NCBI RefSeq assembly: GCF_020745735.1 | Contig: NC_083405.1 | Location: 60,974,345-61,038,344, forward strand | Reading direction: 5' to 3' | DNA from: Hemiscyllium ocellatum | Lineage: Eukaryota | Length of the DNA: 64,000 bases | Shown: positions 1-64,000 of the stretch, one piece after another | Layout: every line of letters begins with the position of its first letter | Numbering within the stretch: position 1 is the first letter of the stretch | Notes under the pieces: generated by a model | Told to the model about the DNA's origin: nothing | What the model saw: the letters and a program-made list of their open reading frames with translations, nothing else | Database searches by the model: none | Made by a program: the position numbers and the translations under genes

Positions 1-36
1 AAGAGCCTGTTTGCGCTGTATTGTTCTATGTTCTAT
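1..36 (+). mobile_element. 3' tail of a CR1-clade LINE
   Basis: gcctgtttgcgctgtattgttctatgttctat, the same tail type as at 60541-60567. Confidence 0.6.
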
Positions 37-551
37 CTGCTGCATGTGTCTCATTTATAGCTACCTTTTCAGGAAGTCTGTAGTCATGATATGTCACACC
101 TTTAGTTTCTATGGCTAACTGTGGGAGTTGTTATCTGAGACCACAGACTCTTTGCAGGCAGCTGTCCACTTGCCTGTCCTGGATGTGTGTCTGTCTCACT
201 TTGCCAGTGTCTGCCTTCTAAGCATTGTCATACTATCTTGTCAAGATTTGTTGGCTAATTTGCCATTCATAATTTTGGTACACCGAGAAGATGCAAAGCA
301 TCCATGCTACATGAGGTGAAGCCTTAGGATCTTCACTTAGCCATCAGCTAAATCATCAACGCACATAGTGAAGAGATAACATCATAAGAATACCTGACAA
401 ACTAAAATGTTACAAAGTGAGGCAACAGTTACCAAAATGAATGTTTGAGTTACAAATGGGAGTACATGTATTCTTTTGAATTGCATTTGATTTGAGCATT
501 TTTATTTTAGCACGATTTGTTCATTGGAGTGATTAATAATGTTATTCAAAT

Positions 552-762
552 AAAAGCAAAGAGCTGTGAATGCTAGAGATCAGAAATAAAAGCAGATTGC
601 TGGAAAACTCAGCAGCTTTGGCAGCGTCTATGGAATGAGAAACGCAACTAGTGTTTAAGAGTTGGTTCCAATGGGTCATATTGGACTCAAACTGTTAGTT
701 TTGTTTCTCTTTCTCAGATGTTACTACACCTAAGGTTGTCCTGCACTTCGCTTTATTTCAGA
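552..762. mobile_element. Decayed palindromic Penelope-derived element
   Basis: tgctggaaaactcagcag...ggcagc arm with a decayed inverted arm; resembles 35441-35652. Confidence 0.5.
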
Positions 763-839
763 ATGTTGTCTTTAACCACGTTCAACTGAAAAACTACTGT
801 TTATTATCACTGTTTTAGCAGCAAACTGCTTTTCTGACG

Positions 840-1025
840 CCCCTCTCTCCTTCTTACCCACCACTTTCCTCTCCTACCCTTTTGTTACTTCCATCTGACC
901 ATCTGGCTCTCCCATCCCACCCTTCTCTGATCCATCTCATCTTTTCTCCCATCCTCTTCCCATTCACCACATTTCTCCACCCGTCCTTTTCTGCTCACAG
1001 CCACCCTCCCAGTGTCCCTCTTCTA
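840..1025. repeat. Pyrimidine-rich low-complexity tract
   Basis: Strongly C/T-biased on the + strand. Confidence 0.7.
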
Positions 1026-1122
1026 CTTGCTAACTCTTTGCTTACTATCGATGGAATTTCTGGCATGTTGACTTTTCACCTACTTTAAATACAACCACAA
1101 AGTAATTACTCAGTGTCTGCTG

Positions 1123-1147
1123 TGTTGTTGTTGTTCTTGTTGTTGTT
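1123..1147. repeat. (GTT)n microsatellite, imperfect
   Basis: tgttgttgttgttcttgttgttgtt. Confidence 0.8.
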
Positions 1148-1842
1148 CAATAATTTTGTTTTATTAACTGGCACTTGTGGAACCAGAAGTGTACCGGTTG
1201 GTCAAATATTCCAATGGATCAAGAAGTCCACATAATTGATGTAAAAATGCATACTGAGTAATAGAAACATCACTGTTACACTTTATAATTTATTATTTAA
1301 CTGATTTATGCTGTGAATAATGCAACTTGTCTTAAATAAAACTTACTGGCAGAGATCCTTCTCACTCACTCTCGCTCAACTGACTGCTCGGACATCACGA
1401 AGATCGCAATAATATGATAAACCACAGATATTTCAAGGTTTTTTTTATTGCTGGTTCACAAGATGCTGGTTAAAACACAATCTGCTGCAAATATTAAGGA
1501 ACTATATGGCTGTGTCAAATGGCTTCCTACCCAGTGCTTCTGACCACCCTCTTTTTCCAAGTTATGAATTTTTATTTTATCTTAAGCTTTTGGCCGTTCC
1601 TGCGCTCTCATTTCTGTTTGTCCCATTCTGTGCCTCTTCTGTATACTTATTTTGTCTTTAACTTTTTCTATTCATCCATTTTAATTTTTTTAAACTTAAA
1701 TTTACTACTACAGAATACAAAGGGAACTCCCATATCAATGCTTTTTGAACAATTTATAGCTGTCATTTTACTTATCAACAAAGCTGCTCACTTTGTGGAT
1801 GGTTTCTGTTTGATTACATTGTAATCAGTCTTACCTATACCT

Positions 1843-2331
1843 TGTTGGGACAGATCCTCTGTCCCCATGTTCGTTTGGAGGAGAGAGACACCGGGTCTGA
1901 TTAAAAGTATAAACAGGTTTAATGAGAGAGAATCGTACACAGTACAGTGAGGTGTCTAGCTCACTGGAGAAGGCGTTCTGACTATTTTTTAATTTGTCTA
2001 TCCTTTTGTTCTTTCACATTCCAGAGTTACATCCTTATTTGGTAAAATACAGAATTTTCGTATGTCATTGGTTCTCACCTGATAACGTTCTATTACCTCA
2101 GTTTGAGCTACGTGCGTTTAGACACGGCTCTAATGTCCTGTTATCTCTCACCCTCCCTGGGGCCTCTTCAGGCTATGCCATCAGCTTTTCAGTCTGTTCT
2201 TAGTGTAACACAATGGCTTACTGTTGTCTAGTGAAGCTAACAAGTTCCAGACTTGCTAATACTACCTTACGTGAGCACTACCTAACAATAAATTTTCTTA
2301 CACTACCTAACCTTAATAATGGATCCCAACA
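1843..2331 (-). mobile_element. Solo LTR (489 bp)
   Basis: Ends are TGTTGGGA...TCCCAACA (8-bp inverted repeat, TG..CA) with a 4-bp TSD ACCT at 1839-1842 and 2332-2335. CCAAT and ATTAAA occur in order on the - strand. Confidence 0.8.
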
Positions 2332-2997
2332 ACCTGGAATCATATCTTCTGCATTTCTCCCTTTCAAATACAATGTCCTGATCTGGAAGTAATATCTAGA
2401 TACAGTTCTGAGTGTTAGCAGCCATCTGGTACCTTTTCTCAAGTAGCCATCTTTTATGCTTTTAGCCACATGAAGTATTACTTCCCAAGTAAAAACTCTA
2501 TTCAGTACACCAAACAGTACCAGCTCTCTGACTGTTCTAAAATGGTCTCCAGATATTAAGTACTAGACTTCTACTCAAATCTTCATGTGCTCTGTGGGGG
2601 GAAAAAAATGTATGACTAATTGATAAAGCCATATTTGGAATAAAATGTAGAACACAGGGAGCCAGACTAGAGGAAACTTATCTGACCAAACAACGCTAGT
2701 TTGGTGAATAGAAAATAAAATGTCTGATCTTCAAATGAAGCTTGATTTGCATAAAAATTTTTATTGTCATCTTCATATGGATACCTATTTACAAATTAGT
2801 CAAACTTCTCATTATTTGTTCTGACATTTAACTTCAGTTGTGCACTTGCAATGTCCTTTTGATAATATTTAGATGTAACTCTTGTAAGTGATCCAAGTAT
2901 TTCATTACTAAACTACTGCTTCAGTTATTCTTGTGTGTTTTGTGTTGTAATCTTTAAATCCTTTCAGAGGATTTAAACTTTTTCCCCCACTTTGCAG

Positions 2998-3137
2998 CCA
3001 GTCTGTTCGATGTGGGCAACCGGGAACCATTAACTGCAGTAATGTGTGTGATAATCTCCTAACTTGTGGGAAGCATACATGTGCCCAGGTTTGCCATGCA
3101 GGGAAATGCCAGCCATGTCAACTTACTGTTCAGCAAG
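2998..3137 (+). CDS. NFX1: NFX1 exon ([46 protein letters not shown])
   Basis: tttgcag acceptor and gtaagg donor; NF-X1 zinc finger. Confidence 0.95.
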
Positions 3138-6100
3138 GTAAGGAGCCAGTCTTCATTCCAGATACAACACTGATCCATTTTCATGAGCTATGGAAAATTT
3201 GATTGATATTACATTGTCCACTGTGGGTTGGAAATAATTAAAGTTTATTATATGTTACCTTAATTAAAAATGTTGAATAAGAAGGAAGTTACTGTTTTCA
3301 GCAAGTAGACTTTTGCTTAAGAAATAGGAGTGGATCATTTTGATGTCTTGTCTGCTCCACCGTTTAATAATCATGTCTGATATGAGATGGCCTTAACTTC
3401 ATTTTTCTGTCTGCTCCCTCTTCACTTGTTAACAAAAATCTAACTCAGCCTTGCATAGTATATGTTTAGTGGCCTAATCCTGACTGCTTGCTGAGGAGAA
3501 AATTGCAAATATTGATGACTCAAATAAGTTTGTCCTCCTTTCTGTCTTAATAGAAGATCCCTTATCTTCAAACTGAATCCCTCAGTCCTAGATTCCCTAT
3601 CAAGCCTTCAGAATCTTATACATTTCAAATAATAACCTGGCATTCATCTAAATGCCAATACGTGCCCAATCGTCGTTTCATTCCAGCATTTAGCCTAGTG
3701 AAGCTTCTGCTCTGAACGCCAATACAAATATGTTCCTCCAGTAAGGTAACACAAACTCACAAACTACTTCATACATGATCTCACCATTGCATTATAGAAT
3801 TGTTGCAAGAATTACTTGTTTTTATACTCTATCCCTGTTATCAACACCAAAGACTGCATGCCGTTCTGCGTATGCGCCAATGTCCACGCCTTTGTGCGCA
3901 CGCGCTGCTGTCCACATCAGTCTTCGTGCTGTCCTGTGCATGGGATGATGCCAGCTGCTGACAGAGCAGCTTTCTGTGAAAGGGACTGTACAGAGACCAG
4001 CTTTGTCTTTTTAAAATATGCTAAGTTAAATCTACTTTTGTTTTGTGAATAGATATGATTTCAACCCTCATTTAGACTGTGCTATGCTTTGTTATACTTT
4101 TGGTGATTTTTGAGTGATCATGAGTGATTTTTTTTTTGCTGGTCTGTCCCTAATCCAACTTCTTCCATAGGCCCCATTATTTCTGTTAAGTGATTTTCTG
4201 TTGAGCGAGGTTTTGTTGGAATGCAACTACAGCATTATAGGAGAATTACCTGTGGTTACATAAAGGGGAAGTGGATGGTCAGGAACAATGTTGTCCCATG
4301 AAAGACAGCAAGTGGGGACACTGTCAATGTCTACAGAGATTTTACAGCATTTTGAATACAGTAAAAAAGGAGAATAGTTTGTCAGAAGTCGCAAGAACGT
4401 TAATAGTAGATCATGACCAGGGACTGAATAAAGTTAATCTAAGCAAAACATCAGTAATGGAGAAGATAATGAAATTAAAAACTGACAAATCCTTAGAATC
4501 TTATGGTTTCCATGAGAGAATGTTGAAGGAAGTAGGGAACAAACTGTAGCCACTGTCAACATAATCTTTCAGAGTTCTCTAGATACGGAAGTTGTCCCTC
4601 TGGATTAGAAAATTGCACATATCACTCCATTTTTTTTAAGCAGGGTGAAAGAGAAAAACCAGGGATAAATAGGCAGACCACTAGCAAACCATGAACACCA
4701 ACTAGCTATAACCAGCTATTCCTAGTAGCCATGTGCACAGATGACAGGGACCACAAATTACACTGGCACAGCACAACAATCATAGAGCAAGCTAAACAGA
4801 AGGCAGCCAGAGAACTTCTAGAAGCATGGCACTCATCTTCAGATTCCATCAACAAACACATAGACCCAGACCCAAGATACTGGCCATGACAATGGACAAT
4901 GGGAACAGGCAATCTGAAACAGGAACAGAACCAAATAAATTAAGAAAAACTTAGAGCAGCGCTTCACAGGAGGCTCCAAAGCACTGAAGATGTCACCTGG
5001 ACAAGGAATGAAATGTCTGCAAATCAACGTCCCAGCTCAGCAAACATACCCACAACTATGACAATCGGCACCTGAGCTTCAAATCTTGCTACAAATCTTT
5101 CCACAATCCTTTGAATAAGCTGCGTTTAGCTGAAAGCAGATATCAAATTGCATGTTGTAGTTTTTTCTACGATGGCACTGTGGACTTTGAGAGAGATGTT
5201 ATTGACAGTATTGAAATAGAATTTTAGGCTTCCTAGTCAGAAACATCTGCAGTCTAAATGTATCGGTAAAGACGTTTAAACCATAGGTTTGGAGTAATTT
5301 TGAATCCGCAACCTTATTCAGAGTTCTGAATATAAGTTTGCTCGCTGAGCTGAAAGATTTGTTTTCTGACGTTTTGTCACCATACTAGATAACATCAGTG
5401 AGCCTCTGGTGAAACACTGGTGTTAGTGACCCGCTATCTGTTTTTGTGTTTAGGATTCCTTGAGTTGGTGATGTCATTTCCTGTTCTTTTTCTCAGCGTG
5501 GTAAATGGGGTGCAAGTTAATGTGTATGTTGATAGATTAACAGTTATGGAGTATAAGATCAACATTTCTATTAAGAAACATGTCGACTTGGACCCCGTTT
5601 GCCACCCTCTGTTTAAAAAAAACTGGAAATGATATCACCGCAGGAAATTGCATCACCAACCCATGGAAACCTAAACACATAAATAGAAAGTTTATGGAGG
5701 CTCACCTGATGTTACCTAGTATGATGATGAAACATCTGAAAACTAACCTTCCAGCTTAGCGAGCAAACTTCTATCCAGAGTCTGAACCTGAGCTACAAAT
5801 CTTCTCAAAACTCACGTATTTAGATAGTGTTAATCTTACGTCTGTTATCTCTATGCTAGGTCATCAGAGGAAAATTAGATTAGATTACTTACAGTGTGGA
5901 AGCAGGCCCTTCGGCCCAACAAGTCCACACCGACCCGCCGAAGCGCAATCCACCCATACCCCTACATTTACCCCTTACCTAACACTACTGACAATTTAAT
6001 ATGGCCAATTCACCTGACCCGCACATCTTTGGACTGTGGGAGGAAACCGGAGCACCCGGAGGAAACCCACGCAGACACTGGGAGAACGTGCAAACTCCAC

Positions 6101-9100
6101 ACAGTCAGTCGCCTGAGTCGGGAACTGAACCCGGGTCTCGGGCGCTGTGAGGCAGCAGTGCTAACCACTGTGCCACCGTGCTGCCCGATTGTATCGCATC
6201 TTAAAAAAAACAACTCATTGCAAACCTTAATTGTTATGAAATTGAAGGCATGTATTGTACCTTTTGAGAGAGAGAATGTTGTTCTGAACTGAGATTGCAA
6301 GCACCTCTGTACATGATTAGATGGCAGTCCTAGAATGTACTGGAAAATTGAAAATGTGTAACCTTTGGACGTGAAATGGATACCTGAGTTTTGGTTGCTA
6401 TTTTACAACAATTCGAATTTAACCAATCAATTTAAATTATGCCCCAGGATATTAAAACCCTACCGAGTTTGAATTTGCTGTTCTTCCAACATCAAACCAA
6501 TGAGATGATACAAGGTTGGGTATAAAAATGTGGACATTTTGAAAATTGGTCAGAGACCAATTGTCATAGAGAAACTGCTGGAGAGCTAATTGCCCATCTT
6601 ACGTTTTGCTTTCAAATAGATTAGAAAAACATTCTCTATCAAAGGTACCTCTTCATGTGAAACATACTAGCTGTAAAAAGAAAGACAATGATTCAGGAAG
6701 ATCAGCAGCAGGAGAAGACAAAGACTGGGTGATTTTGAGATTAAGCCAATGTAATTTTTTAAGTGTCTTATTGGAACAGCATATTTTTAGAGTTGGAGTC
6801 AAAGTAAGCAGTTAAGAGAAATGGGGGCTTAGATTTGAGAATATTCTTTTGTTTCACATTTAGAGTTAGAAAATAAATTGATATATTTTAAAATAGTGAG
6901 TTCTGTCATCTCATTTGAACAGATTGTGAAGTGAGCTTTTCTGGGTGCTTGGTTTAATTAACAAAAAAGGTTCACCTCTGTGTCATAGTTAGTTAAATTG
7001 GTTATGTTTTCACACCAGACCACACATTAGCACTGATTATACAGAATTAAATACTATAATAAAGCATCTTACAGTAGAGAGTATATTTTAAGGGAAAATA
7101 AAGCGTCAAAAATTAAATATGGAGAAATGTGTACTTGCCATCCTAAGACGACCCAAAGAACCAGAACTTAGTGTGAAGCTGATTTTATAATATTTTTGGA
7201 TGGTGTAAATGGGAAGTGCCTTTAATCCTCAGAAGCTAGGAAGTAAATGCAAATATTTTGAGAATTACGTGAAGTTAAGAGTACTTGAGCTGCAGAAACT
7301 TGTGACAGCAGTGGATATGAGATTTTTTTTGTCAAATATTTTTTGGAGAAATTTAGCCCCTGGGGTAAACTGGACACAATTCAATGAACATTCAATGGTA
7401 ACATTCAATGAACAGTCATTCCTTGTGGGATAGTGTACACTTTACAAAAAGTGTAAATAGGGGAAAAGCTGTAAGGATTGACCATATTAGCATGGAACAG
7501 TTGTTGGTTTTTTAAAAAAATCTCAAATCACCTGAGTTCATCCAAATCACCAATTATCTCTTGTTCCATCTAAGAAGTGTCAAAATATTACAGGGACCCA
7601 TGGAAGAGAGCCAATTGTCTTGTAATGCTTTATATAAAATTTGGAAAGTAATTTTATTAGTTTTAAAATGCAATTTTTGAATATATGTAAGCTTTATTTT
7701 TAAACCAGGAAATGAGTTAATTGTGTAACATGATGTTGTGTTTACAGGAGAGGGACACTCTTTGCTCAACACTTGTGCTCATATAAAGGAACACTTGGTA
7801 ACACTGGAGCCATCTGTTTGAAATATTTCTTTATGAATAAGCCTAAAACTGAATAAATATTGCCCATTACAGCTGACTTTTAGAAGTTGAACAATTTATT
7901 GGTAAACAAATTTCAGCATATGGTGTGATATAGTGCATTTTGAATGGAAGACTGAGGAAATTGGATAGAAAGAGTATAAAAGGATAAGAAAACACAAGGG
8001 ACCTAGAGTAGAGATAGTCAAATCACTAAAAGCAGGAAGACAAGTTTAGGACAACTTTTTAAAACAAACACAAACACTGGGATTAAGTTCTCAAAGAACA
8101 GAACAGAGAAAGTAAACTGAATGTGTCTTGAACTGAACCTATGAGAACTGCACATGGCAGTATACCATATCCATATTTTGGAAACAATTTTATAGAAACA
8201 TTGGAGAAGGTGTAGAAAATATTCAAGCATAATATAACAACTGCCAGGACTCCTCCTTCAGGAAAGGTTCAGGCAATAAATATAGATGCACTTTAACTAG
8301 AGAAGAACGTAAAGAAGAAATGAATAGAGGGATATAATGGAGTTAAATGAAGACAGATCATCTTTGTGGAGTGTTAAGCTGAATTAGCCACATTCAACTA
8401 GCTACCTGTTTCTGTGCTGTACATGGAATGTGACTCGGTTCTTTGGCTTTCTTGATCTTTTCACTGAGTTGTGAAACTGTTCAGTTATAGTGATCTTGTA
8501 GCATGATAGCTTATAGACTAGAAAAATACCTGATTTATGAAATAACCAAGTGATCAAATCATTATTACTTTGTCTCCTTTCTAGGCTGCTACTGTGGAGT
8601 TACTTTCCGAGAAGTACTATGTGGAACAGATAAAGAAGCATATGATGGCACTGGCTATTTTACTTGTCAGAAACAATGTGACAGGTGAATTGAGTATAGA
8701 TGTATGCTTTAATTGGTCATAGTAGATATCTTTTAAGAAGCAGTTAGTGAGACACAGAATATACTGATTTTAAAAAGCAAACATGCATTATCAAAAAAAG
8801 TTAACTTACTAAGTGAAGTTTGAGATTTCCACTGCTTCCTTGAAATGGGATTTCTCTGTTTCTTCTTCCCTTGTTCAGGTCTGAAATTTGTTTCTCTCTT
8901 TCTCTATAATGATTTCTTGGATTTTCTCTAAATCCTGGCATTCTGGGTTGCGTCTGTCTCTGTATCTCCAATTTTTGGTTAATTTCTCCTGTCTATCTGC
9001 TAAATATAATCTAAAGTAAAATAAGCACCACCTAGCGTGTCCAGTCACCATTCACTATTTTTCTCCCTCACCGAATGGATATATTTTCAAATTCACACAT

Positions 9101-12100
9101 CTTAAGAACAAAATAATAATATCCTGTTTAAATCAGTGTTTTCCAAATTTAGACCATAAGAGACATGAGCAGAAATTAGGCCCTTCAACCTATTGAGTCT
9201 ACACTGCCATTCAATCGTGGCTGATAAGTTTCTCAACCGCATTCTCCCATTTTCTTACCATAATCCTTGATCCCCTTGATACTCAACCCATCTATCTCAA
9301 TGACCTGACCTCCACAGCCTTCTCTGGGAATGAATTCCATAAATTCACCATTCTCTGGCTGAAGAAGTTTCTCTTTATCTCCATTCTAAAAAGTCTCTCC
9401 TTTTACTCTAAGGCAATGCCCTCTGGTTCTAGTCTCCTACTAATGGAAATACCTTCCCAACATCTACTCTGTCTGGGCCATTAAGTATTCTGCATGTTTC
9501 AATTTGATCCCTCCTCTCATCCTTCTAAACTCAGAGTATAAACCCAGAATCCTCAAACCATCCTTGTTGGAGCTGGGGCTAGTCAGTTAATTCTTAGACA
9601 TTTTTTTTGTGCCTTGTTGGTTAGGATTTTGGTAAGTTTTAAAAATTCTGCCCTTTGATTTGGTGTTGCTTGATCTGTATTGCTCTTCCCTAATTCCACT
9701 TGTCTGTTTCGGCTTCTCAGGAAGCGAGCCATTTGCAAAACGTTGCCAGTTGTGGCTCCATGTCAAAAGACTTATTTTAAATGTCATTTTAAATGAATGA
9801 TAAAGCCTAATGAATCTCATTAAAACAAGTAGAAAAATTTTAATGAATTTGTATTAACACTTAAAAGATCTCACTTGGCAAAAATCCAGTGCCAAATAAT
9901 ATTTTAAAAGTGAATAGAACCAAGATTCTTGGATGCAAAACCATTTTTCCCACTTTAATAGCTTCGATTGTGAGCATTTTATATGGATACTGTAAATGCT
10001 GTTTTAAATTTCTGTATTGTAATCTCACCTTGTCTTGGCTCATTATAATTATCAGTATTGATTTGTCTGTGTGCATGACTGGTACATGCTACAATAATAC
10101 CTTTTGTACCTTTATTGTTTACTTCAAAGTTTCATGGATTGTTTGCTCCCTTAGGAAACTCGACTGTGGAAACCATACCTGTTTGCAGCTGTGCCACCCA
10201 TCTGCATGTCAGCCTTGTCCTCGCTTGCCAGCATTGGTACACAGCTGCCCTTGTGGGCAGACTCCTTTGTGCAAACTTCTAGAGCTTGGTTACCCTGAGC
10301 GTAAGAGCTGCACTGACTCTATACCATCATGTGGGAAGACTTGTGGCAAGCCCTTACCTTGTGGCTCTGATGGTGAGGAGATTAGATGGCTTTGACAAGT
10401 TGTGTTTATGAACTTTTGTTTTAATTGATGAAATGAAGTTTTTAAATCATATTATTGAGGTTCATTAATAAAAATTTTAAACTGGTTCACAGCTTGGAAC
10501 AAATTCTGTGTGGAATTTGTTAGGATTATTAAAACATTATTGTGATACTTTCCATAATTTGTTAAAAATCACTAAGGAATTAGCTATTTTCAGTTTGTTG
10601 TTCATAATATGGAGAAAACTTGTTTCCAAGCTGTAAATTACTTACTGAAAACCAAGTAAACATATGCTTGTGCATTCTAAGCTATGGTTTTGTAATTTTG
10701 GTCATGTTTGCTTTTAATGAGGAAAGGTGAAGTATACTGAGACTGCAGTCATCATTGGCTTAATTTGATTGACCATCCTGCTTTGTTCGTATTTGCTTCT
10801 CAAACATAATTATGAACAAAAAACGTAGCAAATTTGAGATAAAAACAGATACACTAAATGGCTATGCATTTCTAGTATATCTGTGAAGTGAAAGTGCTTT
10901 TTAGCCTTCTCATTCTGCATGATGCCACAGAACTGTCAACAATTTGTTACAAGTGGCTAGGAAGAGAAAGAACAGAATGAGTGTGAGACTTCATAAATGG
11001 TTATAGCACCATTATTTCACCTGCATCGAATGTACCAGATCTCTGCTAGACCAGTGCACCTAGTCCCAAAGCCTTTTCCCAGGAGACGTGCAAGTGGAAA
11101 ACTGTTACATAATGTAGGCAACAATAGGTGAGTCAAGAGAAATATTGTGTAGAAGTCACTGAAGATGGAAAGACATCAGAGAAAGCTGAAAACATGAAGG
11201 AAATTGAAGATCAAACAAATAAAAACCATCTCGTAGATTTGTAATAAAATTTTGACCCAAGGCAAATGCAGACTACTCTATCTGCATAGCTCTTTAGTGT
11301 ACATCTGCAAAGTGGAAAAGCTTTTAAGTCGTCTGACTCTGCCTGCTTTGTGTTCGGCTGGCTATCTGAGTAGCAATACCCTATCAGGCCAGCTCCCTAC
11401 GATTTCGTGTGTCCGGCTGTTTATTGCTAAAATCTGAAGCTACTGGTCAGTATTTCCAACAGAGGTATTCAGGATGCCTAGAAAAAGATAAAACGCTGTT
11501 CTTTTAAACTTGGGTAGAGCAGTACTGAAAACTTGATAAGTGATGGGATAGGTGGTGGGTCTTGCTGACAGCCAATCTCTGCAGTAGTGAGCCACAGGGT
11601 ATTTGGTCATATTTACAGGCACATTAGCAAGTGTCCCAACAACATGTTTTGTGTCCTCATAGAAGGGGCTACACTATGAGCAGCAAATACAATCTAAATT
11701 CTCTTTTTCAAATCAGTTAAGTGTTTTGGACACTGCTTTCAGTTTGAATGAGGAATGGAGAAGTATTGTAATGTTCTGCATGGAAGTATCAGGGATAATG
11801 AAATGTCAGTTAAATTAGGAGAAGATCAAATAAGAGCATTCCCTTTCCAGCAGCACCCCAGGGACTGCAGCGGTACCACCACCTTCACAAGGGCACTTAG
11901 GGTGAGGCAATAAATACTGACCTGGCCAGGCACATCCACATCCCTGCAACAAATATTGAAATGAAATCCTAGATTGAAAGTTATCCCTGTAAAATAGAGA
12001 TCAGGAAATCTGTTTTGTGGAGACATTGCGAAGTATATAGTGGAGTGAATGCTAACCAATAGTGTGCAAGGTAAGGTTGCTGTTGAGCGTCTAAGAGTGG

Positions 12101-15100
12101 AGGCCAAAACCAGTCCTCTTCGCACTGGAAAAGAAGCTCTGCCATAAAAAAATTTCTCTGACCTTTCTGGTATGGAAAGAGGAATCATCAGATTAGATGT
12201 CACTAACATGGGAAAATTAGGAATCTCTTGCAGACTCGGTGTGGCTCTGGAAAAGCACAGCAGGTCAGGCAGCATCCGAGAATTAGAAGAATTGATGTTT
12301 CGGGCATTAAGTCCTTCTTCAGGGATGTGTGGTGGGGGTGGGGCTGCACCAAAAGTAGCTGGAAGGCCGGTGGGGTGCAGGTAGTGTGATTGTGATTGGT
12401 CGGCAGGAAGAGTGGAGTGGATAGGTGGGAAGGAAGATAGACAGGTCAAGAGGGTGATGCTGAGTTAGAGGGTTGGATCTGGGATGAGGTGGGGGCAGGA
12501 GTGTAACTGCAGAAGTTGAGCTGTTTCATCCTACAAAGAGGCAGGCATAACTGGATCTATGCAGGTGCCCATGGCTATCCCTTTGGTCTGAAGGAAGTGG
12601 GAGAATTTGAAGAAGTTGTTGAAGGTGTGGACCAGTTCCACTAACAGTTGTTTGTTGGAGGGGTACTGGTTGGGTCAACAAGAGAGGAAGAAATGGGATG
12701 GGGGTGGGGAGCGCGGAGAGAGTTTGGAGGCAATGGTGTCGAGATAAGAGGCCAAGTTCGGTGGGGTAGGAACAAGTTGACCGGTGCAGTCAGGTTAGTG
12801 GATTTTGGGTAAGAGGTAGAACTGGGTGGTACGGGATTGTGGAACTGAGGTTGGAGGCTGTGGATTAGAGATCGCCTGAGGTGATGAGATTGTGAATGGT
12901 CTGGGAGATGATGGTTTGGTGAAGGAAGGTGAGGTCATGGTTGATGGGATGGTAGAGGAGGTGTCCATGAATTGGCTTCAGCAAGGTAGACGTCAGTGCA
13001 CCAAACTATCACTGCACCCCTCTTGTCTGCTGGTTTAATGGTGAGGTTGGGATTGGGGCAGAGGGAGTGGAAGGTTGCGCTTTTGAGAGCATGAGGAGTG
13101 GACATGTTGAGGCGATCAATGTCACAGTGGCAGTTGGAGATGAAGACACTGAGACCAGGGCAGGATGTCCAAAAGGATGAAGAATTCTTGAATCAGAAGA
13201 GGAGGTCCTCAGAGGGTGGTGGGAGTCGCAATTGAAAAAGTAAGCACTGAGCAGGGGGCAGTGGAAGAAAAGCTGGATGTTGCAACAGGTAGGGAATTTG
13301 TCGACCCTAGTGTGTGCTCCGACTTACTCATTCACTCACTCCCTCACAAGGGCTTATGCCCGACACGTTAGATCCTGCCTGACCTGCTGTGCTCTTCCAG
13401 TACTACACTTTTTTTCAATTTTGACTCTCCAGTATCTGCAGTCCTCACTTCCTCTCTAGGTCTCTTGCCGTCTGTTAAGGTAATTCATTGTCAAATGTAT
13501 GTTTGGAATATTGTAAGATAGGATACGAATTAATACTCCATGATGATCTTAACAGTAAGTTTCTTGAGTGTTCTCAAAATTAGATAGTCTGCTTCCAGGC
13601 CAACAGTCTGAAGCAAATGTGACTTAGTGACTGTATACACTGTATATTGCCTTTTCTGAGACTAGTCCGTCCAGCTAGTCTTCAACAATATTTGAGAATT
13701 TTATTTGCGGGAATTCTGACATTCATGGTCATCAATAGAATTAAGTTTTTTTTTCTTTAAAATATAGGTTCCATTCATACTTGTAGTAACCTTTGCCATG
13801 AAGGTGAATGTGGACCATGTGCTGGAATTTCCACTGTTAACTGTCGGTGTGGATTTAAAAAGCAGGTGAGGGAAAGGTCACGTCTATAATACAATATATT
13901 ATATCTACTTTATTCAATTTGCTTTCAATACTAATTCACTTCTCATTGGAATTAGACCATGGCAAGGACAGATTTAGGCAGACGGCAAGTGTTTATGCAG
14001 CAATTCTTTTGAATCGGGGAAAATAGGAGTAATTTTTCAGACCCCAGTTTCCTAGCAGGATCAGAGATCAGGTTTATTCGTCAATCAGTTTGACTTCCTA
14101 GTGGGACACCTGTCATTATCAGGCATGTGCATGCTGGTATGTTGAGTCAATTCCCAGCATGCAAGGGAACCCAGACTTCAGATTTTGCATTTAACTCAGC
14201 TGAACACCCACCCATCTACATATTTTGCCACAAAAAGTATCTAGCCTGTAATTAAAATAATTACCAGTCTCTGAAGACAATGAATAGATGAACTCTAAGC
14301 CATAAAAATTATTCTTACCACCACTAATAGTGTGCCACTTCACAATAGATTCACTATTTAATCTCTGTGGTTTGATGACGAATTAAGTTTTGCCATTTCT
14401 AAAGGACTGTCCCCAAAATCATTAATAGAAGTACATTCCTTAATTGAACTGTTTACTCACATCATCAGTGATTGATTGACCTGTGTGGAAGAATTTAATT
14501 CTGCATTAATTTCTGATTAAAAAAAACTTCAAGAAAAAAAAATGCAGTGAATTTCAGCTTGTGTAATAATTGTTATTTAATCCTGCATAGGATGTTCCTT
14601 GTGTCAACATCACAAAGGAAGGTAAGCATCGAGATGCTTCCACTTTTATTTTGGAAATTAAGGTAGCGATGTTTTCAGTTAAAATGTTGTTAGAAATTGA
14701 TTATTTGTTATGTTTAGTTTTTTTTTAAATAGGCAAAATGAGATTTCACTTACATTTTCACAGTTCTCCCCCATATCATCACCCAAGGTTTTGAATGAGA
14801 GATTCCAAAAATCTATTATGAAACTAACTGCTAAATAAAAAATTTGATAGATCCTTGTAGCGACCAGCTTGTTTTAGCCTATCCTGCCCTCATTTGTTGA
14901 GAAGCCTCCCTAAAGTATTCGTATGATGTTAGTTAACTGGCCGAGTTCTACTCGGCATACAGTAATTGTAACTAACCTTTGCTGGTCAATGTTGAAAAGT
15001 GAATACTAAACACACTTCCCTTGTCTGACACACTCTAGTGTGGCCATCTCTGTCCAGCAGTTGTAAGTTTAATGCGCACATGCGTTCTCACATGTACATG

Positions 15101-18100
15101 CCGCAATTACTACCCTCCTTCTGTAACCAGTAGCAACCCCATTGGTATCTAGATGCTGTTTTTTATAGATGCTGAATTCCATAATTTGATGATATTGGAG
15201 ATACTCATGGTTTAGTAGAAATTATCAATTTCTTATTGTATCAATGAAATTGTATTTCTGAAAGGAGATTGTACTGTTGTGAAAACCTTCATGAGTTGCT
15301 ATGTAACACCACCTCTGCTGTAATTTTCTTATGTAGCAGATCTGCTCTTTCTGTGTGACAAGCGTTGCAATAAAAAACGTTCTTGTGGCCGCCACAAATG
15401 TAACGAAATTTGTTGCGTGGTAAGTCGATTAAATACGTTTGAGACTTTTTTTAAACTGCGCACTTTATTGTGTTCTGACAAATCACTATTACAGAAGATC
15501 AGATAAGATACATAGGTATATCTCGTACTCTGTAATAAAGGCTGGTAGCTTATCCTTTAAATAAATTATCCATAGTCAATTTGTCTTGTATTAGCATGGT
15601 TGCATTGCTACCTACCATTGCACAGGTAATGGTTTCCAAAAACAAAGAAGCAAAGTGAAAGCAACCACATGCTCCAGAATGCAGTCAGAATATGGGACGA
15701 TGAAAGGATTTCAGAAGTAAGAGCTAGAAAACGATACATAGTCCTTCAAGTTGCTCTGCCACTCAGCAAAATCATGGTTGATCTTCTACCTCAATTTCAC
15801 TTTCCTGCATGATCGTATTCCCTTTGGCTAAAAGTCTATCTTTATCTTAAATATACTTGGTGAGAAGTTCCAACCCAAACAGCTGATAATGCATACTCAA
15901 AGAACCCCAAATCCTTTAGTGAAGAATTTTCTCCTCCTCTTAATTATAACTTCTCCTACCTCTTATTTTGAGTCTAACTGTTTTCCAGATCCCATATCCA
16001 GGGGAATTTTTTTCTCTACATCTATCCTTGAAAAATGTTATCTCTTTGAATTAGATCCACACTCATTCTTATAAACTTGAGAGGGTATGGACCCTCAATA
16101 TTCTTAGGACAAAACCCTCACCCCAGCAAACAGTCTAATGAACTTCTGTCACACTTCTGGAGTAAGAGTGTCCTCCCTGATGTAAGGAGGCCAGATTTGA
16201 ACACAGTACTTCACACGTGGCCACATTTAAATGTTGTAAGATGTGTAGCAATAACTAGTATATGATTCGTCATTGTCCACATAGACATGAACATGAATGG
16301 GGGTGGCACAGTGGCTCAGTGCTTAGTACTACTACTACTCAGTGCCAGGGACCCAGGTGTGATTTCAGGCTTGGTAAACTGTCTAAAGTCTGTGCACCCT
16401 CCCCATGTCTATGTGGGTTTCCTCCCACAGTCCAGAGATGTGCAGATTCGGTAGATTTTGCAATTTAGCATGGCCGTAGTGTTCAGGGATGTGCAGGCTT
16501 GGTGGATTAGACATGGGAAATGAAGGCTTACAGGGATTGGGTGTGTCTGGGTGGTATGCTCATCAGAGGCTGTATTGACTGGATAGTCGAATGGCCTGCT
16601 TCCAAACTGTTGGGATTCTATGCTTCTGCGAATACCAAAGTCAAAGGATATCAAAATCCTTCTAAGTATAAAAAATTCTCAATTCCTTTGTTGCAAGTTG
16701 ATATTTTTCCCACAAGTTTATAACTTCTTACTGTGTCACATTGTTCTCTATTTGCTGTTACATTCTTTTCTTCGACCTAATCATTTACAAGGGTTGGTTA
16801 AATAAAAATAATGGGGGTTCTTTATTTGAGGGTAAGTCTATGTACAAACTATATGCCCTGGAAGCTAAATAAAGTACATCTGACTTTTGCTGCTCTTTAT
16901 GGACTGCATATCATACAGCTAATATTGTCCTGAACTGAATGTATTGACAGTTCAGAATACACAATCTTAAAGATGTGTACTTTTTTTTGTAACTCACTTG
17001 TGGGTTGAGTGATGCTGGCTGAGCCAGCATTTATTCCCCATTTTCCAGTTGCTTTGAAGATGAAATTGAACTGCCTCTTGAATCACTGCAGTCCATTTGG
17101 TGCAGGTATTCCCCCAAAATGCCATTCGCGAGGAATTTCCAGGGTTTTGACTCAGCAACACTGAAAGAGCAATGGTATATTTTTAAGGTTGGCTTGCAAA
17201 TAGCTTGGAGGGAAGTTAACAGATGGTGGAGTTTCCATGTATCTGCTGCCCTTCTAGATGGCTTGTTTATATGTTTCAGAGAACCCAATTTTGATGTATG
17301 GTCAGAACGGAGTGAATTATCTTCCACTTCAGTATTGGATATTTTGTGGTCACCTACCTTTTTTTTTGCAGCATTTCTTAATGCTAGCTGCAGTTTTTGA
17401 CATCTAATCCAGAATCTTGCAACTGTTTTGGAGTTTTTGTCTTGATTGACCACTAAAGGCATTGCCAGTGCATTAGCTGGTCATATGTTACTGCTTAACA
17501 GTAATGATAGTGCTGTTAAGCTTTTTGATTTTTCTTTCCTGGCTTAACTTAAGCACTAGCCACAAATAATCAATTTAGTTGTGAAAACTGAATTCAGGAG
17601 TTCCAAAGTGAAAGCAAATAATGAAGAAAATACTTTTTACAGACTTCTGAAAGTGTTACTGCATAGATTCTTCTTTCCAGCCCAGTTTGTAGTTGTTAAT
17701 TTCATTAATGAATTCCCATGTAGTGAGACGACCTGCAGTCTGCTATTTAGTTTCTGTTCTTGATTTAACTTTGTGGTTAGACTTTGAACAATTAAGCTCT
17801 CACAGGTTTAACCAAACTTATGAGAATCTGATTCCTGTTGGCTTCAGCAAGGTGTGATCCAATATGGATGTAACTGTATGTGGAATTCCCCCTACAGAGA
17901 TGTAACTATACAAAAGGCAGGTTTCATACTTGCTCCACTTTAACACCAGCTCATTTCTTCTATTGCCAGTCATTCACAATGATTGAAACAATCTGGATTG
18001 TTTATTTCGAAGTAAGATTGTATAATGTTCACTGGTGGCGAAGTATAGTATGCTTGAGTTTTACCACTGTTGCTCAAAGTTACATGACATGTCAGTCTTA

Positions 18101-21100
18101 ATAAATCACATCCTGCCTCAAGATGGTGGTGTTTAATAGTTTAATGTGGTCTCTCCTTTAAAAGTATATGAGCATCATAACACCGCATCTGCTCTTATCA
18201 TTTCCATAAATTTAACCTGTCTGTCTCACTCCTGCATCTTAGTGTCCTCCCACCAACTCTTGTTGTCAGCAAATGTAGATGCATTAAATTTTTACAACTA
18301 GCTTGCTGTCCACTGATCTCATCTTAAATATTTGGTGTTTTTTAAAACCATCTTCATTACAATATGTAAAATTTTGTCACTATACAATGTTTAAGCTCTT
18401 AAGATATTAAGGTTGTCTTATTAGATCAAGCAGACTATCTTGCCTTTAAGGTGCAGGCTGGTAGTTGACATTGCGTTAATATGTGCACCTTTGCTCATTC
18501 TAGACCAATTTATCTCAATTTTCTCTGCTTCTCACCATTCTGTCTGTCTGTCACACTGCTGCTTCCTATATTCCATGCTCACTGTTTTATGGAATTCCAC
18601 AGTAGACTCAGTAACATTTCAGAGAGGCACTATTTCAGTTATTTTGAAATGTATGTAGTAAGTTTTTGTATGTATATGGAAAGTGAGGGTTTTATTTTGT
18701 TAAATAGATTTTTTGAATAGTTTTGAGACTACTGTCAAATGTCTTGTAACCTGTTGATTTCATTTTTAAGGATACTGAACATAAGTGTCTCCTTCTCTGT
18801 GGACGCAAGCTTAACTGTGGACAGCACAAGTGTGAGGAACCTTGCCACCGTGGAAACTGTCAGAATTGCTGGCAAAGTAGTAAGTCTGAAGTCAAAAAAA
18901 ATAGTAATCTGACTTAGTGTCTATATGCAAAACTGTATGAATTTTTATAACATCAGAGTCCCATTCATGGCCCAAGCATGTGATTACATAAATGCAAGTT
19001 TTCTACTAGATAGAATCATAAGCTTGAAGAATACACTCTTAAATCAGATGTTTAATAAAATCTATCCTTTACCATAGCAAACCAGTTAGTCAATACAGGA
19101 TTCCAAAGGATCTTTTAAATTTTGTGAACTGGTTGCTCAATAAGTTTTTTAATCTGCTGCATTGGATAAATTTCTTATTTTTGTTTGAGTCTAGGGGCAG
19201 TCCTTCATTGATTTCACAGTTGAAGAAAATGTCATTGGATTTGATAGCTATCTCTAATTTGCCTAAAACAGTAGGATCTTTAACAAAAAAAGAGCCATGT
19301 TTAAAATAAATTGTTCTCTGAAACTAGTCTTTTGACAAAAGATCTTTCAAAAAACTGTCAAAATTGTCCTTTGTCACCAAGAATGCTATTCCACACAAAC
19401 GTGGAAAATCAGTGTCCCCTATTCTGCACTACTCATCCCTCTGTCTTTTGTTAAAAGTCACTCCTGATGCTTAACCTAGAAGCTGCTTAGCAACTAGGGG
19501 AAATCCAGCTTTGTCAGTCACAAACAGCTCTTCATACCCATAGCAAAGAGTGAAGTGGATGGATAACACTTGATAAATGAGGCTTGTTGGTTAAAATTGA
19601 TTTGCTATGTCTGCCAAACTGAAAGTTCACTCTCACTGGACACCTGTTCAAGGTAAAATATGTCTGAAAATGTTCAGTCTGACTCCTCGACCTCCTTCCC
19701 ATTTTCTTATTCTACACTCAGTGTAACAGCTGTTTCTTCATCTGTTATTATCCACGTGTAGGTTACATGGCAGTGCAAACTCTTGGAAGCTAGATTATGC
19801 AATTAACCCAATATTTACTGTTTAGGTTTTGATGAATTAACATGTCATTGTGGCAAAACAGTGATCTATCCTCCAATACCATGTGGCACCAAACCTCCAG
19901 AGTGCAAAAACCCTTGCATCAGAGAGCATGAGTGTGATCATCCAGGTAAGAAAGAATGGCTTCACCATGCTCATTAAATTGAAATCCTTTTGTATTTTTT
20001 AGTGGAGCACAGGTGATACTGTGTTTAAAGAGATTTAAGTTTACGTAAATAGTTTGAATAGTTATGAATGGTGATAAGTAGTTAAGGGCTATCTTTGAAA
20101 CCCATAGGGATAACAAAGTTGACTATAACTTGTTTGACTTCGCTTAGGCAGTATCCAATGTGATCTAAAATAGCAGAATACGTTTCTGCACTGACTGGAC
20201 CAAACCTCATGGAGTCTCTAGCACCCATCTTTAACTAACACAAACGATTTTATAGAAGCTTGAGGAGGACTGCTTAAATTAAGTTTAAAGAGCGCAAGAG
20301 GAGAGTGACTTCAGAGAGACAAAAGCACCAGTGGAGAGTGGCCTCTCATAAAACTAACATGCATGTGAACAACTTTGGAGAGATTATGAATGAGAGGAGA
20401 ATAGTTTCAGTGAGATCAAAGCAGGTCCACGCTTAAGGGAGTAAGTGATCCTGGACCAAGGAAGGAGCCTGAGGAAGGGCTTATTCCTAAAACATTGACT
20501 CTCTGCTCCTTGGATGTCCCTGACCCGCTGTGCTTTTCCAGCACCTCACCTTTCGACAAGAAAGGAGCCATCAATCACAAAAGCGAGGGAAGGCAGAGAA
20601 AAGATTGGGATATTAGATCAGACCCACACCATCGAGGGAAGAGATAGAGAAGATTCATCTCTTAGTGAAGCACTTCTAGTTGCTTTCCCGTCCCTCACTG
20701 TTCTCTAAAATGGAGATCCTGCTGCAAAATGACCTAGGTTCTCCAACTCTCAGTTAATCCTCTTGATGCATAACTTTAATTCTACTCCTTTTTTTGAAAC
20801 TCCTTTATCTGTGGAGTCAAAAGACACTGCCTGCTGCCTTAAAATAGGAATTTGATCCTAGTAATGCCTCTGTCAAGCAGGACACAACAAGGCACATTGG
20901 AAAGCAAAAGATATCTAATTTCTGTGTTGTGGCATAAAAATGCAACCTTGATTTATTTCTAGCACTTTTACCGTTGGCCCCTGCCTGTGATATGCAAAAT
21001 AAATACTCATTGGAGTTTGAAAGAGAGAATGCAAAATCAGATGTAATGGTGTTACAGTTAAATAAAGATAATTATGAGGGCATGAGAGAGGAACTGACAA

Positions 21101-24100
21101 AAATAGACTGGAAGCAGAGGCTAGCGGGGAAGACAGTAGAGCAAAATTGGCATGAGTTTGTGGGTATAATTGAGGACACTGTACAGAGGATTATCCCCAA
21201 GAAAAGAAAGATTATCCGGGGAGGGATTAGACAACCATGGCTGACAAAGGAAGTCAGGAAATGTATTAAAGAAAAAGCGAGATCCTATAAAGTGGCCAAG
21301 AGCAGTGGGAAATCAGAAGATTGGGAAGGCTACAAAAACAAACAGAGGATAACAAAGAGAGTAATAAGAAAGGAGAGGATCAAATATGAAGGTAGGCTAG
21401 CCAGTAATATTAGAAATGATAGTAAAAGTTTCTTTCAGTACATAAGAAACAAACGACAGGCAAAAGTAGACATTGGGCCACTTCAAACTGATGCAGGAAG
21501 CCTAGTGATGGGAGATAAGGAAATAGCAGGAGAACTTAACAAGTACTTTGCGTCAGTTTTCACAGTGGAAGACATGAGTAAGATCCCAACAAAGGGAGTC
21601 AGGGGGCTGAGTTGAGTATGGTTGCCATTACAAAAAAGAAAATGCTAGAAAAGTTTAAAAAGTCTTAAAATTGATAAATCTCCTGGCCCCAATGGGATAC
21701 ACCCTAGAGTTCTGAGAGAGGTGGCTGAGGAAATAGTGGTGGCATTGGTTGAGATCTTTCAAGAGTCACTGGAGTCAGGGAAAGTCCTGGATGATTGGAA
21801 GATCGCTGTTGTAACCCCCTTGTTCAAGAAAGGATCAAGACAAAAGATGGAAAATTATAGGCCAATTAGCCTAACCTCGGTTGTTGGTAAAATTCTAGAA
21901 TCCATCATTAAGGATGAGGTTCCTAAATTCTTAGAGCAGAGTCTGATTAGAACAAGTCAACATGGATTTAGTAAGGGGAGGTCATGCCTGACAAACCTGT
22001 TGGAATTCTTTGAAGAGGTGACAAGTAGGTTAGACCAGGGAAACCCAGTGGATGTGGTCTATCTTGACTTTCAAAAGGCCTTTGATAAGGTGCCACACAG
22101 GAGGCTGCTGAGCAAGGTGAGGGCCCATGGTGTCCGAGGTGAGCTACTGGGATGGATTGAGGATTGGCTGTCTGACAGAAGGCAGAGAGTTGGGATAAAA
22201 GGTTCTTTTTCGGAATGGCAGCCGGTGACGAGCGGTGTCCCGCAGGGTTCAGTGTTGGGGCCACAGCTATTCGCATTATATATTAATGATCTGGATGAAG
22301 GGACTGGGGGCATTCTAGCGAAGTTTGCAGATGATACAAAGTTAGGTGGACAGGCAGGTAGTACTGAGGAAGTGGGGAGGCTACAGAAGGATCTAGACAG
22401 TTTGGGAGAGTGGTCCAGAAAATGGCGGCTGAAATTCAACGTGAGCAAATGCGAGGTCTTGCACTTTGGCAAAAAGAATAAAAGCATAGACTACTTTCTA
22501 AACGGTGAGAAAATTCGTAAAGCCAAAGTGCAAAGGGATCTAGGAGTGCTAGTCGAGGATTCTCTGAAGGTAAACATGCAGGTTGAGTCCGTGATTAAGA
22601 AAGCGAATGCAATGTTGTCACTTATCTCAAGAGGGTTGGAATATAAAAGCACTGTTGTGCTACTGAGACTTTGTAAAGCTCTGGTTAGGCCCCATTTGGA
22701 GTACTGTGTCCAGTTTTGGTCCCCACACCTCAGGAAGGACATACTGGCACTGGAACGTGTCCAGCAGAGATTCACACAGATGATCCTTGGAATGGTAGGT
22801 CTAACATATGAGGAACGACTGGGGATCCTGGGATTGTATTCATTGGATTTTAGAAGATTAAGGGGAGACTTAATAGAGACGTACAAGATAATACATGGAT
22901 TGGAAAGGGTGGATGCTAGGAAATTGTTTCCATTAGCCGAGGAGACTAGGACCCGTGGACACAGCCTTAGAATTAGAGGGGGTCAATTCAGAACAGATAT
23001 GCGGAGACGTTTCTTCAGCCAGAGAGTGGTGGGCCTGTGGAATTCATTGCCACAGGATGCAGTGGAGCCCGGGACGCTAAATGTCTTCAAGGCAGAGATT
23101 GATAGATTCTTGTTGTCTCGAAGAATTAAGGGCTACGGGGAGAATGCTGGTAAGTGGAGTTGAAATGCCCATCAGCCATGATTGAATGGCGGAGTGGACT
23201 CGATGGGCCGAATGGCCTTACTTCCACTCCTATGTCTTATGGTCTTAGAATATTTGATGAATCTAATTTTATTAAATATATTGAGGACCTTGTTCTCAGC
23301 TCAGAGGTGTCTGGTTTCGTACTACGGTCAGTTTATTGGATTAGAATTGTAATTAGACCATGCAGTCTTTTTGTGCACTTTTGAAGTGTATGGATATTTT
23401 AGACTGTTATTCATGTGCATTTTGTTATATTCCTACAGTATTCCACAATTGTCACAATGAGGAGAAATGCCCACCTTGTACTTATCTCACTCAAAAATGG
23501 TGCATGGGGAAGCATGAAGTAAGTACGAGGACGCGGGGGGGTATAAACCAGAATTACTCCCTATCAAACCCATACATTTAAAACAAAACTGCAGAACACT
23601 GGTTCTTCTCAGGCTTTGTTTAGTAAATCCAGCACTGACAGCTGATCACAAACTCTTTTTTTGAAAATCTCAACTTCGGTCTTTTTAATACAAATACAAA
23701 GAATAGTTGAAATCCAGCAGATTGAGAAATTTATGAACTTGCATCCTTTGTACATTTTTTATAGTGAAATTGAAAAGCCACTATTAATGCTTACAAATAG
23801 CATATGTTTTTAATAAAACGTCGAAGCAGCAGAATGCCATTTACCCATGGAGTTTGCTCTACTATACAGTGGGATAATGGCTGATCTGGTCATCCTCAAC
23901 TCTGCAGACTCTTCACCTTTTTAAAAGATGCAGGAACTCTGATAGCAGTAACCTGCCTAATAGACAATTAACCTGTCACATTTCCTGGAAATGATGGGCA
24001 CAGGGTTGCAACCAACATTTTGGCTGGTTGATCGTATCACAGCTATGGTGGTTAAATTTAGCCCACAGTTTCTTGGCCTGATCTCACACAAGACAATTCC

Positions 24101-27100
24101 CTATAGAGGAAATCATGCTGAAAAGGTTCTCAAATCATAATGTGTGCAGAAGCCTATGAAACATCTTTGCATCTATCATTGAAATGGAATTCACGTGCAA
24201 GTCCTTCATTCCTGATTACAAAATTCAAACAAATATATTAGGGAATTTACAGGTTCACTATTAGAATCAAAATGAAGATAAAGGCCATGTTAGAGTTGTT
24301 GACCATACATCAGAGTGGGAAGTATTGAGACAGTACAGAAGAGCAATGACTCTTTCCATGCTTTGTTGTAATGCAAGCAAGGGACCCTGTAGAAACAGAA
24401 TAGTGGATGCAGTCTTTCAGCAGTGTTACTACTGTTGATCTAGATTTTAACTGAGATCTATCTGCACATTGAAGACATGATTTCTTCTCCATTTGAAGAG
24501 AATTATGTAAAAGTTATTTGTTACAAACAACAGCCGATTTTTGATTCATTTACTTGTCTATTTTGCATATCTGCTTATCAGTGTAATGTAGTTGTGCTTT
24601 GATAGTCAGTTTATATTAAAGCATAAATCAAGGACAATTATTTTCAAATTTTTAGTTTTTTTTATTTTCAAAGCCAAATGCAGAATTTAGATGCTTATTA
24701 GTAGGTTACAGAACATGATATCTGGGATGGACTTGAATTACATGGATTTAATTGAACACTTTCTTTACCAGATGCGGAGTAATATTCCTTGTCATCTGAC
24801 TGGCATTTCCTGTGGGCTTGCATGTAACAAGCTCTTACCTTGCGGAATGCACAAATGTAAGAAGATTTGTCACAAAGGTGACTGTGTCACTGAAGAACCA
24901 TGTAAACAGCTGTGTATCATTCCACGACCTGACTGTAATCATCCTTGTTCGTCTCCATGCCACCCAAATTCACCTTGTCCAAAGACCCCCTGCTCTGCAG
25001 AGGTAAGTTTTTATTATGTGGGGTTTCTGCTCAGAAAATAAAGTTAGCCTTGTGGAAATAAAAAGTTTGGATTTGCATGACCTGTTACATGATTGAAAAC
25101 ACCTTGAGGCCTGAATGTTACTTTTGAAATGCAATCATACAATATGTAAACAAACATAGCAGCCGATATATGCACAAAATTGTCCCTAAAACTGCAAGTT
25201 AATGAGCAAATTAAAATTGAAATGTTATTTTTATTTCACACTTCACTATTTTGAATTTATTTGTGAATGAGTGACCTGTTTTTTGTGCAGGTACTTCTTC
25301 TATAATGCGATGGTTTTGTTCTTGTGCAACTCTACATTATAGAAGAATTACACTTCAGAAACAATGCTTAAAGTGTTGGTGGTGTAATCATGTTACAGCC
25401 AGCACACGTTTTAAAAGTCCGCACTTTAGAAACAGTGTCCCCAGTTCGGTAATCATGTCACAGCGAATGTGGTGTAATGAAACGCACGTTAGTGTTTCAT
25501 TATAACCTAAGGGAAGAATATTGGCCTGGACCGGTACATTGGAACAACTTAAGTTCTTTGCTGTAGTGGGGCATGGAATTCTTGTGCACCTTCTTGACCA
25601 ATTAGATGTCCTGTTGTTTCAACATTTGTATCCTAACAATGATGCAATACATAATTCTATCAGTGTGTCCCAGAAATGTGTGTCACTGTGTTCAATTCTG
25701 ATGAAACGTAATTGAACTGAAAATAACTGTTTCTCCCCACAGATGCTACCTGACCTGTTGAATCTTTCCAAATAGAAATATTTCAGATTTCTAGCATCAC
25801 GTTTTGTATTATTCTTAGCCTGTCAGCTTGTAAATATTTGAAAGAAGAATATGAATATGTATGAGTGCTGTGGAAAAGAACATCGAAAATAATCGTTTGA
25901 CTCCAACTGTAAACTTGGTTGCGTTTTGAGCACAAGAAAACTTGTTAAAGATATTAAAGTGTTATATTTTAAAAATGCAAAGTACCAGGACCAACTCAAG
26001 TAATTTCATTATTTTTAATCAGTGCAGTCAGAATTTCATACTCTGGCTTTTGATAAAGATGTAAATGTACAAAGTAGCTACATTAGGCTAATATTCATGA
26101 TTACATCTATTGCATTGCAGGTAATATTATATTGTAGCTGTCAGCGGAAAAAAGAGATCATGATCTGCAGTGAGGCTTCAAGTAATTACCAGAGGTTTGT
26201 ACTGCTTTCATTTGCAACTGATGCTGAAGCGTGATTTTTTAAAAATATGCACAGTTGGGCAGACAATTTGCCATTATTCATTATTCGTGGATGAGTAAAT
26301 TTTTTTTCCTGTGTTTGAGGATGGAGGTAACCTTTTCAAAACAAAGTTCCTTTCTTCAACATCAACCATAAACTATACCCTGAGGTAGAAATAATACAAA
26401 AATATTGCATACTCCTCGATTCTAATTATACAGCTATATTTTTCTAAACGTGTACTAATTCACGTTTTTTCCTGTTAGTCCATATGACTGTCAGACACTC
26501 CTAATAGCTTTGGACTAAATTGACCCATTAAAGCCTGTACTTACAGCATTGCTTGTGAACAAGAGATGCACGAGATCAATTAAACCTTTCACATTTGGTT
26601 GATTGTAACCTTGCCCCCAACTAGCTCACAATGCCAATCCTTACTCCCCACCATTTTTCCGGATTACAAGGCCACCAGCTCCTGTTCCTCCTCCCAACTT
26701 AAAATCTTACCAAAATACATGGGGTTAGTGGGTTACAGTCCCTGCCTGTCATCTCTCATCACAAGCATTCATGCCTGGCAAGTTGCCAACCTGGCCAGCT
26801 GTTGGGCTAAGAGCAGAATAAAGTAAAATTACATTGGTTTTGCTGTAATTAAAAAGCAATCACTTTGCTGAGTTTTGAATTTCCATTGCAAATACACTCC
26901 CCAGTTTTTTAAAACATGTTGCGAAACCTATATCTGCAGCTGATGTGTTAATGGAATACTCATGAGTCGTATATGATAGCGGATGGCCTCAAATCTGTGA
27001 TTATAGCTTTCTGTGGTATGTAATATTGAAAGTTAGTGATCTGGAAAATTCAAAGGACTATTCCAGTCGTTGACTGAAGTAAATAAGCTGGGAGTCCTAG

Positions 27101-30100
27101 TGAATGTCTTTAGAACTGTTAAGGCACAACATGCAATATCTTGTACAGCTCTCTGTGATTTTCTTTTATAAATGACTTGGATGAGGAAGTGGAAGGGTGG
27201 GTTCATAAGTTTGCTGATGACACACAAGTTGTTGGAGTAGTGGATAGTGTGGAGGGCTGTTGTAGTTTGTAATGGGATATTGACAAGATGCAGAACTGGC
27301 AGATGGCGTTCAACCTGCAAATGTGTGCAGTGATTCATTTTGGAAGGTCGAAATTGAATAAGGATTGTTTGCAGTGTGGAGGAACAGAGGGATCTTGGGG
27401 TCCATGTCCATAGATCCCTCAAAGTTGCCTCCTAAGTTGATAGAATTGCTCAGAATGCGTATGGTGCGTTGACTTTCATTAGCAGGGGGATTGAGTTTAA
27501 GAGCAGTGAGGTTATGGTGCAGCTGTACAGATCCCTGGTTAGACCACATGTGGGATATTGTTCATTTCTGGTCGCCTCATGATAGGAAGGATGTGGAAGC
27601 TGAGAAGGTGCAGAGGAGATTTACCAGAATGCTGCCTGGACTGGAGGACATGTCTTATGAAGAAAGGTTGAGGGAACTAAGATTTTACTCATTGGAGCAA
27701 AGAAGGGTGAGAGGTGACTTGACAGAGGTTTACAAGATGATGAGAGGCATAGATAGTGGATAGCCAGAAACTTTTTACCAGGGTGGGAATGGCTATCTCA
27801 AGGGTGTATAATTTTAAGGTGATTGGAGGAAGGTTTTGGGGAGACGTCAAAGATAGGTTCTTTACTCAGAGTAGTGAGTGTGTGGAATGCACTGCCAGCA
27901 GCAGTAATAGTCCAACACATCAGGGACATTTAAGCGACTCTTGGATTGGCACATGGATGATAGTAAAATGAAGGATATGTAGGTTAGTTTGTTCTTAGAG
28001 TAGGATAAAACGTCGGCACAATATCAAGGACAGAAGGGTCTATGTTTTAAATGCAGATTCGCATTGTAAGACAAGCAGATCCAAACTGTACTCCTTCCGT
28101 GATTCATAACTCCGTTGAGAGGGAGTATTTTCTTCCGTTCATGTGAAATTCAGGACTCGACCATGTTTTGAAATTGTAATTGAGTATCTTTGATTGTTTG
28201 GCTCCGTATGGTGGCTCCTTTGCCAAGGTCACTGTGAACGAAGCTAGATAAAAGCATTGCGAATGAATAAGTGTAGTGAGAATGGGTGTTCAGGGTATAA
28301 TTATGGTTGATATGTTGAAAGCTGGTGTATATATGTTCTCCTATCATTTTGAAGCCAAGTGTCGATCACGTGTAGCTAATAAGCAAATCCTAAGACTTGA
28401 AATGACAGCTGCTGAAAGGCAATACTTAATGGTGGGTGTGAAATTTTCTATGCCTGTCATCACTTTACATGAAGAAACAGCAAATGCCAAAACTCTTAGC
28501 TAGTTGAGAATGTAGAAGATGCTGGAAATGCATTCATGTTTTGTGTTGAGTTGTGCTAACCCTGCCTGTTATGAGGAGCTAATTCTGCTGTCCAGTTTGA
28601 AGCGTTTAAAAGTGCTGTTAGTTGTCTCCTGAGAGGAGATTTTGGTGGGATGAAGCTGGTTTTCAGCAACAGCCTGTGGTAAAAGTTCAGAATGGAAGTG
28701 ACTCCTTGCTATGACGTTGACACTATAAGTCAGACATGTTGACAGTCCCTCAGTACAGCAGATGTGAAGTTGATTAAATATCCAGTCTGGCTCACTCGTG
28801 GAAGCAAGGGTGGGGATGCTCACTGCCTAGCTCAATATCACGTGCAAGCTGTGTCCCTAATCTGACTGGTAGCCCAAAGTGGAGAAGCAGCAAAAAAAAC
28901 TTCCTAATAACTTGCTCTCGTAATACTTGAATTATAATGCTGTTTCACCAGAGCAAAGTTGAACACGTTCCCTCTTGTTTATTGTTTCTTTTCATTTATG
29001 ATTATAACTTGAAAATGAGACCTCTTGATTTATCTTCATGTTCTTTTGCTTACACTCTGTGTAGGATAACTGCTATTTCCATGGCCAGCAAACTTTCTGA
29101 TGTGCATCTTGGGGACTCAGTGGAAATCAGTAAACTCATTTCTAAGAAAGAAATGAAACAGAGCAGGTAAATCATTCTTTTATGCATTGGGAGGTGGAGT
29201 TGGCATTTTCCAAACAAAAATGTAAATTAAGTTGCAAAAGCACCAAGGGCTACTAAGTTGAACAATAACTGACCTATTTCATCCAGGTGAGCATTGTATA
29301 GTTTTATTTTCAACTGCGTGAATTTTGGATGGTGTTTATTATTGATTATAAGGAATCCTATTTCTCAAAAATAAATTGTGGAAAGTTGTACAGAATACTT
29401 AGAGACTTGGATTGAGTGGACGTGGGAAAGATATTTCCACTTTGAGATGAGGACCCAAGGACACAGTATCAAATAAAGAATTGATCTTATAGAACAGATG
29501 AGGGATTTCTGCACCTGGGGCCAGGGTTGGGGAATCTGGAATTCTCGCTACAGAAGGCTGTGGAGCTCAAGCCATTGAGTGTATTTAAGACAGAGGTAGG
29601 TTCTTAATTCGTAAGGGTATCAAAGGTTATTGGGAGAAGGCAAGAAAATTGGGTTGAGAAACACATCAGCTGGTGATTGAATGGCTGAGCAAAATGATGG
29701 GCAGAATAGCCTAATCCAGTGACTTTATCTTGTGGCTAAGCAATGTTTGAAGTGTTAATGTCAGGATGGTTGTGATGCTATAAAATTGCTTCTTTTCCAT
29801 GCAGATTGGAGTGTGATCAAGAATGTGCGGCAGTAGAAAGAAATAGGTGAGTTATTCCATGACATGCATTTTCTAAAATTAAATGTGTTCTCATATTGCT
29901 ATAAACCAAATGTATGTTGCCTTTTCACTTAAGGCTGCCCAAGCCTGATTTAGTTTACAGATTTTCAGTCTGTGATCGATTTTAATGCGTAGAAACAACA
30001 TCCACTAAAGTATTTGATTTGCTTTAACTCTGGAATAGTCTTATTAGTTTACAGTAAAATATTGTGTGCAACTATTGATGCCAAAGATCAAAATGATGCG

Positions 30101-33100
30101 CGTTCATTGTTGAAGATGTGCTCAAGTGTATTGAGGAAATATTGGAGAAGCTTATGTTCCAATACCTAACAATAAGAAACTCCACGGTTTGGGAGGGGAG
30201 GAGGAAGAAAAAGAAAATTCATTACTTTGCATAAATCACTAATTTAGATAACATGAAACCAACATAATCACCATCTTCAAGGTATGTTAGGCTTGTGGGA
30301 ACACAGAGTTAGGAGCTTGAGTGAATAGTAAATTAAACTATTGTCCAAAACATGATGAATATTTGAAAAGTAACAACTATCTTTGAGGTAATTGAATCGA
30401 AGATGTTGGGGACATTTTAGGTGCTGCTAGATATCAAGCAAGGTGAATGGATGTGTTCAAGTTTTTCCTTCCTCTGAAATTCTTAAACATAGCATATAGT
30501 TTGCTTGTGTTCTCCAAATACCTTTTGTCCCTTTATTTTCTTTTTTGCTAAGTTCTACATTTTTGTAGTTGATTCAGTCCAATCACAATTTAGCTTTAAT
30601 GAACAGATACATGTATTAATGTTCATTCTGTTTAATTCTATTGTTGTGAATTGATGCAAAGATTAGTTCCTGTGATCTGTGAACGTTTTAAGCTGTTGAA
30701 TATGTGACTTGATTCATATGATCAAAACACTTCAGCAAAAAGCTGCCTTTTAATTTGTAAGTAATTTTAATTTATGGACATTGCCATAAAGCACAGATAA
30801 CAAATTATTTTCTATTTTGGATGTGTGCATTCCAGTGCTGGGCAATGTTAACATGTAGAGTTAACAAATAGTCAATAAAAATGTTTAAAGCTTTTAGGAA
30901 TATTCCTGTAGACAACTGATACTTGCCCTTTATTATACATAAATTAGATAGACTTGCACAGTCAAATGCAGAAGGTGCTATGCACTGCTTTGTCCTTGCA
31001 TAAGCTACACACATCACTGTCTAGCTGTTCAGTTAACTGTGTTGAATGGTGTGGCATTGTGCACAATCATCATGACTGTGTTTTTAACTGCCAGTAAGGA
31101 CTGGCAGTTCCATTCTAAACACCCTTTTAGTGGTGGAATAAGCCTTAATTACTGTCAAACAACCTTTTATAATCTTGAGAATTAATTTTCACAGGCTTTG
31201 AGCTTTTACTTATTGGAGACTTTTCCCAATTTTTTGTTTTCAATCTTCCTGTTCCCTATTTCCTAACTCCCTGTCTATTTCTGTTTTAATATAGACTTCT
31301 TTATTTTAACTTCGCTATCTTCGCCATAACTCCAGACAAAATCTGTGACTGATGAGCTGAGCCCTTCAATTTGTGACTAGTAACAGTCTGGCCAACACCA
31401 GATTCCAAAAGACTGGTGACAATGGATTTGTAAGAGAAAGTAATTTTGGTAGTGAGGCAGGGTTTTTAGGACAATGATGAATGATTTGATAGCAGCAGGC
31501 ATACCTAAGTCTATATTTATCCATTTCAAATAGTGGTCACTGAATAGTGGTCAGGATTGAGTATTCAAGCCAATAGTGTTTCCTCATTCCTAGTCCAGGG
31601 ATATTGAGGACAGTTTTATAGGGAGTTTCCTGTTGTCCTGACTGAGAATCGATTCAGCATAATTTGAGGATCAAACCTCAACTATACTTTCAGGGTAAAC
31701 TGAATTGAGTCATCAGGTAACCTGGAAATCGGGCTTTCAGAACCATCTTTTCTGCTTTTCGCAAAACCTGTATTGGTGGATTTATTCCCAATTACATCCA
31801 ACTTTTATTCCTGACACTTTATAGCGTCTGACATTGTAAAGGGTTTCCAGATTTTGAGTGCTGAGTTTGTTCTTTTCAAGGCTGCCATCACCTCTGCTCA
31901 AAAAACAGTTCTTTGCTTTTGTCTTTTCTTGTTTCCTGTTTTCCATTGCCCAGCTCTCACTAACTAATATAGTCTCTGATTTCCTTTCCTCTTAAGTCCT
32001 TGAACATGTGGCCTCCCAGCTCCATAGTTTAAATCTTTTTCAGTGATGTTTCTACTCTGCCATAGAACTGAAATTACCTCTGTCAAGATGCAAATAATAT
32101 CTTACATGACTGTTTCTCTAAATTCTCCCTCTTTTTCACTTTCTCTGCAACCTTTCAGATCAATTGAAGATCAGTTGTCTTTCTTTGGTCCCATTCCTGC
32201 CTAACAAATCATAGCCAGCACATCTCCAGCAATGGATTGTCTTACCATCCCCACAATGTTATCTCTAGATTCTGTCCTGGATTTATTTTTAACATTCCTT
32301 AGTCTCTGAAGGGCAATATTTTTAACATTAAAGACATTGCTTCACGTTTTGCATGTATGCTGATAATCCTCCAGGTCTATCTTTCCACTGCCCCTCAAAC
32401 ACTCGCTACTGGCTTCCATCTTCATTTCATTGTCTTCACTACTTCTGTCTCACTTCATCTGTCAATGGAACTGTAATCTATAGATTTATTATCAAGTCTC
32501 CATTTTTCCTAGGGCTGTCCTAGCCCTCTTCCAAAAACATCAACTCATTAAAACTCTATAACCCCTAGCCATCAGCCTTATCCTACGTCAAGTGTTAACC
32601 TTTGTTTAGTGGTAGTATGCTCACCTCAAGGCCAAGAGTGTAAGTTCGCCTAATTGAAGGACTTTGCAAGTATAGGATAATTTCCAGAAGCTTCCACAAA
32701 AGATCATGTCACAAGTTGCAGTTGTTAGATGAAGGCTAAGTACTGGCCTGGGCATCAGGAGATCTCCTCTGTTACTTTAAGGAAAATGTAATAGGATCTT
32801 TGAGTTCATGTGAGAGGCAGATGGGGGAACTTGGCTTAAAACTGCATCCAGAAGTTAGAATGTTTGACTGTGCAGCATTCCTTTAATAAAACAGTGTCAG
32901 CCTGCATAGTGTGCTGAAGTGATATTTATCTTGAGCCAGCAGGCTTTGTTCACATATGCTGCCATTGAGCTATAGTTCACCCCTAAAAATTGGCCTGGAT
33001 GCTAACCGAACAGTATTGATCCATTAACTTTTGGTTTATATGCATAGCAATGTTGGCTGTTTGCTAACCTGTCTGTCAGAAGTGTTTGAGTTCCTCTTTG

Positions 33101-36100
33101 CTGTTCATAATGTTTCTTATATTTTTGTGTATATTTTTCACAGGAGAATAGCAGATGCTTTAAACATTAACCCTGCCTCAGATCCATTTCATATTCGCAG
33201 TTTAGGATCCAAATACAGTGAGAGTCTAAAAGAGGATGCAAGGTAGGCGATGATTAGTATTGGGCACATGTAAAATGGAGTGCGGATAAGTGATGACCAG
33301 TTTTAAAATCGCACTTGTGTTTGACATCTTGGCTACAAAGCAAATGGATTAATAATTGTATTTACTAATTTGTCCAAGCTGGATAGGCACAGAATTTTCA
33401 CCAGAGCTTGAAATTCTGGAGTTACACATGATCAAAAAGCAGCTGAGCAAGAAACAAGTTTAATGTCCCACCAGATGTAAAAAATCTTTTTTTTTGGTTT
33501 AGATTACAAGTTATAATGATCATTTCTGTTTCTAAAGGTAGTACTGATTTTTTTTTCATTTTTCTCTGGGTCTCGGATGGTTTTTGCCAGAGAAAACATC
33601 TGTGCTATTTTGTCACAAATAAGGTTTATATAAGTAAACATGTTGATGTTGAGTTGGATGGATTAGTGCCATTTATCAAAAAGCAATCCCTCTGCCTGGA
33701 TAAAATTAAATTGTGGTCTGCAAACATAAATTTTCATTTTATAAAATAGTAAAATCTAAGGCATTTCATTCAATTAGAATGGGTGAAATGGTGATTTTTT
33801 AAATTTCCTTCACTGGAAGATTTAAGAAAATGTACCAATGTCACATTAAATAAATGTGGTCGTAATAAAATTGCAATGGTGGCCCTATCCACATAGTGAA
33901 GGATTAATATGAAGTGATGAGAAATGAATCCATTTGAAGTGGTCAAAAATAAAGATCAACCGTGATCTTAATGGCAAAATAGATTTGGCCGACTCCTGTT
34001 GTTCTTTCAGTTGTTTGTGGAAGTAAACAAATGATGCAATCCATTGCAAATAATGTATGATGTTCACAAGTATCAAATCCATCAGGTGGTTACATGTCCT
34101 GGAAATTTACCTTGATTAAAAGTAAGTTTTCAAATAAGCACATGCTAATTCGCAGTTGGTTAGTTTTCTGAGATGTATTGATGCAATAAGTCATAGGTCT
34201 GTTTTCTTTTTAATCTCAACTAAAGGAAAGATCTGAAGTTTGTAACTGAAGTGGAAGAAGAAATTAAAGCTCTTGTGGAAGCTGTTAGTAAGGTTGGTGC
34301 TGCAACTAACAAAGTGCCTTTATTATTACTCTCCAACACAATGTCCTGTTTGAAAGATCTAACTGTAAAAGAGCTAATGGAACACACAAGTTGAAGTTTG
34401 TCTGACAGTAAAATGCAAAGAAATATTATCTCTGGTGGTCAACATTAAGCCACATGCTGTTTTGGAAACGTTTACCAAGTAAGTTGAGATATGTCATCCA
34501 ATGTAGTAAAGCATGTGGCATCCTCTTCCACATTTTAGCTCGGAATCAAATTGGCAGATGACATTAAACTTTTGAGGATAAATGACGGAGGGTTCACCAG
34601 GGTAAACTCTCTCCACTGCAAATTTCTTCTGCTCATCAAGGAGCAGAGTTTGAGGGGTGTGAGGGAAAAGAACCACCCTCCCTTTGGTGGCCAGGCACAG
34701 CACTTGGTGGCATTTGAATTCACTTAACAGCTGGAATTAAGGGTCTATAGATGACCATGAAACCCTGGTTGACTGTCAAAAAAGCTGATCTAGTTCATTA
34801 ATGTTCTTCAGGGAAGGAAATCTGCCATGCTCATGTCGTCTGGCCTACATGGAGTTGGAATGTCATGTAGTTGTACAGGACTTGGTTAGGCCACTTTTCA
34901 AATTCCTAGTACAATTCTAGTCAACTTCCTATTGGAAGGATGTTGTTAAACTTGAGAGGGTTCAGAAAAGATTTAGAAGGATGTTGCATAGATTGGAGGG
35001 TTTGAGTTATAGGGAGTGGTTGAATAAGCTGGGTTTATTTTCCTTGGAACATTAGTGGCTGAGGGGTCTCCTTATGGAGGTGTATAAAATCATGAGGAAT
35101 GTGGATAGGGTAAATAGACATGGTCTTTTTCCTAGAGTGGGGCAGTCTAAAACTAGAGGGCATAGGATTAAGGTGAGAAGGGAAAGATTTAAAAGGGCCC
35201 TGAGGGGCAACTTTTTCATGCAGAAAAAGTGGTGTGAATGTGGAATGAGAGCCATTTTATTTGGCATCAGGATGGTTACATGAATAGGAAGGATTTCGAG
35301 GGATGTGGGCCAAATGTTGGCAAATGGGACGAGGTCAGATTGGGATGCCTGATTAGTGCAGACAAGTTGAAATGTAGGGTCTCTTTCTGTGCTATGTGAC
35401 TCATGGATATTGGGGTTGACTCTCAACTGCCTTCTGAAATAGGCAAAAGTGAGGACTGCAGATGCTGGAAACTTGAGTTTAGATCAGTGGTGCTGGAAAA
35501 GCGCAACAGGTCAGGCAGCATCGGAGGAGCAGGGAAATCGACGTTTTGGGCAAGAGCCCTCTATTCCTGATGAAAGGCTTTTGCCTGAAACATCAATTTC
35601 CCTGCTCCAATGCTGCCTCACCTGTGCTTTTCCAGCACCACTGATTTAAACTCTGCCTTCTGAAATGGCCCACTAAGTCACTCTGGGGCATCATTCTCTC
35701 AAGTCTCAAAAAAAAACAAAAGCAGACTAACCATCTAATATTGATCTCAGCACCAGAAATTAAAATTGGTAAAAAAACAGCTTTGTTGACCCTGCAAAGA
35801 CATCTGGGGCTAGTGCCAAAATTGGGAGAGCTGTCTCACAGACAAGTCAAGCAACAGTGTCACAATGTCACTGACACCACCCATCACCATCCTGGATAGG
35901 TCCTGTCCCACCAACAGGACAGGCCCAGCAGAGTAGTAGACAGTCAGGAGAAATTGCTCTGGGAGTCCTCAATATTGACTTCAGACCCCATAAAGTCTTA
36001 CAGAATCAGATCAAACATGTGAAAGGAAATAAATCGTCCACCTTCAGCAATTGACTCTGCTTCTCATGTTGCACACCACTTGGAGGAAACAGAAAGTGCT

Positions 36101-39100
36101 GTGGGTGGGGCGTTTTCATTGCCCACCACCAGAAGTGGCTCAGCAGTGGCATTACTGAGTCAGGCCCTGAAGGGCATAGTTACAAGATTGGGTTGACAAT
36201 AAGTGGTGAGAGAAAACTTACTTGACCAAAACTTACTTTCCAAAACTTCACCAGTCCTTCTGAGTTTTTCTAGCATTTTATTTCAAATATGAAGTGTTTG
36301 GCTTTCATGCAACAATTAAAGCAGTGTTTTTGTAAAGCTTTGACAGATTTGAGTAACTTTTTAAGGTCACATTTTGTTGTTATTACTGACTTTATTCTGT
36401 ATGACCTCACTAAGTGCTTTAAATGCTGAGGTCACTTTCTTGTGAAGTAATGCAAAAGCATTGGTTTACACACTTGATGGAAAGTAGATGAGGGGACCTG
36501 ATGGTTCTACACACTTGAAATTTAATAATTGCATCTAATTCAAGTAGGCTAGAAGCTTTTGCATTTCATGTATCATTAAAAACTGCTATAATTTCCAGCA
36601 CTACACTCCAGCACTTGACTTTTCTGCATTATATTGTGATGTGTTCCTGATTCCCTATTCCAAAAAATGTTTTTTCAGGTTCTGTAGTTCTCATCCACTC
36701 TCTCATTCCTGAAATATTAAGTGATTTTCTTTAATTTAATCCAGGGCAAGCAGCAGAAGAAAAGCCGTTGCTATCCCCCGATGAACCGGGAGCATCGCAG
36801 AATCATTCATGAGCTGGCTGAAGTCTATGGTGTTGAAAGTGTCAGTTATGACAGTGAGCCCAAGCGCAACGTTGTTATCACTGCTGTGAAGTGAGTATTG
36901 ACAACACTAAAAGCCTCAACTTGTTTCCTTTCCCACCAACCTGACACGGGAAAAAAAGGTATTTACTCTTTTCATATTTGCGTGTCGCACAGGAACCTTT
37001 GGGCACAGTGGAAAAGTTATCCATCTTCCCTTTGGATGGCAAATAAATTCTATGTGAAATTAATTTTGATAATTACATAGATACCTCAAAGTTGCCATCC
37101 AGATTGGTAGGGCTGTTAAGAAGGCATATGGGTGTGTTAGCTTTTATTGGAAGAGGGATTGAGTTTTTGAGCCATGATGTCATGCTGCAACTGTACAAAA
37201 CTCTGTTGCAACCGCACTTGGAGTATTGCGTGCAGTTCAGGTCACCACTTTATAGGAAGGATGTGGAAGCTTTAGAATGGGATTAGAGGAGATTTACTAG
37301 GATGTTGCCTAGTATGGAGGGAAAGCCTTACAAGAAAAGGTTGAGGGACTTGAGGCTGTTTCATTAGAGTGTAGAAGATTGAGAGGTGACTTAACGAGAT
37401 ATAAAAGATAATCAAAGGGTTAGATCAGGTGGACAAGGAGAGCCTTTTTCCTTGGATGGTAATGGCTAACATGAAGGGGCATAGCTTCAAATTGAGGGGT
37501 GGTGGATATTGGACAGATGTCAGAGATAGTTTCATTACTCAGAAAGTAGTAGGGGCGTGGAATGTTGCAGACTCTCCAACTTTACGGACATTTAAGTGGT
37601 CACTGGATAGGCATATGGATGAGGTTGGAATAATGTAAGATAGATACATTGGTTTGGTTTCACAAGACGGCGCTACACTGCGGGTCAAAGGGGCTGTACT
37701 GTGCTGTAATGTTTTATGTTCCTCCAATTTTTGGTGTCTTCTGCAAACTTACTAAATTACTAAGTATGTTCACATCCAAATCATTTATATAGTTTTCTGC
37801 TGCTAATCTGACTATCCCAACCTATGTGAAAGTTAAGTTCACTCATAATTATTGTCCTCATCTCCTGACCTATTATCTGTCACACCATGTCATTATGCTA
37901 AAGACTCCTGACACCAGTCCACTTCTTCCATTTTTTTTAATTTCTTTCTTCCCATATGGATTTTGGATCTTTGATTCAAGATCACTTCTTGCTACCATAC
38001 TTATTTCATGCCATACCAACAATGCTACCGTTTCTTCCTGCTTGTTCCTTTGAAAAGTCAAAAACCACTGAATACTTACTTCTCAGCTTTGATTATGACT
38101 CTGACTTCAGAGGCATGGTTATGATATAGAGATGTACAGCATGGAAACAGACCCTTCAGTCCAACCCGTCCATGCCAACCAGATATCCCAACCCAATCTA
38201 GTCCGACCTGCCAGCACCTGATCCAATATCCCTCCAAACCCTTCCCATGCCTCTTAAATGTTGCAATTGTACCAGCCTCCACCACTTCCTCTGGCAGCTC
38301 ATTCCATACACACACCACCCTCTGTGTGAAAACGTTGCCCCGGAGGTCTCTTTTATATCTTTCTGCTCTCACCCTAAACCCAAGTCTGGACTCTCTGACC
38401 CCCAAGGAAAAGACTTTGCCTATTTATCCTATCCTTGCCCCTCATAATTTTGTAAACCTCTATAAGGTCACCCCTCAGCCTTCGCTCCAAGGAAAACAGC
38501 CCCAGCCTGTTCAGTCTCTCCCTATAGCTCAGATCCTCCAACCCTGGCAACATTCTTGGAAATCTCTTCTGAACCCTTTCAAGTTTCACAACATCTTTCC
38601 AATAGGAAGGAGACCAGAATTGCATGCAATATTCCAACAGTGGCCTAATCAATGTCTTGTACAGCCCCAACATGACCTCCCAACTCCTGTACTTAATACT
38701 CTGAATAAAGGAAAGCATATCAAACACCGCCTTCACTATCCTATCTACCTGCAAGGAGGAGCTATGAACCTGCACTTCAAGGTCTCTTTGTTCAGCTACA
38801 CTCCCCAGGACCTTACCATTAAGTGTATAAGTCCTGCTAAGATTTGCTTTCTTAAAATGCAGCACCTTGCATTTCTCTTAATTAAACTCCATCTGCCACT
38901 TCTCAGCCCATTGGCCCATCTGGCCAAGATCCTGTTGTAATCTGAGGTAACCCACTTCGCTGTCCACTACACCTCCAATTTTGGTGTCATCTGCAAACTT
39001 ACTAACTGTACCTCTTATGCTCACATCCAAATCATTTATATAAATGACAAAAAGTAGAGGGCCCAGCACCGATCCTTGTGGCACTCCACTGGTCACAGGC

Positions 39101-42100
39101 CTCCAGTCTGAAAAATAGCCCTCCACCACCACCCTCTGTCTTCTACCTTTGAGCCAGTTCTGTATCCAAATGGCTAGTTCTCCCTGTATTCCATGAGATC
39201 TAACCTTGCTAATCCGTCTCCCATGGGGAATCTTGTTGAATGCCTTACTGAAGTCCATATAGATCACATCTACAGTTCTGCCCTTATCAATCCTCTGTTA
39301 CTTCCTCAAAAAACTCAATCAAGTTTGTGAGACATGATTTCCCATGCACAAAACAATGTTGACTATCCCAAATCAGTCCTTGCTTTTCCAAATACATGTA
39401 CATCCTGTTCCTCAGGATTCCCTCTAACAACTTGCCCACCATCGACGTCAGGCTCACTGGTCTACAGTTCTCTGGCATGTCCTTACCACCCTTCTTAAAC
39501 ATGGTTGGCACCATGTTAGCCAACTTCCAATCTTCTGACACCTCACCTGTGACTACCGATGATACAAATATCTCAGCAAGAGGCCCAGCAATTGCCTCTC
39601 TAGCTTCCCACAGAGTTCTAGGGTACACCTGATCAGGTCCTGGGATTTATCCACCTTTATGGGTTTCAAATCATCCAGCACTTCCTCCTCTGTGATATGG
39701 ACACTTTGCAAGATGTCACCATCTATTTCCCTACAGTCTATGTCCTCCACGTCCTTTTCCACAATAAATTTTGATGTAAAATACTCAGTATCTACTTCCT
39801 TTTCTGCAGCTGCACACACAGGCTACCTTGAGGGGTGCTGTTCTCTCCCTAGTTACACTAGGGAGTAATGTCCTTAATGTATTTGTGAAAACTCTGGATT
39901 CTCCTAAATTCTATTTGCCAAAGCTATCTCATGTCCCTTTTTTACCCTCCTAATTATTATACTCATTAACTTTGTATTTACACCATTAATTCATCTATTT
40001 TGTTCCACATACAGCACACATTCAAGTACTGAGCCATTTATTTTACCTTTTTTGTCATGTTTTCTCTCTTTTTGATCTGATTTGAGAACAGCCTGAATGT
40101 TCATTTATTTTATTGCTGTTTGGTAGACCTTGCAACTCTGAGACGGGTTACAGTTGTCTATAGATCTTGATAGTGATGAAGTGATTGACTAGATACCAAC
40201 AAGTTTGTCAAAAAAGCAGGATAATTATAATGGGAGGCTTTAATTTTTGCATACTAGGAGAAGTCTCAAAGGTGGCCCATTTATTGAGTGTAATAAATTT
40301 TTAGATGGTGGATTTGCATTTTAAAAGCCTAAAAAGAGAGGGCATGCTGATAGTTTCCAAGTTGAGGAAAATGGCCCCTTTCGTCTGTTGGGCCTTTTCC
40401 TTTATGGCTGGAATTGTCAAAAATAGACTTCTATGCTCGTGCTATTCATGTAGTATCTCATTCGTTCTTTCAGTCTAGTAAACTATATGAAATAGACTGC
40501 AGGTTTGTCTAGTCATATTTTATGACGCAAAGCAAATTTGCTCATGATTTTACATTGTCACTTATCTCATTATTTCTGTAATTTACATTTCTTTGCAGGG
40601 GAAAATCCATGTGTCCAAATGTTTCACTCACTTCATTGATTGAAAGAGAGATGGCAGCAAGACCACCCCCACCAATTGCACATTTTCGGCAACAAGCACT
40701 TAAGTGAGTAACATGAAGTACATCACCTTCACACTGGTAACTGTGATTTCACAAGTGAATTCTTGCATGCTTAACCGTACCAAATCTTTAACAAAGAACA
40801 CTCTTATCTATGTAAAACAATGGATTAAATTTTCCAAAGAGTGACAATCTCATGTAGACTGTCATTTTGTCCCTGCTCTATGAAAGGGGAGAGCTACAGC
40901 ATTCTGTCAGGAGATTCTGAAGAGACCTCCTTCAGAAAGTGGCACTGTAGTTCCATTCTGTCAGGTTCCTCACAGCAGAATTGTCAGGGGAAGTGAAACC
41001 ACTGCCACTTTAACAGCTTTTGTCAAACAGTAATTCCGTGAGAAAAGCGCGAGGGTAGGGTGCAAGGGGACCATCTAAGTGATACAGTATTTAGGATGGG
41101 TCACTGGGAAAGATCTGTTTTGGAGGTGGCCAGAAGGTGAGGTCATAGCACATTAATGTCCAAGGCTTTGGGGTAAGGGATGGCTGCTTCCCAGTGGGGC
41201 AGAGGCCGGTTGGGTCTGAAGATGGGTGGGAGAGGGACGGTGGAGTGTAACCAACATTCCGGTCTGGTGCAAGGGGGAATGGGGAATTGGTGAGGTTCAG
41301 AAAATCTGCTCCTGGGAGGTGAAGTGGGATTGGGTCCGGAGGTGGTAATGTTAATGGCTCATTTAATTGAATATGTGCAGTATTTGGAACAAAATAATTG
41401 AACTAATGGTACAAATACAAAGTTATGGGTATAATCGTTTTACTGCAGAGGCACGGTTACGATATAACCAAAGCTGGGAACTAAGTATTCAGTGATATTT
41501 GACTTTTCAAAGGAACAAGCAGGAAGAAATGGTAGTATTGTTGATATGGGATGGAATAAGTATGGTAGCAAGAAATGATCTTGAATCAGAGATCCAAAAT
41601 CCAGGTCTAGCACCAGGAAACTGAGTCGGCAAGTGTAAGGTGTGTCAGGTCAAACAGTGGAAACGGATGGGTCAGGTCTGCAGCAGTAAGAAAAGGCGTA
41701 TCTGGTCCCTAGACATAAACTGTTAAGTCCTGGGAATTTGTCAGATTTTAGTTCCTTAAAAGTCTTAAATACTTTGTCTTTCTCAAATATAATTGCCTTC
41801 TTTTTGCACTCAGGAACATAACTTGTGTTGTCTTCTATGAAACCAGATTAAACACAATATGGCCAATGCCTCTGCCATTTGCTTGAACCAGTATTTACAT
41901 TGGCTTGTCTTTTCCTTTTTATAAATTCCTAAAAGCTCTTACAATTTGTTTTCATGGCTAGTTTGCTCTGCTATGTTGTTTTAAATCAACTTTTTATTAA
42001 ACTCTGGCATATGTTACTTTTAGACTTGGAATTCAGTTGTATTATGATCACTTGTTACTCAATCTTTTATTGTGAGCTTACTAATTAATCTTGCCTTAGT

Positions 42101-42833
42101 ACATAATCGATTTAAAACGGCTTTATCCCTGTTTGATTCACAATGCGCAATATTGTCCAGGAATCTTGCACGGAGGCATTCTACAAACTCATCGTGTGCC
42201 AATTTGATTATACTAGTCTGTGAAGGTTAAAGCCCCTCCACAGTTTCTATATTGTCTTTGTTATACACTCCAATAATGATGAATGAAAATATTGCACAAG
42301 CTTTTACAGTGGACAAAAGGGATTAAGGGTTAAAGCTTAAGCCATATAGTCAGCAATAAGGAAGGTGGCTACATATGTCAGAATTAACAAACTAGACATC
42401 AGACTTCAAGGTTAATAGCTAGAAGTCACGTTAATAAAGGCCTAGAATGAAACAATGCCTTCAAAGACTGCAAAACAAAGATAATATAGAACATGTGTTG
42501 ATGTTTGGGAATCATCGCTGTAATTATAACCATGCCGTAATCTGTATAAATCTTGGAATTCTCTTGGAGCAAGCGTTGACCAATTGTTAAAGTTTCTTTC
42601 CAAATGTTGTATCAAATAAACAATTGTTATGTTCTCCTGGAGATCTCTACTGATTTGCAAAATGGAAACAAATATGTATCTTGAGGAGATCTAGTTTACA
42701 TGTGATTATTGATAATTGGAAATGTACAAATTAAGATTTTCTATAATTTTACAGGATTGACAATGGAACAGTTGCCCTGCAAAAGCCGTTCAAGGAAGAA
42801 CCAGTCATTGATTACTTTGATGTTCAAGACTAG
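2998..42833 (+). CDS. NFX1: NFX1 (nuclear transcription factor X-box binding 1, long R3H-containing isoform), 3' part; 18 coding exons, 1924 nt; 5' exons lie upstream of the window
   Basis: The spliced exons translate without stops into repeated C-x3-L-x-CG-x-H-x-C-x3-CH-x-G-x-C-x-PC NF-X1 zinc fingers, an R3H domain ([19 protein letters not shown]) and the end [11 protein letters not shown]. This is collinear with human NFX1 as I recall it. All introns are GT-AG with consistent phases. Confidence 0.97.
3318..3835 (-). mobile_element. Decayed CR1 LINE 3' fragment
   Basis: Reverse-complement similarity to CR1 3' ends elsewhere in the window. Confidence 0.5.
4270..4678 (+). mobile_element. Decayed CR1 ORF2 fragment
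   Basis: LKTDKS...HERMLKEV resembles the LKIDKSPGP...PRVLREV segment of the 21-23 kb CR1. Confidence 0.65.
4679..5100 (+). mobile_element. Penelope-like element 3' end plus pseudo-LTR
   Basis: HEHQLA...EAWHS...INKHID remnants match the GIY-YIG ORF at 49571-50146; the terminal repeat matches 47676-47808. Confidence 0.8.
5322..5815. mobile_element. Penelope-like 3' end arranged as an inverted repeat
   Basis: About 5330-5545 is the reverse complement of about 5560-5780 (gtttgctcgctgagctg / cagcttagcgagcaaac). Confidence 0.8.
5876..6186 (-). mobile_element. tRNA-derived SINE (HE1/V-SINE-like), well preserved
   Basis: The - strand begins GGGCAGCACGGTGGCACAGTGGTTAGCAC (A box), then GGTTCAGTTCC (B box), central TGCGTGGGTTTCCTCCGGGTGCTCCGGTTTCCTCCCACAGTCCAAAGA, a CR1-like tail and (TCTAA)n. 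Confidence 0.92.
6357..6990 (+). mobile_element. Possible decayed LTR
   Basis: CCAAT (6423, 6497), TATAAAA (6521) and AATAAA (6872) in LTR-like order; no clean termini or TSD found. Confidence 0.35.
8585..8684 (+). CDS. NFX1: NFX1 exon ([34 protein letters not shown])
   Basis: ttctag acceptor and gtgaat donor; phase 1 in, phase 2 out. Confidence 0.95.
9152..9565 (-). mobile_element. CR1 LINE 3' fragment
   Basis: agaccataaga tail, the reverse complement of tcttatggtct as at 23235. Confidence 0.75.
10155..10372 (+). CDS. NFX1: NFX1 exon ([25 protein letters not shown]...[10 protein letters not shown])
   Basis: ccttag acceptor and gtgagg donor; lies within ORF 9889-10395. Confidence 0.96.
12232..13456 (-). 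mobile_element. Internally deleted Penelope-like retroelement with inverted terminal repeats
   Basis: RT remnants on the - strand: [16 protein letters not shown] (~13000-13050) and [12 protein letters not shown] (~12563-12598). The termini match the palindromic family. TSD-like tagg(aa)tctcttgc on both sides. Confidence 0.85.
13768..13865 (+). CDS. NFX1: NFX1 exon ([33 protein letters not shown])
   Basis: atatag acceptor and gtgagg donor. Confidence 0.95.
14591..14621 (+). CDS. NFX1: NFX1 31-nt exon ([10 protein letters not shown])
   Basis: gcatag acceptor and gtaagc donor; needed to keep the frame between its neighbours. Confidence 0.9.
15337..15419 (+). CDS. NFX1: NFX1 exon ((A)[27 protein letters not shown]); alternative start at 15340
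   Basis: Tandem TAG-CAG acceptor and gtaagt donor. Confidence 0.94.
15712..16260 (-). mobile_element. Decayed CR1 LINE 3' fragment
   Basis: Reverse-complement similarity to CR1 RT C-terminus and 3' UTR. Confidence 0.5.
16299..16627 (+). mobile_element. tRNA-derived SINE (HE1-like), diverged
   Basis: ggcacagtggctcagtg head and tttcctcccacagtcc core. Confidence 0.8.
18771..18879 (+). CDS. NFX1: NFX1 exon ([36 protein letters not shown])
   Basis: tttaag acceptor and gtaagt donor. Confidence 0.95.
19826..19945 (+). CDS. NFX1: NFX1 exon ([40 protein letters not shown])
   Basis: gtttag acceptor and gtaaga donor. Confidence 0.96.
20460..20558 (+). mobile_element. Single arm of the palindromic Penelope-derived family
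   Basis: ctgaggaagggcttattcctaaaac...ctgtgcttttccagcac. Confidence 0.65.
20995..23247 (+). mobile_element. CR1-clade LINE, 5'-truncated, young; near-intact reverse transcriptase
   Basis: ORFs 20974-21615 and 21721-23163 are separated by a frameshift. Motifs [32 protein letters not shown] and FADD are present. The 3' tail is tcttatggtctta. Confidence 0.96.
23439..23518 (+). CDS. NFX1: NFX1 exon ([27 protein letters not shown])
   Basis: ctacag acceptor and gtaagt donor. Confidence 0.96.
24772..25002 (+). CDS. NFX1: NFX1 exon ([15 protein letters not shown]...[10 protein letters not shown])
   Basis: taccag acceptor and gtaagt donor; 77 codons. Confidence 0.96.
26121..26194 (+). CDS. NFX1: NFX1 exon ([25 protein letters not shown])
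   Basis: ttgcag acceptor and gtttgt donor. Confidence 0.93.
27150..28047 (+). mobile_element. CR1 LINE 3' fragment, frameshifted
   Basis: ataaatgacttggat...tttgctgatgacac (FADD); [13 protein letters not shown]. Confidence 0.9.
29065..29166 (+). CDS. NFX1: NFX1 exon ([34 protein letters not shown])
   Basis: gtgtag acceptor and gtaaat donor. Confidence 0.95.
29395..29740 (+). mobile_element. Decayed CR1 3' end
   Basis: Similar to 22880-23247. Confidence 0.7.
29805..29846 (+). CDS. NFX1: NFX1 exon ([14 protein letters not shown])
   Basis: atgcag acceptor and gtgagt donor. Confidence 0.94.
32600..32980. mobile_element. Old SINE remnants (tRNA/Deu-SINE-like)
   Basis: tRNA-like head gtttagtggtag... 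and a decayed gactgtgcagcattcc...agtgtcagcct segment; family assignment is from recollection only. Confidence 0.35.
33144..33242 (+). CDS. NFX1: NFX1 exon ([33 protein letters not shown])
   Basis: tcacag acceptor and gtaggc donor. Confidence 0.95.
34226..34292 (+). CDS. NFX1: NFX1 exon ([22 protein letters not shown])
   Basis: ctaaag acceptor (AAG type) and gttggt donor. Confidence 0.92.
34850..35405 (+). mobile_element. CR1/HER1-type LINE 3' fragment
   Basis: EVYKIMR...[14 protein letters not shown]; same family as 38110-39945. Confidence 0.88.
35441..35652. mobile_element. Short palindromic Penelope-derived insertion
   Basis: Inverted arms; perfect 14-bp TSD CTGCCTTCTGAAAT at 35427-35440 and 35653-35666. 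Confidence 0.9.
36745..36890 (+). CDS. NFX1: NFX1 R3H-domain exon ([49 protein letters not shown])
   Basis: atccag acceptor and gtgagt donor; R-x3-H motif RRIIH. Confidence 0.97.
37075..37725 (+). mobile_element. CR1 LINE 3' fragment
   Basis: [18 protein letters not shown]; CR1 3' tail. Confidence 0.9.
38115..39950 (-). mobile_element. CR1/HER1-type LINE, 5'-truncated, frameshifted
   Basis: Track ORFs on the - strand with [14 protein letters not shown] and DFSKAF. Confidence 0.95.
40599..40703 (+). CDS. NFX1: NFX1 exon ([35 protein letters not shown])
   Basis: ttgcag acceptor and gtgagt donor. Confidence 0.95.
42755..42833 (+). CDS. NFX1: NFX1 terminal coding exon ([25 protein letters not shown])
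   Basis: ttacag acceptor; TAG stop at 42831-42833. Confidence 0.96.
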
Positions 42834-43132
42834 AAGAAGACTTATTTTCAAAAACTTTTGAAATTTAGATCACACATCTGGAGAGTAAGCGGTTGAGAAA
42901 TAACCTGATCAATAGTGCACAAAAAAGAATCACTGAAGATTTGTAAGGTGATAAAATTGTGTCGATCCTTTAAACTTCAATTCAATATGCATAACAAAGT
43001 GAGCTGCTAGTCTCTGCTGTAAGGTGTCACTGTTGCATGAGACAAACCTAAGAATTAAAGCAAAATCTGTGGGATGACTATGTAAACCATGCATTCCTAT
43101 CAGCTGTTGTATTGCTCCTGTTAATGGTGCTG

Positions 43133-43138
43133 AATAAA
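43133..43138 (+). terminator. Probable NFX1 polyadenylation signal
   Basis: AATAAA 300 nt after the stop, followed by a T/GT-rich tract (ttgtttttcccttggttttttcc). Confidence 0.65.
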
Positions 43139-43429
43139 CGGTTAACATTGTTTTTCCCTTGGTTTTTTCCTTTTGAAAGAAATCAACATCAACGTGATAA
43201 TGTTAAAGGTGGCTGTGTAATAATTGCACTCAACGATTAAAGAAATTTCAACAAATATAATTTGTCTCATTTTAATGAGCTATGTGTGAATGAACCTTTT
43301 GGAAGTAAAGCCACAACAATTAGATTTGTTGCAAACTGTTGGAATACAATAGTTAATCCTTTTTGAGAAACATCCTCTCTTCCAGATTAAAATACTCACA
43401 GTGCATGACTATTAACTGACAGCCATTGC

Positions 43430-43775
43430 AGAGATATTGAGTCAGATGTACAGTACTGAAACAGACCCTTCGGTCCAACTTGCTCATTAGGTCCCTTCTA
43501 AATCTTTCCCCTCACACTCCAAATCTATGCCCTCTAGTCCAGGACTCCCCCCACCCCAGAGAAAAGACTTTGTCTATTTATCCTATCCATGCCCTTCATG
43601 ATTTTATAAACCTCTATAATGTCACCCCTCAGCCTCTGATGCTCCAGGGAAACCATCTGAGCCTATTCAGCCTCTCCCTATAACTCAAACCTTCCAACCC
43701 TGGCAACATCCTTATAAATCTTTTCACAATTTTCTTCCAGTATGAGGGAGACCAGAATTGCACTCAATATTCCTA
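43430..43775 (-). mobile_element. CR1 LINE 3' fragment
   Basis: Matches 38130-38640. Confidence 0.8.
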
Positions 43776-44374
43776 TAATAATCTCTTTCAGATTTGATTG
43801 ATTTTACCACTAAACCCAATCTTGGTCCCTTTCTGAAACCTTTGGTGTATACTTGAGTATTGTATTACAGAATGTCCCTAATCTCCAGGTTATTGGGCTG
43901 TAGAAAGGTGGTAAACCTCATCTACACCTGAAATCTTGTCTGAAGCATGAGGGGCAACATAACCTAAGTGCTACAATTCTAAAAGAGATGTGAGACAGGG
44001 AGACACATGGGAATGTGTATACATTAATCTTTGGGGTGGCAGAACAAATTGAGAAAGTGTATTCTTTTAAAACGTGATCTTGTCTAAATAAAGGCAAAGT
44101 GCAAAATAAAGCAAACTACCTTTAAACCTCCAGAAGTAAATTGTTTGACGTCAACAAAAATATTGGGTTTACATCTAGGTTCAATACTGATACCTAGGCT
44201 GAGAAGAGTATTGGAGATTCACTTTCTTAATATTATTAGGAATGAACAACTTCAGTTATTAAAGAGAGATAATTATATTTCACTGAAGGTGTAATCCTCC
44301 AGAGGTCCTGAACATCATTTCTGCCAGTGTTAAGCCAATTCAATTCCACATAATATGGAGAAGTATTTAGAGGA

Positions 44375-45250
44375 ACTTGACATTTCTGCAATAATACTGA
44401 AAACTTCTGCTCCAGGACTACTCCAACGCTTGCATTTACCCAACAATATGCAAAATTGCCCAAGTATGTCCTGTACAGAAAAAGCAGGATCGATCCAGCC
44501 CAGCCTTTTGATATCCATAAAGTGACATGGATGGTGTCATCAACAGTGCTATCAAGCAGCACTTGCTCCATGATGACTGGTTTGGGTTCTGCCAGGGCCA
44601 CTCAGCTCCTGCCCTTCATTACAGCCTTGGTTCAAACATGGACAAAAATTCTGAATTCTGGGGTGAGTGACTGCCCTTGTCATTAAGGCCACATTTGATT
44701 GAATGAGACATCAAGGAACTGTCATGTGAGCAATTGAGGATTCTAGATCTGTACTAAGATTTTAGAAGAATGGGGGGTGGGTAATTGAATTGAAACTCTC
44801 GGAAGACTGAGAGGCCTGGCTAGAATGGACATGGTGAAGGTTTTTCCACTTATAGGAGAAACTAGAACCTGAAGGCACAGACCAGGAGTGAGGGGACAAC
44901 CCTTTTGATGAGGAATTTTAGACCGTGGTAAATATGTGGAACGTATTGCCGCAGATCGCTGTGGAGGCCAAATCATTGAACGTATTTATTTGATTAAGGT
45001 CACAGGGAGCAGGGAACAGAGAATGGGGTTGAGAAACATTACACGTGATTGAATGGCATAGTAGTCTTAGTGGGCCAAGTGGCAGGAATCGGGTGGGGAA
45101 GGTCTTTGCTGGTTGGAATCATACTAGACATCTAGGAACATCGTTGTGGTTGCTGGAAATCTGTCAGCTCCAGGATGTGTCTGGAGGGGTTCCTCAGTGT
45201 AGTGTCCTAGGCCCAGCCATCTTCAGCTGCTTCATCAGTGACCTTCCCTC
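44375..45250 (+). mobile_element. Mosaic of decayed LINE fragments (a second CR1-like family interrupted by a CR1 3' end)
   Basis: GVPQCSVLGP at ~45185; shares gccagggccactcagctcctg with ~57525. Confidence 0.65.
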
Positions 45251-45714
45251 CATGTTTTTAGGAACAATAAGTCTCTCCAAGGCCCACTGCCTGGAACTGT
45301 TAGTGGCCACCTTGGCCAGGCCGTGGAGCAGAGTCACGAGATAGCCCTTTGACTTGCCTGCCCCTTCCCACACCAAATGCCTGTAGATCAGGAGTGAGGG
45401 GCTGAAGTGTAACCAAAACTTTAGTAGCAGCCCCTTCAAATAAACTAAAAATGTGCTGCAAATGGAAACATTCTACATAGACCTGAAACACTCCAGGTTA
45501 CAAAATCTACACGAGCAATTTATAGTGAATGTGAATCTGGATAAGGGCCTGAATAACATTTATGATAGAGATCATTCATACCTTTTTTGTGGAGCTGAAA
45601 AAGACAGCAAGTTAAAAATTCCCTGCTGATACATAATTTTTTTTCCAAAATGTTTAGATTCATAAAGCCCAGGGTTACAAGAAATTAAAACTTCACAAAG
45701 AGGGTCTACTTAAT

Positions 45715-46005
45715 GAGTTTTGAGAATCCTTGTCCATCCTAGGACAAGCTAAACAGAGACACACACCAGACTTCCTAAAAGCATTGCAGTCCAACCTTCC
45801 TCTACCAACAAACACGTTGACTTGGATCCTGTTTACCACCCCCTGAGACAAAGAAAGGGAAATGATTTCATCACAGGAAATGACATCACCAACCCAAGGA
45901 AACCTAAACACAAATAGAAAGCCATGCCGCCAGCAATGATGTTACCTACTATGGTGATGAAACATCTGAAAATGAACCTTCCAGCTCAGTGAGCAAACCT
46001 ACATA
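45715..46005 (+). mobile_element. Penelope-like 3' end fragment
   Basis: Matches 5560-5780 and 49575-49860. Confidence 0.75.
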
Positions 46006-46572
46006 AAAGAGGGTATACCTGTCAAGAACAATTGAACAAAATCTGGCTGTTTACTGTAGAGAAGAGGAGACCAATGAGAGACCTCATGAGGTGTTTAACA
46101 TCACAAAAAGATTCAACTGTTGGTATAGTAAAATATTTTCACCCACTGCTGAGATCAAAATTAGGGCCAAACTAAAATGTAAACATTAGTAAATTCAATA
46201 GGAATTTGGGAAAAATCATATTTGACTAAAGTGTGGTAAGATTGTAATATATGCACTCACATAAAATAGTTGAGGCAAACAGCACAGAGGAAGAAAATAA
46301 TATAAGGAAATGTTAACAGGATTAGATGAGATGAGATAGGCAGCAGTCAGCCTGAATGACATCTTTATATGGTTTGCAAACACTACAAAGGCCACTAAAT
46401 TTCATGAAGACATGCACACACATCTAATAAAGTTCAAGCCCATACTGGATCAATCATTATTTTCAAACCCTTATGTAAAGTCTATTTCTCTCTTGTCAGG
46501 GAACAAAGGTTCTGACAGATTAACTGTCTTTGGTGGACCATAGCAATGCTTTCACAAAGATTAGTAGATCTT

Positions 46573-46769
46573 CTATCTCCCAGCCTGTCCTTTGCACATG
46601 AGCTTTCCTATAGTATAAAAGGCCATCTCTAATGGTGCGCCTTTGGTATCGCCAAAGTGTACAGCTTGGATAGGCAGTGATGATTTATCACGTAGGATTC
46701 CTTCATCTGTTCTCCAAATGTGGTCATTGCTGTCACAATTGCAGAGCTTTCCTGGGACAGAACAGGATC
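46573..46769 (-). CDS. Terminal coding exon (GSCSVPGKLCNCDSNDHIWRTDEGILRDKSSLPIQAVHFGDTKGAPLEMAFYTIGKLMCKGQAGR*)
   Basis: ttctag acceptor; TAG stop at 46575-46573; paralogous to exon 63459-63644. Confidence 0.92.
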
Positions 46770-49700
46770 CTAGAAGATCAATAAAAGAGGTTGATAACCA
46801 TCAATTCATATAATGCTTTATATATTTTAACTGAAATATCTGGAACAGCTATATCTGAACACAGGTATAACCAGAGTTGAGTTCTTTTGTTGTTGACTTC
46901 ACTCCATAACTTCATCACCCTTTTAGCGTAGTTTTTGGAAGTTTGTTCATCAACGTCTGTCTTAAATATAATTAATTTGCTCAGAACCCAGTCCTTCACT
47001 ATGACTTCAACTTGGCTTCATGCTTCATTATTTTCAATCTCTCCATTCTATCAACTCAGGCATACCATAATATCTTTCTGCTTTACCAACAATAGCAAAG
47101 ATGAAGTTAAAACACTCTGGAATTCTTTCAACTCCCCGGACTTGTGTTTTTCCCTGTCTCCTTACCATTAAAAATTTCTGCTAAATTTACTTCATTGAGA
47201 ACATTTTCATTCATAGAATCTTCGATTCCCTGCAGTGTGCAAGCAGGCCATTCAGCCCATCAAGTCCACACTGACTCTCTGAAGAGCATCCCATCCTATC
47301 CTTGTAACTCTGCATTTACCATGACCAATCCACCTGACCTGCACATCTTTGGATTGTGGGAGGGAAACAGAGCACCCAGAGGAAACCCACACAGACATGG
47401 AGAGAATATGCAATTCAAAATTTGGGAGAAAGTTTGTAACTCGGGTGCTCGTTGTTGTGGTTCTGTTCGCCGAGCTGGGAATTTGTGTTGCAAACATTTT
47501 GTCCCCTGTCTCGGTGACATCCTCAGTGCTTGGGAGCCTCCTGTGAAGTGCTTCTGTGATCTTTCCTCTGAGGATGTCACCGAGACAGGGGACGAAACGT
47601 TTGCAACACACGTTCCCAGCTGGGCGAACAGAACCACAACAACGAGCACCTGAGCTACAAATCTTCTCCCAAAGATTCAAGCCACTACAAATGCCGGAGG
47701 AAATATCACAGAAGCGCTTCACAGGAGGCTCCCAAGCACTGAGGATGTTACCCAGACAGGAGATGAATATTTGCAACACAAATTCCCAGCTCGGCGAACA
47801 GAACTACAAGAACATGCAATCTCCGCACAGTCACCCAAAGCTGGAATCAAACCCAAGTCCCTGCTGCTGTGAGGTGGCAGTGCTAACCACTGACCCACTA
47901 TATTGCCCGTTACTTCTAGTTTACTACACCTTCCTCTGCCATCACACTCACTCACAAACTTTTTCATAAATAAATAGCCTTCTTTTGAGCAGGCCTGTGT
48001 TTCACCGGAAGGGATTTTGTTACATATTTTGGTGTCATGCTGTTTCCAATACATTTTTTGTAACTGCAGGCAAATTGTAAATCAGAACAATTAAGGTCAT
48101 GACTCATCTCAAACTTTGAATAGTCATGTTATCGTTTCATATTTTTAATATATAACATCAAGCCGAATTTAATTTCCCAAAGATCACATAGTAATTCTAT
48201 GTAAACCTGTAGATGAGCAGGCTTTCTACAATGGAGTAATGAGTTTTACAAAGGCATTTACTATTTTAAGATCTTTAACCCAAGTTAGAAGTGATGTTCT
48301 TCAGGAGATAATTTAATTACTGTTCAAAGGTGGAACATTAATATAATAGGTGAATATTTAGAGTAGATGCAGTATGTTATGCTCAAAGTGAAATAGTATT
48401 CTCACTATTTTTCTGAACTATTTCTTGTTGAACTTAATGGAGTAATGGTCATAGCAAGTATGGGAGATTCTGAGGAAGGATCAGTCAACACAAAACATTA
48501 ACTCTGATTTCTCCCCACAGACGCTGCTGGACCTACTGAACTTTTCCAACAATTTCTATTTTTTGTCCCTGCCTTAGATATTAAACCCCTACAGTATGGA
48601 AACAGGCCATTTGGCCCAACAAGTCCACATGAACCCTCTGAAGAGCATCCCTCCCAGACCCATCACCTTAACTGGTAATCCTACATTTCCCATGACTAAT
48701 GCACATAGCTGACACTTCCCTGTACACATTATGGGCAATTTAACACAGCCAATTCACCTAACCAGCACATCTTTGGACCGTGGGAGGAAACCCACGCAAA
48801 CACAGAGTAACACCACACAGATAGTGGTCTAAGGCTAGAATTGAACCTGGAACTCTGACACTGTGAGACAGCAGTACTAAACCACTCAACCACCATGCCA
48901 TGCCACTTTAACTGAGTAAAGTGTTTTATTAGGTATAGATTGGTTCATCTTTAATTTGTAACAAATTAATCAAGTTATTGCAACATTTATATCACATGAG
49001 TCTGAATAAAACAGGTTTTAAACTTCATTTATTAAATCTAAATTAGTGAAATTATGATCATCAAAAATATTCTGCTCCCCGTACTGAACCAGTAAAAATG
49101 GTAACATTTTAACCTACCTTCATAAAGATGTTACACACCATTTTAAAACTTACAGTGGGTTTTATTTTTAATCCTGAAAATCAATAATCCATAGTCCAGA
49201 ACACAGCCCTAATTAAAGCTGATGGTTTGGAGTTTCTCAAATACCTGTCATTCCACAAGCACAGCGACCACTCTCTGGACTCGCACCTCCCCAGTAGAAC
49301 ATTCTTCTTCCATCCCAGGATGTCCACCAGCCCCAGGCTGCTTGAATGAAGCGAATATGGCGACAGTCCAGCTATGGACACAATAGCACATTCTGAACAG
49401 GAGCAACATAAAATCATAAAGCACTTATTCCTGCAACCCTACTCAGGTTTATTTTTACTGAATTATATGCTCTTTTGAGAAGTTTTTGATGCATTTAGAA
49501 CAGCTAGAGATTCTACCATGCTGTCTCACCAATTATCCCAGAAGACCCCTCTGATACACACACATTATTATCAGGTTGTAAGTTTGGTCACTGAGCTGGT
49601 AGGTTTGTTGTCAGATGTTTCATCACCATGCTCGGTAACATTATCAGTGAGCCTCCGGTGAAGCAGTGGTGTTCTTTCCCACTTGCTATTTATGTGTCTT

Positions 49701-52700
49701 AGTCTATTGTGGTGGATAGTATCATTTCTGGTTCTGTTTCTGAGAGGTTGGTAAATGGGGTCGAAATCAATGTGTTTGTTAATGGAGTTCGGGCTTGAAT
49801 GCCAGGCCTGTAGGAATTCCCATGCATGTTTTTGTTTAGTCAGTCCCAGGATGGATGTATTGTCCCAGTCGAACTGGTGTCCCTCTTTGTTTGTGTGTGT
49901 GGATACCAGTGATAGTTGGTCATGTTTTTTGGTGGTTAGTTGGTGCTCATGTATCCTGGTGGCTAGTTCCCTGCCTGTCTGTCCAATGTAATGTTTGTTG
50001 CAGCCCTTGCAGGGTATTTTGTATATAATGTTTGTTCTGCTGGTTGTGGGTACGGGGACCTTTAAATTAATCAGTGGTTGCTTTAGTGTAGTGGTCGGTT
50101 TGTGGGCTACCATGATGCCTTGGGGCCGAAGCAGTCTGGTGGTCATTTCTGAAATGTTTTTGATGTATGGTAGGGTAACTAGAGTCTCCGGGTGTGTTGT
50201 GTCTTGCTAGGCAAAAGTGAGGACTGCAGATGCTGGAAATTAGAGTCAAGGTCAGAGTGATGCTCAGAGAGCCAAAAGGAATACAGGGAGAATGCTGGTA
50301 AGTGGAGTTGAAATGCCCATCAGCCATGATTGAATGGTGGAGTTGACTCGATGGGCTGAATGGCCTTACTTCCACTCCTATTGTCTTATGGTCTTATGGA
50401 AAGGCACAGCAGGTCAGGCAGCATCCAGAGAAGGAAAATCGACGTTTCGGGCACGAGTCTTCATCAGGAATCAGAAAAAGTGTTGTGTCTTCCTGTTTAG
50501 ATCTGTTGTGGGGCCTTGTTTATTCAGCTCTATAATCTGTCAGTGAGTTCAGTTTTATTTAACCACAAAGGGATTTATTTTGGGAGGAGACAGGAAATGG
50601 AGAGTTTATTTCCATCATGTTGGATTGTACGTGTGCTACACAGTATCTTCATTTATTTAATGAATTCAAATAATAAAGCCTTTTTTTTTAATTTCACAAA
50701 AACAAAGGTGGTCAGAGGCAAGGCACTAACAGGTTGAATGAAAGGGAAAACTGGAAAGCTGAATGAATGGACGATCAGTCACTGTGGGTCCACGGTGCTA
50801 TTGGAAATTATCAGGACAGGCCAACAATGGAATTAACCCTCAAATAGACTTAGATTTTGGACTGAAGTAACAATAAGCATAGGGTTTAGAAAAAAATTGC
50901 AATGTATAGGAGATGAAAGAACATAAATTTTGCAAAACTGTTGAGAAAGCTTAAAAATCTGCACTGATAATAAACTGTGTTCTTTATGAATTTTCCAGTG
51001 CTCTGACCTTGACATACTGCTCACAGGATTCAGAAATGCTTGTGAGAGCATTCAGCTGATTCAGCTCTGCTTCATATTTTATCTCTTTTGTGTAGCAGCC
51101 AGGATCCTCACAGGGAGCTACTCTTGTGCGTCTTTCACTGTCATGGCTCACGATGGTTATACCTGCATCAGACACATGGCAGTCAGTGTTTTTTTTTAAA
51201 ACTCTTATGTAAACACCTTGTTATAATTTGTGGCCAATATTTTCTTCTTAGTTGCTGTTGAATTTGTGGCAAATTAATATGTTTTGGTGTTAAAGCATAA
51301 TTCATATTTTCTTCTGAATCCCATTGTTTTATTATCATGCGATGAAGCAGAATAAATTTGCAATTGATTTAGCAACTTCAACCCCAGTTAACTGCCATTA
51401 TGAGAAGGGATGCAACAAGACATTCTTTGTAATTTCAGCATGACAATTATTTTTCTAATTATTGAAATAGAATGTGCATAATGTGGTATAAATTATTAGA
51501 TGGAAACATTGCTTCATTTATCAGGATACCCTTCTGGTGAGTTTCATCATTTTTATCACGAGGGCTGTGAATTAAAATCCTGCTCACAATGCCATCTTTT
51601 GGAATGAGATGGGTATGAAAGGGTTAACACAGTTTTGTTCTGGTACTTGACAAGTTATCAGTTGAATGTTAATACAGCTTCGATCATTCAATTTAACTGC
51701 TGCATTTGTGTATCACAATGCTGCCTGTGTAGCATTCTACTAATCACCACATCATTCAGACTGGTCGTAAAATCAGAGATGGGAAATTGTGGATTGAATT
51801 TAGATTGAGATGATTTTGGACCAGTTCAATATCCTAGAAATTTGCCAAGTTTTGATTGTAAAACTTGCAAAATTTGGACCAGTTGGGCCTATAAACTAAT
51901 GTCCCTTTAGTTAATGATTCTGGACAGTAGTTTATCTGATTCTGCTATTCAGCGGGTTACCAATAAACTGAATGGCAACTGAGGACAGCAGCAGCCTTCC
52001 TGCCCTGCTACACTCTCCACAACAACCCACCTTTGACGGTCCCTATCCCCACCACCACTCATCATCATAAGTGGGATTTTAATTGGAAGTCACCTACAGA
52101 TGTATATGACATGAGTAGAGCCCAAAATGTCAGTTTAAAACCCTGAAGAAATTCCAACATTCCCGAAAAATTTCAAGCACATTCTGCCTTTGGAATACAT
52201 CTCTAAAAAGTTAACCTAAAGTTAGAATAAATGTGCTCTTAACAATGCCTGTAAAATTCTGATTCAATTATCTTAATCGAAACATGTTAAAATTTGTGTT
52301 TACTTTAAAGTTTACCATGGAGATTCCATCATTTAGCTGATATCGTTCTCTGACAATGTGACTGTGAAGGATAAACAGGATGTGTGCAAATAGGCAGGTG
52401 GAACTGGTTTCGTATGGAATTAGGGCCGGCACAGATTGGTTAGGCCACAGGGTCTGTTTCCATGCAGTATGACTCAATGAATGGCTGCGACTACGTTGTG
52501 TCTTAAATGTATTTCTGTGGTTTTGAATTTATTCATTCATGAGTCTTTCAATTACTTTAATAACAGCTCATTTGATTTTCGGCTTTTGTTCAGATCAAGA
52601 ATAACTAGCGACAGTCACTTGTCATTTTGACAGAATCTAATTACCTGTTGATTGGTCAGAGGCCAAATCACAGAAAACTTCAAATGGTGCAACTCCCCTT

Positions 52701-55700
52701 CCAGCACCATCTGGGTCAATGACATAACGACGTGATTCCTGGAACCCTGCCTTTTTCAGTGCAGTACAGGACTCCAGCACCGAAACCTGGGAACCTATAA
52801 ACCACAGGTAAATCACACAGCCAGTGTTAAATTGACTGCATGTAGAAAATATACATGGATAGCATCACCTCAAGGACAAAGGACTTGCCACATATGGTTT
52901 GCACTTTCACTCTGGTTTGTATGACTTTCAGCAATAACAATTCAACAACAACTTGATTTTTTTTAAATTAAAAGAAAGTCTCAAGTTATTTCACAAATAG
53001 GGTTGAAAGAGATAGATGTCAAACACAGGAGGAAGAGATTAGGGACTGAGGTAGGTTAGTGGGGAATTTGCATTTGTTCTGGGAGGTGGGTTTTAAGAAA
53101 TTTCTTGCTAAGGAGGAACTTGTAGCAATTATAACCTCAACATCTGAGGGAGGGCTCTGTGACGAATGTTGTAGTGAAAGAGTGTGGGGGGATATTCCAA
53201 AAGTCCCAAGTAAAAGGGATAGAGGGAAGGAAATAGGTCTGAAAGAGATTATGGGATCGAATTAGGAAAAGCAAAAGGAAATTTTGCCAAGTACTTTCCA
53301 ATCCTTTTATTAATTATTTAAACCTCCATTTCTGTATATTCATCAGTGCCGTGTAAAGTAGATCAAATCTTTTTTCAGCCTCCTGTTCTATGATTGAGAT
53401 TGTGTTAGCTTACTGTTGTGAATTGGTGCCCTGCTAAATCTTCAATGCCTATAAGGTTAAAATTAAGCATTTTCCACTGGAATCTCCACACCATCAGAAT
53501 TCATGCTTAATCCTAGCTACGGATTCAGAGCCCTTCACTGCACAGTCTCCAATGCTTAGTTATCCTTCATATAATTGATTGATTATACATTGTCTCCCAC
53601 ATGGGACTGAGCCAATGCATTATACAAACTCTATCACTGAGACATATATATACTACTGGTTTAGTTATACATCCCAAGATCCTACTTAACTCTATTCACT
53701 GCTGCTTTACAATGTTTTGTGGGCTTCAGCAATTTATCTACCAATGTCTGCAAATCCTTTTCTTGCATTTTTACTGTAAAATAAGACCTTGTGGTGCCAC
53801 TGCTTATTAACTTCACAGCTAAAAAGATTGACGTCATTTCAGTGAAACTAGTCCTCGCTGAACAGTTTTCTCCTTCCCAAGGAATGGTCCGAATGTATCG
53901 TGGTTCCACACGCACCATCCTTTAAGCCTCACAATCTTTTTTTGTCTCTCCCACCCAGCTCAGAGTGTGGCACTTCTAGCAATTCTAAGATTACTACCTT
54001 GGGAATCTAAGGGCTATTCCTTTCTCTTTGAAACTGAATTTCAAAGGCTTGAGCCTGCTCTTTCATAATTACTTCCTATGTTAACCAACGCCTGTGGCTA
54101 TTTTCACAATCCTTTAAGAAATGTTTCTCTACCTACTTATTAAATCTTGAGGCAAAGTACCATAGGGAACTCCTGACATGAATGCAAAAGAAAAATTAGC
54201 TATCTCTCAATTAATAGGATCTGTATAATGATGACCTTCCTATTTTTTTCTACTTCATTAACAATGTGTTTTTCTCTCAATATGCCCTGATGTCTGCTTC
54301 ATAGCTATTCAGTATCTGGCAATAGCATTGAAAGTTTGGGAATGCCAAAGTTTTGAACTCTGTTTCTTCAGCTGTGACCTATTTAGTTAATTTTTCAATC
54401 TGTGGAATAGTGGTAACATGGAATGTGTGGAATTTAACTCTGCACTTTGGAAGTTGTACCCCTGATTATAAATGTCAGTACACACCTGCCCCCGTCCTGG
54501 TGATTTTCCTACAAACACTTTTGACTGACTGGTCCTTAACTGAATCAAGGCAGGTCTCTCAGTACCTTCTGGGAAGGAAGTCCCTCCTCTGAGATCTAAT
54601 GAACAATCAAATGGCTGGCAGATCCCACCAGTGCCACCATGAGTGATGGTCACTACTGCATCCAATTCCCAATATGATCATTCTTGGAGCCAGTAACCAA
54701 GGTAACTGGAGGGGCTTCGTGAGGGCCAGACTATGGCTGGAGATAGGGTCTAGTATGGGAAACTGCGGTAGATAAGTCACAGAAGGAGGGAAAGATCTTG
54801 AGGAGATTGGCCTCCAAGAGATTTCACTCACCTCCAAAACAGTACTGAAAGGGCCAGACAGCAGACTTGATGCCAGCCTCTGCCTGCTGTGCATAACACT
54901 GCAGCAGGAATAGGGGAGGGTAGGTAGGTGCCAAGAAACATGCCCATAGTATTGAGTCCAATTTTTTTAAAACCACAACCACTGCCAACCTGCTCCGGGG
55001 AGAGTATAAAATTCAAGCTCAAAAGTTGCACTTTGCAGACATCAACTCGTCATTAAAATGTCGGTAACACAATTCTCTGATAATTCCGACAAATGTAACG
55101 TTCACCATGCACAGGATTACATGTGCTGTTCTCATTAGTCAATTATTTCCAAATGATGAATCCATCTTTTATATGCAATAGTTGACTCACCAATCATTAC
55201 TAGTCTTGATCAAGCTTTCCCAGAGTAGTACGACTAAAGAAACAATGAGGAAAAAGAACATGCTTGTATTTTAGACTAGATTAAATTCCCTACAGTGTGG
55301 AGACAGGCCCTTGTTGTCACAAAAGTACCAAAGAGATAGTAAAGGCAATTAAGCCCAAGCCTGGCTTCCAGAAGTTAGAAACAATTTAAGGAATTGACCT
55401 GGGAACAGACAGTCTCCCTCTAACTTTAGTCCCAGAATTATACTTCAAAAAAAATTAAATTACAGTAATCACAGATGTTATTCTGTAATGTTTATTGTGA
55501 GCAAAGGAAGGCAATTCAGAATTAATAATTTCTTCAAATAGAAGTGATCTTTGTTTAAAATCTCCTTTTAGTAAGGTCATTGTAATACCATGTATTATGA
55601 AAGGATGAAATGTTTTCCTTGGCTAAAGATGTTTCCAATTTGTAACTAATCAGGCAACTTACCTAAACATCTGCAGTTCATAAAATCTGTCACTAAATCT

Positions 55701-58700
55701 ACAAAAAGTATTGAACAGGTCATGCAAGTGGGAGTAAAACAATGTTTGTTTCAATTGCACCCAAGATGGTTTTTTTAACTATGGAAAGCTAAGTGACAGC
55801 TGGATTTCTTGTACTGCAAGAAATCTGTCAGGAAGCCTCCTGCTTTGTAACGGGCTGCTATCAAATCAGAGGCACCACCATCTACAAGGTTTACACAATA
55901 TTAAAACTAACATATAATCTTAGCACTTTATGCATAAATCATTTCAACTTTTTTTGAGTTTTCAAAACATTCAAACATCGTAACTGTATTCCCCTCACAC
56001 TGCATTTTTACAACTAAGATGTAAGGGCTGCTCGCAATGAAGCTGCTCACACGCCCGATGTAAGTGCAGCTGGAGTGCTGGGGATTGGTGGAAAGTTGGG
56101 CAAGAACAAGGTACCAAGATCTCTCCACAGACGCATCTTGGAGAACATTCACTGAGAGGCCAGCACAATCCTTTTGCCTATTGATATTCCCATAGGTTGA
56201 ATCTCCAATCTACCCGAGAATTTCAGCCCAGGAAAGAAATCAACTTCCAGGTCTTTGCTAAAATAGATGTAAACATGTGGCCTATAGGAACATCTAGGGT
56301 AAAGTCATTGTCTGATCCAATTTTTATTTATGGTCAGCACTTTGATTCTTGCGCATTACAAGCAGGGATTTCAACTTTTATAGGGGACCCGCCATTGGTC
56401 TACTGAATGTTAATTTATGTATCTAATGTTGTGTATCATCCAAATCCATGCCTCACCCCAATGAGATCTTGGGACCAGCACATGCTGTTGAAGGTATATG
56501 AAGTTGAAATGGTGGAGGTAGTTCAAGGGAAACTAACCAATTTTCTGGCCTCTGCATTGGAATACCACCAACCCCTGGCAATGCCAGAAAATGGTAAAGA
56601 TACACACAGCCCCTTTGTAGCCCCTATGTCAAGCTGCATCCCTCTACCCACAACCTCCCATCTTGGAGCTTTATGATTTCAATGCCAACTTATGTCAATC
56701 CATGTTCCCCTCACCATTTGCCCTTACAACAATCAGTTCATCCAATCCTAAAATCTACCATGGACAGACCTCAAAATCCTGTTGGATGCAGAGTGCAGGA
56801 GGACATGGCAGGAGCAGCATCAGGCATACGGAAAAAGGGGGTATCATCCTGGTGAAATTACCAAACAGGATGACTTGCACTCCAAACAGCACAAGCAGCA
56901 AATGGTAGAGCTAACTGAGTTCAAAACCAAAGAGTCAGGTTAGTGCTCTGCAGTGCTGCCACATCCAGATGAGAATAATTGTGGAGAATTAAACAACGCA
57001 TTGTAGGAGGGGGCTCCACAAATACTTCCATCTCAATGATGGAAGAGTTCAACACACCAGTATAAAAGAGAAGGCTGAAGCATTTGCGGCAATCTTCAGC
57101 CAGAACGGCCAAGTAGGTGATCCATCTTGGTCTCTTCTAGTGATTCCCCAGCATCACATACCAAGTTCAGCCAACTGATTCACTCCACATGATACCAAGA
57201 AACAGTTGGAGGCACTGTATACTGAAATGGCTATGGGCCCCTGACAACATTCTGGCAATAGTACTGGAATATCTGTGCTCCAGAACTTGACGCACCCCTG
57301 GCTAATCTGTTCCAGTACAGTTACAACACTGACATTTACCCGACAATGTGGAAAACTGGCCAGGTATGTCCTGTATACAAAATGAAAACAAATCCAACCC
57401 GGCCAATTATCGCCCGATCAGTCTGCTCTCGATCATGAGAAAAGTGATGGAAGGTCTCATCAACAGTGCATCAAGCAGCAGCTGCTCAGCAATAACCTGC
57501 TCAGTGACGCCCAGTTTGGATTCCACCAGGGCCACTCAGCTCCTGACTAACATTTATGCTACTCAGGTGCCAGGCAATAACCATAAGAGGAGATAATCTA
57601 GCCATCATCCCCTAACATTTGATCACCTTACCATGGCTAAATTCACCATAATCAAAATCCCATGGGTTATCATTGAACAGAAACTCTATTGGAGGCAGTT
57701 CAGAGAAGGTTCACTGGATTAATTCCAAAGATTATAGAGATTGAGCAGTTTAAGCCTGTACCAGATAGAATATTGAAGCAGGAGAGGAAATTTAATTTAA
57801 GTATCTAAAACGCTAATCAGGGACATAGAGTCATAGAGATATACAGCACGGAAACAGATCCAACTCATCCATGCTGACCAGATATCCCAACCCAATCTAA
57901 TCCCACCTGCCAGCACCCGGCTCATATCCCTCCAAACCCTTCCTATTCACATACCCATCCAAATGCCTCTTAAATGTTGCAATTTGTACCAGCCTCCACC
58001 ACATCTTCTGGCAGCTTATTCCATACCACCCAATGCGTGAAAGAGTTGCCCCTTAGGTCTCTTTTATATCTTTCCCCTCTCACTGTAAACCTATACCCTC
58101 TAGTTCTGGACATTCCCACTCCAGGCAAAAGACTTTGCCTATTTATCCTATCCATGCCCCTCATGATTTTATAAAGCTCTATAAGGTCACCCCTCAGCCT
58201 CCGATGCTCCAGGGAAAACAGCCCTAGCCTATTCAACCTCTCCCCATAGCTCAAATCCGCTAACATCCTTGGCAACATCCTTGCAAATCTTTTCTGAACC
58301 CTTTCACGTTTCACAACATCCTTCCGATAGGAAGGGGAGCAGAGTTGCATGCAATATTCCAAAGTGTTTAGATTAGAGTGGTGCTGGAAAAGCACAGCAG
58401 GTCAGGCAGCATCCGAGAAGCAGGAAAATCGATGTTTCGGGCAAAATCCCTTCAACAAAGCCCTGATGAAGGGATTTTGCCCGAAACATTGATTTTCCTG
58501 CTCCTCGGATGCTGCCAGATCTGCTGTGCTTTTCCAGCACTACTCTAATCTGAACTCTGGCTTCCAGCATCTGCAGCCCACACTTTTGTCTATATTCCAA
58601 AAATGGCCCAACCAATGTCCTGTACAGATGCAACATGACCTTCCAACTCCTATACTCAATACTCTGACCAATAAAAGAAAGCATACCAAACGCCTTCTTC

Positions 58701-61700
58701 ACTATACTATCTACCTGCAATTCTACTTTCAAGGAGCTATGAACCTGCACTCCAAGGTCTTTTTGTTCAGCAACATTCCCCAGGACCTTACCGTTAAGTG
58801 TATAAGTCCTGCTAACATTTGCTTTCCCAAAATGCAGCACCTTGCATTTATCTGAATTAAACTCCATCTGCCACTTCTCAGCCCACGGACCCAACTGTTT
58901 AAGATCCCATTGTAATCTTGAGGTAACCTTCTTCGCTGTCCACTATACCTCCAATTTTGGTGTCATCTCCAAAAATACTAACTACACCTCATGCTCACAT
59001 CCAAATCATTCATATAAATGATGAAAAGTAGTGGACCCAGCACCGAGCTATGTGGTACTCCACTGGTCACAGGCTTCCACCTGAAAAACAACCCTCCTAC
59101 ACCACCCTCTGTCTTCTACCTTTGAGCCAGTTTAATATTCAAATGGCTAGTTCTCCTGTATTCTGTGAGATCTAAGCTTGCTAACCAGTCTCCCGGGGAA
59201 CCTTGTCGAACGCTTTACTGAAGTCAATATTGATCATGTCTACTGCTCTGCCTTCATCAATCCACTTCGTTACTACTTCAAAAAACTCATTCAAGTTTGT
59301 GAGACATAATTTCCCACGCACAAAGCCACGTTGATTATTCCAAATCAGTCCTTGCCTTTCCAAATACATATACATCCTGTCTCATGAAGATTGGTGGAGT
59401 TGTCGATAGTGAGGAGGCTGTTGTCAACTGCAAAAGGACTTAGATATGATGCAGAGTGGGCTGAGGAGTGGCAGATGGAATTCAACCCTGTCAAATGTGA
59501 GGTTGTCCATTTTGGAAAGACAAATAAGAATGCGGAATACAGGGTTAACGGTAGGGTTCTTAGTAAGGTGGAGGAACAGAGGGATCTTGGGGTCTATGTT
59601 CATAGATCTTTGAAAGTTGCCACTCAGGTGGATAGAGCTTGTAAGAAGGCCTATGGTGTATTAGCGTTCATTAGCAGAGGGACTGAATTCAAGAGTCGTG
59701 AGGTGATGTTGCAGCTGTACAGGACCTTGGTAAGGCCACATTTGGAGTACTGTGTGCAGTTCTGGTCGCCTCACTTTAGGAAAGATGTGGAAGCTTTGGA
59801 CAGGGTGCAGAGGAGATTTACCAGGATGTTGCCTGGAATGGAGAATAGGTCGTACGAGGAGAGGTTGAGAGTGCTAGGCCTTTTCTCATTGGAACGGCGA
59901 AGGATGAGGGGTGACTCGATAGAGGTTTAGAAGATGATCAGAGGAATAGATAGAGTAGGCAGTCAGAGAATTTTCCCCAGGTACAACAGAGTGTTACAAG
60001 GGGACATAAATTTAAGGTGAAGGGTGGAAGGTATGGGGGGATATCAGGGGTAGGTTCTTTACCCAAAGAGTGGTGGGGGCATGGAATACGCTGCCTGTGG
60101 GAGTGGCAGAGTCAGAATCATTGGTGAAAATGTGTTGCTGGTTAAAGCACAGCAGGTCAGGCAGCATCAAAGGAACAGGAAATTCGATGTTTCGGGCATA
60201 AGCCCTTCATCAGGAATGAGGAGAGTGTGCCAGGCAGGCCAAGCTAAAAGGTAGGGAGGAGGGACTTGGGGGAGGGGTGATGGAGATGTGATAGGTGGAA
60301 GGAGGTCAAGGTGAGGGTGATAGGCTGGAGTGGGGTGGGGGCGGAGAGGTCAGGAAGAAGATTGCAGGTTAGGAGGGCGGTGCTGAGTTCGAGGGAATCG
60401 ACTGAGACAAGGTGGGGGGAGGGGAAATGAGGAAACTGGAGATATCTGAGTTCAATTGGTGACCTTAAGCAGCAGTTGGATAGGTACATGGATTGGTGCT
60501 TAAGCTAGGACAAATGTTTGGCACAACATTGTGGGCCGAAGGGCCTGTTCTGTGTTCTATGTTCTATTTCCTCCAACAACTTGCCCACCACCGACATCAG
60601 GCTCACTGGTCTATAATTCCCTGGCTTGTCCTTATCACCTTTCCTAAATAGTTGCACCACGTTAGCCAACTTCCAGTCTTCCGGCACCTCACTTGTGACT
60701 AGTGATGATATAAATATCTCAGCAAGGAGCCCAGCAATCACTTCTCTACCTTCCCACAGAGTTCTAGTGTATACCTGATCATGTCCTGGTGATTTTTATG
60801 CGTTTCAAGACATCCAGCACTTTCTCCTCTGTAATATAGGCATTTTTCAAGATGTCATCATCTATTTCCCTACATTCTATATCTTCCATGTCCTGTTCCA
60901 CAGTAAACACTGATGCAAAATACTCGTTTAGTATCTTCCCCATCTCTTCTGGCTCCACACAAAGACGGCTTTGCAGATCTTTAAGGAACTCTTTATCTCT
61001 CAAGTTACCCTTTTGTCCTTAATGTATTTGCTATCTCATGTCCCCTTTTTGCCCTCCTGATTTCCCTCTTAATTATACTCCTACTGCCTTTATACTCTTC
61101 TAAGGATTCACTCAATCTATCTTGTACATATGCTTCCTTCTTTTCCTTAAACAAGCCCTCAATTTCTTCAGTCATCCAGCATTCCCTATACCTACCAGCC
61201 TTTCTTTTCACCCTAACAGGAATATACTGTCTCTGGATTCTCGTTATCTCATTTCTGAAGGCTTCCCATTTTCCAGCCATCCCTTTACCTGCGAACATCT
61301 GCCCCCAATCAGCTTTTGAAAGTTCCTGCCTAATACCATCAAAATTAGCCTTCTTCCAATTTAGAACTTCAACTTTTAGATCTGGTCTCTCCTTTTCCAC
61401 CATTATTTTGAAACTAATAGAATTATAGCCTCTGGCTCCAAAGTGCTCCCCCACTGACACCTCAGTTACCTGCCCTGCTTTATTTCCCAAGAGTACGTCA
61501 AGTTTTCTCTAGTAGGTACATCCACATACTGAACCAGAAAAGTATCTTGTACACACTTAACAAATTCCTCTCCATCTAAACCCTTAACACTCTGGCAATC
61601 CCAGTCTATGTTTGGAAAGTTAAAATCCCCTACCCTATTATTCTTACAGATAACTGAGATCTCCTTACCAATCTTGAAAAAAATAGATACAAATTAGGTG

Positions 61701-63644
61701 TTTCTGCCTGTGGGGCAATCTCGAACAAGAGGTCATAGTTTTAGACTACATGGTTGGGGGGCGGGGGTGAAGGGGGTACAGATTTAAAACAGAAATGAAG
61801 AGGAATCACTTCTCTTGAAGGTCCTGAGTCACTACCCCAGGTTGTGGTGAACAATAGGACAGTGAATAAATTCATGTAGGAGATAGGGAGATTTTAAAAT
61901 TAGTAGTGGGTTGAAAGGTTATGGGAAGCAGACAAAGATATGGAGTTAAGGCTGAGATGAGATCAACCATGATTGTATTAAGTGATGGAGCAGGTTTGAG
62001 GGGGTGAATAGCCTACTCATGTTCCTAGTTCTTGTGTTCTTATAGAAATACTGTGGCTATAAGAGCAGGCCAGAAACTAGGAATTCTGTGGCGAGCAAAC
62101 TGTATCCACAATGTGGTCAACAATAGACAAATTATTTCCCCAATGCTGCCCTCCATCGACAAGATACAACTTTGGAGTATAATGGAGTACTCTCCACTTG
62201 CCTGGATGGGTAGAGTTTAAATAAATGGTAAATACATGGAATAAGCTGCCAGGTGAAGTGGCTTGGGTGGGTACAATTAAAACATATAAAAGGCATTAGG
62301 ACAGGTGCATGGATAGGAAAGGTATAAGAGGGATATGGACCAAAAGCAGGCAAATGTCAGCATGGATGAGCCTGCTTTTGTGCTCTATGACTCTATTGCA
62401 CTCAAAAAGCTTGACGCCATCCAAGACAAAATATCCCACTTGATTGGCATCCTATCCACCATTTTCAAATTCATATCAACACTCAGTAGCAGCAGCATGT
62501 ACAATTTACAAGATGCACAGCAGAAATTCATCAAGGTTTCTTATAAAGCACCTTCCAAACCCACGACCATTTCCATTCAGAAGGACAAATGCAGTAGATA
62601 CATAGGAACATCATCACCTGAAACATCCTCGCCAAGCCTCTCATCATCTTGTCTTGGATGTTCCTTCACTGTTACTGGGTCAAAGTCCTGAAACTCTATC
62701 CCTGAGGGCATTGTGGGTTAACCCACAATACGTGGACTGCAGCAGTTTAGGAAGTAGCTTACCATTAGCTTCTCCAGAGCAGTTAGAGATGGGCAGTAAA
62801 TACTGACCAAAGCAGTGATGCTGTTATCCCATGAATGCACGAGAAAACATTCTCCAACCCAGCCATGCCCAATAAAATTGGAAAGTGCCATGCCTGCAGA
62901 AAAACTTGTGACTTTACTTTCTTGTGAAATGAGGGATTCCCAATTGAATGTGTCAGAAGAGTTTCTGAAAGGTTTTCCTCAACTTCAATGATGCACGAGC
63001 AAAGCTGTTAATGTTGACATTTTTCACCCATACTATACAGTCAAGAATTGGCCAATTATCAAACTCTTTGAGTTTTGACTAAGTGCAAAGCGACAGAGAG
63101 TTGAAATTCTGTTTCTTTAGCTTCTCCTGGCTATATCCCAGTATACTAATTCATTTTACAGTGACCTGCCTAGGGAGACTGGAATTTCTCAGATCCTAAG
63201 GCAACCTGTGGGATTCAAACTGAAGTTGCATTCTTGATTTGATGTTACAGTATTTTTTAACAGGATTTTATGGTCACAGAAATCCTGTTCAGTTGGTTAT
63301 CAATACCTGTGCTATTCTGTTACCTCCATTTCCTCTACTAATCAGATACTGATCTGGTTGTATTGTTTTGCAATCCAGTTGAATTTTAAACTGCTTCATC
63401 ATTCTTTAAGCATTAGTTACGAATTGAGATTCCCATTTGCTTTCAGGCATTCTCTTACTCTGTCCATAACAATGAAATGGGCCGATTTTGTGAAAAGCCA
63501 TCTCGACAGGTGCATCTCTTGTATCTCCAAATCTCACTTCACGTACAGGAAGAATGGCTTTGTCTGTCAAATATCCTTTGTCTTGTCTCCAAACTCCATC
63601 ATTTGCATCACAGTTGCATGTGGAAAGACCCAGGGCACAGTTGC
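46573..63644 (-). CDS. Unnamed gene, 3' part (5 exons, 815 nt): tandem Caspr/neurexin-IV-type fibrinogen-like domain protein; 5' end lies beyond the window
   Basis: Exons 63644-63459, 52794-52645, 51162-51008, 49371-49245 and 46769-46573 splice GT-AG in frame. Motifs SC...YVIDPDG...FEVFCD...TIVSHD...CEQY...WW...YWGG...CACG...CNCD...W..D.G.L.DK..LP....FGDT....IG...C.G match the Caspr fibrinogen-like domain. Confidence 0.9.
47415..47808. mobile_element. Penelope pseudo-LTR cluster (one inverted copy, two direct copies)
   Basis: 12-bp TSD with one mismatch: agaatatgcaat at 47403-47414 and agaacatgcaat at 47809-47820. Confidence 0.88.
47568..47604 (+). ncRNA. Minimal type-I hammerhead ribozyme motif (Penelope-associated)
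   Basis: CUGAGGA-U-[GUCACC gagaca GGGGAC]-GAAA-C-GUU; core intact, 5' strand of stem I lost at the inversion junction. Confidence 0.6.
48585..48905 (-). mobile_element. HE1-like SINE, diverged
   Basis: Matches 5876-6186. Confidence 0.85.
49245..49371 (-). CDS. Exon (LDCRHIRFIQAAWGWWTSWDGRRMFYWGGASPESGRCACGMT)
   Basis: ccatag acceptor and gtattt donor; different frame from track ORF 49181-49417. Confidence 0.92.
49575..50208 (-). mobile_element. Penelope-like element 3' part with GIY-YIG endonuclease
   Basis: ORF 49571-50146 contains NIIYKIPCKGCNKHYIGQTGRELATRIHEH. Confidence 0.93.
50209..50473. mobile_element. Penelope-derived terminal repeat interrupted by a CR1 3' tail (about 50265-50397)
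   Basis: Starts aggcaaaagtgaggactgcagatgctgg as at 35441; the insert matches 23135-23247. Confidence 0.8.
51008..51162 (-). CDS. Exon (GITIVSHDSERRTRVAPCEDPGCYTKEIKYEAELNQLNALTSISESCEQYVK)
   Basis: atgcag acceptor and gtcaga donor; within ORF 50984-51175. Confidence 0.92.
52645..52794 (-). CDS. Exon (SSQVSVLESCTALKKAGFQESRRYVIDPDGAGRGVAPFEVFCDLASDQST)
   Basis: tttatag acceptor and gtaatt donor; YxIDPDG motif; not in the ORF track. Confidence 0.92.
56600..57690 (+). mobile_element. Decayed LINE (CR1-like second family) ORF2 fragment
   Basis: KSNPANYRPISLLSIMRKVMEG in ORF 57348-57596. Confidence 0.85.
58364..58591. mobile_element. Short palindromic Penelope-derived insertion
   Basis: About 89-bp inverted arms (58366-58454 and 58467-58555); perfect 10-bp TSD ATATTCCAAA at 58354-58363 and 58592-58601. 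Confidence 0.92.
60128..60454 (-). mobile_element. Penelope-derived 3' fragment nested in the + strand CR1
   Basis: 8-bp TSD ATTGGTGA at 60120-60127 and 60455-60462; similar to 12235-12500. Confidence 0.88.
60182..60217 (-). ncRNA. Minimal type-I hammerhead ribozyme motif (Penelope-associated)
   Basis: AUUC-CUGAUGA-A-GGGC-uuau-GCCC-GAAA-C-AUC-GAAU; stems I and II pair perfectly; GUC appears changed to AUC by CpG decay. Confidence 0.65.
61680..62035 (+). mobile_element. Decayed CR1 3' end
   Basis: acaagaggtcatagttttaga...gaatagcctactc. Confidence 0.65.
62045..62838 (+). mobile_element. Decayed LINE 3' region (second CR1-like family) with a nested CR1 tail at about 62215-62396
   Basis: MEYSPLAWM and LKKLDAIQDK flank an insert ending ctctatgactctat. 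Confidence 0.7.
63459..63644 (-). CDS. Exon: C-terminal part of the penultimate fibrinogen-like repeat (GNCALGLSTCNCDANDGVWRQDKGYLTDKAILPVREVRFGDTRDAPVEMAFHKIGPFHCYGQ)
   Basis: ttttttttcacag acceptor and gtaaga donor; phase 1/1; within ORF 63406-63696. Confidence 0.92.
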
Positions 63645-63764
63645 CTGTGAAAAAAAATTTGCTAGATTTTTTTAGCGCCACATCATAATGAAACAATTTG
63701 CCACTTAATAAGATTTAGCATTTTAAAATATATGTAAGTCTACGTGGGTGTCCTAACATGAGCT

Positions 63765-63799
63765 CTAAACATAAACTACAGTCCTAAACATAAACTACA
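63765..63799. repeat. Short tandem duplication
   Basis: ctaaacataaactaca occurs twice with a 19-bp period. Confidence 0.75.
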
Positions 63800-64000
63800 A
63801 TTAACCATTCGGATGCTCACCAACCAGAAGAGTAAATGTAATACAATCCAGTTGATGTGTTGTTTCTAGCTTTTACATGGCTTGAAACAGCTTCAAATGA
63901 TTATATTTCTTTCAACTGCTGGGGCTTGAAAGCTATTCCAGTTAGATTCCAGCATATCTTTTTCAATCAGAACTCTTATTTCTGACTGTGGACATTTCCA

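Follow-up and report, generated by a model that had tools for sequence, protein, structure and literature searches.

Five exons on the minus strand of an epaulette shark (Hemiscyllium ocellatum) sequence encode the distinctive motifs of the fibrinogen-like domain of Caspr and neurexin IV, which raises the question of whether they belong to a Caspr gene, to a damaged copy of one, or to a separate gene. The exons lie in a window of 64,000 nucleotides (the whole stretch of DNA that was analysed), which matches CM036663.1 of assembly GCA_020745735.1 exactly. The initial annotation had proposed that they splice at GT-AG sites, in frame, into about 270 aa, and this reading is borne out by splice-site inspection and by translation of the spliced frame, which gives 270 aa and a stop. 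The exons have AG/GT borders, the five acceptors each comprise a polypyrimidine tract and AG, and the intron phases are 1, 1, 0 and 1. The motifs that had been listed (IDPDG, VSHD, CEQY, YWGG, CACG, CNCD and FGDT) are each seen in the spliced product, the reading frame of which closes with ...KGQAGR-TAG. Over all 270 aa the product is 100% identical to the C-terminus of XP_060681449.1, the NCBI model of LOC132816051 in the same species, and it reaches 98.5% identity with the isoforms of the orthologue in Chiloscyllium punctatum. The five-exon reading is far beyond chance expectation, and comprises the following features, in which FBG1 and FBG2 denote the first and second Caspr-type domains.

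63459–63644, minus strand: FBG1 exon 4, the last of the first domain, encoding NCALGLSTCNCD...HCYGQ and the first base of a split codon; AG acceptor, GTAAGA donor; 100% to XP_060681449.1; maps to L001:32517-32714.
52645–52794, minus strand: FBG2 exon 1, subdomain A with IDPDG; placed by its splice sites, with weak Pfam matches on this exon alone (Fibrinogen_C, E 0.002; COLFI, E 0.14).
51008–51162, minus strand: FBG2 exon 2, GITIVSHD...CEQYVK; splice sites, tblastn E 8e-30.
49245–49371, minus strand: FBG2 exon 3, LDCRHIRF...YWGG...CACGMTG; splice sites, donor ACAG/GTATTT.
46573–46769, minus strand: FBG2 terminal coding exon, SCSVPGKLCNCD...FGDT...KGQAGR, with the TAG stop at 46573-46575; splice sites; orthologues end at the same point, and there is no GT at the equivalent of the FBG1 donor.
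44985–46572, minus strand: probable 3' UTR, up to the AATAAA at 44985-44990 (the sole one within 3 kb); its extent beyond 45600 is inferred.

Pfam scans of single exons gave almost no matches, and retroelement-like ORFs within the introns were not recognised by Pfam. A PDB sequence search returned no matches, whether the query was exon 5 or both domains together, and no solved structure of a Caspr-type domain was found.

The five exons are almost certainly the 3' end of an intact, conserved and unnamed vertebrate gene, LOC132816051, which encodes a Link module, a linker, CUB and SRCR domains and two Caspr-type domains. The window holds the last exon of FBG1, all four exons of FBG2, the stop codon and the 3' UTR, and the gene starts approximately 30 kb outside the window edge. 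Extension beyond this edge, which the initial annotation had suggested as a means of counting repeats and finding a signal peptide, located the signal peptide and set the number of repeats at two. The order of domains is a signal peptide, a TSG-6-like Link module, a Ser/Thr-rich linker of about 750 aa, CUB, SRCR, exactly two Caspr-type domains and the stop. The full H. ocellatum architecture was derived by mapping the C. punctatum protein onto the genome, and consists of a signal-peptide exon, an intact 871-codon exon (Link and linker), CUB, SRCR and 4+4 domain exons; NCBI's own model for this species begins inside the large exon and is without the signal peptide and Link module. The product is about 1,500 aa long in bamboo sharks, and full-length orthologue models range from 1,223 to 1,797 aa. 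A gene 'built from' tandem Caspr-type domains had been envisaged; two tandem copies are indeed present, but there are no more than two, and they end a Link-linker-CUB-SRCR mosaic.

Pfam scans of seven family proteins recognised just Xlink, CUB and SRCR, with scores far over the cut-offs, together with a weak Fibrinogen_C match; F5_F8_type_C (discoidin), Laminin_G and EGF were absent from these scans. Among eight orthologues, no hydrophobic 19-mer exceeded 1.6 on the Kyte-Doolittle scale apart from the signal peptide, and the C-termini are short and hydrophilic. A signal peptide combined with no transmembrane segment predicts secretion, in keeping with the earlier suggestion of a separate, probably secreted, multivalent protein. 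The linker contains 13% Ser and 10% Thr, 15 N-glycosylation sequons and one Cys, and is shorter in some orthologues than in the bamboo sharks. This Ser/Thr content is moderate, and the term 'mucin-like' may therefore overstate its character.

With respect to function, a role as a secreted hyaluronan-binding scaffold is tentatively proposed, with slightly less than even confidence. The protein would be secreted and heavily glycosylated, with the Link module at one end binding hyaluronan or a related glycosaminoglycan, and the opposite end displaying CUB, SRCR and two protein-interaction modules. With these modules placed opposite the Link, the protein would act as an extracellular cross-linker or scaffold akin to TSG-6 or the lecticans, and not as a Caspr-style adhesion receptor. 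If gene identity, architecture and scaffold function are judged together as one blended proposition, the whole appears probable. Hyaluronan binding is suggested by the sequence of the Link module, which scores 98-103 bits against Pfam Xlink (cut-off 27), has TSG-6 as its top single-domain PDB match (82 bits), and is encoded by an intact ORF in the H. ocellatum genome. In TSG-6, the residues that contact hyaluronan are K11, Y12, Y59, F70 and Y78. Across 21 orthologues from lamprey to frogs, the four Cys and the equivalents of K11 (Arg in this family), Y12, Y59 and Y78 show no variation wherever covered, and the F70 equivalent is not conserved.

The two C-terminal domains had been called 'fibrinogen-like', which is correct in so far as they are of the Caspr type, but their predicted fold is nearer to the COLFI domain of procollagens than to a true fibrinogen domain. 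An AF2 model of FBG2 (pLDDT 96.5) superposed on COLFI structures (5K31, 4AE2, 6FZW) with Z scores of 14-15.6 and 179 of 206 residues aligned, over chain residues 35-245, and among solved structures COLFI matches the domain as a whole best, with both base and petal regions covered. The coiled-coil stalk of the C-propeptide comprises residues 8-29 (PMC5353611) and has no counterpart, since the alignment begins at residue 35. The Caspr-type domain is thus predicted, from this model, to fold as the base and petal of the fibrillar procollagen C-propeptide, minus its coiled-coil stalk. An N-terminal C...IDP..G...V.C stretch shared with COLFI is detectable by profile, and the COLFI Pfam model matches invertebrate family members. 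Nevertheless, identity to COLFI is only 16-19%, the threshold of Pfam PF01410 (COLFI) is not reached (E 0.14, one exon), Pfam scans place no collagen triple helix before the domain, and trimerisation as in COLFI is not predicted for the family. The tandem FBG1-FBG2 model (pLDDT 92.8, pTM 0.54) predicts two well-folded beads, free to adopt different orientations relative to each other; a fixed pseudo-oligomer resembling COLFI protomers receives no support from this pTM. Nothing relevant to a COLFI-Caspr link was found in the open-access literature.

Against true fibrinogen-related domains (FReDs) the FBG2 model gave Z scores of 6.9 or less and a TM of about 0.3. Homology to these domains, as found in ficolins, angiopoietins, FGL1 and tenascin Fg, is seen by profile over subdomain A, the first ~55 residues (E about 1e-5), but the Pfam PF00147 match is limited to profile positions 3-47 of 221 and the full A-B-P fold is not attained. 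As the remainder of the FReD fold does not superpose, the lectin ligand and Ca2+ pocket of the P subdomain is not expected. A ficolin-like lectin function of the C-terminal domains is rejected because of the fold, and the COLFI-like structure weakens the 'lectin-like' role that the initial annotation had offered as one example.

These structural data bear on the alternative that the protein works mainly in innate immunity at mucosal surfaces, as a soluble agglutinin or pattern-recognition molecule similar to DMBT1 or the ficolins. Microbes would then be bound at their surfaces by SRCR, CUB and the pair of 'fibrinogen-like' domains, with the glycosylated linker as a mucin-like spacer. The combination of SRCR and CUB is compatible with such a role, and DMBT1-like and SRCR-fibrinogen (FGL1L) clusters are among the nearest neighbours in feature space. 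Moreover, a hemichordate 'DMBT1-like' relative from Glandiceps carries eight SRCR stretches together with two of these domains, and the family persists in vertebrates of aquatic and amphibious habit with no amniote match found, which is the pattern of some mucosal defence genes. However, just the first ~55 residues are common to these domains and true fibrinogen-related lectin domains, beyond which the FReD fold is missing (Z of at most 6.9, as compared with 15 for COLFI), and an acetyl-group pocket of the ficolin type is therefore not expected. In addition, each species has one slowly evolving orthologue without lineage-specific expansion, unlike typical immune lectin families, and the strong conservation of the Link module suggests that its ligand is an endogenous glycosaminoglycan. 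An immune role is considered unlikely, and the hyaluronan-binding scaffold remains the preferred proposal.

A different reading concerns the end of the gene, namely that the protein does not truly end at the 46573 stop and that a non-canonical donor after ...KGQ leads to LamG, transmembrane or other exons and so to a membrane receptor. FBG1 splices precisely after the equivalent ...YGQ codon, which marks this position as a splice site in the ancestral module. At the matching position of the last exon, however, the sequence is CAG/GCTGGG, and the lack of a GT is consistent with a terminal exon. The eight orthologues examined, from lamprey to frogs, stop 2-12 residues past the last Cys of the second domain, in agreement with the initial claim that the protein ends without LamG domains or a membrane anchor. 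No further copy of a Caspr-type domain was found in the 46.5 kb downstream of the exons, and the neighbouring gene, approximately 3.7 kb away, is a convergent gene on the opposite strand encoding an NF-X1-type zinc-finger protein. One sequencing run labelled as RNA (a guess as to its nature) contains 0.90 of the sampled words of 45600-46769, which cover the exon and ~1 kb past the stop, and a second such run contains 0.50; the same two putative RNA runs hold just 0.14 and 0.12 of the words in a 6-kb stretch of which 11% is exon or UTR. The case for expression rests on these word shares and on the NCBI gene models. Continuation beyond the 46573 stop is highly improbable.

The chance that the exons represent a pseudogene fragment, left by partial duplication of a CNTNAP gene and now decaying, is negligible. 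The domain type is shared with CNTNAP at 30-39% identity, but the frame and every splice site are intact, and FBG2 identity is 61-85% among gnathostome orthologues and 65% to the lamprey copy. Neither domain belongs to the Caspr clade, and the exons are linked to Link, CUB and SRCR exons that lie upstream and are themselves conserved. The normal Caspr architecture upstream that would have undone the initial reading was not encountered.

The trees compared the domains with those of CNTNAP, neurexin IV and invertebrate homologues, as the initial annotation had advised, and resolved an FBG1 clade (99/99), a clade of FBG2 with the lamprey and coelacanth sequences (98/90), and a well-supported Caspr/neurexin-IV clade (100/97) from which FBG1 and FBG2 are separate. 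The lamprey has a single copy, which clusters with FBG2. FBG1 and FBG2 are ancient duplicates of one four-exon module, each with its own clade. The view that LOC132816051 is not a Caspr orthologue is sustained by this position and by the missing LamG, EGF, discoidin and transmembrane elements. The initial description of the domain, which placed it in CNTNAP1-5 and neurexin IV as a single copy, needs widening, as Caspr-type domains are widespread among secreted proteins of invertebrates, with arrays reaching 7-8 copies.

Orthologues were identified in lamprey, sharks, skate, chimaera, bichir, sturgeons, gar, bowfin, eels, coelacanth, salamanders and frogs, and sequence searches found none in amniotes or in teleosts other than eels. 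Nearly all are labelled "uncharacterized". The predicted mislabelling by automated pipelines is real for fragments of the gene, which have been named 'neurexin-4-like', 'NRX4 protein' and 'contactin-associated protein 1-like'; neurexin-4-like, CNTNAP-like and versican-like are wrong names for such fragments. The expectation that no named gene has this architecture also stands, in that none was found among database records or in the open-access literature. The apparent absence from amniotes and most teleosts, and so from mouse, human and zebrafish, would explain why the gene has been overlooked.

A broader speculation would make the family a hitherto unrecognised, ancient hyaladherin of stem vertebrates, no younger than the divergence of lampreys and gnathostomes and since lost from amniotes and most teleosts, and the Caspr/neurexin-IV domain a stalk-less COLFI homologue that serves as a Ca2+-dependent assembly module, possibly engaged by CUB as in PCPE-1, which engages the procollagen C-propeptide. 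This combination of claims is a long shot. If true, it would reassign the function of a domain that is mutated in CNTNAP2 disorders. That the closest solved fold is a procollagen C-propeptide and not fibrinogen may itself bear on the interpretation of CNTNAP variants, and the existence of the Caspr-type domain outside Caspr offers a simpler, soluble setting in which to study it.

Among known systems, the FBG2 model is close to the domains of CNTNAP1, CNTNAP2 and Nrx-IV (TM 0.88-0.91, rmsd 1.6-2.1 Å, 30-39% identity), and Caspr has the same Cys pattern as the family, along with the motifs IDPDG, CEQ, YWGG, CACG, CNCD and GDT. Caspr and neurexin IV, however, possess discoidin, four LamG and EGF domains, a transmembrane helix and a cytoplasmic tail, none of which occurs in the family; Caspr has one copy of the domain as opposed to two, and is a membrane adhesion receptor, whereas the family is predicted to be secreted. 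Outside Caspr, the domain is present in invertebrate secreted proteins (the Glandiceps protein, Ptychodera, Liolophura and cnidarian Ig/EGF/C-lectin mosaics), often C-terminal and in tandem, but none of these proteins has the Link-linker-CUB-SRCR context and in the trees their domains branch apart from the vertebrate FBG1+FBG2 clade. TSG-6 (TNFAIP6) shares an N-terminal Link module with a single CUB further along and four of five hyaluronan-contact equivalents; among named clusters, those of TSG-6 lie nearest in feature space, and some orthologues already bear TSG-6-derived names in databases. TSG-6 is nevertheless a compact Link-CUB protein of 277 aa, without the long linker between Link and CUB, and it lacks the SRCR and the two Caspr-type domains that the family has in addition. 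The CUB is not specifically TSG-6-like, scoring 67 bits to TSG-6 and 76 to a cubilin CUB, with PCPE-1 also above TSG-6 and neuropilin at least as close. Size, added domains and a CUB of another type argue against a TSG-6 orthologue; a simple TSG-6 paralogue agrees with the Link module but not with the CUB, and is retained as a lead. Vertebrate Link-module proteins form a small set, comprising TSG-6, CD44, LYVE-1, the stabilins, the lecticans and the HAPLNs, to which LOC132816051 adds a new architecture.

The motifs listed in the initial annotation are carried by five open stretches of the minus strand, which splice in a single frame into 270 aa ending ...KLMCKGQAGR-stop (a slash marks an exon border):

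63644-63459, minus strand: exon 1, 186 nt, acceptor ...tttcacag/, donor /gtaaga
52794-52645, minus strand: exon 2, 150 nt, canonical borders
51162-51008, minus strand: exon 3, 155 nt, canonical borders
49371-49245, minus strand: exon 4, 127 nt, donor ACAG/gtattt
46769-46573, minus strand: exon 5, 197 nt, TAG at end

A Caspr-type 'fibrinogen-like' domain (FBG1) contributes its tail, the first 61 aa, and the other ~206 aa form a whole second copy (FBG2); the tails of the two copies share 50% identity. The site in the last exon that corresponds to the first copy's splice point (after ...YGQ) has no GT (CAG/GCTGGG), and no third copy is present in the 46.5 kb downstream of the five exons.

A phmmer search of 1.8 billion representative proteins with the last exon as query gave top matches of 1,200-1,800 aa, each with two matched stretches, the better one at the extreme C-terminus. 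The best match, P0001 ('uncharacterized protein isoform X3', Chiloscyllium punctatum), is 98.5% identical to the spliced product, and P0228 (XP_060681449.1, LOC132816051, H. ocellatum), from the same 90% cluster, is 100% identical across all 270 aa. Public annotation already lists the gene, as an uncharacterised locus. The window sequence was found exactly in L001, the fetched genomic locus of P0228 (GCA_020745735.1, CM036663.1), with window position 64000 at L001:32162. Placement of the 1,526-aa C. punctatum isoform X1 on L001 gave the exon map of the whole gene:

L001:1803-1889: signal-peptide exon
L001:9179-11791: large exon, Link module and long linker
L001:12639-12866, 14489-14641: CUB, two exons
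L001:14749-14928, 18396-18533: SRCR, two exons
L001:19563-19700, 26108-26269, 30387-30533, 32517-32714: FBG1, four exons
L001:43382-43519, 44999-45157, 46791-46934, 49386-49586: FBG2, four exons

Exon boundaries match between FBG1 and FBG2, and in H. ocellatum the frame of the large exon stays open over all its 871 codons. The five spliceable exons of the initial annotation are thus real, as is its full second domain after a tail (that of FBG1); its open-ended tandem array is narrowed to exactly two copies, and by this map the window takes in no more than the final fifth of the protein. The extension past position 64000 proposed there, for counting repeats and finding a signal peptide, located the signal-peptide exon. 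The model XP_060681449.1 takes a Met inside the large exon as its start and so has neither signal peptide nor Link module, both of which are carried intact by the H. ocellatum genome upstream of the window. In C. plagiosum the gene is broken into two models, LOC122549850 and LOC122550246.

Pfam scans of the orthologues found an N-terminal Xlink, one CUB and one SRCR domain, every score far above cut-off, while discoidin, LamG and EGF, the Caspr set, were absent from these scans. The TSG-6 Link module is the best single-domain PDB match to the Link module (82 bits), compared with 53 bits for one aggrecan Link domain and 47 bits for CD44. In the 21 orthologues compared, which span lamprey to frogs, the four Cys are invariant where covered, as are the counterparts of TSG-6 Y12, Y59, Y78 and K11 (Arg throughout); the F70 counterpart varies. 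In TSG-6 itself these five residues have an established role in hyaluronan binding. The CUB domain is of a generic kind, with 76 bits per domain against cubilin and 67 bits against TSG-6. The linker is ~760 aa long in C. punctatum; Ser makes up 13% and Thr 10% of it, and it has 15 N-glycosylation sequons and one Cys. It would form a long glycosylated spacer between the Link module and the C-terminal domain cluster; a 194-aa stretch of it distinguishes the C. punctatum isoforms. No hydrophobic segment besides the signal peptide was found in any orthologue examined, and all terminate 2-12 residues past the last FBG2 Cys, so the product is predicted from its sequence to be secreted, with neither TM helix nor GPI-type tail. 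The proposed lack of LamG domains and membrane anchor was likewise confirmed.

Of the sampled words of 45600-46769 (last exon plus ~1 kb past the stop), 0.90 and 0.50 occur in two runs of the same species guessed to be RNA; for 46400-52400, which is 11% exon or UTR, the shares are only 0.14 and 0.12 in these runs, against 0.76-0.87 in DNA runs. A spliced mRNA whose 3' UTR is long would be expected to give this pattern. The sole AATAAA within 3 kb lies at 44985-44990. A continuation into LamG/TM exons and a pseudogene are both effectively excluded. The 3' end of a convergent neighbour (near 42833) lies ~3.7 kb from the stop; this neighbour is annotated with a 1,154-aa product containing an R3H domain, and Pfam zf-NF-X1 matches two of its six Cys/His-rich exons:

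~2951-42833, plus strand: NF-X1-type zinc-finger/R3H gene
2951-3199, 9865-10389, 13761-13886, 18750-18914, 19807-19974, 24691-25035, plus strand: its Cys/His-rich exons

The introns carry further open frames. A 191-aa ORF (49571-50146, minus strand; ...IYKIPCKGCNKHYIGQTGRELATRIHEH...) between FBG2 exons 2 and 3 resembles by eye the GIY-YIG endonuclease part of Penelope-like retroelements, with no Pfam match. In the 10.6-kb intron from the last FBG1 exon to FBG2 exon 1, several ORFs of 140-180 aa (57970-61490, both strands), also without Pfam match, bear retroelement reverse-transcriptase-tail motifs (...LEYC.QFWSP..RKD...L..VQ.RFTRM...) in opposite orientations, which suggest nested LINE-like insertions. 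Between FBG2 exons 3 and 4, long overlapping ORFs on both strands (47144-47779) with common repeated peptide motifs (...GARCCGSVR.AGN.CCK.FVPCLGDIL...) look like an inverted or tandem repeat element.

An HMM of FBG1 and FBG2 recognised the same domain type in 222 of 229 fetched proteins, among them secreted invertebrate mosaics in which as many as 7-8 copies stand in tandem. Two trees, a quick one of 77 domains and a careful one of 63, agree in the following clades:

FBG1 of all gnathostomes: support 99/99
FBG2 with a coelacanth fragment and the lamprey domain: 98/90
FBG1 and FBG2 jointly: 94/90
CNTNAP1/2/5 with insect and starfish neurexin IV: 100/97

Branching inside each FBG clade tracks species groups. 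Since the trees separate the FBG clades from the CNTNAP/neurexin IV clade, domain phylogeny indicates that the gene is not a Caspr orthologue, in agreement with the initial annotation, nor a recent Caspr derivative. In the lamprey model (P0239 / P0018, Lampetra planeri), Link is followed by a long linker and CUB, and the one FBG2-type domain groups as sister to the FBG2 domains of gnathostomes; the lack of SRCR and FBG1 in this model is either a real difference or a matter of exons skipped in the model. If the root lies outside the FBG1/FBG2 pair, the duplication is older than the lamprey-gnathostome split, and the lamprey would have lost FBG1 or its model would miss it.

When the region from CUB to the end was searched against 5.8 billion proteins, the full architecture came up in sharks (Carcharodon, Cetorhinus, Scyliorhinus, Stegostoma, Heterodontus), a skate, a chimaera, sturgeon, paddlefish, bichir, gar, bowfin, the elopomorph teleosts Anguilla, Albula and Aldrovandia, salamanders and many frogs; cluster look-ups added coelacanth fragments and one lamprey protein. 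This single search reached mammalian CNTNAP1 and DMBT1 (~31-37% identity) and returned no orthologue from amniotes or non-elopomorph teleosts, which makes loss in amniotes a well-supported lead, not proof. Nearly all orthologues are named 'uncharacterized'; the exceptions are 'versican core protein-like', 'Tumor necrosis factor-inducible gene 6 protein', 'threonine-rich GPI-anchored glycoprotein' and, among fragments, the anticipated Caspr-like mislabels 'neurexin-4-like', 'NRX4 protein' and 'contactin-associated protein 1-like'. Literature searches found no paper on the Link-linker-CUB-SRCR-FBG1-FBG2 architecture. The finding is real and the original inference essentially right; what is new is that a so far unstudied but conserved family of vertebrates, with its own domain architecture among Link-module secreted mosaics, is recognised and, as a side result, that the Caspr 'fibrinogen-like' domain structurally resembles a collagen C-propeptide.

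The AF2 model of FBG2 (m397031acfed5; exons within 46576-52794; 136-sequence alignment) has pLDDT 96.5 and pTM 0.91. Against Swiss-Prot AlphaFold models, its top 24 matches are 'fibrinogen-like' domains of Caspr/CNTNAP, neurexin IV, axotactin, nlr-1 and a coral LamG protein (TM 0.79-0.91), followed by collagen C-propeptides (TM 0.56-0.58). The best matches among solved structures are the C-propeptides of procollagens I and III, at Foldseek E about 1e-8 to 1e-6 and VIA-align Z 14-15.6 over 179 residues that align with chain residues 35-245; genuine fibrinogen-related domains (FReDs) reach no more than Z 6.9 and TM about 0.3. The family profile picks up both FReDs and COLFI, the fibrillar procollagen C-propeptide, across the first ~55 residues only. 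In the C-propeptide, residues 8-29 form a trimeric coiled-coil stalk, 30-76 a Ca2+-binding base and the remainder the petal (PMC5353611); the Caspr-type domain thus corresponds to base and petal and, as judged from the models, is structurally a stalk-less collagen C-propeptide. The near-invariant IDPDG falls in the base-aligned part, where a Ca2+ site is only putative. The tandem FBG1-FBG2 model (pLDDT 92.8, pTM 0.54) predicts two well-folded beads with no fixed mutual orientation. Sequence and fold searches found no solved structure of any Caspr-type 'fibrinogen-like' domain, whose nearest solved fold is the procollagen C-propeptide and not fibrinogen, and the literature searched held no paper naming both COLFI and contactin-associated proteins.

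The gene encodes a strongly conserved modular protein, predicted to be secreted, that begins with a TSG-6-type Link module and finishes with CUB, SRCR and a pair of COLFI-like Caspr-type domains. On the favoured reading, the Link module would bind hyaluronan or another glycosaminoglycan and the C-terminal cluster would make protein-protein contacts; together these would give an extracellular cross-linker or scaffold, by analogy with TSG-6 and the lecticans. The main rival reading is a DMBT1-like mucosal agglutinin, which the SRCR/CUB content and the aquatic/amphibian distribution favour, but the non-FReD fold, the slow, single-copy evolution and the conserved Link module speak against it.
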